Of a DNA stretch of 64,000 bases, positions 1-64,000 are shown piece after piece. Each line of letters starts with the position of its first letter. The first letter of the stretch is position 1. Below the pieces are notes generated by a model, which had not been told where the DNA came from, searched no databases, and saw only the letters and a list, made by a program, of their open reading frames with translations. Made by a program: the position numbers and the translations under genes. This DNA comes from an uncultured Verrucomicrobiota bacterium (GTDB taxonomy: Bacteria; Verrucomicrobiota; Verrucomicrobiia; Limisphaerales; AAA164-E04): positions 20,606 through 84,605 of the forward strand of contig CACEMW010000001.1 of the NCBI GenBank assembly GCA_902560705.1, given 5' to 3'.

Positions 1-1780
1 GCAGGGGTTTGATGCAATCGAGCCCACATTTTTCTGCAAGTGCCATGAATAATACCGAGAGTGTGATGGGTAAACCCTCCCGATCCTCGATCACCTTGTT
101 CAGATAACTGTTGGAGGCATGCTGGTAGTCGGTGAAACTGCCATGAAAACCATTCTCGACGAACAAGTAGGTAATGATGGATTCGACCTTTTGGTCCTGG
201 CTAAAAGATTCTTTCCAACGTTTTTGAATGGCTAGGACCATACGCTCAACCTCGTGGATATAGTCCGACGCATCCAAGGAGGGTTGATCATGTCTGGCGA
301 TCCACAGCGCTGCCTTCAAAAGATCGACTGAACCTTCAGGGCTCTGGAACATCTTCTGCAGAGCTTCGGCTATCGTTTCGCGGTGCGTTTGCTTGGCCTT
401 TTCTTTGAAAAAGTTGGCCCCTTTTTTGAGCTTTTCAGCCACCTGACGGTAATCTTCAGAAGTCCATTTTTCACCTCCCCCGCCAAAGGTTGGCAGTTTG
501 CCTGAATCCATCAGATAAGCTTCCAGAAGCGCCTTTTCACGTTCCTGCCGCAGTCCATCTGCATGCGTGACTTCAGATTCCGAAAATCCATCCTCGCGCA
601 CCCTGAACGACATGAATTCTGCTCCCGTTTGACGAAATTTCGTGATGCCCACCTGCCCGCTGACTAAATCCCGATCTTTGGATTGAATCACCAGAACATC
701 GTTGAGGTAACAGTCGATCGTGTCTGGTCGATGCACGACTCTGAGGTGATTCCAATCACCTTTGCGATAATGGGAAGAGCGAACCTGGTCCAAGATGGTC
801 CAGTCGTATACCGAAGGCCCCTCAAAGCGCGTGAGTCGCAACTGACTGTTGCTCGGATAGAAGCCATAGTGGGTGTCTCCACCATCGGAGCCAAAAATAA
901 TGCCAGCGGCACCGCTTTCATCCGTTAAACGGACCATGACTTCTACTTGATATGGTTGGTGTTCTGGCCTCTGAACCCAATGGCAATAAGCGCGGCCGCC
1001 AAACCCCTCCCCGACTCCATCCACTCTGACCCGGCCGACCTTGCTACTCCACATGGCAGGCTGGTCGGTCACCCAGCGAGTTTCATCCAGAGCACCCAAT
1101 CGCAACCACTGAGACCATGCCATACTGTTTGGGCGCTCAAGCAAGGGACGGATCCCATCAATGGGAGTGGCAAATCCCAAGTTCGGAGTCAGCGTACTTT
1201 TCATGTTCATCACTCCAATGACCTGGCCTTGGACATCGAAAAGGGGGCCTCCGCTGTTTCCCGGTTCAATCGGGATGGCAATTTGAATCATGGGGCCTTG
1301 GGTAAATTGACGTAATCCCGACAGGACTCCTCCCACCACACTTCTTTCAAGCCCCATTGGATTCCCCAGAGCCATGACTTTCTGACCTGTGGTTAGATTG
1401 GATGATTGCCCAAGCGGTAGCGGAGTCAGGTTTTCCCTCGATATTTTTAAGACAGCCAGATCCTGATTACGATCCCATGCCCAGATAGATTCGGGCTCGT
1501 ATTCTGCTCCGTCACTGAAAATTACCTTAACGCGACGGGCTTCCCCAATCACGTGCAGACTTGTAATGATGCGACCTTCCTGGTCCATCACAAACCCAGT
1601 TCCGACGCCCTGTTCACGCCCCTCACGGCCCATGTGCCGAATCGTGACAATGGCGTCCGAATATTCCTGGAAAAGCGTTGCCTCACTTAAGGGCTCGGAA
1701 TGACAAGCAAGGCATGGAAGGCAACATGCAACGAGCAAGCTGAAAATGCTAGAGTGAAGACCATTGCGAGTCACAGGCAT
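1..1780 (-). CDS. Secreted trypsin-like (S1C-type) serine protease fused to a ConA-like (DUF1080/LamG-type) beta-sandwich and a SirB1/YchA transglutaminase-like region. The 3' end runs off the window.
   Basis: Absent from the ORF track because there is no stop inside the window. Manual minus-strand translation from ATG 1780..1778 stays open to base 2. It gives an N-terminal signal/lipobox-like MPVTRNGLHSSIFSLLVACCLPCLAC and triad contexts TSLHVIG, NQDLAVLKI and EPGNSGGPLFD. Next comes AAGIIFGSDGGDTHYGF...GDWNHLRVVHRPDTIDCYLNDVLV...SGQVGI, then YLFVENGFHGSFTDYQHASNSYLNKVIEDREGLPITLSVLFMALAEKCGL. Confidence 0.7.
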   Translation of the reverse strand, partial: MPVTRNGLHSSIFSLLVACCLPCLACHSEPLSEATLFQEYSDAIVTIRHMGREGREQGVGTGFVMDQEGRIITSLHVIGEARRVKVIFSDGAEYEPESIWAWDRNQDLAVLKISRENLTPLPLGQSSNLTTGQKVMALGNPMGLERSVVGGVLSGLRQFTQGPMIQIAIPIEPGNSGGPLFDVQGQVIGVMNMKSTLTPNLGFATPIDGIRPLLERPNSMAWSQWLRLGALDETRWVTDQPAMWSSKVGRVRVDGVGEGFGGRAYCHWVQRPEHQPYQVEVMVRLTDESGAAGIIFGSDGGDTHYGFYPSNSQLRLTRFEGPSVYDWTILDQVRSSHYRKGDWNHLRVVHRPDTIDCYLNDVLVIQSKDRDLVSGQVGITKFRQTGAEFMSFRVREDGFSESEVTHADGLRQEREKALLEAYLMDSGKLPTFGGGGEKWTSEDYRQVAEKLKKGANFFKEKAKQTHRETIAEALQKMFQSPEGSVDLLKAALWIARHDQPSLDASDYIHEVERMVLAIQKRWKESFSQDQKVESIITYLFVENGFHGSFTDYQHASNSYLNKVIEDREGLPITLSVLFMALAEKCGLDCIKPL

Positions 1781-2453
1781 ACTGTGAGGGACCCGTTGGA
1801 AATGTGCAAGTATGTGAACGAGCGATTTCGAGTCGGTCAAGGAAGGTTTCCCTGTTGATGTAATGAGCTCCGAGAGATTGCGTCACCGGAGTGAGCATCT
1901 GAATGTCCACCAAGCGACATCCTCGATCACGAAGGGCCCGCAGGAGATGCAACAGTGCGACTTTCGACGCATTGCTGACTCGATAAAACATCGATTCGCC
2001 TGCAAACGCAGCTCCCACCTGCACTCCATACACCCCCCCCACCAGAGATCCCTCGTGCCAGCATTCCACGCTGTGTGCGCATCCCTGGTCATGCATCTGT
2101 TGATAAGCTCGAATGAACCGAGGGGTGATCCAACCCCCAGGTCTCGGCACCTTGGCACAAGCTTCAATCACTTCGTCAAATGCTGTATTAAAAGTAATAT
2201 CGAATCGTTGTTTTTTCAGAACCCGGCGCAGGCTTCGCGAGATGTGAATCTTGTTGAGCTCGAAGACTCCCCTCTGCTGGGGGCACCACCAGGTGATGGG
2301 ATCGTCCGTCCACGGAAAAATACCCTTTTCATAAGCCAGTTTGAGTCGTCGCACGGAGAGATCCCCCCCAACAGCCAATAGCCCTTCCTTGAGGTAGCGA
2401 TCATAACGGCGTGGTTCTGGGAACCAGATCTGTTTTTCTAGGAAGGCAACCAT
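1749..2453 (-). CDS. aat: Leucyl/phenylalanyl-tRNA--protein transferase
   Basis: Motifs GIFPW, WWCPQQRGV and FAGESMF, with an overall Aat layout. I prefer the start at ATG 2453..2451 (MVAFLEKQIWFPEP, 234 aa), which lies 1 nt after the upstream stop, over the track start at 2486. Confidence 0.9.
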   Translation of the reverse strand: MVAFLEKQIWFPEPRRYDRYLKEGLLAVGGDLSVRRLKLAYEKGIFPWTDDPITWWCPQQRGVFELNKIHISRSLRRVLKKQRFDITFNTAFDEVIEACAKVPRPGGWITPRFIRAYQQMHDQGCAHSVECWHEGSLVGGVYGVQVGAAFAGESMFYRVSNASKVALLHLLRALRDRGCRLVDIQMLTPVTQSLGAHYINRETFLDRLEIARSHTCTFPTGPSQYACDSQWSSL

Positions 2454-2454
2454 G

Positions 2455-2967
2455 TCATGGAGTGATCTCATCTCCAGAAGGATCACCGGGTTTACCTGAA
2501 CCGTTTAGGGCCTGTAGAAGCACCGATTGAAACATGCCACACAAACCCATCGACCATACACTTGGCAACTGGGCTTCGGTCCACTTTTCACTTTTGAGGT
2601 CCGCTTCATTCGGACATCCCAGAAGCATCCAGTGACTGATTCGAAGATCATTAAATAGTTGGAGCATCCACTCGACATCATGGCCACTGAGTCGAAGCAT
2701 CTTTTGGGAAGTATCTTCCGGGGAAGAGGTGCTCCCTGCTTCCAACCAAGTGGCCGCACGTTTCACCAGACTTTGTCGATGTGCCGCCTGCATTTCCCGC
2801 AACCAGGTGTTGGATTCTTCAATCACGGGATCCTTATTTGAATGGCTTGGGGGTGACGGTCTATCCAGCCCTGAAGCATACTGGGCAAGAAGGGCGGAAA
2901 AGATACGCCATTCCCGCTCATCAAGTAAAACACACAGCTCACCGTCATCAAGACGCCTTGCCTTCAT
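2455..2967 (-). CDS. Hypothetical protein (170 aa) encoded between clpS and aat
   Basis: The ATG 2967..2965 overlaps the clpS TGA 2966..2964 (ATGA). Its stop at 2457..2455 lies 1 nt before the aat ATG. It begins MKARRLDDGELCVLLDEREWRIFSALLAQY. I recognise no motif. Confidence 0.6.
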   Translation of the reverse strand: MKARRLDDGELCVLLDEREWRIFSALLAQYASGLDRPSPPSHSNKDPVIEESNTWLREMQAAHRQSLVKRAATWLEAGSTSSPEDTSQKMLRLSGHDVEWMLQLFNDLRISHWMLLGCPNEADLKSEKWTEAQLPSVWSMGLCGMFQSVLLQALNGSGKPGDPSGDEITP

Positions 2968-3275
2968 GCGTCCTTCTCCAAGGTGGCTTGCAGGTGATAG
3001 CACTGGAGCTGGTGCACGTAGTGCTCCGCCTTTTCAAGGCTCTCTCGCATGAGGATGCTTTTACCCTGCTCATGAACTTCCCGCATATGCCGATGGGCGC
3101 GCTCCCGCCTCCACCCAAATACTTTTTGAAAAACGTGCGTCACGTAATCCATGAGATTGACAGGATCATCCCAACAGATCACCAAGTAGGCATCTTCCGG
3201 TTTCAAGGAAATGCATGGGTCCGACGCGGGGCCGGGTCCTGGAAGCACCTGAGGAGTATCACTGCTCAATATCAC
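2964..3275 (-). CDS. clpS: ATP-dependent Clp protease adaptor ClpS
   Basis: WDDPVNLMDYVTHVFQKVFGW...A...M..VH..G is the typical ClpS core. 103 aa. Confidence 0.9.
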   Translation of the reverse strand: MILSSDTPQVLPGPGPASDPCISLKPEDAYLVICWDDPVNLMDYVTHVFQKVFGWRRERAHRHMREVHEQGKSILMRESLEKAEHYVHQLQCYHLQATLEKDA

Positions 3276-3387
3276 GTAATAAGATTATAGAAAACACCCT
3301 CAGAAAGTGCAACTGCATGCTTGGTGGGCTTTTCGGCTGGTCGAAGCCATCAAGCGTTGCCTCGATCCCATTGAACTCAAAGCATCT

Positions 3388-4659
3388 CTAGAGGTGTTCA
3401 AAAACATTCAACACCCCTTCGCACATGGACTGGGCGGAGCCAGTCCGAATGACACTCTCTCGCCCCTCCTTGGCTATGGCCAGCAAACGGGGTCGGTCCA
3501 TCAACAAGCATCTGATGGACGAGGAGAGATCTTGGGCGCTCAGACCCTCTGATAGAATGCCGCCTCCGGTTTGTGCAATGATCTCGGGAAAGGCAGCATG
3601 CGGCGGTTGCACGACAGGCACCCCCGAAGCCAGGGACTCGAGCACATACAAGCCGAAAGACTCGCCATAAAGGGCTGGCACTGAAAAGAGGGTTAACTTC
3701 GAGAAAAAATCCAGTTTCTCCTCACGGCTGAGATTGGGATGCCAGGTAACATCGTGACTCAAGCCAGCATGCTTTAATGTCTCTTTCAAGCTCTCCACAA
3801 AAGCGACGTCACCGGGGCCACATCCACCTCCTATCATCAGTTTAAGATGCTTCGTTGAATCTTGCTTTTTAAGATCGCGAAAAGCGTCCACGAGGGTATC
3901 GAGACCTTTCTGCGGGCACATTCTCGCAAAGTATCCCAGCACAGGTGGATGGGCGGGAAGAGAACTAATCTGGTAACCCTCTAGAGGAATCCCGTTGGGG
4001 ACAACATGGATACGGTTTTCAACCATCTTCAGCCGATTCTGCATGGTGCGACCGTAATACTGGCTTGGGGCAATCCATGCGTCCACCTCGGCAGCCAGCC
4101 TGGACAGTTCATCCCAAGCTTCGGTTCGGTAGGGTTCACGGAGGGCATCCAGAAAGGTATCCTCGCCTTGCAAGGTGCAAACCACCTTCACCCCGAGACC
4201 ACGTTGAATGGCAGGGCACATACCAAGAAGCAAGGCGTTGGATAGGCAAACGACATCCGGTTTACCATGCTGCTTCAGCCAGTCAACCAGCGCATTTAAC
4301 TCACCCGCTTGACGGCCATCCAGCCCCCTCAACATGGAAACGGTGAGGGCTCCCGTATCCTCAGGGCGTGTCTTGGCCGCTTTTCCAGCCACCTTGCCAA
4401 GTAGGCTGCGGCGGCTAAGCCAGCGGGTCCAAGTTGAGGGAAGCCACTGAGCATACTGACGCAAAAAAACGCCGATACCACCATAGAAAATAGGGGTTTC
4501 CTTGCTTTGATCCTCGTCTTCCAGGGTCAGGGGCAAGTAAAGAGGCACCATGAGAACATCATGTCCCTGGCTCCTTAAACCCTTTACCAAGGCATTGTCT
4601 CGGAAGCACCCTCCGCAGTACATGCCACCGGCACCGGGCGTCAATTGGACAATTTTCAT
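3388..4659 (-). CDS. Glycosyltransferase family 4 (GT-B fold)
   Basis: EX7E motif (YGESFGLYVLESLASGVPVV). I prefer the start MKIVQLTPGAGGMYCGGC at ATG 4659..4657, which overlaps the upstream stop (ATGA at 4656..4659). Confidence 0.8.
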   Translation of the reverse strand: MKIVQLTPGAGGMYCGGCFRDNALVKGLRSQGHDVLMVPLYLPLTLEDEDQSKETPIFYGGIGVFLRQYAQWLPSTWTRWLSRRSLLGKVAGKAAKTRPEDTGALTVSMLRGLDGRQAGELNALVDWLKQHGKPDVVCLSNALLLGMCPAIQRGLGVKVVCTLQGEDTFLDALREPYRTEAWDELSRLAAEVDAWIAPSQYYGRTMQNRLKMVENRIHVVPNGIPLEGYQISSLPAHPPVLGYFARMCPQKGLDTLVDAFRDLKKQDSTKHLKLMIGGGCGPGDVAFVESLKETLKHAGLSHDVTWHPNLSREEKLDFFSKLTLFSVPALYGESFGLYVLESLASGVPVVQPPHAAFPEIIAQTGGGILSEGLSAQDLSSSIRCLLMDRPRLLAIAKEGRESVIRTGSAQSMCEGVLNVFEHL

Positions 4660-5939
4660 GCAGGCACCGCCGTTTGGGCCTGCTCTGTGAGGGGTTCTCC
4701 ATGAGGCAAATCCTTGGGAATTGAGCAGAACTCCTGAATCTTCTCCCACAAATTAGAGAAATCCTTATTCACGTCGCCGGAAAGACAATCGGTCACGTCG
4801 CCACCCAATTCGGGGTATTTGGCAATCAAATCCTTGAAGCTGAAATCTGGATCGTAAAAGGCATAAACCAACTTGCGCATGTTCTCGATTCCTTCGCGCA
4901 TGACACGACTGTATTCCTGAAACTTTTCAGGCCCCAGGTCGCCGTCTCGAAGGCACTGGACAATGGTCTCCCCGGCCATCACTCCGCTTTTCAATGCCAA
5001 CAAGAGCCCTGATGAAAAGACCGGGTCAAGGAAACCAAACGCATCCCCAATAAGGCAAAGACCCTTTTCAGCACAGTATCGTGAGCGGAACGTGTACTCG
5101 GAGGTAGCCCGATAAGGCCCCGCGGGTTTCCCTTCACGCAAATAGTGCTCTATCCATTTGTTTTGGGAAATTTCACGCCTAAAAATGGCTTCGGGCTGCT
5201 TGACACCATCGCGCGTCAAGTAAGAGGCCTCTGCCACAATTCCCACGGATGTCATCCCATCATGCTGCGGAATAAACCAAAACCAACCTTTCTCAGGAAC
5301 GTATGCGACGGTAGTCGCTCCTTCGTCGATGCCTTCGTCACGCTTGGCGTCCTTGTAGTAAGTCCACACGGCAACTTTATTGAGGTGGGGATCCCTTTCA
5401 CGCCAACGGTTCTTGGCGACCGTAAAGGCTTCCTTGCCAGAGGCATCGATAGTCATCAATGCACGCACATGACTCTCGCGCCCATCTCGGTCCCTAGTTA
5501 GAACGCCACAAACTTCTCCTCGAGAGTTGCGCATCAGATCCACCACATGTGTTTCCTCCCACACTTCGGCGCCAAGATCAAGCGCGTGGTCAAGCATCAT
5601 CTGGTCAAACTCGGAGCGCAGGACTTGCCATGTTTGCGCGACGTTAGAATCATACCTCGTGGAGAAGTAAAAGGGCTGTGAAGCTTGGCCGTTGGGCATC
5701 ACGAACTGCACGCTGTGCTTTTTGACAAAATGAGAGGCCCGCATTTTCTCTATTAGTCCCAATCGTTTAAGGGGAAAGTAAGTGAATGGGATCATGGACT
5801 CACCTACTTTGTAACGTGGGAATGCCTCGCGCTCCAAAACAAGCACACGATGGCCAGCCTCAGCCAGAATGCAGGCAGCGCTGCAGCCCGCTGGACCCGC
5901 GCCGATGACCACTACCTCGACTTGTGTTGTCTCATTCAT
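4656..5939 (-). CDS. FAD-dependent oxidoreductase of the flavin-dependent halogenase-like family
   Basis: GAGPAGCSAA (GxGxxG), FPRYKVGESMIP, GWFWFIP (WxWxIP) and GDAFGFLDPVFSSGLLLA. Confidence 0.75.
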   Translation of the reverse strand: MNETTQVEVVVIGAGPAGCSAACILAEAGHRVLVLEREAFPRYKVGESMIPFTYFPLKRLGLIEKMRASHFVKKHSVQFVMPNGQASQPFYFSTRYDSNVAQTWQVLRSEFDQMMLDHALDLGAEVWEETHVVDLMRNSRGEVCGVLTRDRDGRESHVRALMTIDASGKEAFTVAKNRWRERDPHLNKVAVWTYYKDAKRDEGIDEGATTVAYVPEKGWFWFIPQHDGMTSVGIVAEASYLTRDGVKQPEAIFRREISQNKWIEHYLREGKPAGPYRATSEYTFRSRYCAEKGLCLIGDAFGFLDPVFSSGLLLALKSGVMAGETIVQCLRDGDLGPEKFQEYSRVMREGIENMRKLVYAFYDPDFSFKDLIAKYPELGGDVTDCLSGDVNKDFSNLWEKIQEFCSIPKDLPHGEPLTEQAQTAVPA

Positions 5940-5973
5940 GTTTTCATAGATAACACCCTTTGATCATTTTGCA

Positions 5974-6540
5974 TCAATAGGATGGGAGAATTTCTACAAT
6001 TTCTGCAATCACCCGCTCATCTGCCAGAAACAACTGATTGCGGCGACCGTAAAGCCAAGGCGCGTCAGTGGCACCCAGCACTTTTTGAATGTGCGCATCG
6101 GGCCGCATCCGAAAAAAACCCACAGGCTGGCTGCGGTGCTGGACCTTTTGGTCATTGAGAATGAATCCTAGAGGCAACTGAGCTTCGGTGATGAGACGCT
6201 GGGTTGGCTCAGGAAGGGCGTTTAAACGGATTTGGATGCCACCCCATTCTATTTTTCTCTGTGAATGTTTGAGCTTCAGAACCACTTCACGTGAATAATG
6301 ATCCCCCACTCTTTGCTCATGGTACACTGTGATGAGAATGTCATCGCCGTAGTGAGCCGATAGGGTGGGAGTCATGTCCTTCTGGTGGACCAGAAGTGGG
6401 TGATAGGGTTCCGGCACAGCATCCGGAGCGAGAGGTTCTGGTTCAACCCATGCCAAAAAGCGTCGTTGATAAAACTGCTTCAGTGGAAACCAGAAATCCT
6501 GCTTGATTGGAGTTGGACATTCCATTTGATAATTAGCCAC
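5974..6540 (-). CDS. Chorismate pyruvate-lyase (UbiC/DUF98)-like protein
   Basis: The layout matches UbiC as I recall it: DMTPTLSAHYG, YSREVVLKL, LPLGFIL and LYGRRNQLFL...EIVEILP. GTG start at 6540, directly abutting the upstream stop at 6541. Confidence 0.6.
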   Translation of the reverse strand: MANYQMECPTPIKQDFWFPLKQFYQRRFLAWVEPEPLAPDAVPEPYHPLLVHQKDMTPTLSAHYGDDILITVYHEQRVGDHYSREVVLKLKHSQRKIEWGGIQIRLNALPEPTQRLITEAQLPLGFILNDQKVQHRSQPVGFFRMRPDAHIQKVLGATDAPWLYGRRNQLFLADERVIAEIVEILPSY

Positions 6541-7890
6541 TCAAACCATACGTTTTGTCAGGTGTTCGGGGAGAAAGAACTCATGCAGCAAGCGGTCGAC
6601 CTGCAATAGCCCGTCGCGATTGAGATTGATGTGATCATCCTCCAATCGCAGATAGCCCCAATCCATCAGACGCCTGAGTGGCTCATGAAATTGCTTTTGA
6701 ACATCCACTCCAAATTTTTCAGTAAAGTAGCTACTTCGGGTATGTCCCAGTTTGAGCTGAAGAATGAATTCCCTGATCAAACGCTCCAGATGGTTCGGAG
6801 TGTAGGCACGAAAGACGGGAAGTACACCTTGGTTTACCCGTTCGACATAAGGGTCAAAGTCGGCATGATTTTGATAATGGGTGCCACCGATATGACCGAA
6901 AGATGCCACCCCGAGCGAGAGTAAATCTGCCCCCTCCCAAAGGCGATCCCGATAGACGAAGCGGGTTTGCTCCTTGTCCTTGACAGCCGTGTAGGCACTG
7001 GTGATGGCGTATCCTGCCTGTTCGAATTTCTCAAAGGCCTCGCGAACCCATCTTCGCTTGGTTTCCCAATCTGCCACAGGTGCGCTTAGTTGACCCTGCT
7101 CCTTCATTTGACGGTAAATCGTCGTATTGAACGGAACTTCCATTTGATAAATCGTCACACTGTCGGGGGCCAGCGAAAGGGTTTTCTCAATCGCCATCTG
7201 CCACTTCTCTTCGGTTTCCTCCAGCATTCCCGCAATCAAATCAATATTGATTTGAGGAAAGCCAAGGTCTTGGGCGCATCGATAAGCTTTTTCGATCTCC
7301 TTGGAACGGTGTGCGCGACCGTTCGTCTCGAGAATGTGATCGTCAAAATGCTCCACACCAAGACTCAATCGAGTGACGCCAATATCCCGGATAGCGCGAA
7401 GCTTTTTATCGGTCAATGTTCCCGGTTCACACTCAAAGGCTACTTCCTCTGCTTCATCCCAAGGAAGCAGGGCCTTCATGCGATCTGTCAGCATTGTAAG
7501 CTGGGGCACGGACAAATAGCTGGGCGTACCGCCTCCAAAGTAAATGAATTTGGGAAGCCTTCCACCGATGAATGGCTTTTGGGAATAAGTCTTGAGTTCC
7601 TCGATGGCAGCATCGAGGTAGCCGTTGATCGCTGTGGCATTCTTATCCGTGTAGACCTTGAAGTAGCAGAAGTGGCAGCGCTTACGACAAAATGGGATAT
7701 GAAAATACAGCCCCAGGGGTGTTTCCGGAAGCGGAGAACGTTCCAGAGCTTGCTGATATTGATCGACAAACGACGGGTTCCAGAATGAGTAAGGGGGATA
7801 ATTTGAAACAAAATAATTCCCGGCCTGCGTCTGCTGCTTGCCGGTTTGCTCCACTTTAGCTGTAGTTTGGGGTTCCGCAGATGGATTCAT
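6541..7890 (-). CDS. HemN-like radical SAM protein (coproporphyrinogen III oxidase family / possible class C methyltransferase)
   Basis: LYFHIPFCRKRCHFCYF (CxxxCxxC), IYFGGGTPS, and an N-terminal SNYPPYSFW segment analogous to the HemN TSYPTA. The fourth Cys of the HemN CxxxCxxCxC motif is absent. Confidence 0.85.
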   Translation of the reverse strand: MNPSAEPQTTAKVEQTGKQQTQAGNYFVSNYPPYSFWNPSFVDQYQQALERSPLPETPLGLYFHIPFCRKRCHFCYFKVYTDKNATAINGYLDAAIEELKTYSQKPFIGGRLPKFIYFGGGTPSYLSVPQLTMLTDRMKALLPWDEAEEVAFECEPGTLTDKKLRAIRDIGVTRLSLGVEHFDDHILETNGRAHRSKEIEKAYRCAQDLGFPQINIDLIAGMLEETEEKWQMAIEKTLSLAPDSVTIYQMEVPFNTTIYRQMKEQGQLSAPVADWETKRRWVREAFEKFEQAGYAITSAYTAVKDKEQTRFVYRDRLWEGADLLSLGVASFGHIGGTHYQNHADFDPYVERVNQGVLPVFRAYTPNHLERLIREFILQLKLGHTRSSYFTEKFGVDVQKQFHEPLRRLMDWGYLRLEDDHINLNRDGLLQVDRLLHEFFLPEHLTKRMV

Positions 7891-7927
7891 GAGATCAAGG
7901 GTATTTCAAGAGGTGGGATCGGCATGG

Positions 7928-9109
7928 TCAGGAGCTTCTACTGTCTTTGAAACCGTAAACATGACCATCTTCGTCTCCGATGACCACCCATCCTTCTACG
8001 ACAGCGGGTGATCCGGTCAGAGGCTGACCAAGATCGATGGACTGAATTTCTTCTCCGTCTTCAAGCTTCAGTCGATAAAGCCGACCATCTTCAGACCCGA
8101 AAAGCACTTCACGCCCCCCAAGAATCACTGCAGAAGAGTCGACCTTCCCGCGGGTTGAAAATACCCACTTTTTGCTTCCCGTAAAACGATCCAAACAATG
8201 AAGCTGACGATCGCGGCCTCCAATGAGAACCGATGATTCGTAAATGGCAGGAGAAGAGTAGTATGGAAAATTTCGATTACGGTATTTCCAGCTAAGCGCG
8301 CCTTTCTCCAAATCAAAACACAGAAACTCGCTCTCGTAGTGCCCAACATAAACCAAGGCACCCTGCATGGCGGCGGACCCAGCGATATAGGCTCCAGCGT
8401 TAATTTCCTTGGTTTTCGACCCATTTTTCAAGTCAATCACATGGAGCAGGGCATCACAGCCCCCGAAGACCGTCTTGCCTTGCGAAATGGCGGGGCTGCC
8501 GTTGATGTAATTCCCCGTTTCGTAATCCCAAACCTTAGAACCGTCATTGCTGCGTATGCAATGAAGACGAAAGTCATAGCTTCCGACAATGATCCAGGGG
8601 TGCTCCTGATCGGGAAGTTGATACCAATTCGGTGCTCCAAGAATTTGGTCGTCTGTTTGATATTTCCATCGCACGCTCCCATCTTGAATCGAAAGACGGT
8701 ACAGTGCTCCATCTGCAGATCCGACAAAAACGCCATCCCCCAGAACCAAAGGCGAGCTTTCCACGGCACCTTCTGTTTTGAAGGCCCATTTCTTTTCCCC
8801 GGTTTCTAAATCGAGGGCGAACAAATGACCGTCATCACAGCCAACGAAGACCTGCCTACCAACGATGGCTGCAGAAGACTTGATCCCCCACTCTGCCTTG
8901 AAAACCCATGCCTCTTTTAGGTTGCCTTCGAGGGACGCTGGGCTCACTCCACTCAGCGACGGTTGTCCCCGATACATGGGCCATGAGGTTTGTGTCGCTA
9001 CCCCTGCGGTTTCAGCCACAACGAAATTCCGGGAAGCAGCCAAAACGACTGCAAGGGTGAGGCCCAGGCAGAAATGCGAGAGCAGTGGTATAAAATGATT
9101 TAGGCCCAT
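7928..9109 (-). CDS. PQQ-like beta-propeller repeat protein (BamB-like fold), secreted
   Basis: Repeated ...G.VFVG..DG.LYAL/..DG...W.. blades. I prefer the start MGLNHFIPLLSHFCLGLTLAVVLAA (signal peptide) at ATG 9109..9107. The track start at 9529 adds 140 aa with no coding character that I can see. Confidence 0.8.
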   Translation of the reverse strand: MGLNHFIPLLSHFCLGLTLAVVLAASRNFVVAETAGVATQTSWPMYRGQPSLSGVSPASLEGNLKEAWVFKAEWGIKSSAAIVGRQVFVGCDDGHLFALDLETGEKKWAFKTEGAVESSPLVLGDGVFVGSADGALYRLSIQDGSVRWKYQTDDQILGAPNWYQLPDQEHPWIIVGSYDFRLHCIRSNDGSKVWDYETGNYINGSPAISQGKTVFGGCDALLHVIDLKNGSKTKEINAGAYIAGSAAMQGALVYVGHYESEFLCFDLEKGALSWKYRNRNFPYYSSPAIYESSVLIGGRDRQLHCLDRFTGSKKWVFSTRGKVDSSAVILGGREVLFGSEDGRLYRLKLEDGEEIQSIDLGQPLTGSPAVVEGWVVIGDEDGHVYGFKDSRSS

Positions 9110-9126
9110 GACAATACTGTATTTAA

Positions 9127-9148
9127 AATAATACCTACACGTATTATT
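9127..9148. promoter_or_regulatory. Perfect 8-bp inverted repeat AATAATAC-N6-GTATTATT in a divergent intergenic region
   Basis: Read directly. It lies between the beta-propeller gene start (9109, minus) and the DUF971 start (9275, plus). Confidence 0.25.
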
Positions 9149-9274
9149 GCAATGGAAGAAATTACGCACCTCTTGCGGCAAGATCGATTCTTGGTATTCA
9201 ACAGGATACTTCATAACATATACAGAGCCTTTCATTGCCTTGATTGTGACCTGAGGGCATGCCATGGTTTGAGG

Positions 9275-9598
9275 ATGTTGCCCCTTAGGCCGGAAAAACT
9301 GGATTTGATCGGAAATGAAGTGGCTATCCGCTGGAATGACGGAAGCGAAGATTTTTTCTCCATGGAGGTTCTCCGGGCTGCTTCGCCAAGCGCTGAAAAC
9401 CAGGGCGAACCGGATCTCTTCGGGCACATGCACGGAGGCAGTGAGCAAACGGAGTTTCCCGGCGTGCGGGTGATTCATTGGCAGCCTGTGGGCGGTTATG
9501 CCATTCGCTTCGACTTCAGTGACGGACACCGCACAGGATTGTACAGTTTTGAGTATCTCAAGCGATTGGCTGTGGCCACAAGTGAGGCCTCTGAATAG
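9275..9598 (+). CDS. DUF971 (gamma-butyrobetaine hydroxylase N-terminal-like) domain protein
   Basis: VAIRWNDGSE...LRAASPSAENQGE...IRFDFSDGHRTGLYSFEYLKRL. I prefer the start at ATG 9275 (MLPLRPEKL). Confidence 0.7.
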   Translation: MLPLRPEKLDLIGNEVAIRWNDGSEDFFSMEVLRAASPSAENQGEPDLFGHMHGGSEQTEFPGVRVIHWQPVGGYAIRFDFSDGHRTGLYSFEYLKRLAVATSEASE

Positions 9599-9626
9599 AG
9601 TTCACGCTGCCCTGAAGCACCTTGAC

Positions 9627-11288
9627 TCAGATAGGGTCATACTTTTCACGAAACCTTTGGGCAATTGGCACCCTTCTGCCCATCCCAAACGCACGTGAGG
9701 TCACCTTCAACCCGGGAGCCGCCTGTCGACGCTTGTATTCATTGAGATCCATCAGCCTGATAATTTTTTCCACCAATGAGCGGTCATGCCCTTTGGCCAC
9801 AATGCTGTCGATCGACTGATGTTCCACCAGGTAATCCTCCAGTATAGCATCCAAGGTAGCGTAATCAGGCAAACTATCCTGATCCTTCTGGTCGTGGCGG
9901 AGTTCGGCTGAAGGAGGCTTTTCAATCGTTTCCCATGGAATGATTTCTTCCGCACGGTTGATCCATCGTGAAAGGCGGTAAACCATGGTCTTGGGGCAAT
10001 CACTGAGCACTGCCAGACCGCCACACATGTCTCCGTAGAGCGTGCAATAGCCCACAGCCAATTCACTTTTGTTGCCCGTGGTCAGCAAAAGGGATCCGAA
10101 TTTGTTGGAGAGTGCCATCAAGGTCGTGCCTCGAATCCTCGCCTGCAGGTTTTCCTCAGTCACATCCTCAGCCTTGTCTGCAAAGAGATGACTAAGGGAA
10201 CCCTTGATGACTTCAAACGCCGGTTCAATAGGAATCTCTTCGTAACGAATCCCCAATATTTCAGCTAATTTCGAGGCATCAGTGAGACTTCCTTTCGAGG
10301 AAAATCGAGTTGGCATGGCAACCCCCATGACATGTTCAGGCCCCAGCGCTTCCACCGCGATGACTGCCGTCAATGCCGAATCGATGCCACCGGAAAGCCC
10401 AAGCAGAACCGACTTAAATCCGCATTTATGGACATAGTCGCGTATCCCCAGACCCAATGCCTTGATAATCTGGCCTTCTTCGTCAAGGACATCCGGGCCA
10501 TCGGGTGGGGATGTCGTGGCTTGTTCTTGGGTATCCACCCATAGATGTTGAGCTTCAAATAACGGGGATCTGGCAACCATCCCCCTATTGGGATCCACAA
10601 ACATGCTACTACCATCGAAAATCAGCTCATCATTCCCTCCGACCATATTGACATAAAGAACCGGTAACCCTAGTTCACTGCTTTGTGCTTCAAACAATCG
10701 CTGGCGCATGGCTACCTTTCCAACCTGCCAGGGTGAAGCCGCAATATTGATGAGAAGACTCGCGCCCTGATCTTTAAGTTTCTCCAGGGGATTGTGACCG
10801 TAGTGCGACTCGTGAATCGCATAAGGATGGCTCCAGGCGTCCTCACAAATGGTCAATCCAAGGTGTTCCCCCATGAAGGCAATCGGAGTATTATCTCTGG
10901 CCGGTTCGAAATACCGATCTTCTTCAAAAACGTCATACGTTGGGAGACAGGTCTTATAACGCTTGGCGATTATTCTGCCTTTTTGCAGCAATACCGCCGC
11001 ATTGTAAAGCGGACGTCCGGCTCCACTTGCATTTCGATCAATGGTTCCCACGATTAGTCCCACAGACCCCGTTTGTTCGGCTATGGATTGAAGGTGGTTA
11101 AGGCTTTCATCGAGGAAATACGACTTGAGCAGCAAATCGCGCGGAGGATAGCCTGTTAAAACCATTTCGGGACAAATAACCAGATCCGCTCCTGCGCGTA
11201 TACCTTGGCCGTAGGCCTCCATGATTTTTGCCATATTACCGCCAAAATCACCAATGGTGGGGTTTACTTGAGCCAGTAAGCACTTCAC
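9627..11288 (-). CDS. nadE: Glutamine-dependent NAD+ synthetase
   Basis: N-terminal CN-hydrolase domain (LAQVNPTIGDF, ICPEM, ICEDAW) and C-terminal NAD synthase domain (LGLSGGIDSA). Probable GTG start at 11288 (VKCLLAQVNP). The track start at 11309 is TTG. Confidence 0.9.
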   Translation of the reverse strand: MKCLLAQVNPTIGDFGGNMAKIMEAYGQGIRAGADLVICPEMVLTGYPPRDLLLKSYFLDESLNHLQSIAEQTGSVGLIVGTIDRNASGAGRPLYNAAVLLQKGRIIAKRYKTCLPTYDVFEEDRYFEPARDNTPIAFMGEHLGLTICEDAWSHPYAIHESHYGHNPLEKLKDQGASLLINIAASPWQVGKVAMRQRLFEAQSSELGLPVLYVNMVGGNDELIFDGSSMFVDPNRGMVARSPLFEAQHLWVDTQEQATTSPPDGPDVLDEEGQIIKALGLGIRDYVHKCGFKSVLLGLSGGIDSALTAVIAVEALGPEHVMGVAMPTRFSSKGSLTDASKLAEILGIRYEEIPIEPAFEVIKGSLSHLFADKAEDVTEENLQARIRGTTLMALSNKFGSLLLTTGNKSELAVGYCTLYGDMCGGLAVLSDCPKTMVYRLSRWINRAEEIIPWETIEKPPSAELRHDQKDQDSLPDYATLDAILEDYLVEHQSIDSIVAKGHDRSLVEKIIRLMDLNEYKRRQAAPGLKVTSRAFGMGRRVPIAQRFREKYDPI

Positions 11289-11322
11289 ACAGCCATTCTC
11301 CTTATTCAAAATTAAACGTTGC

Positions 11323-11865
11323 CTAGCGTCCTACCAGGACTTGCTTAAGGGGTCCTTTTTCGCTGACGATCATGGTTCCTACTTGGATTCCCTGTTTCTT
11401 GAACCAACCTTGAGGCATCTCCAGAACGAACTGAACGTTGGCAGATTGGGCTGGAATGCTGGATGCATCGAGTGGCTTCATGTCGTGAAGTTCCAGGATG
11501 CGGCCGTCTGGGCCAATGTAGGCACAGGTAAGAGGCAGCAAAGTGTTTTTCATGTAGAAGGAGGTTTGATGAGGCGCGTTGAAAACGAAGAGCATACCTT
11601 CGTTCTCCCCCATATGTTCGCGGAACATCATGCCGGTGGCGATTTCCCTGACACTTCTGGCCAACTCAGCTGTGACGGTTTTATCAGCCAGGAACAATCG
11701 CATCGTGGGTAACTTAGGCTGGGCATGGTCCAGGTGAAGCACCGATGCCGCTTCTGCGACTTTGGCGTAAGGCTTCTGCTCTTCTCGCGCTGTTTGCTCC
11801 AAACCGCAGCCCAGGAGGGGCGGAAAGCTCAGAATAGCAAATAGACATAGCCTGTTGATTTGCAT
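11323..11865 (-). CDS. DUF192 domain lipoprotein
   Basis: GMMFR...GMLFVF...FYMKNTLLPL, with lipobox LLGC. An alternative start lies at 11880. Confidence 0.8.
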   Translation of the reverse strand: MQINRLCLFAILSFPPLLGCGLEQTAREEQKPYAKVAEAASVLHLDHAQPKLPTMRLFLADKTVTAELARSVREIATGMMFREHMGENEGMLFVFNAPHQTSFYMKNTLLPLTCAYIGPDGRILELHDMKPLDASSIPAQSANVQFVLEMPQGWFKKQGIQVGTMIVSEKGPLKQVLVGR

Positions 11866-11948
11866 GTCGCCATTGATCATTCAAACAACAGAATTTGTCA
11901 ATGGATCCCTGTTGGCAGGCCCTTATTTGAGAGGAAGTTCCCCCGCCC

Positions 11949-14372
11949 TCACGGAGTCCTAGTGACCACACCCAAACTGAGGTTGGCGAAAGAGCCGCTC
12001 CCGCTGTGAATCCACTCACCTTGTCGGACCATGAATTCCGTCCCGGAGGCGACCTCCTGAGGAATGCCGATGGATGTAGCTTCCGAATCCATGGAAAGAA
12101 AATGTTCAAACACTTCACTACCGGGCGGCTTTTGGTAAAGGTGAATCTTTTCAGGGTGATCGAGTTGAGGCCCGCCCCACGCTAGATATCTCTGACCTTC
12201 TGAAAAAAGAATCTTAACATCATCCAAAGGAGGGGTCACGTGACACCTGAGAGAAGGGTCTCCCAAAAAAGCCATGGCCCTGGAAGCACCCTTTTCCGAA
12301 CCATTCACTGAGGCCAACAAGACCTCACCCAGGCAAGCACCTAGGCCAAGACGCCCCAGATTCCAAGGCCCTGCCATGGTACTGAAGACCCCAAGAGGTC
12401 CATCGTTGGATGAGAGACATGCTTTCATGAAACCATCGGTCTGATTCCAATCGGCATGCCACGATGAATAAAGTGCAAGAAAACCAACATCTGCAGCCAT
12501 AGTGGAACCCTTAAAATCCTTGGTTTCAATCAGGCCTTCCCCAGCTTGCAAAGATTGGATACCCCCATAACCACTGACGAACCCCCAAAGCGATCGGTTC
12601 CCTTTGGTAAAAATTCTCCCGCTTCTCAGCCTGCCGTAGTCGCAACCATAAGTCGCCCAACCAGAAGCGGCAGCGGTAGAAATGATTTTTTGGTTCATGA
12701 TGGGTGACAAGGTGGCATCCACGATGGTTTCCATCGCAAAGTTCAGGCGCTTATTCCGGTAAAGAATATTTTTCCCGAGATACTCCTTCAAAAGCTTGAT
12801 TTCCAGGTTCGACTGTTTCTTATCTGAACGCACCAAACGACTTTCGAGCAGCGATGGCATATTGGCAAAATCAACACGGCCGACGCCCACCTCCAAAAGA
12901 GTCGGCGTTAAGTCCTGATCGAATTTACCATCCCCAGGTAGGTTGCTGTTAAGTCGCGAGGTCTGATTCATGTGCGATACGGAATGATCCGTCCAAACCC
13001 CATCAAGGTCTCCGTAATAAATGTCGCAAGGCCAAGCGCCACGGTGATCATCCTGAGGACGTGTATGACCATCCAGTGCCCTAAAGCCTGAATAAGGAAC
13101 CGGCACGTGCCCAAGCAAAAGCAGTAGGCGTGTTTGATGAATCTGATGACTCAGGTGGGATTGCACAAGACCCTTGACGCGTGAAATAAGCGGAGGATTG
13201 CGTGACCAGTCACGGTCATCATGCCTGGGGGATGGGGCTACCAAAACCTGCCAGCCTTCGCGCTCTAGTGTCCGGGAATAAAGCTCCAATTCGACTTGAA
13301 GCTTCTGTGCCAAAGTTTCATCGACCAGTATCAGGATGGTTCCGGGGTGCAAATTGCCAGGCAAGGCATAGCCCACAGCCAGATCTCTGAGACGCTCTTT
13401 TCCGGAACGAGACTGGACCTGATATTGATAGATCTGGCCTTTTTGCAAAGCCGCAGCAAAATCTTGATAATAAAACCCCTTCAATTCGGTTTTCAGCAAG
13501 GTCCAGCGGCTCTGGCCTTGAGGACGCCTGCGAATGGCAAAGGGGCCATCCAACGTCGGTGGCCAGCTTAAATGAATAGAGGACTGCTTGTCATCGACTC
13601 GAGCACTCATCGACCACTGACTGGATTCCAATTCCACCTGTTTGAGCGGAAAATTGAACCATTGAACCTCATCCAGGATGCCCCCGACAGGCTGGTTTCC
13701 CTTGGGGGCGTTCCCAATAGAAAGACCTGTGTCTGAAAGTGCTCGGGCGGGGGGGAGAAACGAAACCCCTTGTCCGGGGCCATGGGTGACCCCGTCCACG
13801 TGAACCCATGTTCCCTCAGGAGCATAACTAACAGCTATTTCCACCCACCGATCCTTTTCAAACTGAATCGGTGCCGCGATCAGAGTCTCTCCTCGCGTGG
13901 TCGATTGGATTCCCAGCTGCAACTGCTTTCCGGTGGGATCCATGGTGATGCCCCAATAGCCTGTCATATCAGGCGGGACCTTCCACTGCCCAAAACCCGC
14001 CAGAGTGGCATGCCGGCCAGGCCCCTGCCCACTTGTCCAATCGGGTTTGAAAAAGCATTTGAAAGTACCCCGAAGAAACGCGGCAGTTGGGGCCGTGGTC
14101 TGTGTCGCTTGAAGCAAGATGCCATCCATGGCTTCGCGAGAGACCAACCCCTGACCGGTCATTCCGGAGGTATGAAGATTCGCAAGCGTTCCTTTAGTTA
14201 CATCGATCCATGTTTGTTCCCGCATGGGTGCGGGTTGAATCAATGTATCAAATCCGAGGTGCAGCGTGGCGCCTGGCATTCCAGCCGTTTCCTGGCTGGA
14301 GACCGAAGTCATCCATGATAGGAAACATCCCAGGCAAAACCACACCATTGTGCGTGACTTCCAATCACTCAT
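11949..14372 (-). CDS. Large secreted protein: LamG/ConA-like domain, FN3-like domain and a C-terminal region reminiscent of gingipain (C25)-type folds
   Basis: Signal peptide MVWFCLGCFLSWMTSVSS. LamG-like WVEIAVSYAPEGTWVHVDGV. FN3-like SIHLSWPP...YQYQVQS. ILILVDETLAQKLQVELELYSRTLEREGWQV and LLLLGHVPVPYSG. The C25 assignment is weak. Confidence 0.6.
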   Translation of the reverse strand: MSDWKSRTMVWFCLGCFLSWMTSVSSQETAGMPGATLHLGFDTLIQPAPMREQTWIDVTKGTLANLHTSGMTGQGLVSREAMDGILLQATQTTAPTAAFLRGTFKCFFKPDWTSGQGPGRHATLAGFGQWKVPPDMTGYWGITMDPTGKQLQLGIQSTTRGETLIAAPIQFEKDRWVEIAVSYAPEGTWVHVDGVTHGPGQGVSFLPPARALSDTGLSIGNAPKGNQPVGGILDEVQWFNFPLKQVELESSQWSMSARVDDKQSSIHLSWPPTLDGPFAIRRRPQGQSRWTLLKTELKGFYYQDFAAALQKGQIYQYQVQSRSGKERLRDLAVGYALPGNLHPGTILILVDETLAQKLQVELELYSRTLEREGWQVLVAPSPRHDDRDWSRNPPLISRVKGLVQSHLSHQIHQTRLLLLLGHVPVPYSGFRALDGHTRPQDDHRGAWPCDIYYGDLDGVWTDHSVSHMNQTSRLNSNLPGDGKFDQDLTPTLLEVGVGRVDFANMPSLLESRLVRSDKKQSNLEIKLLKEYLGKNILYRNKRLNFAMETIVDATLSPIMNQKIISTAAASGWATYGCDYGRLRSGRIFTKGNRSLWGFVSGYGGIQSLQAGEGLIETKDFKGSTMAADVGFLALYSSWHADWNQTDGFMKACLSSNDGPLGVFSTMAGPWNLGRLGLGACLGEVLLASVNGSEKGASRAMAFLGDPSLRCHVTPPLDDVKILFSEGQRYLAWGGPQLDHPEKIHLYQKPPGSEVFEHFLSMDSEATSIGIPQEVASGTEFMVRQGEWIHSGSGSFANLSLGVVTRTP

Positions 14373-14552
14373 GCCGTGGACGGTCTTTCTGCTGTGAAGG
14401 CAAGTTGCTCATTTCAAAAGTGTGACGCTTTTCTAACTGCTGTTAAAGTCTATCGGCAGAAATATGCGGTTTCTGAACTCAATCTATCAAACGTCAAAAA
14501 AATCTCAATCGGTATTGAATTGCCACCGGAACCGTGCAAAGTCTAAATAATC

Positions 14553-16775
14553 ATGATGTTCCTGCGCAAAACAACCCTCATGGTCCTCGCCTTTTGGACT
14601 GTGAATTCACTGCTTGGACTGGAACTGAGCATGCGGCAGAGTGGCAAAATCACCGAGGTGGTAGGCCAAGTGTTGAGCCAAAGCCACTTACGACAAAAAT
14701 GGCTCGACAATGAACTTTCAGAAATCTTCTTCGACAACTACCTCGATGCCCTGGACTTGAATCACCAGATATTTTTGCAGTCCGATATTGATGAATTTGC
14801 CGAAAAATATCGTACACAACTTGATGATTTCACCATTGGCATCCTGGACCAGAAGAGAGTCCCCAATGCAGCACCGGCTTTCGAGATTTTTGATCGTTTC
14901 AAACTCCGTTTGGCTGAGCGACGCGAAGTCATCGATGAACTTCTCCAGCAGGAATACTCCTTTGATGTGGAAGATGCGATACAGGTCAAGCGCGCAGAGG
15001 AGCCTTGGCCCAGCACTGCCGAAGAGGCGAGAGATCTATGGCGTTTGAGAATCAAATATGATCTGTTGCAGGGGCGCATGGGCAAGGAGGATCTCTACGA
15101 TGTCAAGGAGCGCCTCTCCAAACGCTATGACCGCTTGGTCAAAGATTACAACATGCTGGAGCCTGACGAAATCCTGCAAATTTACCTGACGAGTCTCGCG
15201 AGTGCCTACGATCCGCACTCCGATTACATGAGCCCATCCACAGCGGATGATTTTTATATCAAGAATGTCAATAACGAGCTCACCGGCATCGGAGCCCTCC
15301 TGCGCAGCAATGAAGGGTATTGCCAAATAGTCAGCCTGGTTCCTGGTGGCCCAGCAGACAAAAGCAAGCAGATCAAACCTGGCGATAAGATAATCGCAGT
15401 AGCACAAGGAGAAGAAGAAGCCGTCGACGTGGTCGAAATGAAGCTTAACAAGGTCGTTCAAATGATCCGTGGCGAGCTCAGCACCCGGGTTCGATTAACC
15501 ATCATTCCCGCCAAATCAGTCGATGGATCCGGCACAAAAGAGGTTGTCCTACTCCGAGATCGCATCGAGCTGAAGGACCAATTCGCAAAGGCGCGAATCA
15601 TCACCATGAAGGATGAAAAGGGAGTGTCCCGTCGTCTTGGCGTTCTTACCGTGCCCCAATACTACGAAAATGTCGCCTCGGACACCGCCAAGCTGCTCAA
15701 GAGGCTGGACAAGGAGCAAGTCGAAGGCATTGCCTTGGATCTGCGCAAAAATGGAGGGGGGATTCTTCCAGAGGCGGTTGCCCTTACGGGATTGTTTATT
15801 CCTAAGGGCCCTGTCGTCCAGGTTCAGAATTACGCCAAACAAAAGAAGATTTTGGAGGATGAAGATCCCAGCACTATTTACGGTGGCCCCTTGGTGGTCA
15901 TGGTCAGTCAACTCAGTGCCTCTGCAGCAGAAATTACCGCTGCAGCCCTTCAAGACTACCAGAGAGCGGTGATCGTCGGCGATCAATCCACCCATGGTAA
16001 AGGTACTGTCCAAACCCTGATGGAATTGAATCGATTCAAGGGTACACCCCAGCAAAGTGGCATGCTCAAATACACCATTCAAAAATTTTATCGTATCGCT
16101 GGAGGAACCACCCAGAAGCATGGTGTGACTCCGGATGTCATCCTGCCTTCCATTTACGATTACATGGAACTCGGCGAAGCGAACCTTCCCAGAAGCCTGG
16201 AGCCTGACATCATCGACGCAGCATCCTACCAATCATTGGACAGGGTGACGCCCATCATTGAAACCCTCAAAGAGGCTTCCGAATTTCGCATCCGGGAGGA
16301 CAAGGACTTTCAATACATTCTGGACGACATTGAAAGATACAAGGAAGTCAAGAAGCGCAAGACCGTCAGCCTCAGAGAGCAAGACCGTATCGACGAAAAA
16401 GAAGAGGAAAAGGTTCGCAACAAATCGCGTCAGCGCGAAAGGCAGGCCAGAAGGTTTCCCGGGCTGAAGATTCACCGTATCACCATGGATGATGTCCGCA
16501 ATGAATCCCCAGCGGTGTTGCTTTTCGACGGTGACGATCCAGCATCCTACCCCGAAGTGGTTGAAGACGAGGAAAACGATGCGGAAGATTCTCTCGACCA
16601 GGCAGACGAGATCGATGAGGAAAGTTATGTCGGCGAAGACGAGGAAGAGCAGGATAAGCGCCTGGATGCCTACACCAGAGAAGGCTTGCACATCTTGCGC
16701 CACCTAATTGATGCGGGCGGCATGGCATCGCAAAAGGCTTCCACTGAGGCCCTTTCCTCCAACCTTGCTAACTAA
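14553..16775 (+). CDS. prc: Tail-specific (C-terminal processing) peptidase, family S41
   Basis: A PDZ-containing S41 layout with DLRKNGGG, VSQLSASAAE (Ser) and THGKGT (Lys). It also carries a long acidic C-terminal tail. Confidence 0.88.
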   Translation: MMFLRKTTLMVLAFWTVNSLLGLELSMRQSGKITEVVGQVLSQSHLRQKWLDNELSEIFFDNYLDALDLNHQIFLQSDIDEFAEKYRTQLDDFTIGILDQKRVPNAAPAFEIFDRFKLRLAERREVIDELLQQEYSFDVEDAIQVKRAEEPWPSTAEEARDLWRLRIKYDLLQGRMGKEDLYDVKERLSKRYDRLVKDYNMLEPDEILQIYLTSLASAYDPHSDYMSPSTADDFYIKNVNNELTGIGALLRSNEGYCQIVSLVPGGPADKSKQIKPGDKIIAVAQGEEEAVDVVEMKLNKVVQMIRGELSTRVRLTIIPAKSVDGSGTKEVVLLRDRIELKDQFAKARIITMKDEKGVSRRLGVLTVPQYYENVASDTAKLLKRLDKEQVEGIALDLRKNGGGILPEAVALTGLFIPKGPVVQVQNYAKQKKILEDEDPSTIYGGPLVVMVSQLSASAAEITAAALQDYQRAVIVGDQSTHGKGTVQTLMELNRFKGTPQQSGMLKYTIQKFYRIAGGTTQKHGVTPDVILPSIYDYMELGEANLPRSLEPDIIDAASYQSLDRVTPIIETLKEASEFRIREDKDFQYILDDIERYKEVKKRKTVSLREQDRIDEKEEEKVRNKSRQRERQARRFPGLKIHRITMDDVRNESPAVLLFDGDDPASYPEVVEDEENDAEDSLDQADEIDEESYVGEDEEEQDKRLDAYTREGLHILRHLIDAGGMASQKASTEALSSNLAN

Positions 16776-16784
16776 TGGCCTATT

Positions 16785-16804
16785 AGGGTTGCCAAAACAA
16801 CCCT
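16785..16804 (+). other. Perfect 7-bp stem hairpin (AGGGTTG-CCAAAA-CAACCCT) between the prc stop and the next start
   Basis: Read directly from the sequence. There is no T-run. It ends 3 nt before ATG 16808. Confidence 0.3.
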
Positions 16805-16807
16805 GCC

Positions 16808-17377
16808 ATGGGCATATTTGCGAGCGTTATGAGCAAGGTAATCAGGGGACCGGTGTATGTCGTTCAAGACAACATTGACACAGACCAGATCATTCCAGCG
16901 CAATATCTCAACCTCATTCCTACCATTGCAGAGGAATACGAAAAGTTGGGGAGCTACGCATTGTGCGGATTGCCTGACTCTCTCTACAACCAACGCTACG
17001 TAGAGGAAGGCAAGCTTGATAGCCACTACCCTATCGTGGTCGCCGGACGTAATTTTGGCTGTGGAAGCTCCCGGGAACATGCCCCCATCGCGATGGGTTC
17101 TGCGGATTGTCAGCTTGTTCTTGCAGAGAGTTTTGCCCGTATTTTTTTCCGCAACTGTGTGGCCACGGGTGAGCTTTATCCCTGTGAATGCGCGGAACGA
17201 CTGTGTGAGATACTACAAACGGGGGATGTGATATCAGTCGATCTCGATGCCTGTCAGATCGAAGTAGAAACTACTGGAAAGACTTACACGTTCAAACCTT
17301 TGGGAGATGTACGCGCCGTGGTCGATGCTGGCGGACTCTTCAATTACGCGCGGGAACATGACATGATTTCAAGTTGA
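16808..17377 (+). CDS. 3-isopropylmalate dehydratase small subunit-like (aconitase swivel domain) protein
   Basis: NIDTDQIIPAQYL and GRNFGCGSSREHAP. There is no large-subunit gene in the window. Confidence 0.8.
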   Translation: MGIFASVMSKVIRGPVYVVQDNIDTDQIIPAQYLNLIPTIAEEYEKLGSYALCGLPDSLYNQRYVEEGKLDSHYPIVVAGRNFGCGSSREHAPIAMGSADCQLVLAESFARIFFRNCVATGELYPCECAERLCEILQTGDVISVDLDACQIEVETTGKTYTFKPLGDVRAVVDAGGLFNYAREHDMISS

Positions 17378-17416
17378 GGCCTAAGTCTCACCACCTCGTC
17401 CACTACCTTGCCTGGG

Positions 17417-18706
17417 TCATCGCAGGGGCAGACAATTTCCATCCGCGTCAAAACGCATGGGAAAAGGTCTTTCCATTAGCTTAAGTCCCGAATGGGTCTT
17501 AGCTTCCTGCAAAAGAGACACGGACCCCTCCATCACATCAAGGTTCAATGTATCCCGGATCCGAAGAATACGCGCCTCTTTGGAGGAATTCTGAGTGAGG
17601 GAACTCAATGCCCACCGGATGACATCCACATCCTTTTCAAAGTGTATGGGCACCTTGGCCCCATTGAGTGTCATGGCGGTGACGGCATTGACGAACGTGG
17701 TTGCGTGATCCATGGAGCGGACCAATCGTGATGTCGTGAAATCCGCCATGCCAATACCAATCGCGTTCCCATGAGATTCGGGACTTAGCTCCCTCACCAT
17801 AATACGCTTGATTCTGGGATGCTGTGGCTGCTCTGCAAAATGGGTCGAGTATCCGTGAACCCCACGCCCAATAATATTGGGATCCATTCCAGAACCACTG
17901 AGATTCTTGCCCATCCGATCCACAATGAGGAGGTCAATGTCATCAAAGGGCAGTGCTGGCACCAGCGACTTCGCCCTTTGGAACAAACATGCTTCCTTTT
18001 CCAACAACTCCTCAGCCTTCACAGGGTGAACAGATTCGGTATCGTGACACGCATTTTCAATCACCGCGATTCCGCCCAGAACTGGCATGGTCTCAAGAAT
18101 TTTTGCGGCATGGGCTCTGAGAATGTTTTCGTATCCATGTTCCAAGGATGAGCGATGAAAGGCTGCGGCACCCTCGCGCTTACCGAGTCCTACCACGAGC
18201 ATCTTCATCAGACCACTTCCAACCATCCCTTTGAAATCCGTATGGGGTTTGATCCTGTTGACGACGAGAACGCCATCGAGTTCTGCCGCGACGGAACTCC
18301 AATAAACCGAAGTGCCAAGGTGGCTCTCACCGACCAAAATGGTTTCCATCGACGGTTCGAGTGAAGCCCCGCAGTTTTGCGATGTGATACCATACTCTGC
18401 CAGCACAGTGGCTTGTCCTTGAGCTGTGGCACCTCCATGGCTGCCCATGGCAGGAATGAGGACAACCTGAACCCCCAGCTCATTCAGATGCTGGCAGACA
18501 TCCTTGACGAGCCAAGCCCCATGAGCCAGGCCGCGACTGCCGACCGCCACTCCAATTCGATTGCCGGGTGATAATCCTTTGGAAAAAGGTTTTAGCAGGG
18601 TCTGCACTTCCCACAGGGGTTCATCTTGGTCTGGCACCGGCCAAGATGTTTCCATGGTAAACATCTGTGGAAACTCCAGCTGAGGAGTGGTGGCGGGGAA
18701 TGGCAC
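17417..18706 (-). CDS. DUF2088 / LarA N-terminal domain-like protein
   Basis: IGVAVGSRG...IPAMGSHGGATAQGQ...VVNRIKPHTDFKG..GSGLMKMLVVGLGK. The family call comes from memory of similar unannotated proteins. Confidence 0.55.
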   Translation of the reverse strand: MPFPATTPQLEFPQMFTMETSWPVPDQDEPLWEVQTLLKPFSKGLSPGNRIGVAVGSRGLAHGAWLVKDVCQHLNELGVQVVLIPAMGSHGGATAQGQATVLAEYGITSQNCGASLEPSMETILVGESHLGTSVYWSSVAAELDGVLVVNRIKPHTDFKGMVGSGLMKMLVVGLGKREGAAAFHRSSLEHGYENILRAHAAKILETMPVLGGIAVIENACHDTESVHPVKAEELLEKEACLFQRAKSLVPALPFDDIDLLIVDRMGKNLSGSGMDPNIIGRGVHGYSTHFAEQPQHPRIKRIMVRELSPESHGNAIGIGMADFTTSRLVRSMDHATTFVNAVTAMTLNGAKVPIHFEKDVDVIRWALSSLTQNSSKEARILRIRDTLNLDVMEGSVSLLQEAKTHSGLKLMERPFPMRFDADGNCLPLR

Positions 18707-18721
18707 TGGGTAATGTTAGGG

Positions 18722-19618
18722 CTATTGGAGCGATTCTGAAACACTTAAGTGCCCCAGTGCAAGTAAACCGTAAAAGGTATACTCCGGATCAATATGATCT
18801 TCGTGCCAATGACCATGAAACCCCCCCACATTACTCCAGAGAGAATCCAGAAAATCCAGGCACCGTTCCCTCAGAGAAAGCTCCAGCAGCTGATTGTCCC
18901 CGGACAGGGCATGCAGGGCCGTTGCTGTAGAAAGTAAATCGGGAATCGGCGCCTGGGGTGCAGCCAGAAACCCTCCCATCGGGTGGGCCATTTGCAGTAT
19001 CCATTGAGTCGTTTCGGTATCCGGAAAACAGCCAAATTGGCGAAGGGTTGTGAGCGCTGCAGCCGTAGCATTCGTGGAGGGTATGGCCACTGCCCTTTCG
19101 TTGCTCCACGCCGACTTCCCCGCCCGCAAGCCGCCCAGTGACGCGACAACCTCCGACCGGATCGGTAACAGATCCCACCCCAAATCCTGAAGGGCCCCTA
19201 CTGCTAGAAATGTCGCGTAGGCTGTACTTTGATCGCTACCTTGCTGAGGATGAAACCCACCATCGGCTGAACGGTGACTCCACAGGCGCTCGAGAAAGGA
19301 AGCTTTGGGGGTTTCCTTTCCCAAAACCATCGATGCACATCGAACCAGGCAGCAGAAATGGACGAAATCAAGCGAGTCACCACACTCAAAAGACTTTAAA
19401 TAATCCGCAAAGCCATCCAATAGGTACTTGGATTGCAGACATTGCAGGGCATCAAATGCAAAAACAGAATAGTAAAGGTCGGGCATGCCCTCCCGGTTGA
19501 CAAAGCCGCCTGCGGCATGACGCTGCCCAAGAAGATAATCTTCAATCAACTGGGTGGAATCTCCCAGTAATTTGGGAGCCAGACGAGCAACTTGAATCAT
19601 TTCCAACCGAATACTCAC
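18722..19618 (-). CDS. Prenyltransferase / squalene-oxidase-type alpha-alpha toroid repeat protein
   Basis: Four to five repeats of the type GGF....G..D..Y(T/S).(F/A)A(L/V).(A/G)L. Examples are AAGGFVNREGMPDLYYSVFAFDAL, DGGFHPQQGSDQSTAYATFLAVGAL, MGGFLAAPQAPIPDLLSTATALHAL and VGGFHGHWHEDHIDPEYTFYGLLAL. GTG start at 19618, or ATG at 19600. Confidence 0.7.
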   Translation of the reverse strand: MSIRLEMIQVARLAPKLLGDSTQLIEDYLLGQRHAAGGFVNREGMPDLYYSVFAFDALQCLQSKYLLDGFADYLKSFECGDSLDFVHFCCLVRCASMVLGKETPKASFLERLWSHRSADGGFHPQQGSDQSTAYATFLAVGALQDLGWDLLPIRSEVVASLGGLRAGKSAWSNERAVAIPSTNATAAALTTLRQFGCFPDTETTQWILQMAHPMGGFLAAPQAPIPDLLSTATALHALSGDNQLLELSLRERCLDFLDSLWSNVGGFHGHWHEDHIDPEYTFYGLLALGHLSVSESLQ

Positions 19619-19660
19619 ACATTATCCTTTGTTGTATACTTGCGGGGATGAAGGGGCTGA

Positions 19661-20929
19661 TCACGGGTCATGATCTCCTCTCCCCTCCCTTAAATTCTGG
19701 CACAATTGAGCGTAGCAACGACTCATCGAAAAATTTTCCCCTGAGGCAATCCTCGACCAGCTAGGACTCATTTCCCGAAGGGTTTTGACGCATCCCAAAA
19801 GAATCTCCAGAGCCTTATGGGCTTCCTCCTCGCGACTCAGGGCATGCCATGATAAGGTAAGACAACTTCGCAGAAATCCCTCTGGCAGTCCACACACACG
19901 GGTGAGTCGATCCGCTTCACCTTGGCTGACTCGACAAGAGACACCTGAGTGACACTCCAAGCCCCTGACGTTGGCCATCAGCATCAACGCCTCTCCATCC
20001 ACACCATCGATGGCGACACTGAGGTAATGAGAAAGATCAGAGCAGGCATCTTCTCTTTTGAGAATGGCCACTCCGTCCAGATGATGCTCCAAGCCTTCTG
20101 CCAGCACATGCCGAATACGCCTCACGGTTTCCATCACTTGTGGGTCTCCCTGCGGTGAGCGCGCACTAGCCTCCCCTGCCCCTACAATGGCAGCCATGGA
20201 TTCCATCCCTGGGCTGAGGGCGGCTTCACTTCGTTCGCCCGGCAATAGCGAACCCATGGCCGTGCCCTTTCGACGATAAAGCAACCCCACCCCTGCAGGC
20301 CCATGAAACCGGTGTGGGGCCAGGCTCAGCATGGAAACTGGCATACGACTGACGTCAATCGTATGCCACCCTCCACCATGCGTCGCATCCACAAACAATG
20401 CGACACCTTTGGAATCGCACGCATTCGCAATCGACTCCAGGAATTGAACACTCCCCCATTCGGGAACCGTCAGGGGCAGGCTCACCATGAGAGGTTGACT
20501 TTGAATCTGCTCCAGCAATGGGTCCAACATGGCCAATCCATGCACATTCACCGGCAATTCTCGACGTCTGCAGCCCCATCGCTGGGTCATCGAATCACAC
20601 AAGCGCACGGAAGGCGAATCGCAAGCAGAACTGAGCCAGTCGCCCTGAACGCCCTCCATGGCCATGGTGTAGCCCATGATAGCCAGATGATTGGCCTGGA
20701 GATCGCTTTGGGTGAAGTAAATCTCCTCCGGAGAGTCTGCTCCGATCATGGCAGCGACTTTCTCTCGCGCTTCCCAGTTGGCCTTGCGAGCCTTTTTTGC
20801 GGAAAGGTAGGCAGCGTCGGAGCGGCCATGACATATTTCCAGGAAGGGTAGCATGGCCTCCAATATTTCAGGAAGCAAGGGAGTGCTTGCCTGGGCATCA
20901 AAATAGATTCGATGATCAAGAGGTTTCAT
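19661..20929 (-). CDS. Class V aminotransferase / cysteine desulfurase (NifS/IscS) homologue with degenerate PLP site
   Basis: YFDAQASTP...FVDATH...LSLAPHRFHGPAGVGLLYRRK aligns with the IscS sequence [20 protein letters not shown], with Lys replaced by Arg. The GATES and TEH motifs are also diverged. Confidence 0.75.
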   Translation of the reverse strand: MKPLDHRIYFDAQASTPLLPEILEAMLPFLEICHGRSDAAYLSAKKARKANWEAREKVAAMIGADSPEEIYFTQSDLQANHLAIMGYTMAMEGVQGDWLSSACDSPSVRLCDSMTQRWGCRRRELPVNVHGLAMLDPLLEQIQSQPLMVSLPLTVPEWGSVQFLESIANACDSKGVALFVDATHGGGWHTIDVSRMPVSMLSLAPHRFHGPAGVGLLYRRKGTAMGSLLPGERSEAALSPGMESMAAIVGAGEASARSPQGDPQVMETVRRIRHVLAEGLEHHLDGVAILKREDACSDLSHYLSVAIDGVDGEALMLMANVRGLECHSGVSCRVSQGEADRLTRVCGLPEGFLRSCLTLSWHALSREEEAHKALEILLGCVKTLREMSPSWSRIASGENFSMSRCYAQLCQNLREGRGDHDP

Positions 20930-20990
20930 CTGATCGCTGCAAAAAAGACTCCTGCTTATGGTTCCATTTTTGTGGTCGCATCGAATGCTG

Positions 20991-21019
20991 GTCTGAAGAC
21001 ATTCAAGCTATCTTCAGAC
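20991..21019. promoter_or_regulatory. Perfect 9-bp inverted repeat GTCTGAAGA-N11-TCTTCAGAC in a divergent intergenic region
   Basis: Read directly. It lies between the NifS-like start (20929, minus) and the serA start (21144, plus). Confidence 0.3.
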
Positions 21020-21143
21020 GCTCAGTGGCAAAAGTCCATGTTAGGAACTCATCATTCGATGGATTCATCAGGTGATGCGAGATGATTTTTTCCATGTTTG
21101 ACCTCATCATGGCGATTTTTTAGGCTCATCGCTCTTTGAGACA

Positions 21144-22733
21144 ATGAAAGTACTGATCTGCGATCCCATATCACCTGAAGGAATTGAATTTTTCAAACAG
21201 CAATCGGCCTTGGAGGTCGTTGTTCTGGAACAGCGGCCCACTGAGGAAGACCTCATCTCCATGGCCCAGGATGCGGCTGCCTATGTCGTGCGATCAGAGA
21301 CAAAAATCACAGCTAAGGTCATGGAGCACTCCCCTCAACTCAAGGTTGTGGGGAGAGCCGGTGTAGGTGTCGATAACGTGGATGTGGAGGCTGCCACCAG
21401 GAGGGGTGTGGTGGTCATGAATACGCCAGGTGGCAATACGATTTCAACAGCTGAACTGACCTTCGCGATGCTCATGTCGTTGGCTCGGAAAATTCCACAA
21501 GCCCATATGTCCATGGCGCAAGGCCAGTGGAACCGTAAATCCTATCAAGGGACGGAGCTTTTCGGAAAGACATTAGGCATCCTCGGTCTGGGCAGGATCG
21601 GCAGCGAAGTCGCCAAGCGGGCCAGAGCCTTTGGCATGGCGGTACTAGCCTTCGACCCTTATCTCTCTCCCTCCAGAGCCAAGGCCATGGAAGTCGAGGC
21701 AGCCAGCCTGGATGAAATCTATTCGCAGAGCGACTTCATCACTGTGCACATGCCCATGACGGATGAAACCCGCGGCATGGTCAACAAGGCAGCCTTTTCA
21801 AAAATGAAAGAGGGTGCTCGCATTCTGAACTGTGCTCGAGGCGGGATCGTTCACGAGGCGGACTTGGTAGAAGCTATCCAGCAAGGGGTGGTCGCCGGAG
21901 CTGCCATGGACGTCTACGAATCCGAGCCCTTGGCTGCAGACCACCCATTCCGAAGCATGCCGGAGATCGTCACAACACCTCACTTGGGGGCCAGCACAAG
22001 AGAAGCACAGACCAATGTCGGCATTGAGATCGCAGAATCCATTACAGCCTACCTGACAACCGGGGCTGTCCAGAATGCGGTCAACATGCCAAGTCTGGAT
22101 ACCAAAACCTACGAGAAGGTCAAACCCTACCTGACTCTTGGCCAAAAACTCGGGCGCCTTGTTTCTCAGCTTGCCCCCCAACAAAATGATCGACTGGTCA
22201 TCACTTTTGGGGGGAAGGCCTCCGACGTACCCTTTGATCCCATTGCGCGTTTCGTGCTTACCGGATTCCTGGCCAATGCCGGAGGCAACAACGTCAACCA
22301 GATCAATGCAAAACCCATGGCTGAGTCGCTTGGCATTCTGGTGGAACAAGTTCAATCCAATGAGGCCACTGATTTCATCGAATGGCTTCATGTGGCGGCC
22401 TACTGCGGTGAGGAAAAAACCTCTGCAGGAGGCACTTTTTTTGGCGCACAGATGAATCCCAGGATTGTCCGACTCAATGGATTGCCCGTTGAGATCGATC
22501 CCAACGGTGTCGTTTGCCTGATCAATAACCAGGACCGTCCTGGAATTGTAGGTCATCTAGGGACCATTCTTGCCAGCCATCAGATCAACATCGCCAACAT
22601 GAGCCTTCACCGAGACCGCGAAGGAGGCAATGCACTTACTGTACTGAATCTCGACAGCATTCCACAAGATAAGGTTCTCGATCAGATTCGCAGCGATGAA
22701 GCGATTCGCAGCATTCGCATTGTTCGATTGTGA
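21144..22733 (+). CDS. serA: D-3-phosphoglycerate dehydrogenase (long form with ASB and ACT domains)
   Basis: GLGRIGSEVA NAD-binding motif, CARGGIVHE, TPHLGAST, and a C-terminal ACT-like segment. 529 aa. Confidence 0.92.
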   Translation: MKVLICDPISPEGIEFFKQQSALEVVVLEQRPTEEDLISMAQDAAAYVVRSETKITAKVMEHSPQLKVVGRAGVGVDNVDVEAATRRGVVVMNTPGGNTISTAELTFAMLMSLARKIPQAHMSMAQGQWNRKSYQGTELFGKTLGILGLGRIGSEVAKRARAFGMAVLAFDPYLSPSRAKAMEVEAASLDEIYSQSDFITVHMPMTDETRGMVNKAAFSKMKEGARILNCARGGIVHEADLVEAIQQGVVAGAAMDVYESEPLAADHPFRSMPEIVTTPHLGASTREAQTNVGIEIAESITAYLTTGAVQNAVNMPSLDTKTYEKVKPYLTLGQKLGRLVSQLAPQQNDRLVITFGGKASDVPFDPIARFVLTGFLANAGGNNVNQINAKPMAESLGILVEQVQSNEATDFIEWLHVAAYCGEEKTSAGGTFFGAQMNPRIVRLNGLPVEIDPNGVVCLINNQDRPGIVGHLGTILASHQINIANMSLHRDREGGNALTVLNLDSIPQDKVLDQIRSDEAIRSIRIVRL

Positions 22734-23758
22734 AAACCACCTTTCCATGGCTGAGTGCCTTCGGGTGTCTGGTGGTTTATCTAATCCTCAGCGGACACTA
22801 TCACTATGAGATGACGGCGGCCTCGGCCGCATCAGAACTCGACGATCTCTTCAAGGACATGATCGTGGCACGTGGCAAAGGTTTCAGCATCACACGCTCG
22901 GATCTGGATAAGGCCATCATCACGGCCAAAGCCACTCGCGCGGGTCAAGGCAATCCCATGGGCCCATCCGAAAGTGTCGAACTGGAGGGACAAATGTTGA
23001 ACCGTATGATCACCACTGCCATGCTCTTGAACAAGGCGACCTCCGAGCAGAGGAAAAAAGCATCCCCTGAAGCAAGCAGAATGCTCGCAGAAATGCAACA
23101 GCAGCACCCTTCCTTAGAATCCTTCGAGAGACAACTGATGACCTATGGCATGACTCTGGATTACTTGAAGCAACAGATCCTCGAACAAGCCATCGTCAAA
23201 ACCGTGATCGATGATACCTTACGAAACGATTACCTTGTCCCCGATGCGGATGCGCGCGAGTTCTATCAGCAAAATTTGAGATTTTTCACCGCTCCGGAGC
23301 AGGTTCGCATAAGGAATATCTATTTTCCATTGCTGAACCCAGCAACAAGGGAACCTGTCTCATCCGAAGAACGCAATAAAATCCTCCTTGAAGCCGAATC
23401 GGTACGACAGAAAGCATTGGCCGGAGACGACTTTCAGGCATTGGTTCGAGACCATTCCAAGGATGCCATCACCAAGCAGAGGGGTGGTGAAGTCATTTTA
23501 GTCAAAGGGGGACAGGATAAGGCACTTGAGGATGCCGCTTTCGCTTTAAAGGCTGAAGAAATCTCACCTGTTGTGTTTAGCGTCAACGGATATCACATCC
23601 TCAAATGTATCGAAAAAATACCTTCCACGACTCAACCTTTCAGCGAAGCTGCCCAGAGCATTCGAAACCAATTGGAAACCGAGCATGTGGAATCGCTCCT
23701 TCCGGACTTCCTCCAAAAACTTCGCGATGAGTCATCGGTCGAAATCCTCCTTCCCTGA
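22730..23758 (+). CDS. Parvulin-type peptidyl-prolyl isomerase (SurA/PrsA-like), membrane-anchored or secreted
   Basis: The GTG start overlaps the serA TGA (GTGA). It has an N-terminal hydrophobic segment and a PpiC-like region ending ...GGEVILVKGGQDKALEDAAFAL...GYHILKCIEK. Confidence 0.75.
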   Translation: MKTTFPWLSAFGCLVVYLILSGHYHYEMTAASAASELDDLFKDMIVARGKGFSITRSDLDKAIITAKATRAGQGNPMGPSESVELEGQMLNRMITTAMLLNKATSEQRKKASPEASRMLAEMQQQHPSLESFERQLMTYGMTLDYLKQQILEQAIVKTVIDDTLRNDYLVPDADAREFYQQNLRFFTAPEQVRIRNIYFPLLNPATREPVSSEERNKILLEAESVRQKALAGDDFQALVRDHSKDAITKQRGGEVILVKGGQDKALEDAAFALKAEEISPVVFSVNGYHILKCIEKIPSTTQPFSEAAQSIRNQLETEHVESLLPDFLQKLRDESSVEILLP

Positions 23759-23824
23759 TGTCGTGATACTCAAAGGATGATGGTCCGATAAGAAGAAACC
23801 GAACACCCTGATTGCTCCTCGGCC

Positions 23825-24184
23825 ATGCCTGTCTATTACCACTGCCAACGCTGCACGGCCTGCTGTCGTTGGCCGGGACAGGTTAAGTTGAGTGATCTGG
23901 ATATTGGGCGCATTGCGGCATTTTTAGACATGAGCGAGGTGGAGTTCATTCAGTCTCACACACGCCTCAACCAACAACGAACGGGCCTTGCATTGAGTGA
24001 TCAGGCCGATGGCTCATGCACTTTTCTGAGGGGGGATGACTGTAGCATCCAGGACGTGAAGCCCAAGCAATGCAGGAGTTTTCCCAATGGTTGGAACTTT
24101 CCTGGTTTTGAAAAACTTTGTCAGGCCAAGCCCCTTGAAATGGAATCCGAAGCCTATCAGGAAAAGATGCGTCAGGATCGTTAG
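23825..24184 (+). CDS. YkgJ family (UPF0153) cysteine-cluster protein
   Basis: CQRCTACCRWPG plus a downstream CxF...C...C pattern. Confidence 0.8.
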   Translation: MPVYYHCQRCTACCRWPGQVKLSDLDIGRIAAFLDMSEVEFIQSHTRLNQQRTGLALSDQADGSCTFLRGDDCSIQDVKPKQCRSFPNGWNFPGFEKLCQAKPLEMESEAYQEKMRQDR

Positions 24185-24214
24185 CCTGATACCATGCCCT
24201 CATGGCTACCTCGA

Positions 24215-24243
24215 ATCCTCATCTGCCATCGGAGGATGAGGGT
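24215..24243. terminator. Hairpin (CCTCATC...GATGAGG) between convergent genes; candidate bidirectional terminator
   Basis: A 7-bp perfect stem at 24217..24223 / 24235..24241 with flanking A-T and G-U extensions. There is no clear T-run. Confidence 0.3.
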
Positions 24244-24248
24244 CAAAG

Positions 24249-24866
24249 CTAACGAATGGCCCCATGGCCAATATCGTAAACCCATCCATGCAAGGACAGC
24301 TGGCCGCTCTCCAATCTTTCACGAATGAAGGCATGCGAGCGCAAAACCTCGAGCTGATGCCGTACATTCATACCAATGGTCGCATATAGCCTATCATCAG
24401 AAGCTTCCCCGGAAACTTTCCCCGGGAGTTCGGAACCATTCTGAATCCATTCAGCCAACTAAGGCAAACTTTCGACACTTTCGGGCTTCAAACAGGCCTT
24501 CATCGCGCCACAGTCACTATGACCACATACAATGAGATGGGGTGTCTCCAGCACGCACACGGCGAATTGAAGGCTGGCGAGTTCGGAACTCCCCTTGTCA
24601 CGTAGGGTTGGAACCATGTTGCCTGCATTCCGGATCACGAACAAATCTCCTGGTTCGCTCTGAGTGATCAAACAAGGGTCGATTCGGGAATCCGAACAAG
24701 TGATCAGAGTTGAATGAGGGCTTTGGCCGGTAGCTAGTTTTCCAAAGAGTTCTTGTCGCTCATTGAAGCGAGTTGATGGGAAAACCTGATTCCTTTTGAG
24801 AAGCCCTTCGTATGCTGAAGCTGATGAAAAAAGGTTATCATCCACCCGATGGCTAATATAGTCCAA
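24249..24866 (-). pseudogene. Beta-class carbonic anhydrase interrupted by one in-frame TAG (24461..24459)
   Basis: Two abutting track ORFs share one frame: ...ITCSDSRIDP...VCGHSDCGAM...ESLP-TAG-LAEWIQNG...LHGWVYDIGHGAI. The zinc ligands (C, D/R, H, C) and the C-terminal region are intact. Non-ATG start (TTG 24866 or GTG downstream). Confidence 0.75.
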
Positions 24867-24888
24867 TAGAAATACTTATTGCGTTGCT

Positions 24889-24903
24889 ATAGGTTTTATC
24901 TAT
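24889..24903. promoter_or_regulatory. Candidate LysR-type box ATAG-N7-CTAT (T-N11-A)
   Basis: ATAGGTTTTATCTAT lies in the 46-bp divergent intergenic region between the carbonic anhydrase and the LysR regulator. Confidence 0.3.
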
Positions 24904-24912
24904 ATTAGAGGC

Positions 24913-25827
24913 ATGGACTGGCTGAACTATCACCATTTGAAATATTTTTGGATTGTGGCCCGTGAGGGTTCGTTTAGCCGTGCTAGCAAGGCCCTGAACC
25001 TGACGCAACCTACTCTATCCAAGCAGATAAAATCTCTGGAGGAATTTATCGGTGAGCCTCTCTTCATTCGCAAAGGCTCAGGGCTGGAACTGACCCACGT
25101 CGGCAAACTGGCTCTGGATTATGCAAACGATATTTTTCAACTCGGTGATGAATTTCTTTCCAATTTAAAAGGTCTTGAAAGCGGTCGCCCCAAGAGGCTT
25201 CGGGTGGGCAGTTCGGAATTTCTCCCAAAGCTGGTTTGTCATCGCATCCTGCGCCCCGTTCTGAAGTCAGATCCACCGATACGCATTCATTGTGAGGAAG
25301 GGCCCACCGATCGCTTGCTAGCTGAACTATCCATCCAGCACCTTGATCTGGTTCTTGCTGATGCGCCCATCAGTGGCGATATTCGCGTCAAGGCATTCAA
25401 TCACTTACTGGGCGAATGTGGTATTTCCTTTTTTGCAACTGATGAAACTGCAAAGAAACTCAGTGCGCCCTTTCCCACGTGTCTTCATCAAGCTCCCATG
25501 CTACTGCCTTCGGATGACACAGCTCTGAGGCGATCCCTGGATTCCTGGTTCAAGAAAGCGAACATCATACCCTCTATTGTTGCCGAATTTCACGACAGCG
25601 CATTGATGAAGGTTTTCGGTAGGGAATCTGCGGGAATTTTTCCCGCTCCTTCGGTCGTTGAAGATGAAGTGTGCCGTGAATACGGTGTGAGGGTGATTGG
25701 TAGCACCGAAGATATCAAGGAATCCTTCTACGCCATCACGGTGGAACGTAAACTCAACCACCCAATCGTCATGACCCTCGTTGAAGAGGCCCGAACGGGC
25801 CTTTTTGGCAAAAAACTGAAAGACTGA
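24913..25827 (+). CDS. LysR family transcriptional regulator (NhaR-like N-terminus)
   Basis: MDWLNYHHLKYFWIVAREGSFSRASKALNLTQPTLSKQIKSLEE is a wHTH resembling the NhaR NYNHLYYFW. Confidence 0.9.
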   Translation: MDWLNYHHLKYFWIVAREGSFSRASKALNLTQPTLSKQIKSLEEFIGEPLFIRKGSGLELTHVGKLALDYANDIFQLGDEFLSNLKGLESGRPKRLRVGSSEFLPKLVCHRILRPVLKSDPPIRIHCEEGPTDRLLAELSIQHLDLVLADAPISGDIRVKAFNHLLGECGISFFATDETAKKLSAPFPTCLHQAPMLLPSDDTALRRSLDSWFKKANIIPSIVAEFHDSALMKVFGRESAGIFPAPSVVEDEVCREYGVRVIGSTEDIKESFYAITVERKLNHPIVMTLVEEARTGLFGKKLKD

Positions 25828-28800
25828 TCAGCCATTGGCTACCTTAGCCGACATGAAAAGGCTCTTAATATCTTCGAGCAGCAGGTAACCGATGGGCACC
25901 AATATCAAGGAGATCACTGTAGCAAACATCACCCCAAAGGCCAACGAAATGGCCATAGGGATTAGGAATTGTGCTTGAACGCTTTTTTCCAATATCAAGG
26001 GCATCAATCCGACAAAAGTGGTCAGTGAAGTCAGCAGAATAGGGCGAAACCTCGCAACTCCGGCTTTCAACACGGCCTCCCCAAGACTTATCCCCTCTTC
26101 GCGCATTCGATTGATGTAGACCACAAGCACGAGGTTGTCATTCACTACCACCCCGGAGAGGGCTACAATACCGAACATGCTCAGTATGGTCAGATCCATG
26201 CCCATGAGGATATGCCCGAAGACCGCACCAATCAGGCCAAAGGGAATGGCCGACATGACAATCAAGGGTTGCGTGTAGGATCGGAATGGAACGGCCAGCA
26301 GGGCGTAAATAATAACCAAGGCCAATGGGTATCCAGAGGCAATGCCAGCCATGGTTTCCTGTTGCTCACGCCGCTCACCTTGCCAAGAAAAGTTCAGTCC
26401 CGGATATTTAGCTAGCAGAGATGGCAAATCTTCCTCATCAAGTGCCCGTATAATCTCTGTCGTGTTGGCCTGTGTCACATCCACATCTGCCAGAATATTG
26501 ATGGCCCTGCGACGATCCACCCTTTCAATGGATGAAAACCCCGTTCCCCACTGCAGTGTGGCAACCTCCTCCAGAGGCACTTCACGACCATCGGAGGTGC
26601 GGATCATCATGGATTCCAATGCGGATACTCTGGATCGATCGATCTTTGGAAATCTCACCATGACACGCATGTCGTCCCTCCCGCGCTGAATGCGCTGCAC
26701 CTCCTCACCGTAAAAGGCCTGCCTGACTTGGCGTCCGAGCTCTGCCTGACTCAGTCCCAACACTTCGGCCCGGGGCTTAATTTCCAATTGAATTTCACTT
26801 TTGCCAGCCTTGAGGGTGTCACTGATGTCTTTCACGCCGGGATAGCGCGCGAGTATTTCCTGTAATTCGTTGCCCGCCTGCTCCAAAACTGCAAAGTCCC
26901 GCCCTGTGATTTGCAAATTGATCGGCTCTCCAGCAGAAAAAATGGACGCGGTGAATTTGAGGGATTCCACCCCTGGAATTGGTTGGGTGGCATCTCGCCA
27001 GGCACTAGCCAATTGATAACTGCTCGCCCCCACTCGCTCTTCGGATGGTACCAATTCCACGTGCACCTCTCCCAAGTGAGCATTTGAAACATCGGAAACG
27101 AACTTGCCGGCGCCTTCCTGTTGCGTCTTGAAGAAGGGTTGTTGACCAATCGAGGAGAGGGTATGACGGAAGACGCTTGTAGGTGAAGGTCCTGTTGACC
27201 TTGAGGACACGTCTGCTTCTGCTCTCACCCGCTGTGCGCTCGCTTCCAGGGCATGCACCGCACGAAGGGTCTCTTGGGAGGATGTTCCCTCGGGCATCGT
27301 CAAAATGGCAGCGACATTATCTCCTTCCACTGGCGGAAAAAACTGGAATCGTATCCATCCACCTCCCATTAAGCCAAGGGTCAGCAGAAAAATCCCCAAG
27401 CCACAAGATAACGTCACATAACGCCACTCAATGGCCACCTGAAGAAAAGGTCTGTAAGTACGGTGCACGAAAGCCTCCAACCTGGAAGTAAAGGCACCTT
27501 GCAGTTTGCCCCACAAAAAAACCAAGCCGGCGCCGTTTTCATGGGATGATGCAGGTGCCCGGTGACTCAAATGGCATGGAAGAACCAACAAGGATTCCAC
27601 TAGGGAAAACAATAATGTCGGCATCACGACCAGTGGAATGCCCCTCATGATTTTACCGGTATTGCCCGGAACCATCACCAGAGGGAGGAACGCTGCCACG
27701 GTTGTCAGAACAGCAAAAATGACTGGTTTCCCAACTTCCTGCGTCCCCCGAATGGCCGAGAGCAACGAAAAGCCATCTCGCTGCTGATGAGAGTGGATGT
27801 TTTCGCTTACAACAATCGCATCATCGACTACTATTCCCAAAACCAGAATAAAAGCGAAGAGTGAGAGGAGATTGATGCTCACATCCATAATGGGCATCAA
27901 CCACAAGGTTCCCATGAAGGAAACAAAAATACCCACACTGACCCAAGCGGCCAAACCAAATCGAAGGAAGAGCGCTAGGGTAGCAAAAACCAACGCGAGA
28001 CCGAAAAAACCATTTTTAACAAGTAACTCTTGGCGACTCCTAAGGTAAGATGCATCATCCTGCCACGTCGTCATTTGTATGCCAGCAGGAAGCAAGGACT
28101 GTTGGTTCTCTACATATTCCTGCACCTTGGATGAAATGGTCAGAGCGTTCTGATTTCCAACCCGAAACACCTGCACCATGAGGCAGGGTTTTCCATCAAA
28201 AAGACTCTCCTGGTCGGATTCACGGAAACCGTCAATCACACGGCAGACGTCCTTGACCAATACCCGAGTTCCATCATCCCGAACCATCAACAGGATCGAT
28301 TCGAAATCCTCTCCACGATAGGCCTGGTGTATGGACCGAAGCAAAATTTCTCCCCCATTTGTTTTGATGCCTCCTCCGGGAAGATCCACCGACGAGCTGC
28401 GAATGGCCCCTGCCACAGCGTCAAAGGTCAATCCATGTTGCCTTAGCGCAGAAGGAGAGACTTCAATGGAAATTTCATAGGGCCGCGCGTTGGCCAAGCG
28501 CACTTGAGTGATGTCCGGTATCGCCGTCAAGTCATCCCGAACCAACTCAGCGAATTGCCTCAGGGCCATTGCCCGAACCTCACCTGCAATGGCAACATTG
28601 ATGACCTGCTTCTCAACCACGATTTCCTCGATAACCGGCTTTTCCGTGAGTTGTGGAAAGGTGTCAATGGCTTCGACGGCAGACTTGATTTCTTCCAGCG
28701 CTTCTGGAATGTCGGTGCCGGGTAATAATTCAGCCCTTGTCGTTCCAAGCCCCTCTGTGGCAGTGGATAAAATCTTTTTGATGCCCTCGATGCCTTGGAT

Positions 28801-29013
28801 GGCTTCTTCGATCTTGATGCAAACGCCTTGCTCAACTTCGCTGGGTGCTGCACCTCGATACACAACACTGACAGAAATCATGTCAGAGCTAACAGATGGA
28901 AAAACCTCCCGTTTCCCTGACCAGAGCCCCATCAATCCAGCTACGAAAATACCCACGACCAGCAGGTTGGCCGCGACATGGTTTCTTGCAAACCAATCAA
29001 TTACACCATTCAT
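25828..29013 (-). CDS. RND efflux transporter permease (AcrB/HAE family)
   Basis: 1061 aa with the typical N-terminus IDWFARNHVAANLLV, a 12-TM/two-loop layout, and VVDDAIVVSENI. Confidence 0.92.
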   Translation of the reverse strand: MNGVIDWFARNHVAANLLVVGIFVAGLMGLWSGKREVFPSVSSDMISVSVVYRGAAPSEVEQGVCIKIEEAIQGIEGIKKILSTATEGLGTTRAELLPGTDIPEALEEIKSAVEAIDTFPQLTEKPVIEEIVVEKQVINVAIAGEVRAMALRQFAELVRDDLTAIPDITQVRLANARPYEISIEVSPSALRQHGLTFDAVAGAIRSSSVDLPGGGIKTNGGEILLRSIHQAYRGEDFESILLMVRDDGTRVLVKDVCRVIDGFRESDQESLFDGKPCLMVQVFRVGNQNALTISSKVQEYVENQQSLLPAGIQMTTWQDDASYLRSRQELLVKNGFFGLALVFATLALFLRFGLAAWVSVGIFVSFMGTLWLMPIMDVSINLLSLFAFILVLGIVVDDAIVVSENIHSHQQRDGFSLLSAIRGTQEVGKPVIFAVLTTVAAFLPLVMVPGNTGKIMRGIPLVVMPTLLFSLVESLLVLPCHLSHRAPASSHENGAGLVFLWGKLQGAFTSRLEAFVHRTYRPFLQVAIEWRYVTLSCGLGIFLLTLGLMGGGWIRFQFFPPVEGDNVAAILTMPEGTSSQETLRAVHALEASAQRVRAEADVSSRSTGPSPTSVFRHTLSSIGQQPFFKTQQEGAGKFVSDVSNAHLGEVHVELVPSEERVGASSYQLASAWRDATQPIPGVESLKFTASIFSAGEPINLQITGRDFAVLEQAGNELQEILARYPGVKDISDTLKAGKSEIQLEIKPRAEVLGLSQAELGRQVRQAFYGEEVQRIQRGRDDMRVMVRFPKIDRSRVSALESMMIRTSDGREVPLEEVATLQWGTGFSSIERVDRRRAINILADVDVTQANTTEIIRALDEEDLPSLLAKYPGLNFSWQGERREQQETMAGIASGYPLALVIIYALLAVPFRSYTQPLIVMSAIPFGLIGAVFGHILMGMDLTILSMFGIVALSGVVVNDNLVLVVYINRMREEGISLGEAVLKAGVARFRPILLTSLTTFVGLMPLILEKSVQAQFLIPMAISLAFGVMFATVISLILVPIGYLLLEDIKSLFMSAKVANG

Positions 29014-30200
29014 GGGCCAACGGAATTTTCCAGCATCGTAGGAAGGACTTCTGCTCCGTCAAAAGGTATTTCCCGAAACATTGCAACGACCCGCTCCCCG
29101 TCTTCAATACCACCGATCAGAATCACTTGATCGCCCAATATCTGACCGACCTCCACATCCCTCAAGTGAACCTGGTCATTGCTGCCTATCACACCTACTT
29201 TTTTCTCAGGCCCCAGTGCCGAGCGTGGCACGACAATGGACTCAGCCCAGCTTTTTCCACGAATCTCAGCCTCGACATACATGCCAGGCAAAGGCTCAAG
29301 CATTTCTTCGTAGTTTCCCTGATCCTGTCGCGTGTTTCTTGGCAATTCAGCGATTAGGAAAATGACCCCGGTATTGGCTTCAACCGAAGCGCTCAAGCGT
29401 TTTGCGAGCGCATTCCATTGCCAGCGTTTACCCCCAGCTTCGGCGAAAAGGTCCACCTTCACAGCCGAGCTAAGCTTGTCGGCTGTCTTTCCCGCAGGCA
29501 TCGACAAAAAACCCAATTCCCGCATCGTGATAGGGAGAAAAACTTCAAACGTTTCACTTTCATACATCGTCGCCAAGGGTTCTCCCCGACGTACAAATTG
29601 GCCCATACCCATCATTTTTTTCAGAAGCTTACCGGTGAAAGGAGCTCGAATAACCGTTTTTTCCAAATCAAATTCAGCGCTTCTCAGCGACGCTTTTGCC
29701 GCAGCAAGAGACTGCTTCGCCTCATTCATCTGCGGCTCCTTCAGCATCAACGGACTGGGTGTGAGCTCAACCATATCTTTCAACACCTCCCAGTCCCTCA
29801 CTGCAACTTCGCCCTCAGCCTCAATCTGAGCCAACTTCAACTCAGCAGCAGCCAGTTGTCCTTGGGCCTGAACCACGGCGTGTTCGTAATGATTTTTCTC
29901 GATTCTGAGAAGGACATCGCCTTTCTCGAAAACACTACCTACAGCAAATGTTTCGGCCATTTCAACGATCATGCCATCGACCTGACTGGAGAGGGTAATT
30001 TTATTTTTGGATCGGAGGTTGCCCTGACTCGTTATAAGGGCACGCTGCATGCCAGCCTGCGCAAGAACACATTGAACACTTGGGATGAGCTCAGGGCTTT
30101 CAACAGGAAGAATTTCCCGAGGCTTCAGCACCATGACCAGTGTCAGCCCCGCACTGGCAAGAATGACCAAAAGACTGATGATCGCTTGTTTCCACTTCAT
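29010..30200 (-). CDS. RND efflux periplasmic adaptor (membrane fusion protein)
   Basis: Start MKWKQAIISLLVILASAG at ATG 30200. Coiled-coil hairpin (AAAELKLAQIEAEGEVA...AAAKASLRSAEFDLEKTVIRAPFTG). The stop overlaps the permease ATG (ATGA). Confidence 0.85.
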   Translation of the reverse strand: MKWKQAIISLLVILASAGLTLVMVLKPREILPVESPELIPSVQCVLAQAGMQRALITSQGNLRSKNKITLSSQVDGMIVEMAETFAVGSVFEKGDVLLRIEKNHYEHAVVQAQGQLAAAELKLAQIEAEGEVAVRDWEVLKDMVELTPSPLMLKEPQMNEAKQSLAAAKASLRSAEFDLEKTVIRAPFTGKLLKKMMGMGQFVRRGEPLATMYESETFEVFLPITMRELGFLSMPAGKTADKLSSAVKVDLFAEAGGKRWQWNALAKRLSASVEANTGVIFLIAELPRNTRQDQGNYEEMLEPLPGMYVEAEIRGKSWAESIVVPRSALGPEKKVGVIGSNDQVHLRDVEVGQILGDQVILIGGIEDGERVVAMFREIPFDGAEVLPTMLENSVGP

Positions 30201-30207
30201 GGTTTGA

Positions 30208-31677
30208 TCAATTGAGTAAATCTTTCTCCGGAAGGCTTGAAACCGTCTCCAGAATCGGGCCTTCCCACCCGCCTCCAAGAGCCATTAAAAGATCCACTCG
30301 GTTTTGAAAGACCTGCCGTTTCATTTCGTAAGATTGAATTTCCTGAGTCAAACGCTTTTGGCGCGATTGAACGACCTGTTGCAGCCCTGCCAACCCCTTA
30401 GAAAAGTCTTGTTCTGCCTGGTTCTGATCCCGCTTGGCAATCACCAACATTTTGTCTGACTGCCCTAGCTGCTCCCTGAGCAGAACATCTGCCTGCAGGG
30501 CCACTGCCACCTCCTTGAAGGCACTCAAGATGAGGGATTGATACTTGGCAAGTTCCTCTTGTGCTGCCGCTTTTCTCCAAGCGATACGGCCTCGAATCAG
30601 ACCGCGTGAAAACAGTGGCTGCGTGGCGTTGCCTGCGAGCTGCCAGACAGAATAATCAGGCGAAAGGACCTCTTGAAGCTCCGGGGAACTAGTGCCGAGT
30701 GATCCAGTAAGACTGATACGGGGAAAAAGTTCTCTTTCCGTTGCCTGCAGCCGTTGCCTGGAACCTTCAACGTTTGCAGAGGCTGCCAGAAGATCGGGGC
30801 GCCGCTCAAGCAGATTGGATGGCAGCCCTGAAGGAACCCCGCTATCGTAAACTGGCAATACACCCAGCAAAGATTCTGCTCCGGCGGGAAAATCACCCAC
30901 CAGGGCCTGAAGAATTGTTCGGCTGGTCTCCACACGTTTGCGTCGCTGGGTGGCTTCCTGCTGAGCATTGAGCCAATCGAGCGTCGTTGTGTCGAGGCCT
31001 CGTGAGGTTTCCAGTCCGTTGGCATACCGGTCTTTAATCCGCCCGACCACCATCTCAATTTGCAGAGCACGTTCCTCAGACAGGCGCCATTGACGCTCAT
31101 CGATCACGGTATCGGCCCACGCTTTTGCAATTTGAGAGCTCAAGGACAATAAATAAAACTGCCAATCGTATTCAGCGGCCTTCAAACCTGCGCGATCGCT
31201 TGCCCTCACCGCACGCAAACGGCCCCACAAATCAAGCTCCCAGTTGGCAAACAACCCTAAACCATTTGACTGGAACTGAGTGCTGAGCACTTGGTTTTCA
31301 GCCCCCGGAATCGGAAGGCCAATGAAGTTTTGTTTGGTGCCTGCCTGCCTGTATTGCAAATCCACACTTGGCATCAGTGACCAACGCGATTGTTTCCAAA
31401 GGGCAAATGCCTGCTCCAATCTAGCTTGCGCTCCGGTGACATCAGGGTTATTTGCAAGGCCCCGTTGAATCAAATCTACCGCTTCTTCCGGCAGCAAGAG
31501 AAGATCCATGACAGTTTGCTGCGAAGCGGAAACCGATGATGGGTTCCCCAGTCTCCATTTTTCCTCAGGTATGGACAGACCTGGATCAACCACATCCCTT
31601 AGATGCGTGGATCGGCAGGAAGTCCCAATGACCAGGAGAGTCCATAAGAATATCCACTTGGACCAATAAACTTTCAT
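30208..31677 (-). CDS. Efflux outer-membrane factor lipoprotein (NodT/OprM family)
   Basis: Lipobox LVIGTSC and a duplicated OEP-type repeat with a typical RPDL..A motif (ERRPDLLAA). Confidence 0.85.
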   Translation of the reverse strand: MKVYWSKWIFLWTLLVIGTSCRSTHLRDVVDPGLSIPEEKWRLGNPSSVSASQQTVMDLLLLPEEAVDLIQRGLANNPDVTGAQARLEQAFALWKQSRWSLMPSVDLQYRQAGTKQNFIGLPIPGAENQVLSTQFQSNGLGLFANWELDLWGRLRAVRASDRAGLKAAEYDWQFYLLSLSSQIAKAWADTVIDERQWRLSEERALQIEMVVGRIKDRYANGLETSRGLDTTTLDWLNAQQEATQRRKRVETSRTILQALVGDFPAGAESLLGVLPVYDSGVPSGLPSNLLERRPDLLAASANVEGSRQRLQATERELFPRISLTGSLGTSSPELQEVLSPDYSVWQLAGNATQPLFSRGLIRGRIAWRKAAAQEELAKYQSLILSAFKEVAVALQADVLLREQLGQSDKMLVIAKRDQNQAEQDFSKGLAGLQQVVQSRQKRLTQEIQSYEMKRQVFQNRVDLLMALGGGWEGPILETVSSLPEKDLLN

Positions 31678-31718
31678 CTTCTGGAGATGTGGTTTGTTCG
31701 AAGCAATGCCATGACTGC

Positions 31719-31746
31719 CTTAAGTTGCGCATCAACATCCCCGCAC
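31719..31746 (+). promoter_or_regulatory. Weak sigma-32-like promoter candidate (CTTAAGT-N13-CCCCGCAC)
   Basis: It resembles CTTGAAA-N13-15-CCCCATNT and lies about 220 nt upstream of the dnaK ATG. This is a pattern match only. Confidence 0.2.
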
Positions 31747-31966
31747 TGGAACCCGAATTCAAGTATCAATACCCAAATTTAAAAAATGCTCAAAAATGGC
31801 TCATATGTGCCAGATGGGTTGAGTCACTTTGACGCATCTAGGTTACGTTATTTTTAGTCGTATGGATTAAATATAGCTCTATGTTGCACGCAACGTGGGA
31901 TTAATGCATTTTCAGTAACATGGTACTTAATATGCTCATTGGGTCTCAAATTTAAGAAAGAAAAAC

Positions 31967-33913
31967 ATGTCCAAAGTTTTAGGAATCGATTTAGGCACCA
32001 CCAATTCATGCATGTGTGTCATGGACGGTGGAGACCCTCTGGTCTTGGAAAACTCTGAAGGTAAGCGCACGACTCCGTCCGTTGTGGCTTTTAGTAAGTC
32101 AGGTGAACGCTTGGTTGGAGATGCCGCCAAGCGCCAGGCTGTGACCAACCCCAAGAATACGGTTTATTCGGTTAAACGATTCATGGGGCGTAAATTTGAT
32201 GAAGTTGGCGAGGAGCTCAAGCGTGTCCCCTACACAGTAGCCAAGGCGGCCAATGGGGACGTTGCCGTCGAAGTCGAAATCAACGGAGAAACCAAGCAAT
32301 TTAGCCCACCTGAGATTTCGGCCATGATTCTGTCGAAGCTCAAGGCCGACGCCGAGAACCGACTGGGAGAAACGATTACCCAAGCCGTCATTACGGTGCC
32401 CGCCTATTTTAATGACACTCAACGCCAGGCTACCAAGGATGCCGGAAAAATAGCAGGGTTGGAAGTACTTCGTATCATTAATGAGCCGACCGCTGCCTCG
32501 CTTGCTTATGGTCTCGACAAGAAGAGCGATGAAAAAATTGCTGTCTACGATTTGGGCGGAGGCACATTCGATATATCGGTGTTGGAAATTGGTGATGGTG
32601 TTTTTGAGGTCAAGGCGACCAATGGCGACACTCACCTGGGTGGGGATGATTGGGACAATGCTTTAATGGACTGGATTCTAGACACGTTCAAAACCGATTC
32701 AGGCGTGGACCTGCGTGGCCAATCCGACGCGCTTCAGCGGATCAAGGAAGAGGCCGAGAAAGCGAAAATAGCCCTCTCCAGTTCTCAGGAATATGAGATC
32801 AATCTCCCCTTTATTACAGCCGATGCGACGGGACCAAAACACATCAGCCTCAAACTGACTCGATCCAAACTGGAACAGCTGTGTGACAACCTTTTTAAGC
32901 GAACCATTCAACCCACCAAAGCCTGTCTGGAAGACGCCGAACTCGACCTGAACGAAATCAACGAATTGGTTCTTGTGGGTGGCATGACACGGATGCCAAA
33001 GGTGGTTGAAACCGCCCATAGTCTGGTGAGCAAAAAACCCAACCAGGGTGTCAATCCGGACGAAGTGGTTGCCATCGGTGCCGCCATCCAGGGAGGTGTT
33101 TTAAAGGGAGATGTCAAGGATGTTCTCTTGCTGGATGTGACGCCCCTCTCCCTTGGTATCGAAACCCTTGGTGGCGTGTTTACGCGCTTGATTGAACGAA
33201 ACACCACCATTCCAACTCGGAAGTCAGAAATTTTCTCAACTGCTGCAGACAACCAACCAGGGGTCGAAGTGCATGTTCTTCAGGGTGAAAGACAATTTGC
33301 CAAAGACAACAAATCCGTAGGTCGTTTCCAACTGACCGATATCCCCCCAGCACCGAGAGGAACTCCCCAAATCGAGGTTACCTTCGACATTGATGCCAAT
33401 GGGATTCTCAATGTGAGCGCAAAGGATCTGGGGACTGGCAAAGAGCAGAAAATTACCATCACTGCCAACAGTGGTCTCTCAGAGGAAGAGGTTGAGAAAA
33501 TGAAAGCTGATGCTGAAGCCAACGCCGATGAGGATCGCAAGCGTAGAGAGTCGGTTGAAACCCGTAACCAGGCAGACAACGTTCTCTACCAATCTGAGAA
33601 ATTCCTCAAAGAAAACGGCGACAAGGTTCCTGGTGAGCAAAAACAGCAACTGGAGGACGCCACCAAGACGCTGGAAGAAGCCCTTAAGGGATCAGATGCC
33701 GATCAGATTAAATCGGCCTCCGACGTCCTGATGGAAATTTTTCAGAAGATTAGCACCGAACTGTATCAAAACGCCGCTGCAGCCCAGGGTGCTCAAGCCG
33801 AAGACGCTCCAACGGGTGGCTCACAAGATGCCTCCCCCAAAGGAGAAGAGGGTCAGGAAAAAGATGAAGGGCCCATCATTGACGCAGAAGTCGTCGAAGA
33901 GAAGAAGGACTGA
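31967..33913 (+). CDS. dnaK: Molecular chaperone DnaK (Hsp70)
   Basis: [17 protein letters not shown] and the remaining canonical sequence throughout. Confidence 0.97.
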
Positions 33914-33987
33914 AACGTTTTTTAAAATGACGTGGAGCGGGTGCTCGACGTCTGAATTCAAACCAACAAAAACAACAGCATAATTAT

Positions 33988-34281
33988 ATGGCACTAAAAG
34001 TAAAACCCCTCGGCGACCGCGTATTGGTGGAAGCCGTGGAAGAGCATGAAGTGAAACAGGGTGGAATTATCATCCCTGACTCAGCAAAGGAAAAACCCTC
34101 GGAAGCCAAAGTGGTTGCCCTGGGTACCGGCAAAAGCGATGAGGATGGCAAGAAGGTAGCCTTCGAAGTGAAGGTTGGCGATGTGGTCCTAGTCAGCAAG
34201 TATGGTGGAACCGAAATCAAAGTCGACGGCAAGGAATACAAAATTCTCAATGCGGACGATATTTTGGCCATCTTGGCCTAA
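33988..34281 (+). CDS. groES: Co-chaperonin GroES
   Basis: [10 protein letters not shown]...[13 protein letters not shown]. 97 aa. Confidence 0.95.
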
Positions 34282-34315
34282 GGCATCGAGTTCCAAAGAT
34301 TGTCCAAAATTTTAA

Positions 34316-35971
<1,656 letters not shown>

Positions 35972-35994
35972 GTCCTTCTACCCATCGAATCACG

Positions 35995-36030
35995 GAGGTC
36001 GGCTCGGTTCTCGAGTCGACCTCTTTTTTT
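35995..36030 (+). terminator. Rho-independent terminator after groEL
   Basis: GAGGTCG (35995..36001) pairs with CGACCTC (36017..36023) and is followed by T7 (36024..36030). Confidence 0.65.
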
Positions 36031-38347
36031 ACAGGTTTGAGCCGTCTGATTTCAAAGAGGCCCTCGATTGTCTCCAGCGGGCGCTCAATCTGAGGGCATT
36101 GCCCACCACCAGCAGGTCCGACATGCCCATGGCCAAAGCACATACCAAAGGATGCAAAAAACCCATCATCGCCACGGGGACCGCAATGGCATTATAAAAA
36201 AAAGCCCAGAAGAGGTTTTGATGAATGGTCCGCAGGGTGGCGCTGGACAACTGCATGGCTTCTGGAATCGAGGTGATATCTGCTCTCACCAGTGTCATGT
36301 CCGAGGCGGCTCGGGCCAGGTCACTTGCCTGACTTACCGAAATACCCAAATCGGCTTTTTGGAGAACCGGCGCATCGTTCATCCCATCTCCCACAAAAGC
36401 GACCGACAGACCCTTGGCTTGCAGTGCCTGGATGGCATGCAGCTTATCTGCAGGGCTGAGGCAGGCCTTGACCTGTTCAAGTTTCAGACCCAGTTCGCTG
36501 GCCACATGGTGGATGGCCCTTTCGCCATCACCACTCATTAATTCGACCTGATATCCATGAGAAATAAGCCATTGGATAACCTCAAGGGCTTGAGGTTTGA
36601 GCACGTCCTGAAGAGCGATTAACATTCGTAGTTCCGAGCCCTGACTGAAACCGACAAGAGATGCTCCCCGCCACTCCCAGTGTTCCATGAAAGCCCGAGC
36701 AGCATCGGAGAATTCTATCGACATGGTTTCAAGCCAGCGCAAGGATCCCAAGCGGTAGATCTCCGTGGCCTGAGGAGTGGGGTTCCTTGCTGCTTCAAGG
36801 CCAACCCCTGCAATCTCCTTGAGGTAGGATAATTTTGGAGCACCTGTTTCCGGAGAAGGTATACTGGCAACCAGGGCCTGACTCAGTGGATGCCGACTCC
36901 CTACCGCCATTGCATACAAGACGGACTTAAGGCGCTGATTGTCTGTGTCAGAGGGTTTACTAGAGACGGTGAACTGGTCCAACACCTGAGGTTTGCCTTG
37001 GGTCAAGGTTCCTGTCTTATCAAAGACTACTGTATCCAAGGCTCCGACCTTTTCCAAAGCCATGCCTCCTTGAATGAGTATACCTCGGGAAGCAGCAGCG
37101 CGTACGCCTGCCATGATGGCCACGGGTGTGGCTAATCCCATGGCGCAAGGGCAGGCCACCATCAGAACCGATACGGCATGCACCATAGCGGCGGTGAGTG
37201 GTGATTCAAACAACAGGGGAGGCCAGAGGAAAGGTTCAATACCACGGACGAAGGTGAGCATTTTTCCTGGTGCCCAAGACCATGCAACAAAGGTCAAGAT
37301 CGCCAGAAACACCACCACAGGTACAAAGACCGCCGTAATTTGATCCACCAGTCGCTGGATCCCGGCTCGATAGCCTTCCGCTCGCTGAATCAATCGCACA
37401 ATATCGGCCAATGCAGTGCCTTGGCCGGTTGCACTGGCGCGAATGATCAATCTGCCACCCTGGTTGTGTGTTCCCGCATAAACTGGATCCCCAGAGGTTT
37501 TGAAAACTAGACGAGATTCCCCTGTCAGCATTGACTCATCAGCCTGGCTTTCTCCCTCCAATACCCTGCCATCGACCGGGCAGATATCACCAGGACGCAA
37601 CAGGAGTCGGTCCCCTATTTCCACCTGGCCCGTTGGAATTTGAGAACCTGAATTTTCGGAATTCAACCGACAGGCCTCATTGGGAAGCCATTGATGCAGG
37701 CGCTCCCAGCCTTTGGTCAGCCGATGTTGCATCCTCTCTTCGAGCCAATGACCAAGGCTGATGATAGCCAGGACGCCCACCGTTTCCATGAAGTAAAGAT
37801 GAGGCAGCTGATCGGTGATTAGTCCCCAGAGACTCAAACCAAAGGCAGCGCAAGATCCCAGAGAGACCAAGGCATGCATTCCCAGCCTTTTTTGTTTGAG
37901 CTGATTCCATGCACCGAGGAAAAACTGGCTTCCAGTGATCCAAAGCGTCACGCCTGCCATGAAAAAACTCAGCCATCGATAATGGGATGTGTTCCCCCAT
38001 CGAAAGCCCCACTCCATCAACACCATCGTCAAGAATACAGGCCCCGAAAGACAGACATGCCGAAACCAAAAGCTTTGTTTAAAAAGCCCAAGCCTTGCGT
38101 CTTCTTCAGAAAGCTGACTTCCGAGCACAACCGCTGTGAAACCAGCCGTCTCGAAGACGTGCAGACAAGCCTGTTTTTCGGGAAGATTAGCTGAAGAGCC
38201 ATGAATCCTTACCTCACGCTGCTCGAGAAGGGTTTCCACATACCCCACTCCATCCACGCGCTCAAAGGCCTCCTGAACCTGGCGCGCACAATTGGCACAG
38301 TGCATGCCTCGAACTCGGAAACGCAAAAATGGAGCATCCGCATACAT
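36029..38347 (-). CDS. copA: Heavy-metal (Cu+-type, P1B) translocating P-type ATPase
   Basis: N-terminal HMA motif GMHCANCA. TM6 CPC (ACPCAMGLATP), DKTGTLT, SRHPLS and GDGMNDAP. YNAIAVP matches the YN(x)4P motif of Cu+ pumps. Confidence 0.85.
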   Translation of the reverse strand: MYADAPFLRFRVRGMHCANCARQVQEAFERVDGVGYVETLLEQREVRIHGSSANLPEKQACLHVFETAGFTAVVLGSQLSEEDARLGLFKQSFWFRHVCLSGPVFLTMVLMEWGFRWGNTSHYRWLSFFMAGVTLWITGSQFFLGAWNQLKQKRLGMHALVSLGSCAAFGLSLWGLITDQLPHLYFMETVGVLAIISLGHWLEERMQHRLTKGWERLHQWLPNEACRLNSENSGSQIPTGQVEIGDRLLLRPGDICPVDGRVLEGESQADESMLTGESRLVFKTSGDPVYAGTHNQGGRLIIRASATGQGTALADIVRLIQRAEGYRAGIQRLVDQITAVFVPVVVFLAILTFVAWSWAPGKMLTFVRGIEPFLWPPLLFESPLTAAMVHAVSVLMVACPCAMGLATPVAIMAGVRAAASRGILIQGGMALEKVGALDTVVFDKTGTLTQGKPQVLDQFTVSSKPSDTDNQRLKSVLYAMAVGSRHPLSQALVASIPSPETGAPKLSYLKEIAGVGLEAARNPTPQATEIYRLGSLRWLETMSIEFSDAARAFMEHWEWRGASLVGFSQGSELRMLIALQDVLKPQALEVIQWLISHGYQVELMSGDGERAIHHVASELGLKLEQVKACLSPADKLHAIQALQAKGLSVAFVGDGMNDAPVLQKADLGISVSQASDLARAASDMTLVRADITSIPEAMQLSSATLRTIHQNLFWAFFYNAIAVPVAMMGFLHPLVCALAMGMSDLLVVGNALRLSARWRQSRASLKSDGSNL

Positions 38348-38454
38348 AGGCCTTGTTACTTTACCTTGTTCAAAGAGGGGCCATCAAAAGCCATGCCCTG
38401 GGCACTGTCAGAGATCTGAGAGGAACATTCGCCAAATCGATGATGCCATCAAGT

Positions 38455-39159
38455 TCACGACCGAAAGGGCTGGTGTGTGGTCTCTTCGATTTCGTCATCT
38501 TCCAGAACACGACCGGGTTCAGGTGTCCCAATCCAATTCACACCCGCTTTGAGAAATCCAAGGGCCTCACTCTGTCGCATGATGGGACCTGTCACCTTAA
38601 ACTGAAAACCCTCAGGGCAGGACGCCTTGAGTTTCATAAAATCCTCAGGACTCAGGGGCTCAGGGCGGACACCACCCAGCAGCTCTATGACACCGACGCC
38701 AGATTCCCGGACCAATTCAATCGCCTGTTGAGCTTCATGCTCTGAGAAAAGACCCTGGCAAAACACTGATTTCACCGGCCGAGTCTCCGCCGCTTCAACG
38801 ACATCCCTTAACTCGCGGAACAGTCGCTTTGGCTGACCATCCTTCAGATGGATGGGGTTGAGAACCAGCGAGATTTCATCTGCCCCCAGATCAATGGCCA
38901 CTTCGGTTTCGAACCGCTTGACGTCCGAATCGGGCGCACCAAAAGGAAAACCGACGACGCAGCCGACCTTCACGTCAGAGTCTTCCAGGATCAGGTTGGC
39001 AGCGGCCACACGGCTGCTGTGCACGCTCACGCCATGAAGTCCCAACTGTGCCGCATGCTGGCACCGAAGCTTAATTTCCTCCAGAGGTGCGTCTGGCTTT
39101 AGCAATGTGTAGTCCAGGTGGACTGCCAAGCTGGAACTCCCTTGATCTTCGAATGCCAT
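38455..39159 (-). CDS. Deoxyribose-phosphate aldolase (DeoC/DERA) family TIM-barrel protein, non-canonical active site
   Basis: It aligns end to end with short DERAs as recalled: DYTLLKPDA, GCVVGFPFG, GADEISLVLN and FKVTGP...AGVNWIGT. However, EID is replaced by EIS, and FVKTSTG by VIELLGG. Confidence 0.7.
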   Translation of the reverse strand: MAFEDQGSSSLAVHLDYTLLKPDAPLEEIKLRCQHAAQLGLHGVSVHSSRVAAANLILEDSDVKVGCVVGFPFGAPDSDVKRFETEVAIDLGADEISLVLNPIHLKDGQPKRLFRELRDVVEAAETRPVKSVFCQGLFSEHEAQQAIELVRESGVGVIELLGGVRPEPLSPEDFMKLKASCPEGFQFKVTGPIMRQSEALGFLKAGVNWIGTPEPGRVLEDDEIEETTHQPFRS

Positions 39160-39169
39160 CCCGGGTTTT

Positions 39170-40153
39170 CTAAATCAAGTCAGCGACCATCGCCTTTTCC
39201 TCCAGCAGTTCGCCAACCGTAGCATCGATCTTACCCCGGCTAAAAGAATCTATCTCAAGGCCTTGAACAATCTCCAGATGGCAATCCCGGCTTCGTACTG
39301 GAAAGGAGCTGATCAGACCTTCCTCAACCCCGTAACTCCCATCGGAACAAAGACAAACGCTGTGCCAATCTCCATTCATGGTTGGATTGATCATGGATGC
39401 CACCGTGTCGACGACCGCGTTGGCTGCACTGGCCGCACTCGAGGCCCCACGCGCTTTGATGATGGCAGCGCCACGTTGTTGCACTGTCTTGAGGAAATCA
39501 CCTTCCAACCATTCGTGATCCTCAATCACGTCACGAACAGCCCGTCCCTGGATTTTAGCCTGTGTGAAGTCAGGATACTGAGTCGCTGAATGATTACCCC
39601 AAACAGCCAAATTGGTCACATCGACCACATCCACACTGGCTTTTTGAGCGAGTTGAGACTTGGCGCGATTTTCATCCAACCGCGTCATGGCAAACCATCG
39701 ATCCCGTGGGATATCACGCGCATTGTTCATCGCGATCAGACAATTGGTGTTACATGGATTACCCACGACCAAGGTGCGGATATCGGACGCCGCATTGCGT
39801 TCAATGGCCTTGCCCTGTCCGATAAAAATCTTGCCGTTGATGCCGAGCAAATCCTGACGTTCCATTCCCTGCTTACGTGGAACACTCCCCACCAGTAAGG
39901 CCCAATTCACGCCATTGAAGCCTTCATCAAGGCTGGCAGTGGGCACCATCCCCTTGAGCAAGGGAAACGCGCAATCATCCAACTCCATGCACACCCCTTC
40001 GAGAGCCGGAAGCGCCGGTTCAATTTCCAGAAGGTGAAGAATCACGGGCTGCTTCGGCCCAAACATCGCACCGGAGGCGATACGAAAAAGGAGGGAGTAA
40101 CCAATTTGACCGGCTGCACCAGTCACCGCAACACGAATAGGAGGAACTTTCAT
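39170..40153 (-). CDS. mdh: Malate dehydrogenase (LDH-like cytoplasmic/Thermus type)
   Basis: Start [28 protein letters not shown] at ATG 40153. Also VVGNPCNTN and WGNHS. Confidence 0.92.
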
Positions 40154-40235
40154 TTTAGTTTCAATGGATGGGGCGAAATTCTTCAAAAAATGACACCCTG
40201 AGAATGTTAGGTTGTCCACTCGACCCAAAGCAAGC

Positions 40236-41255
40236 TCAGAGACCGTCTGGCTGCAGTTGGGCCTTTTGCACAGAAATGCACCAGCGTTTCATCTCGTCCC
40301 ACATGTCCTCTTGAACTTGGTGGCCGACTTTGTCGAACAATTGCGATTTCAGGTTCTCTTCCTTGTGATGAAGGGCATAAATGTTACGGGCCAGGCCCAC
40401 GGCACGATCGATGCCCGCTCGAGGTGAAAGAGGGTCGCTGGCTCCGTTGATGAGAAGATGCGGACGCGGCGCACCCAGGGCCAAAATCAACTCAAGATCG
40501 CAATACTCCATCATGCCAGGAACATAAAAATACATCCCATGCCGGTGCAGGCACTGCTGTGCCAATAAATCCCGGTAACGCACAGCACATGCCAAGGAAA
40601 CAGCACCCGCCAAAACATCCTCAAGGGCCAATAACCATTGTGCGCGCGTGGCTCCCATGCTGACTCCTGCGACAAATATCGGTTGCCCTCTGACTTCGGG
40701 ACGCTGATTCAGATAACGCAGTGCCAATCGATCCTCCCAAAGCATTTGCCCAAAAAGGCTGCTCCCGTGCCAGAGAAAGTGTTTGGCGAGCGTGTGTTCA
40801 CCTTCTTGATCAAAATCACCACCACTTTCCGGGTCTCTTCCATTGCGTTCTCCAAAACCAAAGGCATCCATGCACAAAATGGACCATCCCATTTGGAGGA
40901 AGGTTTGGGCGGGAGAGTTGGGTGTGTGAAGATCTTCAAAAACTTCCTGTTTACCGACTCCATATTCACCACCATGCCAGTGCAGCCAAAGGACAGCCGG
41001 CCCCGGGTGCTCCTCATTCCTGGGGGTAATGAACCATGCAGGGATCCCCATTTCCCGACCATTATCGATCACGATTTTCTCGGCAACCCCCACACCGTGG
41101 GCTTCCTCCCGTTGGCAAGTTACATGGATCTTCCTGGGGAGCATCGGGAGGTGTCCAAGCCGGTTGCGAAGCCCCTCTCGAAAAGATTCCCTTTTCAGCT
41201 TCCAATCATTCAGTGAGGGGCTCCATGCCTCGAGATCAATGATGGGAGGTTTCAT
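40236..41255 (-). CDS. Alpha/beta hydrolase (acetyl-xylan-esterase / dienelactone-hydrolase-like)
   Basis: Nucleophile elbow [15 protein letters not shown]. The start ATG 41255..41253 overlaps the upstream TGA (ATGA). Confidence 0.7.
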
Positions 41256-42040
41256 AGGGTGACCGAATCGGTTAGGGCTTCCTGCAGTGGACGATCCTCT
41301 GGAGAGCAAAAACCTAAATGGGCATGCGGAACCCATCCCTCGGCCCATTCAAAAGATTGAGATTGCCGCCCCATCTGTCGGGTCGTCTCGACCATACTTT
41401 CGAGATAGGAGGACATTCCCTGGCTGCGGTCCAACCACTCCTGCTGGCTGCGATGAGCCTGCAAGGCCGCCTTTTTCCTCTCCATGACCGATCCAACGTT
41501 CACATAGAACGACCCGGAGATCCCCTCACCAAAAGGTGTCATCAGCCCATGTGGTAAGGCATGGTACAATGAAATGGGCTTTTCAATGGGGTCGACAGGT
41601 GGCTGGGTCCGGTAGTTGGGCATCCCTCTGGAAAAAGCAGCCGTCACCGAGAGACGGCAGGTATTCATATGATCTTCCATGTAATCCACGGGGTGATGAA
41701 TCAACAAAACATCTGGAGCTACCGTCCGAATCACCGCGCCAAGGCGGCGGATCAGCTCATCCCCATAAAAGATCTCAAGATCACGAGTCAGAGGTGGGTG
41801 CCAGTGCGCCTCCATGATTTCAGCGGCTTCCTGCGCTTCCTTTCTTCGAAGCTTGGCTGTTTGATCTGCATCGAGCTTCACACTGCCGCAGGACCCATCG
41901 GCAATATTCAAATAATGAACCTCCCAGCCTTTCAGGCGCAGGCACAACAAAGTCCCTGCCATCATGAATTCAATGTCGTCAGGGTGGGCGCCAATAGCCA
42001 AAACGCGCGGACGACTGGTCAGAGCCTCGCCCGCCATCAT
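41252..42040 (-). CDS. PIG-L / LmbE family N-acetylglucosaminyl deacetylase
   Basis: VLAIGAHPDDIEFMMAGT and HxxH-type downstream motifs. An alternative ATG at 42103 would overlap the upstream gene by 17 nt. Confidence 0.8.
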   Translation of the reverse strand: MMAGEALTSRPRVLAIGAHPDDIEFMMAGTLLCLRLKGWEVHYLNIADGSCGSVKLDADQTAKLRRKEAQEAAEIMEAHWHPPLTRDLEIFYGDELIRRLGAVIRTVAPDVLLIHHPVDYMEDHMNTCRLSVTAAFSRGMPNYRTQPPVDPIEKPISLYHALPHGLMTPFGEGISGSFYVNVGSVMERKKAALQAHRSQQEWLDRSQGMSSYLESMVETTRQMGRQSQSFEWAEGWVPHAHLGFCSPEDRPLQEALTDSVTL

Positions 42041-42086
42041 CTTGCACGACCTGGTTGATAGAACGCCTTGAACTCCATGCTCTGAT

Positions 42087-43121
42087 TCAGGCGGAAGGAA
42101 CATTCACAGTTTTGCCGCTTTGAGCCGACGCATCTGCCGCAAAAAGGATTTGATGTGTTCGCAGCGCATCCTTGATATCCGTTAAAGGCATCGGTCGTTT
42201 GCGTCGCACGGAGGAAAAAAAGGCCTCAAACTGGGTCTGGTAGGGGTGGTCAGAAACATCGCCGCTGTCCAGACACTTCATGCTTAACTCCGTCCACTTG
42301 TTTTTATCCAAACCGCCCAGCCGCTGGCTGTGAAGGCGATGGTCCAGAAGGCTCCCCTCGCTGCCAACCAAATGAGTATGGAAGTAATAAGGCTGCAGAC
42401 AATCAATCACCGAAGAGACTTTACCGACACGGCCATCACGAAATTGGAGCAACGTGACGCTGGTTGTAGGGTATTCATAGGCTCGAAAATCCTTGTTACG
42501 GGAAGAAGTGGCCATGCTTTGAACACGGACCACATCATGCCCCATGCAAAGAAGCAGTGCATCCAAAGCGTGACAGCCGGCCGACAGGAGGCTACTTCCC
42601 CCGGACTCCCTTTTGGTATTCCATCGATACTGCCCATACCAAGGCCCGATACCATGATAGTAATCAATTTCGCCGTAATGAATATCTCCCAGCAGGCCCT
42701 GATCAATGACCGACTTGGTCGTGAGGAACTGACTTGAAAAACGACACTCGAAGCAAATGCAGGATAACACGCCTGCGTCGGCGACAGCTTTTGAGATTGC
42801 CTTGCAGTCTTTCCAACTTAAGGCCATGGGTTTTTCCAAGATAATGTGTTTACCTGCTTTGGCAGCAGCCACTGCGTGGGACCGATGCTGGTGCGGGTAA
42901 CTGCAAATGGACACGACGTCGATCGAAGGATCTCCGAGTAGATCCTTTAGATGACGATAAACTCTCAGAGCCGCGCCGTGCTTGCGTCTTAATGCTGTCT
43001 CGTCCAGTGCCCGAGAGGAGCAAACCGCCACCACCTCGGCATCTCCACATGCTTCAATAGCCTCAATATGGGCCCCAGCCACCCAACCATAACCGATGAT
43101 ACCGACTTTGAGTTTTTTCAT
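42087..43121 (-). CDS. Gfo/Idh/MocA family oxidoreductase (cytoplasmic)
   Basis: MKKLKVGIIGYGWVAGAHI Rossmann N-terminus and EKPMA motif. Confidence 0.85.
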   Translation of the reverse strand: MKKLKVGIIGYGWVAGAHIEAIEACGDAEVVAVCSSRALDETALRRKHGAALRVYRHLKDLLGDPSIDVVSICSYPHQHRSHAVAAAKAGKHIILEKPMALSWKDCKAISKAVADAGVLSCICFECRFSSQFLTTKSVIDQGLLGDIHYGEIDYYHGIGPWYGQYRWNTKRESGGSSLLSAGCHALDALLLCMGHDVVRVQSMATSSRNKDFRAYEYPTTSVTLLQFRDGRVGKVSSVIDCLQPYYFHTHLVGSEGSLLDHRLHSQRLGGLDKNKWTELSMKCLDSGDVSDHPYQTQFEAFFSSVRRKRPMPLTDIKDALRTHQILFAADASAQSGKTVNVPSA

Positions 43122-43339
43122 GAAAAGTGTCCTTTAACTGAACAAAATGATCCTTTTATCCGCATAAGTCCAGCTCTGAGAAAACAGCCATTCAGCTTCA
43201 ATTCCCTCGTCGCATCATCTTTCCATCCCTGGCCAATCCATTGACTTCCTAACCGCCTCGCCACTGCTTTAGGACCGCCTGGGATCGGTCGTTATCAAGT
43301 CATTCATCTGGTATTGGCACTTCTTATGCTGGTAAATTT

Positions 43340-44785
43340 ATGGCAGAAAGGGAATCGTTGGCTGGCATCTGGGCAGGAAATGACATTATGGCGGAAAAAC
43401 CACAGCACGAAATCGCTAAAGACCTGAAGGAACTCTATGAAAGGGGAAAACAGGCCTATGAGCGCAACAACCTCGAATACGCCATACAACTTCAAGAATT
43501 GGTCTTAAAGCGGGAACCAGGTTTTTATGAGGCCAGGGAAGCTTTGCGAGCCACCCAATTTAAGAAACTGGATGAGCGAAAGGGTTTTCTGAAGAAACTC
43601 CTAGGATCCGCAGGATCGTCCCCACTGCTGGCCAAGGCCCAAATCGCCTTGCATACCAACCCAGCTGAAGCGCTCCATTTATGTGAGAGCGTTTTGAAGA
43701 AAGATCCGCATCACGCGGTGGCTCACAAAACGCTCGCGGCGGCTGCCATGAAATTGGAGTTACACAAAACGGCCGTGCTTTCGCTCGAACTGGCCTACAA
43801 GCAGTGCCCCGAGGACAAGGATATCGGCCTTCGCTTGGGAGAAGCCCTTGTAGCGACTCGAAACACAGGACGCGCTCAAAATATTCTGAAGGAACTCAAC
43901 CAGGCACACCCCAACGATTCAGAGATTTTTCAAGCCTACAAAGATTGCTCGGCAAACCACACCCTGCAGGAAGGACGCTACGAGGGGCTTGAGGGCGGGC
44001 AAGGATCCTATCGGGATATCCTTCGGGACAAAGAACAGGCCATCGTATTAGAGCAAGAACAGCGCACGGTTAAAACCGACGATGTGGCCCTTCGCATGAT
44101 TGAGGATCAGCTTGCTATTTTGAGTACCGAGCCTGGTCACCTCAAAGCGTTGCAGCGCGTTGCTGAGCTTTACTCGCAACTCGGAGACATCCCCAAAGCC
44201 AGAGAATACTACGAAGAACTTATCCTCCACACCGAAGGAATCCCGGACCCGATTCTCATGCGGGATATGGACCAGCTCGCCCTCAGGGAAATCGACCGAC
44301 AACTCGACTCCTTGAGCCAGAACGATACTCAACAGACTTCCGCACAACGCGCCGTTCTCTTGCAAGAGCGCTCCCAACTTGAATTGGCCCAGTGCCAAAA
44401 GCGAGCCAACCAATATCCGAACGACCTCCACATCAAATTTAAATTGGGTCAAATTCATTACCGACTGGAACAATACAAGGAGGCCATCCCCCTTTTCCAG
44501 AAGGCCCAAGCGAACCCAAATCTCAGGCTCAAAGCCCTCCATCATCTTGGGAAAAGCTTCTTCAAGCGCGGCATCACCGATCTCGCCCTGCAGCCCATTC
44601 TGACGGCCATTCAGGAAAAAGAAGTTTTTGATGATCAGAAGAAAGAGCTGCTCTATGACCTTGGGCTCATCCATGATCAGCTGGGGAATCAGGAGGAGGC
44701 CATGGAACAATTCAAGCTGATTTATGGACTGGATATCACCTACAAGGACGTGGCCGATCGGGTGGAAGCCTATTATCTTCAGTAA
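43340..44785 (+). CDS. TPR repeat protein
   Basis: Repeated TPR-like helices (for example YEEAI.LFQKAL..NP). No catalytic motif. Confidence 0.7.
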   Translation: MAERESLAGIWAGNDIMAEKPQHEIAKDLKELYERGKQAYERNNLEYAIQLQELVLKREPGFYEAREALRATQFKKLDERKGFLKKLLGSAGSSPLLAKAQIALHTNPAEALHLCESVLKKDPHHAVAHKTLAAAAMKLELHKTAVLSLELAYKQCPEDKDIGLRLGEALVATRNTGRAQNILKELNQAHPNDSEIFQAYKDCSANHTLQEGRYEGLEGGQGSYRDILRDKEQAIVLEQEQRTVKTDDVALRMIEDQLAILSTEPGHLKALQRVAELYSQLGDIPKAREYYEELILHTEGIPDPILMRDMDQLALREIDRQLDSLSQNDTQQTSAQRAVLLQERSQLELAQCQKRANQYPNDLHIKFKLGQIHYRLEQYKEAIPLFQKAQANPNLRLKALHHLGKSFFKRGITDLALQPILTAIQEKEVFDDQKKELLYDLGLIHDQLGNQEEAMEQFKLIYGLDITYKDVADRVEAYYLQ

Positions 44786-44902
44786 ATCACAAGATCTGGC
44801 CTCAACAGGAGACCAATCTCGAAACAAGGGTCTGCCAACCCCGCCTCAACCCTCAATCTTGTTGCAATCGGCTTAGAGGAAGTTACTGTAAGACACGATT
44901 TT

Positions 44903-47521
44903 ATGGGTGCTCTGATCAATCCAAAAACCCCGCCAAAACGTCGCACCCACCCTTTACTAGGGTTTCTTTATCTTTCCATCAGCCTCTGGTGGGCTCTTAC
45001 TGACGTCAGAAGCGACGCTTTCGAAGAGGCCCAAAGGTTGTGGCTCAGCGGCGAATACCAAGAATGCCTGGATGCTTGCCAGGAAGAGCTGGAAAGTAAC
45101 GAAAGCTTCAAGGAGAAATGGTATCTCCTGGGGATAGACGCTGCCATGGTACTTGGCCAATATGGAACGGCCAACTCCATCTTGGAAGATGGCCTGGAGG
45201 ATCGTCGAGTCAGCGGCATCAAGCTATTCCCTGCCGGACATCAAGTTGCCTTATTCAACAACCAGCAAGACATCGCCACCGAATATTTAGAAAAAAGCGT
45301 CCCTTACATCAACTCCGTGAGGTATTCCAACGTCGCACCCGACAGCCTGGTTTACCTCGGCCGAGCAGCCTTGATCCTGGAAGTCGATCCAAGAGTGGTG
45401 CTCGAGGTCTTTTACGACGCTGGCATGAAGGCGTCGCCCCCACTAAGGGATTCCTTTCTGGCTGCCGCTGATCTAGCACTCGAAAAAGAAGATTATGCGG
45501 TTACCGAAAATACTGTGAAGGAGGCGCTGGTTCATTTTCCAGACGACGCTGACCTGTTGTTCCGGTGGGCTCAGGCATTGGGTGGATCCGGAAATGACCA
45601 AATGGGTCAGGTTTTGAATCAGGCGCTGGAAGCCAACCCGTACCACATCGAATCGCTACTCTCATTGGTCGACCACTCCATTGATTCTGAGGATTACCAG
45701 CAGGCTGATGAGATTGTTCAGCGCATTTTCAGCATCAACCCACATCAGCCGGAAGCCTGGGCATACAAGGCTGTGATGGCACATCTGGAAAACGATCTCA
45801 ACGGTGAGCAAGAATACCGGCAAAAAGCACTTAAGCATTACACCGACAACCCAAAGGTCGACCACATCATCGGAAAGAAGCTATCCCAAAAATATCGATT
45901 CAAGGAAGGTGCCCTCTATCAGGAGGCATCGCTAAAACTTTCTGAAACCTACACACCCGCTCAGATGCAACTGGCTCAGGATTTCCTTCGCCTTGGAAAG
46001 GAATCGGAAGGGTGGGAGATGGCAGATTCCATCCATGAAAAAGATGTTTACAATGTTACCGCCTTCAATCTCATGCAGCTCAAAACGGTGATCGATGGGT
46101 TTACAACCCTTAGATCCCTCGATTTTATCCTGCGAATGGAACCTCATGAAGCGGACATTTTTGGAAATCAGGTCATGTCATTGCTCACTGAGGCAAAGGC
46201 AACCCTCTGCGATAAATACGACTTTGAATTGAATCACCCCATTGTCGTCGAAATGTTTCCCAATCAGAGTGATTTTGGGGTCCGCACTTTTGGCATGCCA
46301 CACAACCCAGGTTTTCTTGGCGTTTGCTTTGGGAATGTGATCACCGCCAACAGCCCTTCCTCGGCCATCGGTCACGATTCCAATTGGAAAGCGGTAATCT
46401 GGCATGAATTTTGCCATGTGATCACGCTGCACATAACCCAAAACAAAATGCCTCGCTGGCTAAGCGAAGGCATTTCGGTTTTTGAAGAATTGGAAAAGGA
46501 TCCCTCATGGGGGCAACACATGACCCCGGACTACCGACAGAGGATTCTAAGAGATTCCATGACCCCCATTGCCACCCTCAGTGCGGCATTTCTCAATGCC
46601 TCATCGGGTCAGGACATGCAATTTGCCTACTTCCAGTCATCATTGGTCGTGGCTTATATCGTTGAAGCCTATGGTTTGGATGCCTTGAAAGCCACTCTGC
46701 GGGATCTGGGCAAAGGCATCCCCATCAACAAGGCGCTTTCAACACACACCACCGAAGTGGAAGAGCTTGATCGCCTGTTTGTGGCCTGGGCCAAGGAAAG
46801 AGCCTCGCGTCTGGGGGAAACCCTGAATTGGGATGAACCGGATCCAGCCATCATTCAAGGGCGCCCCATTGAGGATCTTCTGGCTGCCACACCCAATAAT
46901 TATTACCACCTTACCGAGGCTTTGGCGCAACACGTGGCTGAGAAAAAATGGCAAAAAGCTCAAAATGTCGCCAAGTCTCTTCTTGAGGCCTACCCAGATC
47001 AAAGAGGCCTGAATGGAGCACTTTACCAGGCAGCTGTCATTGAATCGGCACTTGGCAATGTTGACCAAGCTTATGAACATCTGAAGGAACTAACCCGCAT
47101 TGATGGCGCTGTCGCCGACGCCTATATTCGCCTCATGGAGATGGCCATGGAAAAGCAGGACTGGAAAGTGTGTCGATGGGCTGCAGAGTGCTACCTGGCG
47201 GTCAATCCCTTGCTGGGTCGGGCATACGAAACCCTTATGATGGCCAATGAGGGTCTCCAGGACACCGAAGCTGCCATCGAGGCCGGCAAAAACGTGGTGA
47301 AACTCAACCCGCTGGACCCCGCCAAGGCGCACTACCAACTGGCACGCCTTCTTCACCCCGCTGATCCAGAAGAGGCGCGCACCCATGTGCTGCTTGCGCT
47401 CGAAGAAGCGCCACGTTACAGGGAGGCTCAAAATCTATTTTTGTCCATTCACCAACGCAAACAACCCACCAGGCCGAGGCAGGAAGCCGATTCAGAGACG
47501 CCTTCACCGCAAGCTCAATAG
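44903..47521 (+). CDS. TPR-repeat protein with embedded zinc-metallopeptidase (peptidase MA-like, HExxH) domain
   Basis: VIWHEFCHVITLH (HExxH) followed by WLSEGISVFEE. TPR-like repeats lie on both sides, and there is an N-terminal TM segment. Confidence 0.7.
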   Translation: MGALINPKTPPKRRTHPLLGFLYLSISLWWALTDVRSDAFEEAQRLWLSGEYQECLDACQEELESNESFKEKWYLLGIDAAMVLGQYGTANSILEDGLEDRRVSGIKLFPAGHQVALFNNQQDIATEYLEKSVPYINSVRYSNVAPDSLVYLGRAALILEVDPRVVLEVFYDAGMKASPPLRDSFLAAADLALEKEDYAVTENTVKEALVHFPDDADLLFRWAQALGGSGNDQMGQVLNQALEANPYHIESLLSLVDHSIDSEDYQQADEIVQRIFSINPHQPEAWAYKAVMAHLENDLNGEQEYRQKALKHYTDNPKVDHIIGKKLSQKYRFKEGALYQEASLKLSETYTPAQMQLAQDFLRLGKESEGWEMADSIHEKDVYNVTAFNLMQLKTVIDGFTTLRSLDFILRMEPHEADIFGNQVMSLLTEAKATLCDKYDFELNHPIVVEMFPNQSDFGVRTFGMPHNPGFLGVCFGNVITANSPSSAIGHDSNWKAVIWHEFCHVITLHITQNKMPRWLSEGISVFEELEKDPSWGQHMTPDYRQRILRDSMTPIATLSAAFLNASSGQDMQFAYFQSSLVVAYIVEAYGLDALKATLRDLGKGIPINKALSTHTTEVEELDRLFVAWAKERASRLGETLNWDEPDPAIIQGRPIEDLLAATPNNYYHLTEALAQHVAEKKWQKAQNVAKSLLEAYPDQRGLNGALYQAAVIESALGNVDQAYEHLKELTRIDGAVADAYIRLMEMAMEKQDWKVCRWAAECYLAVNPLLGRAYETLMMANEGLQDTEAAIEAGKNVVKLNPLDPAKAHYQLARLLHPADPEEARTHVLLALEEAPRYREAQNLFLSIHQRKQPTRPRQEADSETPSPQAQ

Positions 47522-47540
47522 CCTCCCTCGGTTGCCCATT

Positions 47541-48422
47541 ATGCCCTCTCCACTGAAAGGTATCGTGAGAAAAAAGAGGAGTATTTTTGGCAGACAGGAA
47601 AGCTTCTGGTGGGTCCTTACCATCCTCACAACCCACCTCCTTTGCGATTCTCCACGGGCTCAAGGAAACCGGCGATTCCAGCAGCCCAACGATGACCGCA
47701 GTGGCGTACCCACTTGGGAAATCGATCCTTCTCATCGTAGCGATTTGTTCACCTTTGCTCGCATTCAATATCGGTCGTGGAGTGACGGTTACAGCCGCTG
47801 GCGCAAGAAATGCATGATCGATTGGCCTGAAAGCGATTTGAATTTCTCCTACCGGCTTGAAGAGCTGACCTCCCTCAAGGTCGACCCTGATGGAACCGTG
47901 GTTTCACTAACCGACCCGACTCTTTTTGATTATCCCTTCGTTTACCTCATTGAACCGGGGGAAATGATTCTGGACCAGGAGGAGCAAGCTCAACTAAGAA
48001 AGTATTTACTCGGAGGGGGGTTCATGATGATCGATGACTTCTGGGGAACCCAGGAATACGCCCACCTCGAATCAACACTGAAAGAAGTCTTTCCAGATCG
48101 TTCGCCGCAGGAACTTCCAATCGAACATCCGATCTTTCACTTTGTCTTTCCCTTGGTAGAGAAGCCCCAGATTCCCAACGTGGGTCGCGGAACTGAAAGT
48201 CAGTATGATGGCATCACCTATGAACAATGGGATGCTCAAACACCCCACTATAAAGGAATGTTTGACGACGATGGCAGATTGATGATGATCATTTGTCACA
48301 ACACGGATCTGGGAGATGGATGGGAGTGGGAAGGAGCCAACGCCTACTACTTCCGGGAGTTTTCAGAGAAAAAAGCATATCCACTGGGTATCAACATCGT
48401 TATGTATGCGCTGACCCACTAG
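47541..48422 (+). CDS. DUF4159 domain protein
   Basis: I prefer the start at ATG 47541 (MPSPLKG...), which avoids a 137-nt overlap. Contains FTFARIQY..., DYPFVYLIEPG, GGFMMIDDFWG and the typical tail AYPLGINIVMYALTH. Confidence 0.75.
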   Translation: MPSPLKGIVRKKRSIFGRQESFWWVLTILTTHLLCDSPRAQGNRRFQQPNDDRSGVPTWEIDPSHRSDLFTFARIQYRSWSDGYSRWRKKCMIDWPESDLNFSYRLEELTSLKVDPDGTVVSLTDPTLFDYPFVYLIEPGEMILDQEEQAQLRKYLLGGGFMMIDDFWGTQEYAHLESTLKEVFPDRSPQELPIEHPIFHFVFPLVEKPQIPNVGRGTESQYDGITYEQWDAQTPHYKGMFDDDGRLMMIICHNTDLGDGWEWEGANAYYFREFSEKKAYPLGINIVMYALTH

Positions 48423-48452
48423 ACACAACCTTATTGACCACAGAGACACATC

Positions 48453-49469
48453 ATGGAGCCAACCCATAGCCCAGAACCCACCCATGCCGATATTCAGCAA
48501 AAAGTTGTTACCCAATTAAAGGAAAGCCGTCGACGCATTGAGGGAGAACTTCAGAAGGTCATCATCGGGCAGAAAGCACCCATTGAAGAGATTCTCATCG
48601 CGCTTCTTGCTGGAGGCAATTGCTTGATCACAGGTGCACCAGGGCTCGCAAAAACCCTACTGGTGAAATCCATCGCACAGGTTTTTGATCTTCGCTTTCA
48701 GCGCATCCAGTTTACCCCGGATTTGATGCCGACGGACATTACGGGCACGGAGATCCTTCAGGATTCCGAAGAAGGCCGAAAACTGACGTTTGTCCCGGGA
48801 CCCATCTTTGCGAACATGATTTTGGCGGACGAGATCAATCGCACACCCCCCAAAACCCAGGCAGCCCTCTTGGAGGCCATGCAGGAGCACCAGATCACGA
48901 CCGCGGGAACCCGGAGAGACCTCCCTCAACCGTTTTTTGTTCTTGCAACACAAAACCCCATCGAAATGGAGGGCACCTATCCTCTTCCCGAAGCCCAGTT
49001 GGACCGATTCATGTTCAACGTGGTGATCGACTACTTGCCTGAGGATGATGAGGTGGCTGTCGTCCGGCAGACCACAGCGGATACCTCTGAATCCATCTCT
49101 CCCATCTTCACAGCAGAGGATATCATTCAATTTCATCAAACCGTGCGCGCTGTGCCCATAGCCGATGACATGATCCGGCACGCAGTCAAAATTGCTGCCG
49201 CCTCACGCCCACAACAAGCCAACAGCCCGGAATTTATTAACAACTACGTGAGTTGGGGCGCAGGTCTTCGAGCCGCTCAGTTCATGGTGCTCGGTGCCAA
49301 GGTACGAGCTCTGCTGGAGGACCGATCACATGTTCTGATCGAAGACGTCAAGGCAATGGCCATCCCCACCCTCCGGCACCGTATCCTGACCAACTACCGG
49401 GCCGAGGCTGAATCCATTACCGTGGAATCCATCATCGAGCGCTTGCTGCAACACGTCGCCTCGGCCTGA
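48453..49469 (+). CDS. MoxR-family AAA+ ATPase
   Basis: Walker A GAPGLAKT, Walker B ILADEINR and VLATQNPIEMEGTYPLPEAQLDRF. Confidence 0.92.
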   Translation: MEPTHSPEPTHADIQQKVVTQLKESRRRIEGELQKVIIGQKAPIEEILIALLAGGNCLITGAPGLAKTLLVKSIAQVFDLRFQRIQFTPDLMPTDITGTEILQDSEEGRKLTFVPGPIFANMILADEINRTPPKTQAALLEAMQEHQITTAGTRRDLPQPFFVLATQNPIEMEGTYPLPEAQLDRFMFNVVIDYLPEDDEVAVVRQTTADTSESISPIFTAEDIIQFHQTVRAVPIADDMIRHAVKIAAASRPQQANSPEFINNYVSWGAGLRAAQFMVLGAKVRALLEDRSHVLIEDVKAMAIPTLRHRILTNYRAEAESITVESIIERLLQHVASA

Positions 49470-49474
49470 CCCGC

Positions 49475-50449
49475 ATGCCCGCCGCCGAATCCAGCCCCAG
49501 CTCTCAAAGCACTTATGGCAGAAACCATAAGTTCATTGATCCCAAAACATTGATGTCCATCCAGCATCTCGAGTGGCGTGCGAATGTTGTCGTCGAGGGT
49601 TTCTGGAGTGGTCTTCACCGAAGTCCTTACCACGGGTTTTCAGTCGAATTCACCGAATATCGATCCTATTCACCCGGTGATGACCTCCGCTACCTGGACT
49701 GGAAGCTGTTGGCAAGGAGCGATCGTTATCACATCAAGAAATATGAGGATGAAACCAATCTGCGCTGCATGATTTGCCTGGATAGGAGCAAATCCATGTT
49801 GTTCGGCCAGTCCGGCATCATAAAGGAAGACTACGCAAACACCCTGGCCGCAACCTTGGCCACTTTCCTGGCAAAACAAGGAGACGCCGTCGGCGTGCTT
49901 TCCTTCGACTCCCAGATCCAATCCTACGTTCCGCCACGAAACCGTCCCGGCCACCTCAGGCAACTCATCCAGGCCATGGAGAAACCTGGCCAGGGAGCAT
50001 CGACCACTCTGGAAGACCCGCTGACACGCATGATGTCGCTGATGAAGAAACGTGGCCTGATCGTCTTCATTTCAGATTTTCTAGCTCCCATCGAATCTTT
50101 TGGCGAACAACTGGCCACTCTCCGAGCTTATGGGCATGAATGCCAGATTTTCCACATTCTGGACCCCGTGGAACGCTACTTCACTTTTGAGGGTGCCATT
50201 CAGTTCGAAGATCAGGAAACCGGGAAGGAGATGTTCATCGATCCAGCCAAGGCGAAGGCGCCCTACCTTGAAGCCCTGGAAAAACACCTCAAACAATTGG
50301 AAACCTATGCCCATCAGGCAGGAGCGGGTTATCATCTGCTCACGACTCACACACCGCTGGAAAAGGGGCTCCTGGATTTTCTCAAATTCCGCTCACACCA
50401 GGGCAAACGGGTCCTTAGACGACATCAACCACAAGTCAAGGGGTCATGA
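49475..50449 (+). CDS. DUF58 domain protein (MoxR partner)
   Basis: GFSVEFTEYRSYSPGDDLRYLDWK is the DUF58 signature. Confidence 0.85.
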   Translation: MPAAESSPSSQSTYGRNHKFIDPKTLMSIQHLEWRANVVVEGFWSGLHRSPYHGFSVEFTEYRSYSPGDDLRYLDWKLLARSDRYHIKKYEDETNLRCMICLDRSKSMLFGQSGIIKEDYANTLAATLATFLAKQGDAVGVLSFDSQIQSYVPPRNRPGHLRQLIQAMEKPGQGASTTLEDPLTRMMSLMKKRGLIVFISDFLAPIESFGEQLATLRAYGHECQIFHILDPVERYFTFEGAIQFEDQETGKEMFIDPAKAKAPYLEALEKHLKQLETYAHQAGAGYHLLTTHTPLEKGLLDFLKFRSHQGKRVLRRHQPQVKGS

Positions 50450-52581
50450 GTTTCCTTTCTCCTCTCTTTTTGCTGGGCGCAGCAGCCATTCTGGGGCCCA
50501 TCGTCTTTCACTTGATCCGAAGGGTCACCAGGGAAAAGGTCCCTTTCAGCTCACTGATGTTCCTGCAGCCTACGCCTCCCCGGCTCACTCGCAAGAGTCG
50601 GTTGGAGCACATCCTCCTTCTCTTGCTGCGCTGCCTTGCCTTGATTCTTTTGGCCATGGCTTTCGCACGTCCTTACTTTGCCAATGACCAGCAAATGGAA
50701 TTGGATGCCGATGAGCGGGTGCACCATTGCCTTTTGGTGGACATGAGCGCGAGCATGCGGCGTGAAGGTGCTTGGGAACAAGTCCTGACGACTTCTGAAA
50801 AATGGCTGAACCAGTGGAAAGATCAATCGATCGTTCATGTCTTTTTCTTTGATGAATCCCTCGTGGATGGCATCCGGGCCGATCAGTGGGCCTCTCTCAG
50901 CCCCGAAAGCCGAATCGCCACGAGCCTGAATCTCATTCGTTCCCAGTCACCCAGCTGGCGCACAACGGCCATTGATACCGCCTTATTGGAGGCCATCCAT
51001 CAAATGGAAGAGGCTTCACGCGAGCAAGATCAGGAAACCCAGCAAGCTTCATGGGAATTGGTGGTGATCTCGGACCTACAGGTAGGTGCCAGCTACGAAG
51101 GTCTTCGCGGACAGGACTGGCCAAAGCATGCTTACGTCGTTTTTGAGCCCATCTCCCCTCAATATATCGGTAATGCATCCCTTCAGGTCCTCCAATCTCC
51201 CTGGCATCTCAATGCCGATGGAGAATCCTTCTCTCCTCGTTTGAGACTGGCAACCTCCGGCGATGCTGAGCAAGATCAGTATGAACTCTCTTGGGGTGTT
51301 TCAGCGGATGCAGGAACAGATCCTTCGAAATCCCTCCCTATCTATCTTCCGCCAGGTAAGGCTCGCATAGTAGATGGGCCATCCATGAACTCATTCATCC
51401 AAAGCCATCGCCTCTTGCTTTCAGGAGACAAGGATTCGTTCGACAATGTCGCTTGGTTGGCTCCTTTCAAACCCAGGCGCAGTGAGATCGGGATCATCAC
51501 ACAAAAAGATCTCAACCGACCTCAGGAAGGTCTGGATCTTTACGCCCGAGGTGCCTTTCAGTCCATTCCCGGTCATGAAATCACCCTTCAAATATACGGT
51601 CCCGATGAAGCAACGCGGATGAAACAAGCACCTCCCACCGACCTTTGGCTCATACACACACCTCTTTCCGAAAAAGTCGCCGATCAATGCCTCGAGCGCT
51701 GCCAGAAAGGGGAAAGATTGCTCATTCCCATCATGGGAACTGAAATGCAATCCACGCTTCAAAGGCTTTGGCCAGACCCCTCGCTTACCCTGTCCGAGGC
51801 AACCCTTCAAGACTACGCTTTGCTGGCGAGTATTGATTTTCAATATCCCCTCTTTGCCCCATTCGCAGACCCTCGTTACAATGACTTCAGCAAGATTCAT
51901 TTCTGGAAGCACCATCTGGTTATCGGGCCTGACTGGGAAGATCCGGCACACAGCGTGCCGGCGCTCTTTGACAACCGACAGCCAGCGTGGATCGTCAAGA
52001 CCCAAGGCCGCGGGAAAATGTTCGTCCTGACCAGTTCATGGGCCCCAAAGGACAGCCAACTGGCCCTTTCCACCAAATTTGTTCCCCTGCTCCACACCAT
52101 TTTGGAGGAAGGCAACACCACGCGAGGACTGGAAACCCAATACACCGTTGGGGACAAGATCGATTCAAACGCCTGGAAGGATTTGAAATCCCTGAGCATC
52201 ACACGGCCTGATGGAGTGACCGACACCGTCCCGGAAGGACAAGTGTTTGGCCAAACCCACGAACCAGGCCTCTACACGGTCAAAGCCGACGGTTCATTTG
52301 AATGGACTTTTGCGGTCAACATGTCCTCACGGGAGGGACGCACCCAGGCATTGCCGGTTGAAACTTTTGAGGGGCTTGGGATCCTTACCAAACGCCCTGA
52401 TCAAGGCTCTGCAGATAGGGTTGAAGAAGAGGCATCCCGTGAAGCCTCCACCCGTCTTCTTAAGGCAAGAGAGATTGAGGGGCAGCAGCAATACTGGAAG
52501 TGGGCCTTGTGCGCCGTCCTCTTATTGCTGACGGGAGAAACCTATCTGTCTGGCAGAACACTGCGGCGCCAGGAAGGTTGA
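50446..52581 (+). CDS. BatA-like protein with N-terminal double-transmembrane domain and vWA-like MIDAS segment
   Basis: MSFLSPLFLLGAAAILGPIVFHLIRR (aerotolerance N-terminal domain), then LLVDMSASM (DxSxS). The ATG overlaps the DUF58 stop (ATGA). There is a C-terminal TM segment. Confidence 0.75.
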   Translation: MSFLSPLFLLGAAAILGPIVFHLIRRVTREKVPFSSLMFLQPTPPRLTRKSRLEHILLLLLRCLALILLAMAFARPYFANDQQMELDADERVHHCLLVDMSASMRREGAWEQVLTTSEKWLNQWKDQSIVHVFFFDESLVDGIRADQWASLSPESRIATSLNLIRSQSPSWRTTAIDTALLEAIHQMEEASREQDQETQQASWELVVISDLQVGASYEGLRGQDWPKHAYVVFEPISPQYIGNASLQVLQSPWHLNADGESFSPRLRLATSGDAEQDQYELSWGVSADAGTDPSKSLPIYLPPGKARIVDGPSMNSFIQSHRLLLSGDKDSFDNVAWLAPFKPRRSEIGIITQKDLNRPQEGLDLYARGAFQSIPGHEITLQIYGPDEATRMKQAPPTDLWLIHTPLSEKVADQCLERCQKGERLLIPIMGTEMQSTLQRLWPDPSLTLSEATLQDYALLASIDFQYPLFAPFADPRYNDFSKIHFWKHHLVIGPDWEDPAHSVPALFDNRQPAWIVKTQGRGKMFVLTSSWAPKDSQLALSTKFVPLLHTILEEGNTTRGLETQYTVGDKIDSNAWKDLKSLSITRPDGVTDTVPEGQVFGQTHEPGLYTVKADGSFEWTFAVNMSSREGRTQALPVETFEGLGILTKRPDQGSADRVEEEASREASTRLLKAREIEGQQQYWKWALCAVLLLLTGETYLSGRTLRRQEG

Positions 52582-53484
52582 TTAAGGCAGGATTCCTTTA
52601 AGCCGCATCCATCGCTCTGCCGATTCTGGCCACGTAGAGGCCGGAAAACGCGAGGCCCTGAGACCAAATCCATGCCCCCCACCGTCATAGAGATGCAGTT
52701 CGGCACTGACGCCGGCTTTTTGCAATGCTTGAAACATCAGTATGCTGTTCTGAGGGCTTATCGGATCATCATTGGCGTGGGCAAAAAACATGGGAGGCGC
52801 TGAAGCATCTACCTGAACCTCAGGCTTGAGAAAAGCTTCCGTGGCATCCACCAGCCAAGCCGGATAGACAAGGATTCCAAAATCGGGTCTAGCAGATAGA
52901 TCATCGATGGCATCCAAAGGCTCGTATGCAACCTTTTGATGCGATAGAGCACTGATCACAGCAGTCTGACCGCCAGCTGAGAACCCAAGAATCCCCATGC
53001 GATCAGGGTCCAGTCGCCACTGGGCCGCATGAGCTCGCACCAAGCGCATGGACCGCTGAGCGTCCTGCACGGCCGATTTCCATAACGGGTCCTTGTGCCT
53101 GGCAGGCACACGATATTTGAGCAGGATACCCGTCACGCCTATGCGGTTCAGCCATTGGGCAACCTCAGTACCTTCCAGGTCCATGGCCAGGATTTGATGG
53201 CCGCCACCAGGGCAAATCAACACCGACGCGCCTGTGTCCACAGATGCCTCAGGTGAATAGACCGTCAAGGTGGGTTGATGGACATCGGTAAGTCGGATGA
53301 CCCGTTGACCAGCCACTTTTTCAGAAGACTCCGTGGTTGTATCGTGCTCGGATCCCAGATCCAAGGTTTCCTCCGGAGGCACGCCTGGCCAAACGGGTAA
53401 AACAAGTGGTTCAGCACCCGGCAACTTGACCAGAAGAAAGCCAATCAAGGAAAACCATACCAGCTGGCGTAGGGAGCGTTTCAT
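52582..53484 (-). CDS. Secreted alpha/beta hydrolase (esterase/lipase)
   Basis: Signal peptide, then ICPGGGH, GFSAGG (GxSxG) and a terminal GGHGF. Confidence 0.75.
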   Translation of the reverse strand: MKRSLRQLVWFSLIGFLLVKLPGAEPLVLPVWPGVPPEETLDLGSEHDTTTESSEKVAGQRVIRLTDVHQPTLTVYSPEASVDTGASVLICPGGGHQILAMDLEGTEVAQWLNRIGVTGILLKYRVPARHKDPLWKSAVQDAQRSMRLVRAHAAQWRLDPDRMGILGFSAGGQTAVISALSHQKVAYEPLDAIDDLSARPDFGILVYPAWLVDATEAFLKPEVQVDASAPPMFFAHANDDPISPQNSILMFQALQKAGVSAELHLYDGGGHGFGLRASRFPASTWPESAERWMRLKGILP

Positions 53485-53494
53485 AACAAGTCTC

Positions 53495-54889
53495 TTAAAA
53501 AGAAAGAGTATCCCCCTGATGCGGCACCGTCACATCCGAACCCGGCAGGATGGATCGCAAGGTTTCGGCAAATGCGACCGATTGATCTTCCTCTCCATGA
53601 ACCACACTCACCTTGGACAATCTTCCGCTCAAGCGTTGCACATATTGACTAAGTTCCTCGCGATCAGCGTGTCCGGAAAAGGCATCCACGCGGGCCACCT
53701 TGGCTTTAACTTCTACAGGTTCTCCAAAAATATTGACCGGGTTTTGCCCCGACATGATTTTGGAGCCCAAGGTGTTGGCTGCACAATAGCCAACAAACAA
53801 GATGAGATTCCTCGAATCCCCAATGTGGTTTCTTAGATGATGGCGAATGCGCCCTGCCTCACACATACCCGAGGAACTGATGATGATTGCGGGGGTTTTC
53901 AAGTCGTTGAGTTTTTTGGAATGTTCCAGATGCCGAATGTAGGTGAGATTTTCCATACCGAAGGGATTAGCTTTTTCGTGAAGGAAATCATAAATGTCCT
54001 GGTTGAAACATTCAGGGTGCAGACGGAAGACTTCGGTGGCATTCACACTCAAGGGGCTATCCACGAATATGGGCACCTTTGGCAAAGCACCCTCGAGAGA
54101 CAATTGATGCAGGGTATAGACAATCATCTGCGTACGCCCCACAGAAAACGCAGGGATGATGACTTTCCCGTTTTTTCCAAGTGTCTCCTGGATGACAGAT
54201 TGCAGCTCATCTTTGGCAAACGTTTTATCCGCGTGTTGACGGTTGCCGTAGGTGCTTTCGATCTGCAGAAAGTCGACATCTGAAACCGGCTCTGGGTCTC
54301 TCAGAATTTCATGATCCCCTCGACCAATGTCACCACTGAATAAATAGCGAAAACGTCTCCCGCCTTCGACAACGTCCAGAATGACCTGAGCCGATCCCAA
54401 GATATGCCCTGCGTCCGCAAAGCTCAGCGTCACCCCGGGTGCAATCGGCATGGGGCGCTGGTAATTCACGGCGACAAATTGCGAAACAGCACGTTCCGCA
54501 TCTTTGATGGAATAAAGAGGCAACACAGGATCCAAGCCCTTTTTGGCCCGTTTGCGGGAAACAAATTTAGCGTCGTATTGCTGAATATGCGCTGAATCAG
54601 CGAGCATGATAGCAGCCAAGTCCCGCGTCGCAAAGGTGCTGTAGATATTGCCTGAAAACCCCTGGCGCACCAAATTGGGAAGGTTCCCGCAGTGGTCAAT
54701 GTGGGCGTGACTGAGCACCACGGCACTCAGTTTGCTTGGATCAAAGGAAAAGGAGCGGTTACGTTCGATGGTCTCTTCGCGTCGGCCTTGAAACAAACCG
54801 CATTCTAACAATATCTGCTGGTCGTTGACACTCAACAGATACATGGATCCGGTCGTTGTTCGGGTGGCTCCCAGAAACTGCACTTGCAT
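53495..54889 (-). CDS. MBL-fold metallo-hydrolase with beta-CASP / RNA-metabolising domain
   Basis: MQVQFLGATRTTTGS, SHAHIDHCG (HxHxDH), a beta-CASP region, and a terminal VHGE. Start chosen at ATG 54889. Confidence 0.85.
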   Translation of the reverse strand: MQVQFLGATRTTTGSMYLLSVNDQQILLECGLFQGRREETIERNRSFSFDPSKLSAVVLSHAHIDHCGNLPNLVRQGFSGNIYSTFATRDLAAIMLADSAHIQQYDAKFVSRKRAKKGLDPVLPLYSIKDAERAVSQFVAVNYQRPMPIAPGVTLSFADAGHILGSAQVILDVVEGGRRFRYLFSGDIGRGDHEILRDPEPVSDVDFLQIESTYGNRQHADKTFAKDELQSVIQETLGKNGKVIIPAFSVGRTQMIVYTLHQLSLEGALPKVPIFVDSPLSVNATEVFRLHPECFNQDIYDFLHEKANPFGMENLTYIRHLEHSKKLNDLKTPAIIISSSGMCEAGRIRHHLRNHIGDSRNLILFVGYCAANTLGSKIMSGQNPVNIFGEPVEVKAKVARVDAFSGHADREELSQYVQRLSGRLSKVSVVHGEEDQSVAFAETLRSILPGSDVTVPHQGDTLSF

Positions 54890-55016
54890 GCAGTTAATCT
54901 GATTCATACCCCTGTCACCCGCAAGCAAAACCCCTTTTGAAGGGCGCACTTCTGATCTGACAAAGACTCGGTGAATCTCCCACCGTCTCTTTTATTACTG
55001 CCCGATGCCGGTTGGT

Positions 55017-56372
55017 TCAGAGAAAACCCAAAGGCACAAAGTCTTTGGGGTTGTCCATCTCTGCAATGGAGTATCCAGGCATCCATTGGTCAAGCTGCTC
55101 TCGACTGTCGCCAAAATGACGCTGAAAGATTTCGCCAAACACGCCTCGAAAATCTGTCTTGCGGGCAAGGTAGCGATCACGTGCGGAAAACATGGCGTTG
55201 TCTTCCCATGTGCGATCATCACAGTTGTAAACACCACCCTTGACCCCACCCCCTGCTACGAACATGACACTCGACTCGGCGTGGTCCGTACCATTGCTTC
55301 CGTTCTCTTTGGAAGTACGTCCGAACTCCGTCAAAGTGACCACCAGAATATCATCCCACTGATCTTGCAGATCGCGGTAAAGAGCTTGGATGCCTTGCGC
55401 CACATCCCCCAGCAAATTGGCATGTGAACCGGCTATTTGTCCCTGTCGTTGGTGAGTATCGAAGCCGCCCTTTCGCAAACCAATCACCCGGACAGGGGTC
55501 CGTTTCATCAACATGGCGGCTTCAGTCAATTTTCTTCCCAAGGAGGAATCAGGATACTCAGCGTCATTGGAAGGTGTGTAAGCCCCTTGATCCAAGGCGT
55601 CCTGAATCACATCCATGGTTCTCCCCACTCCTTGTCCAGCTCCATGCACCAATTGCCTGTAGGGCTTTGTGGGATCATCTGGAGCCCCACCGTAGAGGCC
55701 CATAAGCGCACGCCCATCCACATCCAACGCTGTGGGGGCTTCCCCTAGAAAGCGTTTACCTGCTGGGAACGTGAAATCCGCAGTCCGACTGAAGTTGGGT
55801 ATCATGTTTTTTCCCTTGAGAGCCACCAACTGATTACTGCTCAGACCGGCTGCAACAAAAGCGTTGTCAGGATGGTTCAGGTCATAAGCAGCATTGATAC
55901 GACGATACATGAAGCCCTCTTCGGTATCCGCGTCCCCAGGTATTCCATTCTGCCAAAAATGCTGACTATCGAAATGCGATCGCGATTGCCCGTCATAGCC
56001 AATCCGATGCAGGAGAGCCATGTTTCCTGCCCCGTTCAAGCCGTTGATGGAAGAATGATTGTAGACCTCGACAATCGGCGACAAGGCTGGGTGCAACTGT
56101 GCAAACCCATTGCCTGAGTCCAGCGCCTCACCCTCGGGTATGAAAAGTGTGGGGCGGGTCGTCGTGTTGTACATGGCATCTCCTCGCGGAAGTATCGTGT
56201 TAATCCCGTCATTGCCCCCCTGGAGAAAAATAAAAATAAGCTTCTTGTTGTTTGCCATGGCTGCGGCCTCCATGCGCTTCTGGAACATGGTAGGAGCCAC
56301 CATGTTGAGTCCCAAGGCAGAAAAAGCCAGGGAGCTTGTCTTGAGAAAACGTCTGCGGTTGAAGATATTCAT
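55017..56372 (-). CDS. DUF1501 domain protein (sulfatase-like fold), Tat signal
   Basis: MNIFNRRRFLKTSSLAF twin-arginine signal, plus GGFDTH and GTDHA. Confidence 0.88.
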   Translation of the reverse strand: MNIFNRRRFLKTSSLAFSALGLNMVAPTMFQKRMEAAAMANNKKLIFIFLQGGNDGINTILPRGDAMYNTTTRPTLFIPEGEALDSGNGFAQLHPALSPIVEVYNHSSINGLNGAGNMALLHRIGYDGQSRSHFDSQHFWQNGIPGDADTEEGFMYRRINAAYDLNHPDNAFVAAGLSSNQLVALKGKNMIPNFSRTADFTFPAGKRFLGEAPTALDVDGRALMGLYGGAPDDPTKPYRQLVHGAGQGVGRTMDVIQDALDQGAYTPSNDAEYPDSSLGRKLTEAAMLMKRTPVRVIGLRKGGFDTHQRQGQIAGSHANLLGDVAQGIQALYRDLQDQWDDILVVTLTEFGRTSKENGSNGTDHAESSVMFVAGGGVKGGVYNCDDRTWEDNAMFSARDRYLARKTDFRGVFGEIFQRHFGDSREQLDQWMPGYSIAEMDNPKDFVPLGFL

Positions 56373-56404
56373 ACGCTTGTCCTTTTGTTGAAAATGGTGA
56401 GTTG

Positions 56405-59400
56405 TTATTGGTAATGCATTTCAGGCACCGAGAGGATCAAACCGATCAACTGCCCGACCCTTGCCATGTAATCCTTAGCTGAGGGGTCCCAGGATTTCCT
56501 GTCACCCTTTTCGTCCGTATGGGCAAATTCCAAAATCAGGCTCTTTGAGTGTTCTGGAAGAGAACCGTCAAAAAGCAGTTGATTGAAATGTTCCAGGATT
56601 TCCCCGGCCGTAGTGATGCCATGAAAACCCAGGTAACGACGGATGGACCAACGATCCATATAGTCATTGCCGGTATGGCGGGAGAGACGTATGGAAAAAT
56701 TCAGCCTTTCGAGCATGGCGCCGGTATTCACCCAGTCGAAACCATACTCGGACCAACCATCCGGGTCGTCCCGGGTGAAGAAATGCATCCCCATGGCATC
56801 GCTGATATCCGGAAGCTCACTGAGATTCATCTCCCAGTCCAAGGCACGCCCAAGACTATTGATGAATTCAACAGGTGTCTTGACTTTGGAACGATACACC
56901 GATTGGGTCCAAAAAAGATTCTGGGGATCCCGCGTATCAAACATGGATCGAAGTACGGTGCCAATGTGCCCCTTGGGCTCCGACTGTTCCCACGCCTGCA
57001 TGGCGCGATCGACCATGGCTATAAGATGCGTAGGCGCAGAACCATCTTGATACGTGCGAAGACTGATTTCATCCCCCACAAACTTGTTCACCAATTTGAC
57101 GCAAATGAATTCCCTCGTTGAAAGATGATTGGCCATCATGTCAATCACATCCAGGGCATCCCTGAGACCTTCAGATCCTTCGCGACCTTCAGGGATCTGA
57201 ATTTCCCAATCCGTTCCTTCGAAAAGAATCTTGGCATCGTAATCGTGATCCTCCGGGTTGAACCTGAAAGCCCATTCACCATTGGGATCATCCAATTCGA
57301 TACTGTCCGATGCTGGCATAAGACGCACCAGGCGAGGCATGACAGATAGATCACTACTGCTCACGTTCACATTATGGCCCTGAACCGCGAGCGTATTGAC
57401 CTGTGGGTAAGGGCGGAAAAATTGATGGTAACGAGCGAGGTCAAAAACCTGGTCCCCTTGATTGCTTTCGCGATTTTGAGTCGCCAACGCATCATGAGGG
57501 GGCGGATTCCCAGCCTCCTCCATATTGGCACTTCGCGCGATTTCGCGGCCGTTCAGGTAGGCAACGAAGCCATCATCATAATTGATGTATAGCCGGATGG
57601 CGCGAAGGTCGGCGTCTTCTGGTAAGGTGAAATTTCGACGTATGTAAACACTGGAGTAATCACCCCGCATGTCTTCCAATACCGTTGCATCATCTCCATC
57701 CCCATAACCAAGGCCGGTCGATCCACTTAGCCAATCTGTGTCATCAAAACTGCCTTGTGTCCATCGAGGAGAAATCGTAACGGCATAAGGCACGGGCTCG
57801 CTGCGGCCTTTGTAATATTTCCACCCTGGGCCCAGATCAAGAAGCACTTCCTCATGGTACCCGGTGCTAGGTCCGGTGGGTGGTACTCTTGCTGACTGTG
57901 GATAGGAAAGCACTTGATCCGGCCTGACCTTACGAATCTGCCAACCAGTAAAACAACGTGACAGTTCCTCGATATCCTTCTGAGTGTATCGGTTATCCAC
58001 CCCAAAAGCGTAAAGCTCAAGAATCTCTCGGGCATAGTTCTCATTGGGTTCGCCAACGCGGTTCAACACGTTATCCAGATAAATCAGCATGGTAGGGCTC
58101 GTGGCACTGTAGAGAAGCAAATCCCCAAACCGGTCCAGCGCATGATCGTGAAAAAATTGATACTCCTTGTACTCGAGTTGTGCTGCTTCAGCCTCCGCCT
58201 GGCTCTCTGAAATCAGCTCATCACCACTCATGTCCTCTATTTCTTCAAGGAACTCAGCAGTCTTGTCATAGTCGGTGGTAAAATGATTCTCCCAAAACTC
58301 AGCCATGACTGCCTGAAGTTGATGCGGGTCGTAAATCCCTCTGGCGTGTATCAATTGCTGCAAAGCATCCACATCATGAATCCGCAAGTGCTCATAACCG
58401 GGGAGATAATCTCGGGCAATCAACTCGGGAACCAGAATCGCATCGGAGCTTGTGTATTCCGTATTGTGCAGCTCAATGGCCAGCAGGTTTTCACCCGACA
58501 CTAAAAGCGATTTGAATTCGGAGATATCAAAGATGCCTTCATCGGGGTCATCGGCAGCATCGGATGCTTTGGCTCGGTAGGACGGCCGCTTGGTAGCTCC
58601 CATGTTGTTGCGGGCGACTTCGGTTCCATTCAGGTAGGCAATAAAACCATCATCATACACCATTTTGAGCAAGAGCCCCCCGATGGACTCTGGGGCTTCC
58701 ACTTCAAACCAGTGCCTGACAAAAAAACTCAAATAACCCTCTTGAGCCTCTTCTCCCTCTTCGATCCGCTCCATGTCGTTCAAAAGGGTCGAGAGAAGAT
58801 CACGTTCACTGCCAGAGCTTGAGTAGCCAAAGCCCGAAGGCACATTGAGCCAGCCATTGGCTTGAGTGTCCCCTTCCAACCCTGGCTGATTCCACTGATA
58901 CAGAGGGGCTTCGGTTCCTTTCTTAAGGTCCCACCGATCACCATCCACGATGAGGTAGGTATCATTACCCGGTCGGTAAAGCGTGAAAAGTTCCTCACTG
59001 GCAGATCGCATGCGATAATCCCCCTCATCGCTCCAAGTCAAGGGGACCAATTGCTGATCAATGTAGGTGTCCAGACCATGCGTTTGTATCCACTCGGCTG
59101 AAGAGGGAGATGGACCGTAGCCGAGCCTGTTGAGCGCATGGTGAATCATCTCATGCTCATCAAGAAGCACTGCAGTGGGAAGCTGCGGATAAAATTCAAA
59201 ATATTCGCTTCCCATATACGGAGCCTCTGGAACCTCCCCTTCCCCTGCCCAAACGGAAAGAAAAGTTGTTTCGCCAGATTTCGGAATAGTGAAAACGACC
59301 TTCCCTGGAAGACGTTTTACCTCACCTGATGCCAAAAGGTTCTCGAAGGGCTCAAAGAGTGATTGCGTCGTCACCAGCTTGACGTGCCCCCAACCCTGAG

Positions 59401-59533
59401 GGACATCAACCTCAAGGGTGACGCCTGATTCCTGCACTCGAAAATGCGAGATGCCTAGATCTTGAGCCTTGATTGTTTGCAGGCTCAAGGTAAGGGCCAA
59501 GGCCATGTGACAATAAAAACAAATCCCTTTCAT
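56405..59533 (-). CDS. DUF1800 family protein, expanded by two inserted beta-sandwich modules
   Basis: DUF1800 blocks HHALNRLGYGPSP, MAEFWENHF and ILELYAFGV. ATG 59533 is preceded by GGAGGAGAAG. The track start at 59545 is TTG. Confidence 0.8.
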   Translation of the reverse strand: MKGICFYCHMALALTLSLQTIKAQDLGISHFRVQESGVTLEVDVPQGWGHVKLVTTQSLFEPFENLLASGEVKRLPGKVVFTIPKSGETTFLSVWAGEGEVPEAPYMGSEYFEFYPQLPTAVLLDEHEMIHHALNRLGYGPSPSSAEWIQTHGLDTYIDQQLVPLTWSDEGDYRMRSASEELFTLYRPGNDTYLIVDGDRWDLKKGTEAPLYQWNQPGLEGDTQANGWLNVPSGFGYSSSGSERDLLSTLLNDMERIEEGEEAQEGYLSFFVRHWFEVEAPESIGGLLLKMVYDDGFIAYLNGTEVARNNMGATKRPSYRAKASDAADDPDEGIFDISEFKSLLVSGENLLAIELHNTEYTSSDAILVPELIARDYLPGYEHLRIHDVDALQQLIHARGIYDPHQLQAVMAEFWENHFTTDYDKTAEFLEEIEDMSGDELISESQAEAEAAQLEYKEYQFFHDHALDRFGDLLLYSATSPTMLIYLDNVLNRVGEPNENYAREILELYAFGVDNRYTQKDIEELSRCFTGWQIRKVRPDQVLSYPQSARVPPTGPSTGYHEEVLLDLGPGWKYYKGRSEPVPYAVTISPRWTQGSFDDTDWLSGSTGLGYGDGDDATVLEDMRGDYSSVYIRRNFTLPEDADLRAIRLYINYDDGFVAYLNGREIARSANMEEAGNPPPHDALATQNRESNQGDQVFDLARYHQFFRPYPQVNTLAVQGHNVNVSSSDLSVMPRLVRLMPASDSIELDDPNGEWAFRFNPEDHDYDAKILFEGTDWEIQIPEGREGSEGLRDALDVIDMMANHLSTREFICVKLVNKFVGDEISLRTYQDGSAPTHLIAMVDRAMQAWEQSEPKGHIGTVLRSMFDTRDPQNLFWTQSVYRSKVKTPVEFINSLGRALDWEMNLSELPDISDAMGMHFFTRDDPDGWSEYGFDWVNTGAMLERLNFSIRLSRHTGNDYMDRWSIRRYLGFHGITTAGEILEHFNQLLFDGSLPEHSKSLILEFAHTDEKGDRKSWDPSAKDYMARVGQLIGLILSVPEMHYQ
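57323..57838 (-). repeat. Internal protein-level repeat copy 2 (W.YYKG..P..W..GS...GYGDGD...YSSVYIRRNFTL...YDDGFVAYLNGREIARSANM...LAVQGHN...SSD)
   Basis: Found by self-comparison of the translated ORF. Approximately aa 570-741 in track numbering. Confidence 0.7.
58412..58963 (-). repeat. Internal protein-level repeat copy 1 (W..KKG..P..W..G...GYSS...YLSFFVRHWFEV...YDDGFIAYLNGTEVARNNM...LAIELHN...SSD)
   Basis: Found by self-comparison of the translated ORF. Approximately aa 195-378 in track numbering. Confidence 0.7.
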
Positions 59534-59714
59534 CTTCTCCTCCAATTTAAAGTCGGTTAATCTCGATCACAAGAAGGCTAGCTAATCTCGTGCCACATGC
59601 ATTCATTTATTATGATAACAGCATTTTTTTCAAAGGGCGCTTTTGTCTTTAAAAACAAAACTTTGTTAACTCGGTGAGTTTCCAGAATCAGATCATCGAA
59701 ATCGTAGGCGCCGA

Positions 59715-59909
59715 AGCGTTTCAGGTGAACATGGCATCGGAGTCGAAAAGATTCCACTCATGAACAAGCAATTCACCCCGGAGGATTTACAGGTCATGAA
59801 AGACCTTCGGCATGTGTTTGATCCACAGGAAAAATGCAATCCACATAAAATGTTTCCAAGTGCCCGCCGCTGTGCCGACTTTGTCGCAAGGAAACAAGCA
59901 GCGGTCTGA
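59715..59909 (+). pseudogene. C-terminal relic of a GlcD-type FAD-linked oxidase (glycolate oxidase subunit D / D-lactate dehydrogenase family)
   Basis: Manual translation gives SVSGEHGIGVEKIPLMNKQFTPEDLQVMKDLRHVFDPQEKCNPHKMFPSARRCADF...*. This matches the recalled E. coli GlcD tail SISGEHGIGREKINQM...FDPDGLLNPGKNIPTLHRCAEF. An in-frame TAA at 59667 lies upstream, and there is no FAD-binding domain. Confidence 0.55.
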
Positions 59910-60009
59910 TGACAAAAAGCCACGGAGCTTTGCTCTCCTCTTCTCGAGGATTCAACGCCATGGTCATTTTGTGCTTTCATAAACCATAAGAGAACCGGAT
60001 CATCAATCT

Positions 60010-61329
60010 ATGAAACACCGCTCATCCATCACTCGACGTCGTTTCATCAGGCACGCGGCACTTAGCTTTGGAACCTCCGCCGTGGGTTTATCGGCTCCGT
60101 GGTTCAGCCGGGCACAAAATTCTCCAAATGGCCAATTGCGTATTGCCGCCATTGGAACGGGCGGTCGGGCCGCGGCTAATATTGCAGGAGTGGCTCATGA
60201 GCACATCGCAGCTTTGTGCGATGTCGATCAAAACCTGCTCGGAAAAGCGTCCGAAAGATGGCCTCAAGCCAAACGCTACACAGACTTTCGGGTCATGCTC
60301 GAGAAGGAATCCGAGAAAATCGATGCGGTGCTGGTAGGCACACCTGACCATACGCATGCACCTGCCGCTGCCATGGCGATGCGCCTTGGTAAACATGTTT
60401 ACTGCGAGAAGCCCCTCACCCATACATTACATGAGGCCCGCGTGCTCAGTGATTTGGCGCGACAGAATCAATTAGTCACCCAAATGGGAACCCAGATCCA
60501 TGCCGGCAACAATTATCGCCGTGTGGTCGAGCGCATTCAATCTGGAGCCATTGGTACGATCGATCGGGTCCACGTGTGGGTCAATATCGGCCATTCCTAT
60601 TCGAATGGGGTCTTTACCACTCAAACTCCCAAGCCAGCGCATCTTGATTGGGACTTGTGGCTAGGCCCTGCCGCAGAACGCCCTTACACCGAAGGAGCTC
60701 ACACTTCCAACTGGAGACAATTCTGGGACTATGGAAACGGACGCTTGGGTGATTTCGGCTGCCACTACATGGATCTGGTGCATTGGGCACTGAATTTGCG
60801 TCATCCCTCAAGAGTGCATGCCAGAGGGCCTGAGCTGGATCCGATATCCACTCCACCATGGCTCGAGGTCGACTATCATTATTCCCGCCCCGGGCAGGAA
60901 CCCCTCTACCTCACTTGGCATGGCAATCGCACACCAGAAATCCTTCAGTCCTTGAGAACCGAAGCTGGCGAGCCGATACCCTTCAACAGTGGACAGTGTT
61001 TTATCGGTAGCAAAGGCATCCTCGTCTCTGATTACGGAAAGCATCTCCTGTTGCCAGAAGACACGTTCAAGGATATTCCGGCCCCAGAACCCTTCATCGA
61101 GAATTCGATCGGTCACCACAAGGAATGGACCGAAGCCATCAAGCAGGGAGGCAGCACCACTTGTCATTTTGAATACGGAGCCGCACTCACTGAGGCAGTG
61201 CTGCTCGGCAGTGTGTCTTACCGAAGCGGGGAAGCTATTGACTACATGGCGGAATCAGCCAACACAGCTCGCCCCGGAAAAGCTCGCGACCTGCTCCACA
61301 AGGAATACCGTCGTGGTTGGTTTCTCTGA
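60010..61329 (+). CDS. Gfo/Idh/MocA family oxidoreductase with Tat signal
   Basis: SITRRRFIRHAALSFGTSAVG. Rossmann LRIAAIGTGGRA. EKPL motif. Confidence 0.85.
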   Translation: MKHRSSITRRRFIRHAALSFGTSAVGLSAPWFSRAQNSPNGQLRIAAIGTGGRAAANIAGVAHEHIAALCDVDQNLLGKASERWPQAKRYTDFRVMLEKESEKIDAVLVGTPDHTHAPAAAMAMRLGKHVYCEKPLTHTLHEARVLSDLARQNQLVTQMGTQIHAGNNYRRVVERIQSGAIGTIDRVHVWVNIGHSYSNGVFTTQTPKPAHLDWDLWLGPAAERPYTEGAHTSNWRQFWDYGNGRLGDFGCHYMDLVHWALNLRHPSRVHARGPELDPISTPPWLEVDYHYSRPGQEPLYLTWHGNRTPEILQSLRTEAGEPIPFNSGQCFIGSKGILVSDYGKHLLLPEDTFKDIPAPEPFIENSIGHHKEWTEAIKQGGSTTCHFEYGAALTEAVLLGSVSYRSGEAIDYMAESANTARPGKARDLLHKEYRRGWFL

Positions 61330-61441
61330 AACATCCTCCGGCAATATTCCATGGCACCTAGACAGGGAATCGAAAAGCATTCGGACAGGCCTCAAACAGG
61401 GCTCGGATCAGGATGAAAAGACGACGCCACGCTAAGTAGCC

Positions 61442-62335
61442 ATGACAGACCACCCATCGGCAACACCTCCATCGGGCACCTTCGCTCTTTGTTGGTTGAA
61501 CGGTCAGGCGGTGCCGTCATCAAGCGCTTCCATTTCCATATTTGATCGAGGCTTTGCATACGGAGACGGAGTCTTTGAGACATTGAGGCTGGAGCGAGGT
61601 CAACCTTTGTTCTGGACAGCTCACTGGGAGCGGATGAATACGGGTTTGGCTGCGATGGGCCTGCCACCCATGGAGTCGGCGTCGATTTGGGCGGATCGCA
61701 TACAGAAACTGGCTCAGGCTAACCATACCAAGGATGCCATTATCCGACTGCAAATCACCCGAGGCATCGGCGGCCGTGGATACGCACCCCCCATCAAGCC
61801 ATCCTTGACAAGTTTGATCACCCTTCACCATGCGCCGGAGTGGGCACAGCCGAAACCCAATTCATGGAGACTATCGGTCTCCAGCATCCGCATGCCGTCC
61901 GCGCTCCTCAACGCAACAATGAAAACTTGCAACAAATGGATGCAAATTCAGGTCAAGCGAGAGGCCTTCCAACTTGGCCTGGATGATGCCATGATTCTCA
62001 ATGAAAAAGGGAATCTTACCGAAGTGAGCTGCGCCAATTGTTTTGTCATCCACGAAAATCGTGTGATCACCCCTCCCATCTCGGATGGCTGCCTCGACGG
62101 GGTCACGAGACAACAGACGATGGCACTTGCACGGCAGCTGGGAATCCATATGAAAGAACAATCCATCGCGTTGGAGGAAGCTCTTGGATCCGATGGAATG
62201 TTTCTCACTCTCAGCACCTATGGAATGCTTCATGTTTCCAAGCTGCATGATAGAGCTTGGAGTCCTCACCCAATAACCCTCCAAGTTTACGATGCCTACC
62301 TTTCCTCTGTGGCTCAAACTCTCAACCACCACTGA
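61442..62335 (+). CDS. Aminotransferase class IV (aminodeoxychorismate lyase / branched-chain aminotransferase-like)
   Basis: FDRGFAYGDGVFET, IRLQITRG, the MKTCNKW Lys segment and LDGVTR. Confidence 0.75.
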   Translation: MTDHPSATPPSGTFALCWLNGQAVPSSSASISIFDRGFAYGDGVFETLRLERGQPLFWTAHWERMNTGLAAMGLPPMESASIWADRIQKLAQANHTKDAIIRLQITRGIGGRGYAPPIKPSLTSLITLHHAPEWAQPKPNSWRLSVSSIRMPSALLNATMKTCNKWMQIQVKREAFQLGLDDAMILNEKGNLTEVSCANCFVIHENRVITPPISDGCLDGVTRQQTMALARQLGIHMKEQSIALEEALGSDGMFLTLSTYGMLHVSKLHDRAWSPHPITLQVYDAYLSSVAQTLNHH

Positions 62336-62348
62336 GCGGGAACACGAT

Positions 62349-63767
62349 ATGGAACATCCCATGCCCCACCGTCTGAGGTTTTTCCTAGTGATAGCTTGCA
62401 GCATCAGCCTCGCATTCCAGTCCTATGCTCTGACACCTGATAACCGACCTAATATCATTCTTGTTTTTGTGGATGACATGGGTTGGGGTGATGTTTCCTG
62501 CTTTGGCAACACAGAAGCCCAGACCCCCCACATTGATAGCCTTGCTGCGGAAGGCATACGGTTCGAGCAATTCTATGTCAATTCGCCCATTTGCTCTCCA
62601 TCCCGCACGGCCATTTCGACCGGCCAATACCCTCAGCGATGGCAGATCACTTCCTATCTAGCCCATCGAAAGGCCAACACCGAACGCGGGATGGCTCAGT
62701 GGCTGAACCCGAGGGCCCCCATGTTGGCACGTCACCTCGCTGAAGCAGGATACCATACAGGGCACTTTGGCAAATGGCACATGGGTGGACAACGCGACGT
62801 CAGTGACGCTCCCCCGATTACGGACTATGGCTTCGCAGAATCCCTCACCAATTTTGAAGGCATGGGCCCGAAGCTTCTTCCACTGACTCAACTCCCCGGC
62901 CAGGAGGTTCCTAAAAAAATATGGCAGGATGCTGAGCGACTCGGGGAAGGTTATCAATGGATGCTTCGATCCGAAATCACAGGTGGTTTTGTTGATGCCG
63001 CACGCACGTTTTTGGAATCTGCCAAACAAGATGGCCAACCCAGCTACATCAATGTATGGCCAGATGATGTGCACAGCCCATTTTGGCCGCCAACCGATCG
63101 TTGGGCGGAATCCAAACGTGACAAATATCTTGCAGTATTGGAAACCATGGACCAGCAGCTAGGAGGCTTGTTTCACTACATCAAGGAGGACCCTTACTAC
63201 CGCGACAATACCTTGATCCTGATCTGCTCGGACAATGGCCCCGAAAAAGGAGCAGGACGAGCAGGACCTTTTCGGGGTTTCAAGACCTACCTTTACGAAG
63301 GTGGCATCAGATCCTCCCTTATTGCCTGGGGACCCCGCTGGATAACGAAAAAGGGGTACGTCAACAAGGAGAGCGTTTTTTCCGCCATCGATCTGGTTCC
63401 AAGCTTACTGGAGTTTGCTGGAGTTTCCCCTGACCAAGAGATGCGATTCGATGGCGAGCCCCTGCTCGGCACTCTTCTGGGCAATACCTATCAGTCACGA
63501 GTCCAACCTCTTTTCTTTCGACGCCCCCCTGACCGAAATGCCTTTTACGGAGTGAAAGACTTGCCAGATCTCGCTGTAAGGCATCAGCATTGGAAACTGC
63601 TCTGTGAATATGACGGGTCTCAAACAGAACTGTACGATCTGGCCAAAGATCCCGGTGAAACAAACGATTTGGCAGAAAGATACCCTGAAAAAGTGAATCG
63701 CCTGAAAAGAATGTTGTTGGAATGGCACCACTCCATGCCACCGGACAAAGGATCTCATTGGGACTGA
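62349..63767 (+). CDS. Cys-type sulfatase (arylsulfatase A family), secreted
   Basis: Start ATG 62349 (MEHPMPHRLRFFLVIACSISLAF signal). PNIILVFVDDMGWGD. CSPSRTAISTG (CxPxR formylglycine motif). Confidence 0.9.
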   Translation: MEHPMPHRLRFFLVIACSISLAFQSYALTPDNRPNIILVFVDDMGWGDVSCFGNTEAQTPHIDSLAAEGIRFEQFYVNSPICSPSRTAISTGQYPQRWQITSYLAHRKANTERGMAQWLNPRAPMLARHLAEAGYHTGHFGKWHMGGQRDVSDAPPITDYGFAESLTNFEGMGPKLLPLTQLPGQEVPKKIWQDAERLGEGYQWMLRSEITGGFVDAARTFLESAKQDGQPSYINVWPDDVHSPFWPPTDRWAESKRDKYLAVLETMDQQLGGLFHYIKEDPYYRDNTLILICSDNGPEKGAGRAGPFRGFKTYLYEGGIRSSLIAWGPRWITKKGYVNKESVFSAIDLVPSLLEFAGVSPDQEMRFDGEPLLGTLLGNTYQSRVQPLFFRRPPDRNAFYGVKDLPDLAVRHQHWKLLCEYDGSQTELYDLAKDPGETNDLAERYPEKVNRLKRMLLEWHHSMPPDKGSHWD

Positions 63768-63798
63768 ACCTGAACACACTTTATCCATAGACCAAACC

Positions 63799-64000
63799 AT
63801 GAAACAAACCCTTCGCAAAACGCCAACTTTTCTAACGTCTTTGGGGGACCTTTTCCCCTATCTCTCTCTGGCATGGGTCCTGACAGTCTCTACACCTGCT
63901 GAGACCCTTGAGCAGCAGGCCATTTACTGCAGCAAACATGGCCACTTCCTGCAGGATGCCACCATGCTGGATGCCCAACGCTACGCACCCAGTCGGCTTG
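63799..64000 (+). CDS. Hypothetical protein, 5' part only (runs off window)
   Basis: Open frame from ATG 63799 (MKQTLRKTPTFLTSLGDLFPYLSLAWVLTVSTPAE...), possibly a signal peptide. I recognise no motif. Confidence 0.35.
   Translation, partial: MKQTLRKTPTFLTSLGDLFPYLSLAWVLTVSTPAETLEQQAIYCSKHGHFLQDATMLDAQRYAPSRL

Follow-up and report, generated by a model that had tools for sequence, protein, structure and literature searches.

Does the compact run of co-directional genes described here form a dedicated pathway for an aromatic metabolite, or do its members merely sit side by side? It lies in the window, the whole 64-kb stretch of DNA analysed, from an uncultured Verrucomicrobiota bacterium. The original prediction had read four genes, for a HemN-like radical SAM protein, a UbiC-like chorismate lyase, a halogenase-like flavoenzyme and a GT4 glycosyltransferase, as a minimal pathway to a modified hydroxybenzoate. 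Rereading the open reading frames and the sequence confirmed that all four are on the minus strand, with junctions as first described, and a fifth co-directional gene, 37 nt upstream of the radical SAM gene, was found to be part of the conserved block:

7928..9109, minus strand, secreted beta-propeller, opening gene of the block, 393 aa with its start ATG at 9109
7890..6541, minus strand, radical SAM protein, 449 aa
6540..5974, minus strand, UbiC-like protein, 188 aa
5939..4656, minus strand, flavoenzyme (halogenase), 427 aa
4659..3388, minus strand, GT4 glycosyltransferase, 423 aa counted from ATG

The stop codon of the radical SAM gene (TGA, 6543..6541) abuts the GTG of the UbiC-like gene at 6540 with 0 nt between them, 34 nt separate the UbiC-like stop (5974) from the flavoenzyme ATG (5939), and an ATGA overlap at 4659..4656 joins the halogenase stop to the GT4 start. 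In the mechanical list of open reading frames the GT4 gene was longer, reaching a GTG at 4749. An alternative ATG of the UbiC-like gene at 6525, 15 nt downstream of the GTG, would give 183 aa, and the closest homologue (P0001) begins at this position. The 533-aa call for the beta-propeller gene was too long, its first 140 codons overlapping a GBBH-like_N/DUF971 gene on the opposite strand; its start was placed at 9109 on account of that gene and of a 393-aa orthologue in another locus (L001). The genes around the block are housekeeping genes, and the block itself contained neither a flavin reductase nor a carrier protein. Their close spacing and overlaps support reading the genes from 9109 to 3388 as one operon, an abridged version of a larger conserved system.

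A search for the same arrangement in other genomes found synteny conserved far beyond close relatives. Among the 80 best genome loci, counted over assessable loci and therefore given with ranges as denominators, the UbiC-like gene was preceded by the radical SAM gene in 68 of 73–77 and followed by the halogenase in 58 of 67–74, and a beta-propeller orthologue preceded the radical SAM gene in 56 of 67–71 (median gap 82 nt). A GT4 orthologue came after the halogenase in no more than roughly half of the loci (27 of 53–64, median gap 16 nt). Median intergenic gaps across the block were 16–82 nt, while the flanking genes varied between loci. Some lineages depart from this order: eight loci have the UbiC-like gene alone, L096 lacks this gene beside the other members, and L092 has no halogenase within 10 kb. 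A UbiC-like relative is encoded in at least 511 species-level genomes, and the window's gene order recurs in dozens of them, more than chance would produce. The closest locus belongs to a Pedosphaera sp. MAG, with proteins 90–96% identical, which supports the Verrucomicrobiota origin of the window. Hundreds of Verrucomicrobiota species keep the operon, which was also met in MAGs carrying the labels Lentisphaeraceae, Phycisphaeraceae/Planctomycetota and Bryobacteraceae (Acidobacteriota). Between the window and the Bryobacteraceae-labelled locus, L094, the enzymes are 55–61% identical, and the block has little of the appearance of a sporadic secondary-metabolite cluster; such identity would be unusual for secondary metabolism and may point to a role that we have not imagined. 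Conservation this wide is also unusual for a halogenase pathway. No earlier description of the operon was found in the searchable literature.

In other genomes the block goes on with five more genes, encoding a thioesterase, a small membrane protein, a PaaK-like aryl ligase and an ABC/FtsX exporter. The four genes are thus not a minimal unit, as the conserved unit starts at the beta-propeller and, in those genomes, extends into these further genes. L097 contained all ten genes in the same order as the Verrucomicrobiota loci, at 37–64% identity, and L094 has the order radical SAM, UbiC-like, halogenase, thioesterase and PaaK-like ligase, with no beta-propeller gene adjoining the block. None of the additional genes was found in the 64-kb window; with the ligase, thioesterase and exporter absent, the pathway here may be incomplete or different. 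The ligase of the extended loci resembles the aryl-acid enzymes PaaK, FlxY and BagE/FevW, and together with the 4HBT-type thioesterase it fits an aromatic-acid pathway.

Gene fusions bear directly on whether the genes belong together. Fusions of the UbiC-like domain to the halogenase make up 22 protein clusters (582–655 aa), with NCBI labels including Lentisphaeraceae, Phycisphaeraceae, Planctomycetota and Verrucomicrobiota/Chthoniobacteraceae. Two sequences (P0378 and P0393, on three contigs) fuse it to the radical SAM domain, and one sequence, also on three contigs, to a 4HBT thioesterase. Some fusion-type loci keep further members of the block: a GT4 orthologue (44–48% identity) follows the halogenase in L090 and L097, and a beta-propeller stands upstream of the radical SAM gene in L097 and L098. 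Synteny beyond close relatives and the fusions of the UbiC-like domain with three partners support the claim that the block genes are functionally coupled, not merely adjacent.

The UbiC-like protein gave no match in Pfam and NCBIfam searches, and its assignment therefore needed other evidence, namely a structural model, a fold search and a profile alignment. Its AlphaFold model (pLDDT 92) matched a DUF98 structure (2nwi, E 1e-7) in Foldseek, as well as UTRA domains and E. coli UbiC (1fw9/1g81/1g1b, E about 1e-4, TM 0.55–0.61), indicating that the predicted structure has the chorismate pyruvate-lyase/DUF98 fold. In the profile alignment the invariant M56, R84, L124-G125 and E183 correspond to M34, R76, L114-G and E155 of E. 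coli UbiC, which are product-binding and catalytic positions of that enzyme; their retention is consistent with the predicted likeness to chorismate lyases. The pairwise profile comparison with E. coli UbiC gave a low probability (E 0.0018, probability 6–15%), and the protein matches none of the curated chorismate-lyase models. Clustered at 50% identity, the family comprises 1890 representatives, and the small UbiC-like protein is annotated publicly as chorismate-pyruvate lyase.

The family assignments of the other three enzymes were confirmed with Pfam. The flavoenzyme scored 113 bits against Trp_halogenase (cutoff 21), and nine of its ten best PDB matches were halogenases (E 1e-53 to 2e-29; among them 8zop, CmlS, CndH, PltA, Mpy16-type, ChlB4, Bmp2 and RadH), the tenth being an unnamed flavoprotein (3nix) and the next match FixC (E 3.5e-17). 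It carries GxGxxG at residues 13–18, K74 aligned to K71 of CmlS, and GWFWFIP at 217–223. In at least 95% of the 43 aligned orthologues, and likewise in the copies from L094 and L096, the GxGxxG, catalytic Lys and WxWxIP motifs were kept. With every halogenase hallmark retained, the flavoenzyme is most probably a flavin-dependent halogenase, belonging to the short type that lacks a C-terminal substrate lid. More weakly than halogenases, it also matches the flavin monooxygenase maturases QhpG (131 bits), LodB and GoxB (range 87–131 bits) and UbiH-type hydroxylases.

The radical SAM protein contained the Pfam domains Radical_SAM and HemN_C and is annotated publicly as coproporphyrinogen III oxidase. 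It reached no curated HemN, HemW, HemZ or ChuW cutoff in NCBIfam (hemN 192.6 against 325, HutW 186.9 against 400, HemW 165.3 against 205), and it shares 25% identity with HemN and 28% with HemW of E. coli. The CxxxCxxC motif is kept, whereas the fourth Cys and the RNFQGY motif of HemN are replaced. Judged by sequence, it appears to form its own HemN-like subfamily, neither HemN, HemW nor ChuW, and is equally near to HemN and to a class C methyltransferase (NocN, E 4e-26).

The GT4 protein (Glycos_transf_1 87.6 bits, Glyco_transf_4 61.7 bits; best NCBIfam matches, both weak, MshA and BshA) is predicted to be a retaining glycosyltransferase, and its conserved N-terminal motif TPGxGxMYCGxCxRDNALV includes CGxC. 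The beta-propeller is BamB-like (Beta-prop_ACSF4 194 bits, PQQ_2 131 bits). Its orthologues have Sec-type signal peptides without a lipobox, and some loci show translational coupling between its gene and that of the radical SAM enzyme. The beta-propeller beside the L092 fusion gene is only distantly related to that of the window.

From the gene order, coupling, fusions, fold and motifs, which are directly established, we infer the following chemical steps, product and role. The operon would build a tailored 4-hydroxybenzoate unit, a halogenated derivative, and to this reading as a whole we assign a probability of roughly 0.5. The UbiC-like protein, given its fold and conserved active-site positions, would convert chorismate to 4-hydroxybenzoate and pyruvate, and the halogenase, with its intact motifs, would chlorinate or brominate the phenol ring ortho to the hydroxyl, supplied with free reduced flavin by an unlinked reductase. 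Radical chemistry on the same aromatic unit, most likely C-methylation of the class C type, could be catalysed by the radical SAM enzyme, a tentative step suggested only by its family resemblance and its fusion to the UbiC-like domain. The GT4 enzyme would add a sugar. Where the full version is present, the PaaK-like ligase and 4HBT-type thioesterase could handle the aryl acid as adenylate or thioester, the small membrane protein and ABC/FtsX transporter could carry the product out of the cytoplasm, and the secreted beta-propeller may meet it there. Since fusions join the UbiC-like domain to three different enzymes, we propose that it is a hub which holds its product tightly and passes it on for tailoring. 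The original interpretation is partly supported: the genes are coupled as it supposed, but halogenation, methylation and glycosylation of a hydroxybenzoate remain predictions.

Alternatively, the same operon could make a non-halogenated aromatic, with the flavoenzyme acting as a hydroxylase or other oxidase and the product exported as a quinone-like cofactor or redox compound for the periplasmic beta-propeller, much as PQQ serves periplasmic propeller dehydrogenases. We consider this unlikely. A secreted PQQ-repeat beta-propeller gene comes first in most loci, including L097 and L098, the full operon includes an exporter, the identity with L094 suits a cofactor better than an antibiotic, and the QhpG, LodB, GoxB and UbiH-type matches would agree with such a flavoenzyme. 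However, those matches are weaker than the halogenase ones that dominate the solved relatives, the halogenase-marking Lys and WxWxIP are almost universally kept, the propeller is BamB-sized (about 390 aa) rather than PQQ dehydrogenase-sized, no propeller gene adjoins the L094 block, and that of L092 is only a distant relative.

Catabolism or salvage of aromatic or halo-aromatic acids is improbable. Here the UbiC-like protein would bind the acid, as the chorismate-lyase fold, common to small-molecule-binding UTRA domains, might allow, and the ligase and thioesterase core of L094, L097 and the extended Verrucomicrobiota loci would act as in the 4-chlorobenzoate pathway. Yet dehalogenase, ring-reducing and ring-cleaving genes were absent from all loci inspected, flavin-dependent halogenases serve biosynthesis, the positions matching the UbiC lyase active site are invariant, and a glycosyltransferase and exporter suit synthesis more than breakdown. 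Also improbable is a role in protein or peptide maturation, in which an aromatic residue of a protein, perhaps the beta-propeller, would be modified by the flavoenzyme and the radical SAM enzyme, much as QhpG/QhpD and LodB build protein-derived quinone cofactors. The maturase matches and the coupling of the propeller and radical SAM genes agree with this, and peptide natural-product pathways include both HemN-like enzymes and halogenases; but the block has no conserved precursor peptide, protease or SPASM-type enzyme, its partners are small-molecule enzymes (chorismate-lyase fold, aryl-acid ligase, acyl-CoA thioesterase and GT4), and the UbiC-like fusions to halogenase and radical SAM point to a small aromatic substrate. 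Unrelated housekeeping neighbours (HemN for haem, UbiC for quinones, an unconnected flavoprotein and a glycosyltransferase for the cell wall), already raised as the alternative in the original prediction and in keeping with the public names and the adjoining genes, are strongly disfavoured by the sub-cutoff radical SAM scores and replaced HemN motifs, the fusions, an order kept across MAG loci labelled as different phyla while flanking genes change, and the absence of haem or quinone genes (UbiA, UbiD/X) from the window and the inspected loci.

The proposed pathway, with its pairing of a chorismate lyase and a halogenase, has precedents in the marine bmp pathway and in the planctomycete BaaA/BaaB proposal. 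The predicted analogy to Bmp5 is imprecise, as the nearest solved relatives of the flavoenzyme are the two-component halogenases of the CmlS/CndH/PltA/Bmp2 type.

The original prediction described a minimal four-gene pathway for a modified hydroxybenzoate-derived metabolite, and its four minus-strand ORFs were all recovered with their coordinates in the ORF list of the window. Direct reading of the sequence also bore out the junctions: the GTG of the small UbiC-like gene at 6540 comes directly after the radical SAM stop TGA (6543..6541), with no nucleotide between them; 34 nt lie between the small gene and the ATG of the flavoenzyme; and an ATGA at 4659..4656 is common to the flavoenzyme stop and the GT4 start. 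A fifth co-directional gene, encoding a PQQ_2/BamB-like beta-propeller, is located upstream and ends 37 nt from the radical SAM start. The block and its neighbours are as follows.

Genes of the block and its surroundings (window positions)
9152..9598, plus strand: GBBH-like_N/DUF971 gene, divergent, upstream of the beta-propeller gene
9109..7928, minus strand: beta-propeller gene, from its most likely start
7890..6541, minus strand: radical SAM gene
6540..5974, minus strand: small UbiC-like gene
5939..4656, minus strand: flavoenzyme gene
4659..3388, minus strand: GT4 gene
2964..3275, minus strand: ClpS
2455..3003, minus strand: DUF2017-like ORF
1749..2486, minus strand: Leu/Phe-tRNA protein transferase Aat

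The mechanical ORF of the beta-propeller (533 aa) is too long. Its orthologues are of about 390 aa and carry a Sec-type signal peptide without a lipobox at the N-terminus, and the first 140 codons of the ORF overlap the oppositely oriented GBBH-like_N/DUF971 gene, which makes the ATG at 9109 the most likely start. The explanation that the propeller is the BamB of the organism, unrelated to the block, was rejected in view of the missing lipobox and of a position that is kept in the fusion-type lineages. The membership of the propeller in the system is likely but not certain, because the propeller beside the radical SAM/UbiC-like fusion gene of the distant locus L092 is only distantly related to that of the window. 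Just downstream of GT4, ClpS, the DUF2017-like ORF and Aat form an overlapping, co-directional trio (1749..3275) that resembles an N-degron module; in other genomes its place behind the block is kept only in the closest two, L001 and L002. NadE lies upstream of the block, and the remaining annotated part of the window consists of housekeeping genes. No haem genes were found in the window or in the loci inspected. Rfam gave no riboswitch or RNA leader match in the window block and six related loci, and the promoter/terminator scan, with sites no more numerous than in shuffled sequence, was uninformative on the operon limits.

The flavoenzyme is predicted from its sequence to be a halogenating enzyme, a PF04820-type halogenase of the short kind. 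It scored 113.3 bits against the Pfam Trp_halogenase model PF04820 (cutoff 21), and all but one of its ten best PDB matches are halogenases (E 1e-53 to 2e-29); the solved halogenase relatives in the PDB search were 8zop, CmlS, CndH, PltA, 5buk, ChlB4, Bmp2 and RadH. The tenth match was 3nix, an unnamed flavoprotein, and the next one after these ten was FixC (3.5e-17). A search of the literature on the best match, 8ZOP, found nothing relevant. The enzyme has the GxGxxG motif (GAGPAG, residues 13-18), the WxWxIP motif (GWFWFIP, residues 217-223) and K74, which is aligned to the catalytic lysine K71 of CmlS. These three elements are at least 95% conserved in 43 orthologues and are also present in the copies of L094, a MAG labelled Bryobacteraceae, and L096, an 8-Mb genome without taxon label. 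On the CmlS equivalog model NF033113 it reached 218 bits (cutoff 900), marking it as a relative rather than an orthologue, and its family has thousands of metagenomic members. The likeness to Bmp5 of the marine bmp pathway, on which the original prediction drew, is imprecise: Bmp5 is a single-component, decarboxylating enzyme, and the flavoenzyme groups with the two-component CmlS, CndH, PltA and Bmp2 (5bva/5bul, E ~1e-39), its nearest solved relatives.

The radical SAM protein contains the Pfam domains Radical_SAM and HemN_C, an architecture like that of class C methyltransferases which does not separate that class from HemN. It was placed by curated-model scores and by pairwise comparison with E. 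coli HemN, E. coli HemW and the class C methyltransferase NocN, not by a tree. Its scores were under the cutoffs of the hemN (TIGR00538; 192.6 versus 324.95 bits), HutW/ChuW (TIGR04107; 186.9 versus 400), HemW (TIGR00539; 165.3 versus 205.4) and STM4012 (173 versus 380) models, and the orthologue of L094 scored 201.3 bits on the hemN model. The pairwise matches were 25% identity over 418 residues with HemN, 28% over 279 residues with HemW, and E 4e-26 with NocN. In the cluster motif CRKRCHFCYF the CxxxCxxC is present and the fourth Cys of HemN is replaced, and the HemN stretch RNFQGY (F310/Q311) has become FVYRDR followed by LW; GGGTP and the counterparts of HemN E145, R184 and D209 are retained. 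Because of the scores below curated cutoffs and the replaced RNFQGY and fourth Cys, we conclude that these sequence features define a separate HemN-like subfamily. Class C enzymes (NocN, NosN, TbtI, MenK/MqnK and ChuW) share the HemN-like architecture with the window protein and act in pathways with an aromatic substrate, as the window protein may do by analogy; unlike them, it reaches no curated cutoff, and it lies as far from E. coli HemN as from E. coli HemW. No described class C enzyme is known to us that is joined to a chorismate-lyase-fold protein or coupled with one, and no description of a HemN-like radical SAM protein in such a pairing was found in the literature. In one related locus (L062), the halogenase gene is followed directly by a second, distant HemN-like gene (9040..10248, opposite strand), whose product has 24% identity to the window protein, and therefore at least one genome has another HemN-family paralogue.

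The small UbiC-like protein matched no Pfam or NCBIfam family at E <= 0.01, and the PDB sequence-profile search returned only 2nwi (E 0.023); structure prediction and fold search were therefore applied. Its homologues are often named chorismate-pyruvate lyase in JGI annotation. With the AlphaFold model (pLDDT 92), Foldseek retrieved the chorismate-lyase/UTRA fold, the best hit being the DUF98 protein 2nwi (E 1e-7, TM 0.74), followed by GntR effector domains and then by E. coli UbiC (E ~1e-4, TM 0.55-0.61). The family is well conserved in an alignment of 24 sequences, in which M56, R84, L124-G125 and E183 never vary. Profile alignments, both local and global, were weak (E 0.0018) but place these positions on M34, R76, L114-G and E155 of E. 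coli UbiC, and the residue correspondence is consistent over the entire length despite the weak statistics. In UbiC, M34, R76, L114 and E155 are product-binding and catalytic residues; the UbiC sequence used here is identical to 1g1b. Both the model and the alignments point to a chorismate-lyase fold with counterparts of the UbiC active-site positions, and suggest that the protein could have lyase activity.

The GT4 protein matched Glycos_transf_1 (87.6 bits) and Glyco_transf_4 (61.7 bits) above the Pfam cutoffs and reached no NCBIfam equivalog, with a weak resemblance to MshA/BshA (MshA 65 versus 462). Its conserved N-terminal motif, TPGxGxMYCGxCxRDNALV, features two cysteines (CGxC) and is also found in the orthologue (10878..12221) of L097, a distant locus with a ten-gene version of the operon.

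In a scan of one genome per species, relatives of the small UbiC-like protein turned up in at least 511 species, and the best 80 loci were fetched and counted. Almost all of them are labelled Verrucomicrobiota (Pedosphaera, Limisphaerales), with a few plainly wrong MAG labels. The gene order of the window, sought in other genomes, recurs among these 80 loci and in loci under other phylum labels. Upstream of the UbiC-like gene, a radical SAM orthologue was present in 68 of 73-77 assessable loci and a beta-propeller orthologue in 56 of 67-71; downstream, a halogenase orthologue was present in 58 of 67-74 and a GT4 orthologue in 27 of 53-64. The originally predicted four genes occurred all together in 25 of the 80 loci, and the UbiC-like gene stood alone in eight. 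Median intergenic gaps within the block were 16-82 nt, and the flanking genes vary between genomes while the block order stays. Median identity to the window proteins was 66% for the radical SAM protein, 62% for the halogenase, 52% for the propeller, 51% for GT4 and 44% for the UbiC-like protein. Several block-carrying MAGs (L021, L032, L046, L052, L053, L064, L070 and L080) have implausible names, such as Klebsiella pneumoniae, Bifidobacterium sp., Chitinophaga pinensis and Akkermansia muciniphila; these bins are probably mislabelled, since their loci resemble other Verrucomicrobiota loci.

In 8-12 of the 80 loci, five further genes follow GT4 on the same strand, in this order.

Additional genes of the extended operon
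Gene 1: 4HBT/YbgC-type thioesterase
Gene 2: membrane protein, 173-189 aa
Gene 3: PaaK-like adenylating enzyme
Gene 4: ABC ATPase
Gene 5: FtsX permease, 1089-1173 aa

With the propeller upstream and these five genes downstream elsewhere, the notion of a minimal four-gene pathway had to be given up. The ligase scored about 200 bits on PaaK models, below cutoff, and also matches FlxY and BagE/FevW. No thioesterase, ligase, membrane protein or ABC/FtsX genes of this kind were found elsewhere in the 64-kb window.

The junction between the radical SAM and UbiC-like genes seems to tolerate insertions. In ten loci of one subclade (L010, L017, L029, L030, L035, L041, L048, L055, L063 and L073), a right-handed beta-helix protein of about 750 aa (Beta_helix, weak GH141_M) is encoded between the two genes or before a lone UbiC-like gene, and in the nine last named it lies about 2.2 kb upstream of the UbiC-like gene. 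Other insertions at the same junction are small genes that look mobile: PIN-domain toxins in L027, L037, L052, L057 and L072, and an AAA_15/AAA_21 ATPase and its partner in L081 (6040..7814). L081 also has convergent PTPS, LuxC-like and LuxE-like (acyl-protein synthetase) genes just after the halogenase (11960..14841), a set that among the gene tables read was found only there and in the short duplicate L082.

A profile search of 1.84 billion representative proteins yielded 1890 members of the UbiC-like family, three of which, of unusual length, are fusions, each found on several independent contigs: UbiC-like with halogenase (P0284, 600 aa), radical SAM with UbiC-like (P0378, 613 aa) and UbiC-like with thioesterase (P0349, 324 aa). 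A search with P0284 returned 22 clusters of full-length UbiC-like/halogenase fusions, labelled at NCBI as Lentisphaeraceae, Phycisphaeraceae, Planctomycetota and Verrucomicrobiota/Chthoniobacteraceae; the labels are those of MAGs, and some may be wrong. Loci with this fusion read radical SAM, fusion, glycosyltransferase (L090/L091) or propeller, radical SAM, fusion, propeller (L098), and L097 contains all ten genes, arranged as in the Verrucomicrobiota loci but with those for the UbiC-like protein and the halogenase fused, at 37-64% identity. In the surroundings of the L098 block (1..7655 and 10848..12131), further PQQ_2 beta-propeller genes stand on either side, and genes for an MFS transporter, a truncated AMP-binding protein, an aldehyde dehydrogenase and an iron alcohol dehydrogenase precede the block on one strand. 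In L092/L093 the radical SAM and UbiC-like proteins are fused, a thioesterase and a distant propeller are encoded on the opposite strand, and no halogenase was found within 10 kb of the fusion gene. L094 has the order radical SAM, UbiC-like, halogenase, thioesterase, PaaK-like ligase, with intact halogenase motifs and identities to the window proteins of 61% (radical SAM), 38% (UbiC-like) and 55% (halogenase). Before its block, on the same strand, an S8 peptidase, a B12-binding radical SAM protein and several family-less small ORFs (2241..7816) look like a separate peptide-modification cluster. L096 contains radical SAM, halogenase and ligase genes without a UbiC-like gene.

It follows from the fusions, together with the same order across phylum labels, that the radical SAM enzyme, the UbiC-like protein, the halogenase and the thioesterase act jointly. 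The original prediction is supported in part: its coupling of the genes and its idea of a halogenase paired with hydroxybenzoate supply stand, its four-gene minimality does not, and its Bmp5 likeness is imprecise. A chorismate-derived small aromatic acid fits the block, on the one hand because of the chorismate-lyase fold with its conserved active-site positions, and on the other hand because of the aryl-acid-type ligase, the hot-dog enzyme of 4-hydroxybenzoyl-CoA-thioesterase type and the phenol/pyrrole-type halogenase. The UbiC-like protein would form 4-hydroxybenzoate, which would be halogenated ortho to the hydroxyl; the radical SAM enzyme may then modify the halogenated unit, C-methylation being a guess by analogy with class C enzymes, and GT4 could glycosylate the 4-hydroxybenzoate derivative. 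In the full versions, the product would be handled as a thioester and exported. The usual substrates of short flavin halogenases are carrier-bound, and product release by E. coli UbiC is slow; these properties, combined with the three kinds of fusion, suggest that the UbiC-like protein itself may present the substrate to the tailoring enzymes. We tentatively put at roughly 15% the probability of the following reading: an ancient, largely vertical operon, rather than an occasional antibiotic cluster, of four mostly uncultured lineages (Verrucomicrobiota, Lentisphaerota, Planctomycetota and Acidobacteriota) would make a halogenated aryl glycoconjugate or cofactor needed in the envelope or periplasm, possibly with the propeller, and the UbiC-fold protein would serve as a non-covalent carrier presenting 4-hydroxybenzoate to the radical SAM enzyme, the lid-less halogenase and the thioesterase.

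A doubtful but live possibility is that the flavoenzyme hydroxylates rather than halogenates and that the product is a cofactor for the secreted propeller, for which the high conservation and the presence of the propeller speak, whereas the conserved Lys and WxWxIP argue for halogenation. A catabolic role of the block is improbable, accounting for fewer of its genes, and a role in protein maturation, which shares this shortcoming, is about as improbable. It is very unlikely that a housekeeping HemN merely sits beside a quinone-pathway UbiC, the alternative originally considered, because the radical SAM protein is below the hemN, HemW and HutW cutoffs and is fused to the UbiC-like protein elsewhere, and the fusions and the order kept across phylum labels remove this reading. 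Menaquinone (MenK/MenJ-like) and ubiquinone readings were likewise rejected, as no prenyltransferase or decarboxylase gene was found nearby and the halogenase match is far stronger than that to MenJ/UbiH.

As a rule, flavin halogenase genes occur in a scattered fashion and belong to secondary metabolism; one would not have expected a halogenase operon conserved in hundreds of species and under several phylum-level MAG labels. Verrucomicrobiota and Acidobacteriota are among the most abundant phyla of soil and freshwater. If the enzyme really halogenates, the operon is a testable candidate in the long-standing search for the producers of natural organochlorine and organobromine compounds in soils and waters. 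If the proposed ancient operon is real, it would represent a first 'primary-like' role for enzymatic halogenation in bacteria, and it would identify microbes that are a widespread origin of natural organohalogens in soil and water. The three natural fusion kinds also suggest the chorismate-lyase fold as a substrate-presenting hub. Public annotation calls the block genes 'coproporphyrinogen III oxidase', 'hypothetical protein' and 'tryptophan 7-halogenase', the first and last of which are probably misleading.

The closest known systems are bmp, the proposed BaaA/BaaB pair and the ambigol pathway, and in each of them a chorismate lyase goes together with a flavin halogenase. In bmp of marine Pseudoalteromonas, these are the chorismate lyase Bmp6 and the flavin brominase/decarboxylase Bmp5, accompanied by the pyrrole halogenase Bmp2. 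In both bmp and the window block, a chorismate-lyase-type gene adjoins a flavin halogenase gene, implying halogenation of 4-hydroxybenzoate; however, the bmp cluster is not known to contain a HemN-like radical SAM protein, GT4, aryl ligase/thioesterase or exporter of this kind and occurs sporadically in a few marine strains, whereas this operon is conserved across orders and phylum labels. The ambigol pathway of Fischerella ambigua comprises the chorismate lyase Ab5, the adenylating enzyme Ab6, the carrier protein Ab8 and the halogenase Ab10; 4-hydroxybenzoate from the lyase is activated as a thioester and then chlorinated by a short flavin halogenase. The full operon offers a parallel in its ligase, thioesterase and halogenase; it differs in that the carrier protein and P450 are absent, that the ligase is PaaK-like, and that its radical SAM enzyme, GT4, exporter and propeller have no known counterpart in ambigol.

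The tailoring of aryl-polyene, flexirubin and xanthomonadin head groups involves hydroxybenzoate supply, an aryl-acid ligase, a hot-dog thioesterase, a halogenase, ring methylation, a glycosyltransferase and envelope export. The enzyme set of this operon resembles that head-group part, with the ligase reaching 96-115 bits on the FlxY model. No ketosynthase, acyl carrier protein, ketoreductase or dehydratase genes were found in the window or any locus inspected; without such type II PKS genes, the block itself cannot build a polyene chain.

The literature search found no description of this operon, the only related item being the BaaA/BaaB proposal for 3,5-dibromo-p-anisic acid of Planctomycetales strain 10988, in which BaaA/BaaB lead to dibrominated 4-hydroxybenzoate, a proposal made without genetic validation (Panter et al., bioRxiv 10.1101/723874). 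That paper mentions neither a radical SAM gene nor GT4, ligase or thioesterase genes at the locus, and it describes BaaB as about 44% similar to Bmp5 (bioRxiv 10.1101/723874). Because of this similarity, BaaB probably belongs to another halogenase class than the window enzyme. BaaA/BaaB and the window block have in common a host of the PVC superphylum and a chorismate-lyase-like gene that adjoins a flavin halogenase gene. What distinguishes this operon from bmp, BaaA/BaaB and ambigol, going by their descriptions, is its HemN-like enzyme, its fusions, its set of GT4, exporter and propeller, and how widely it is conserved.
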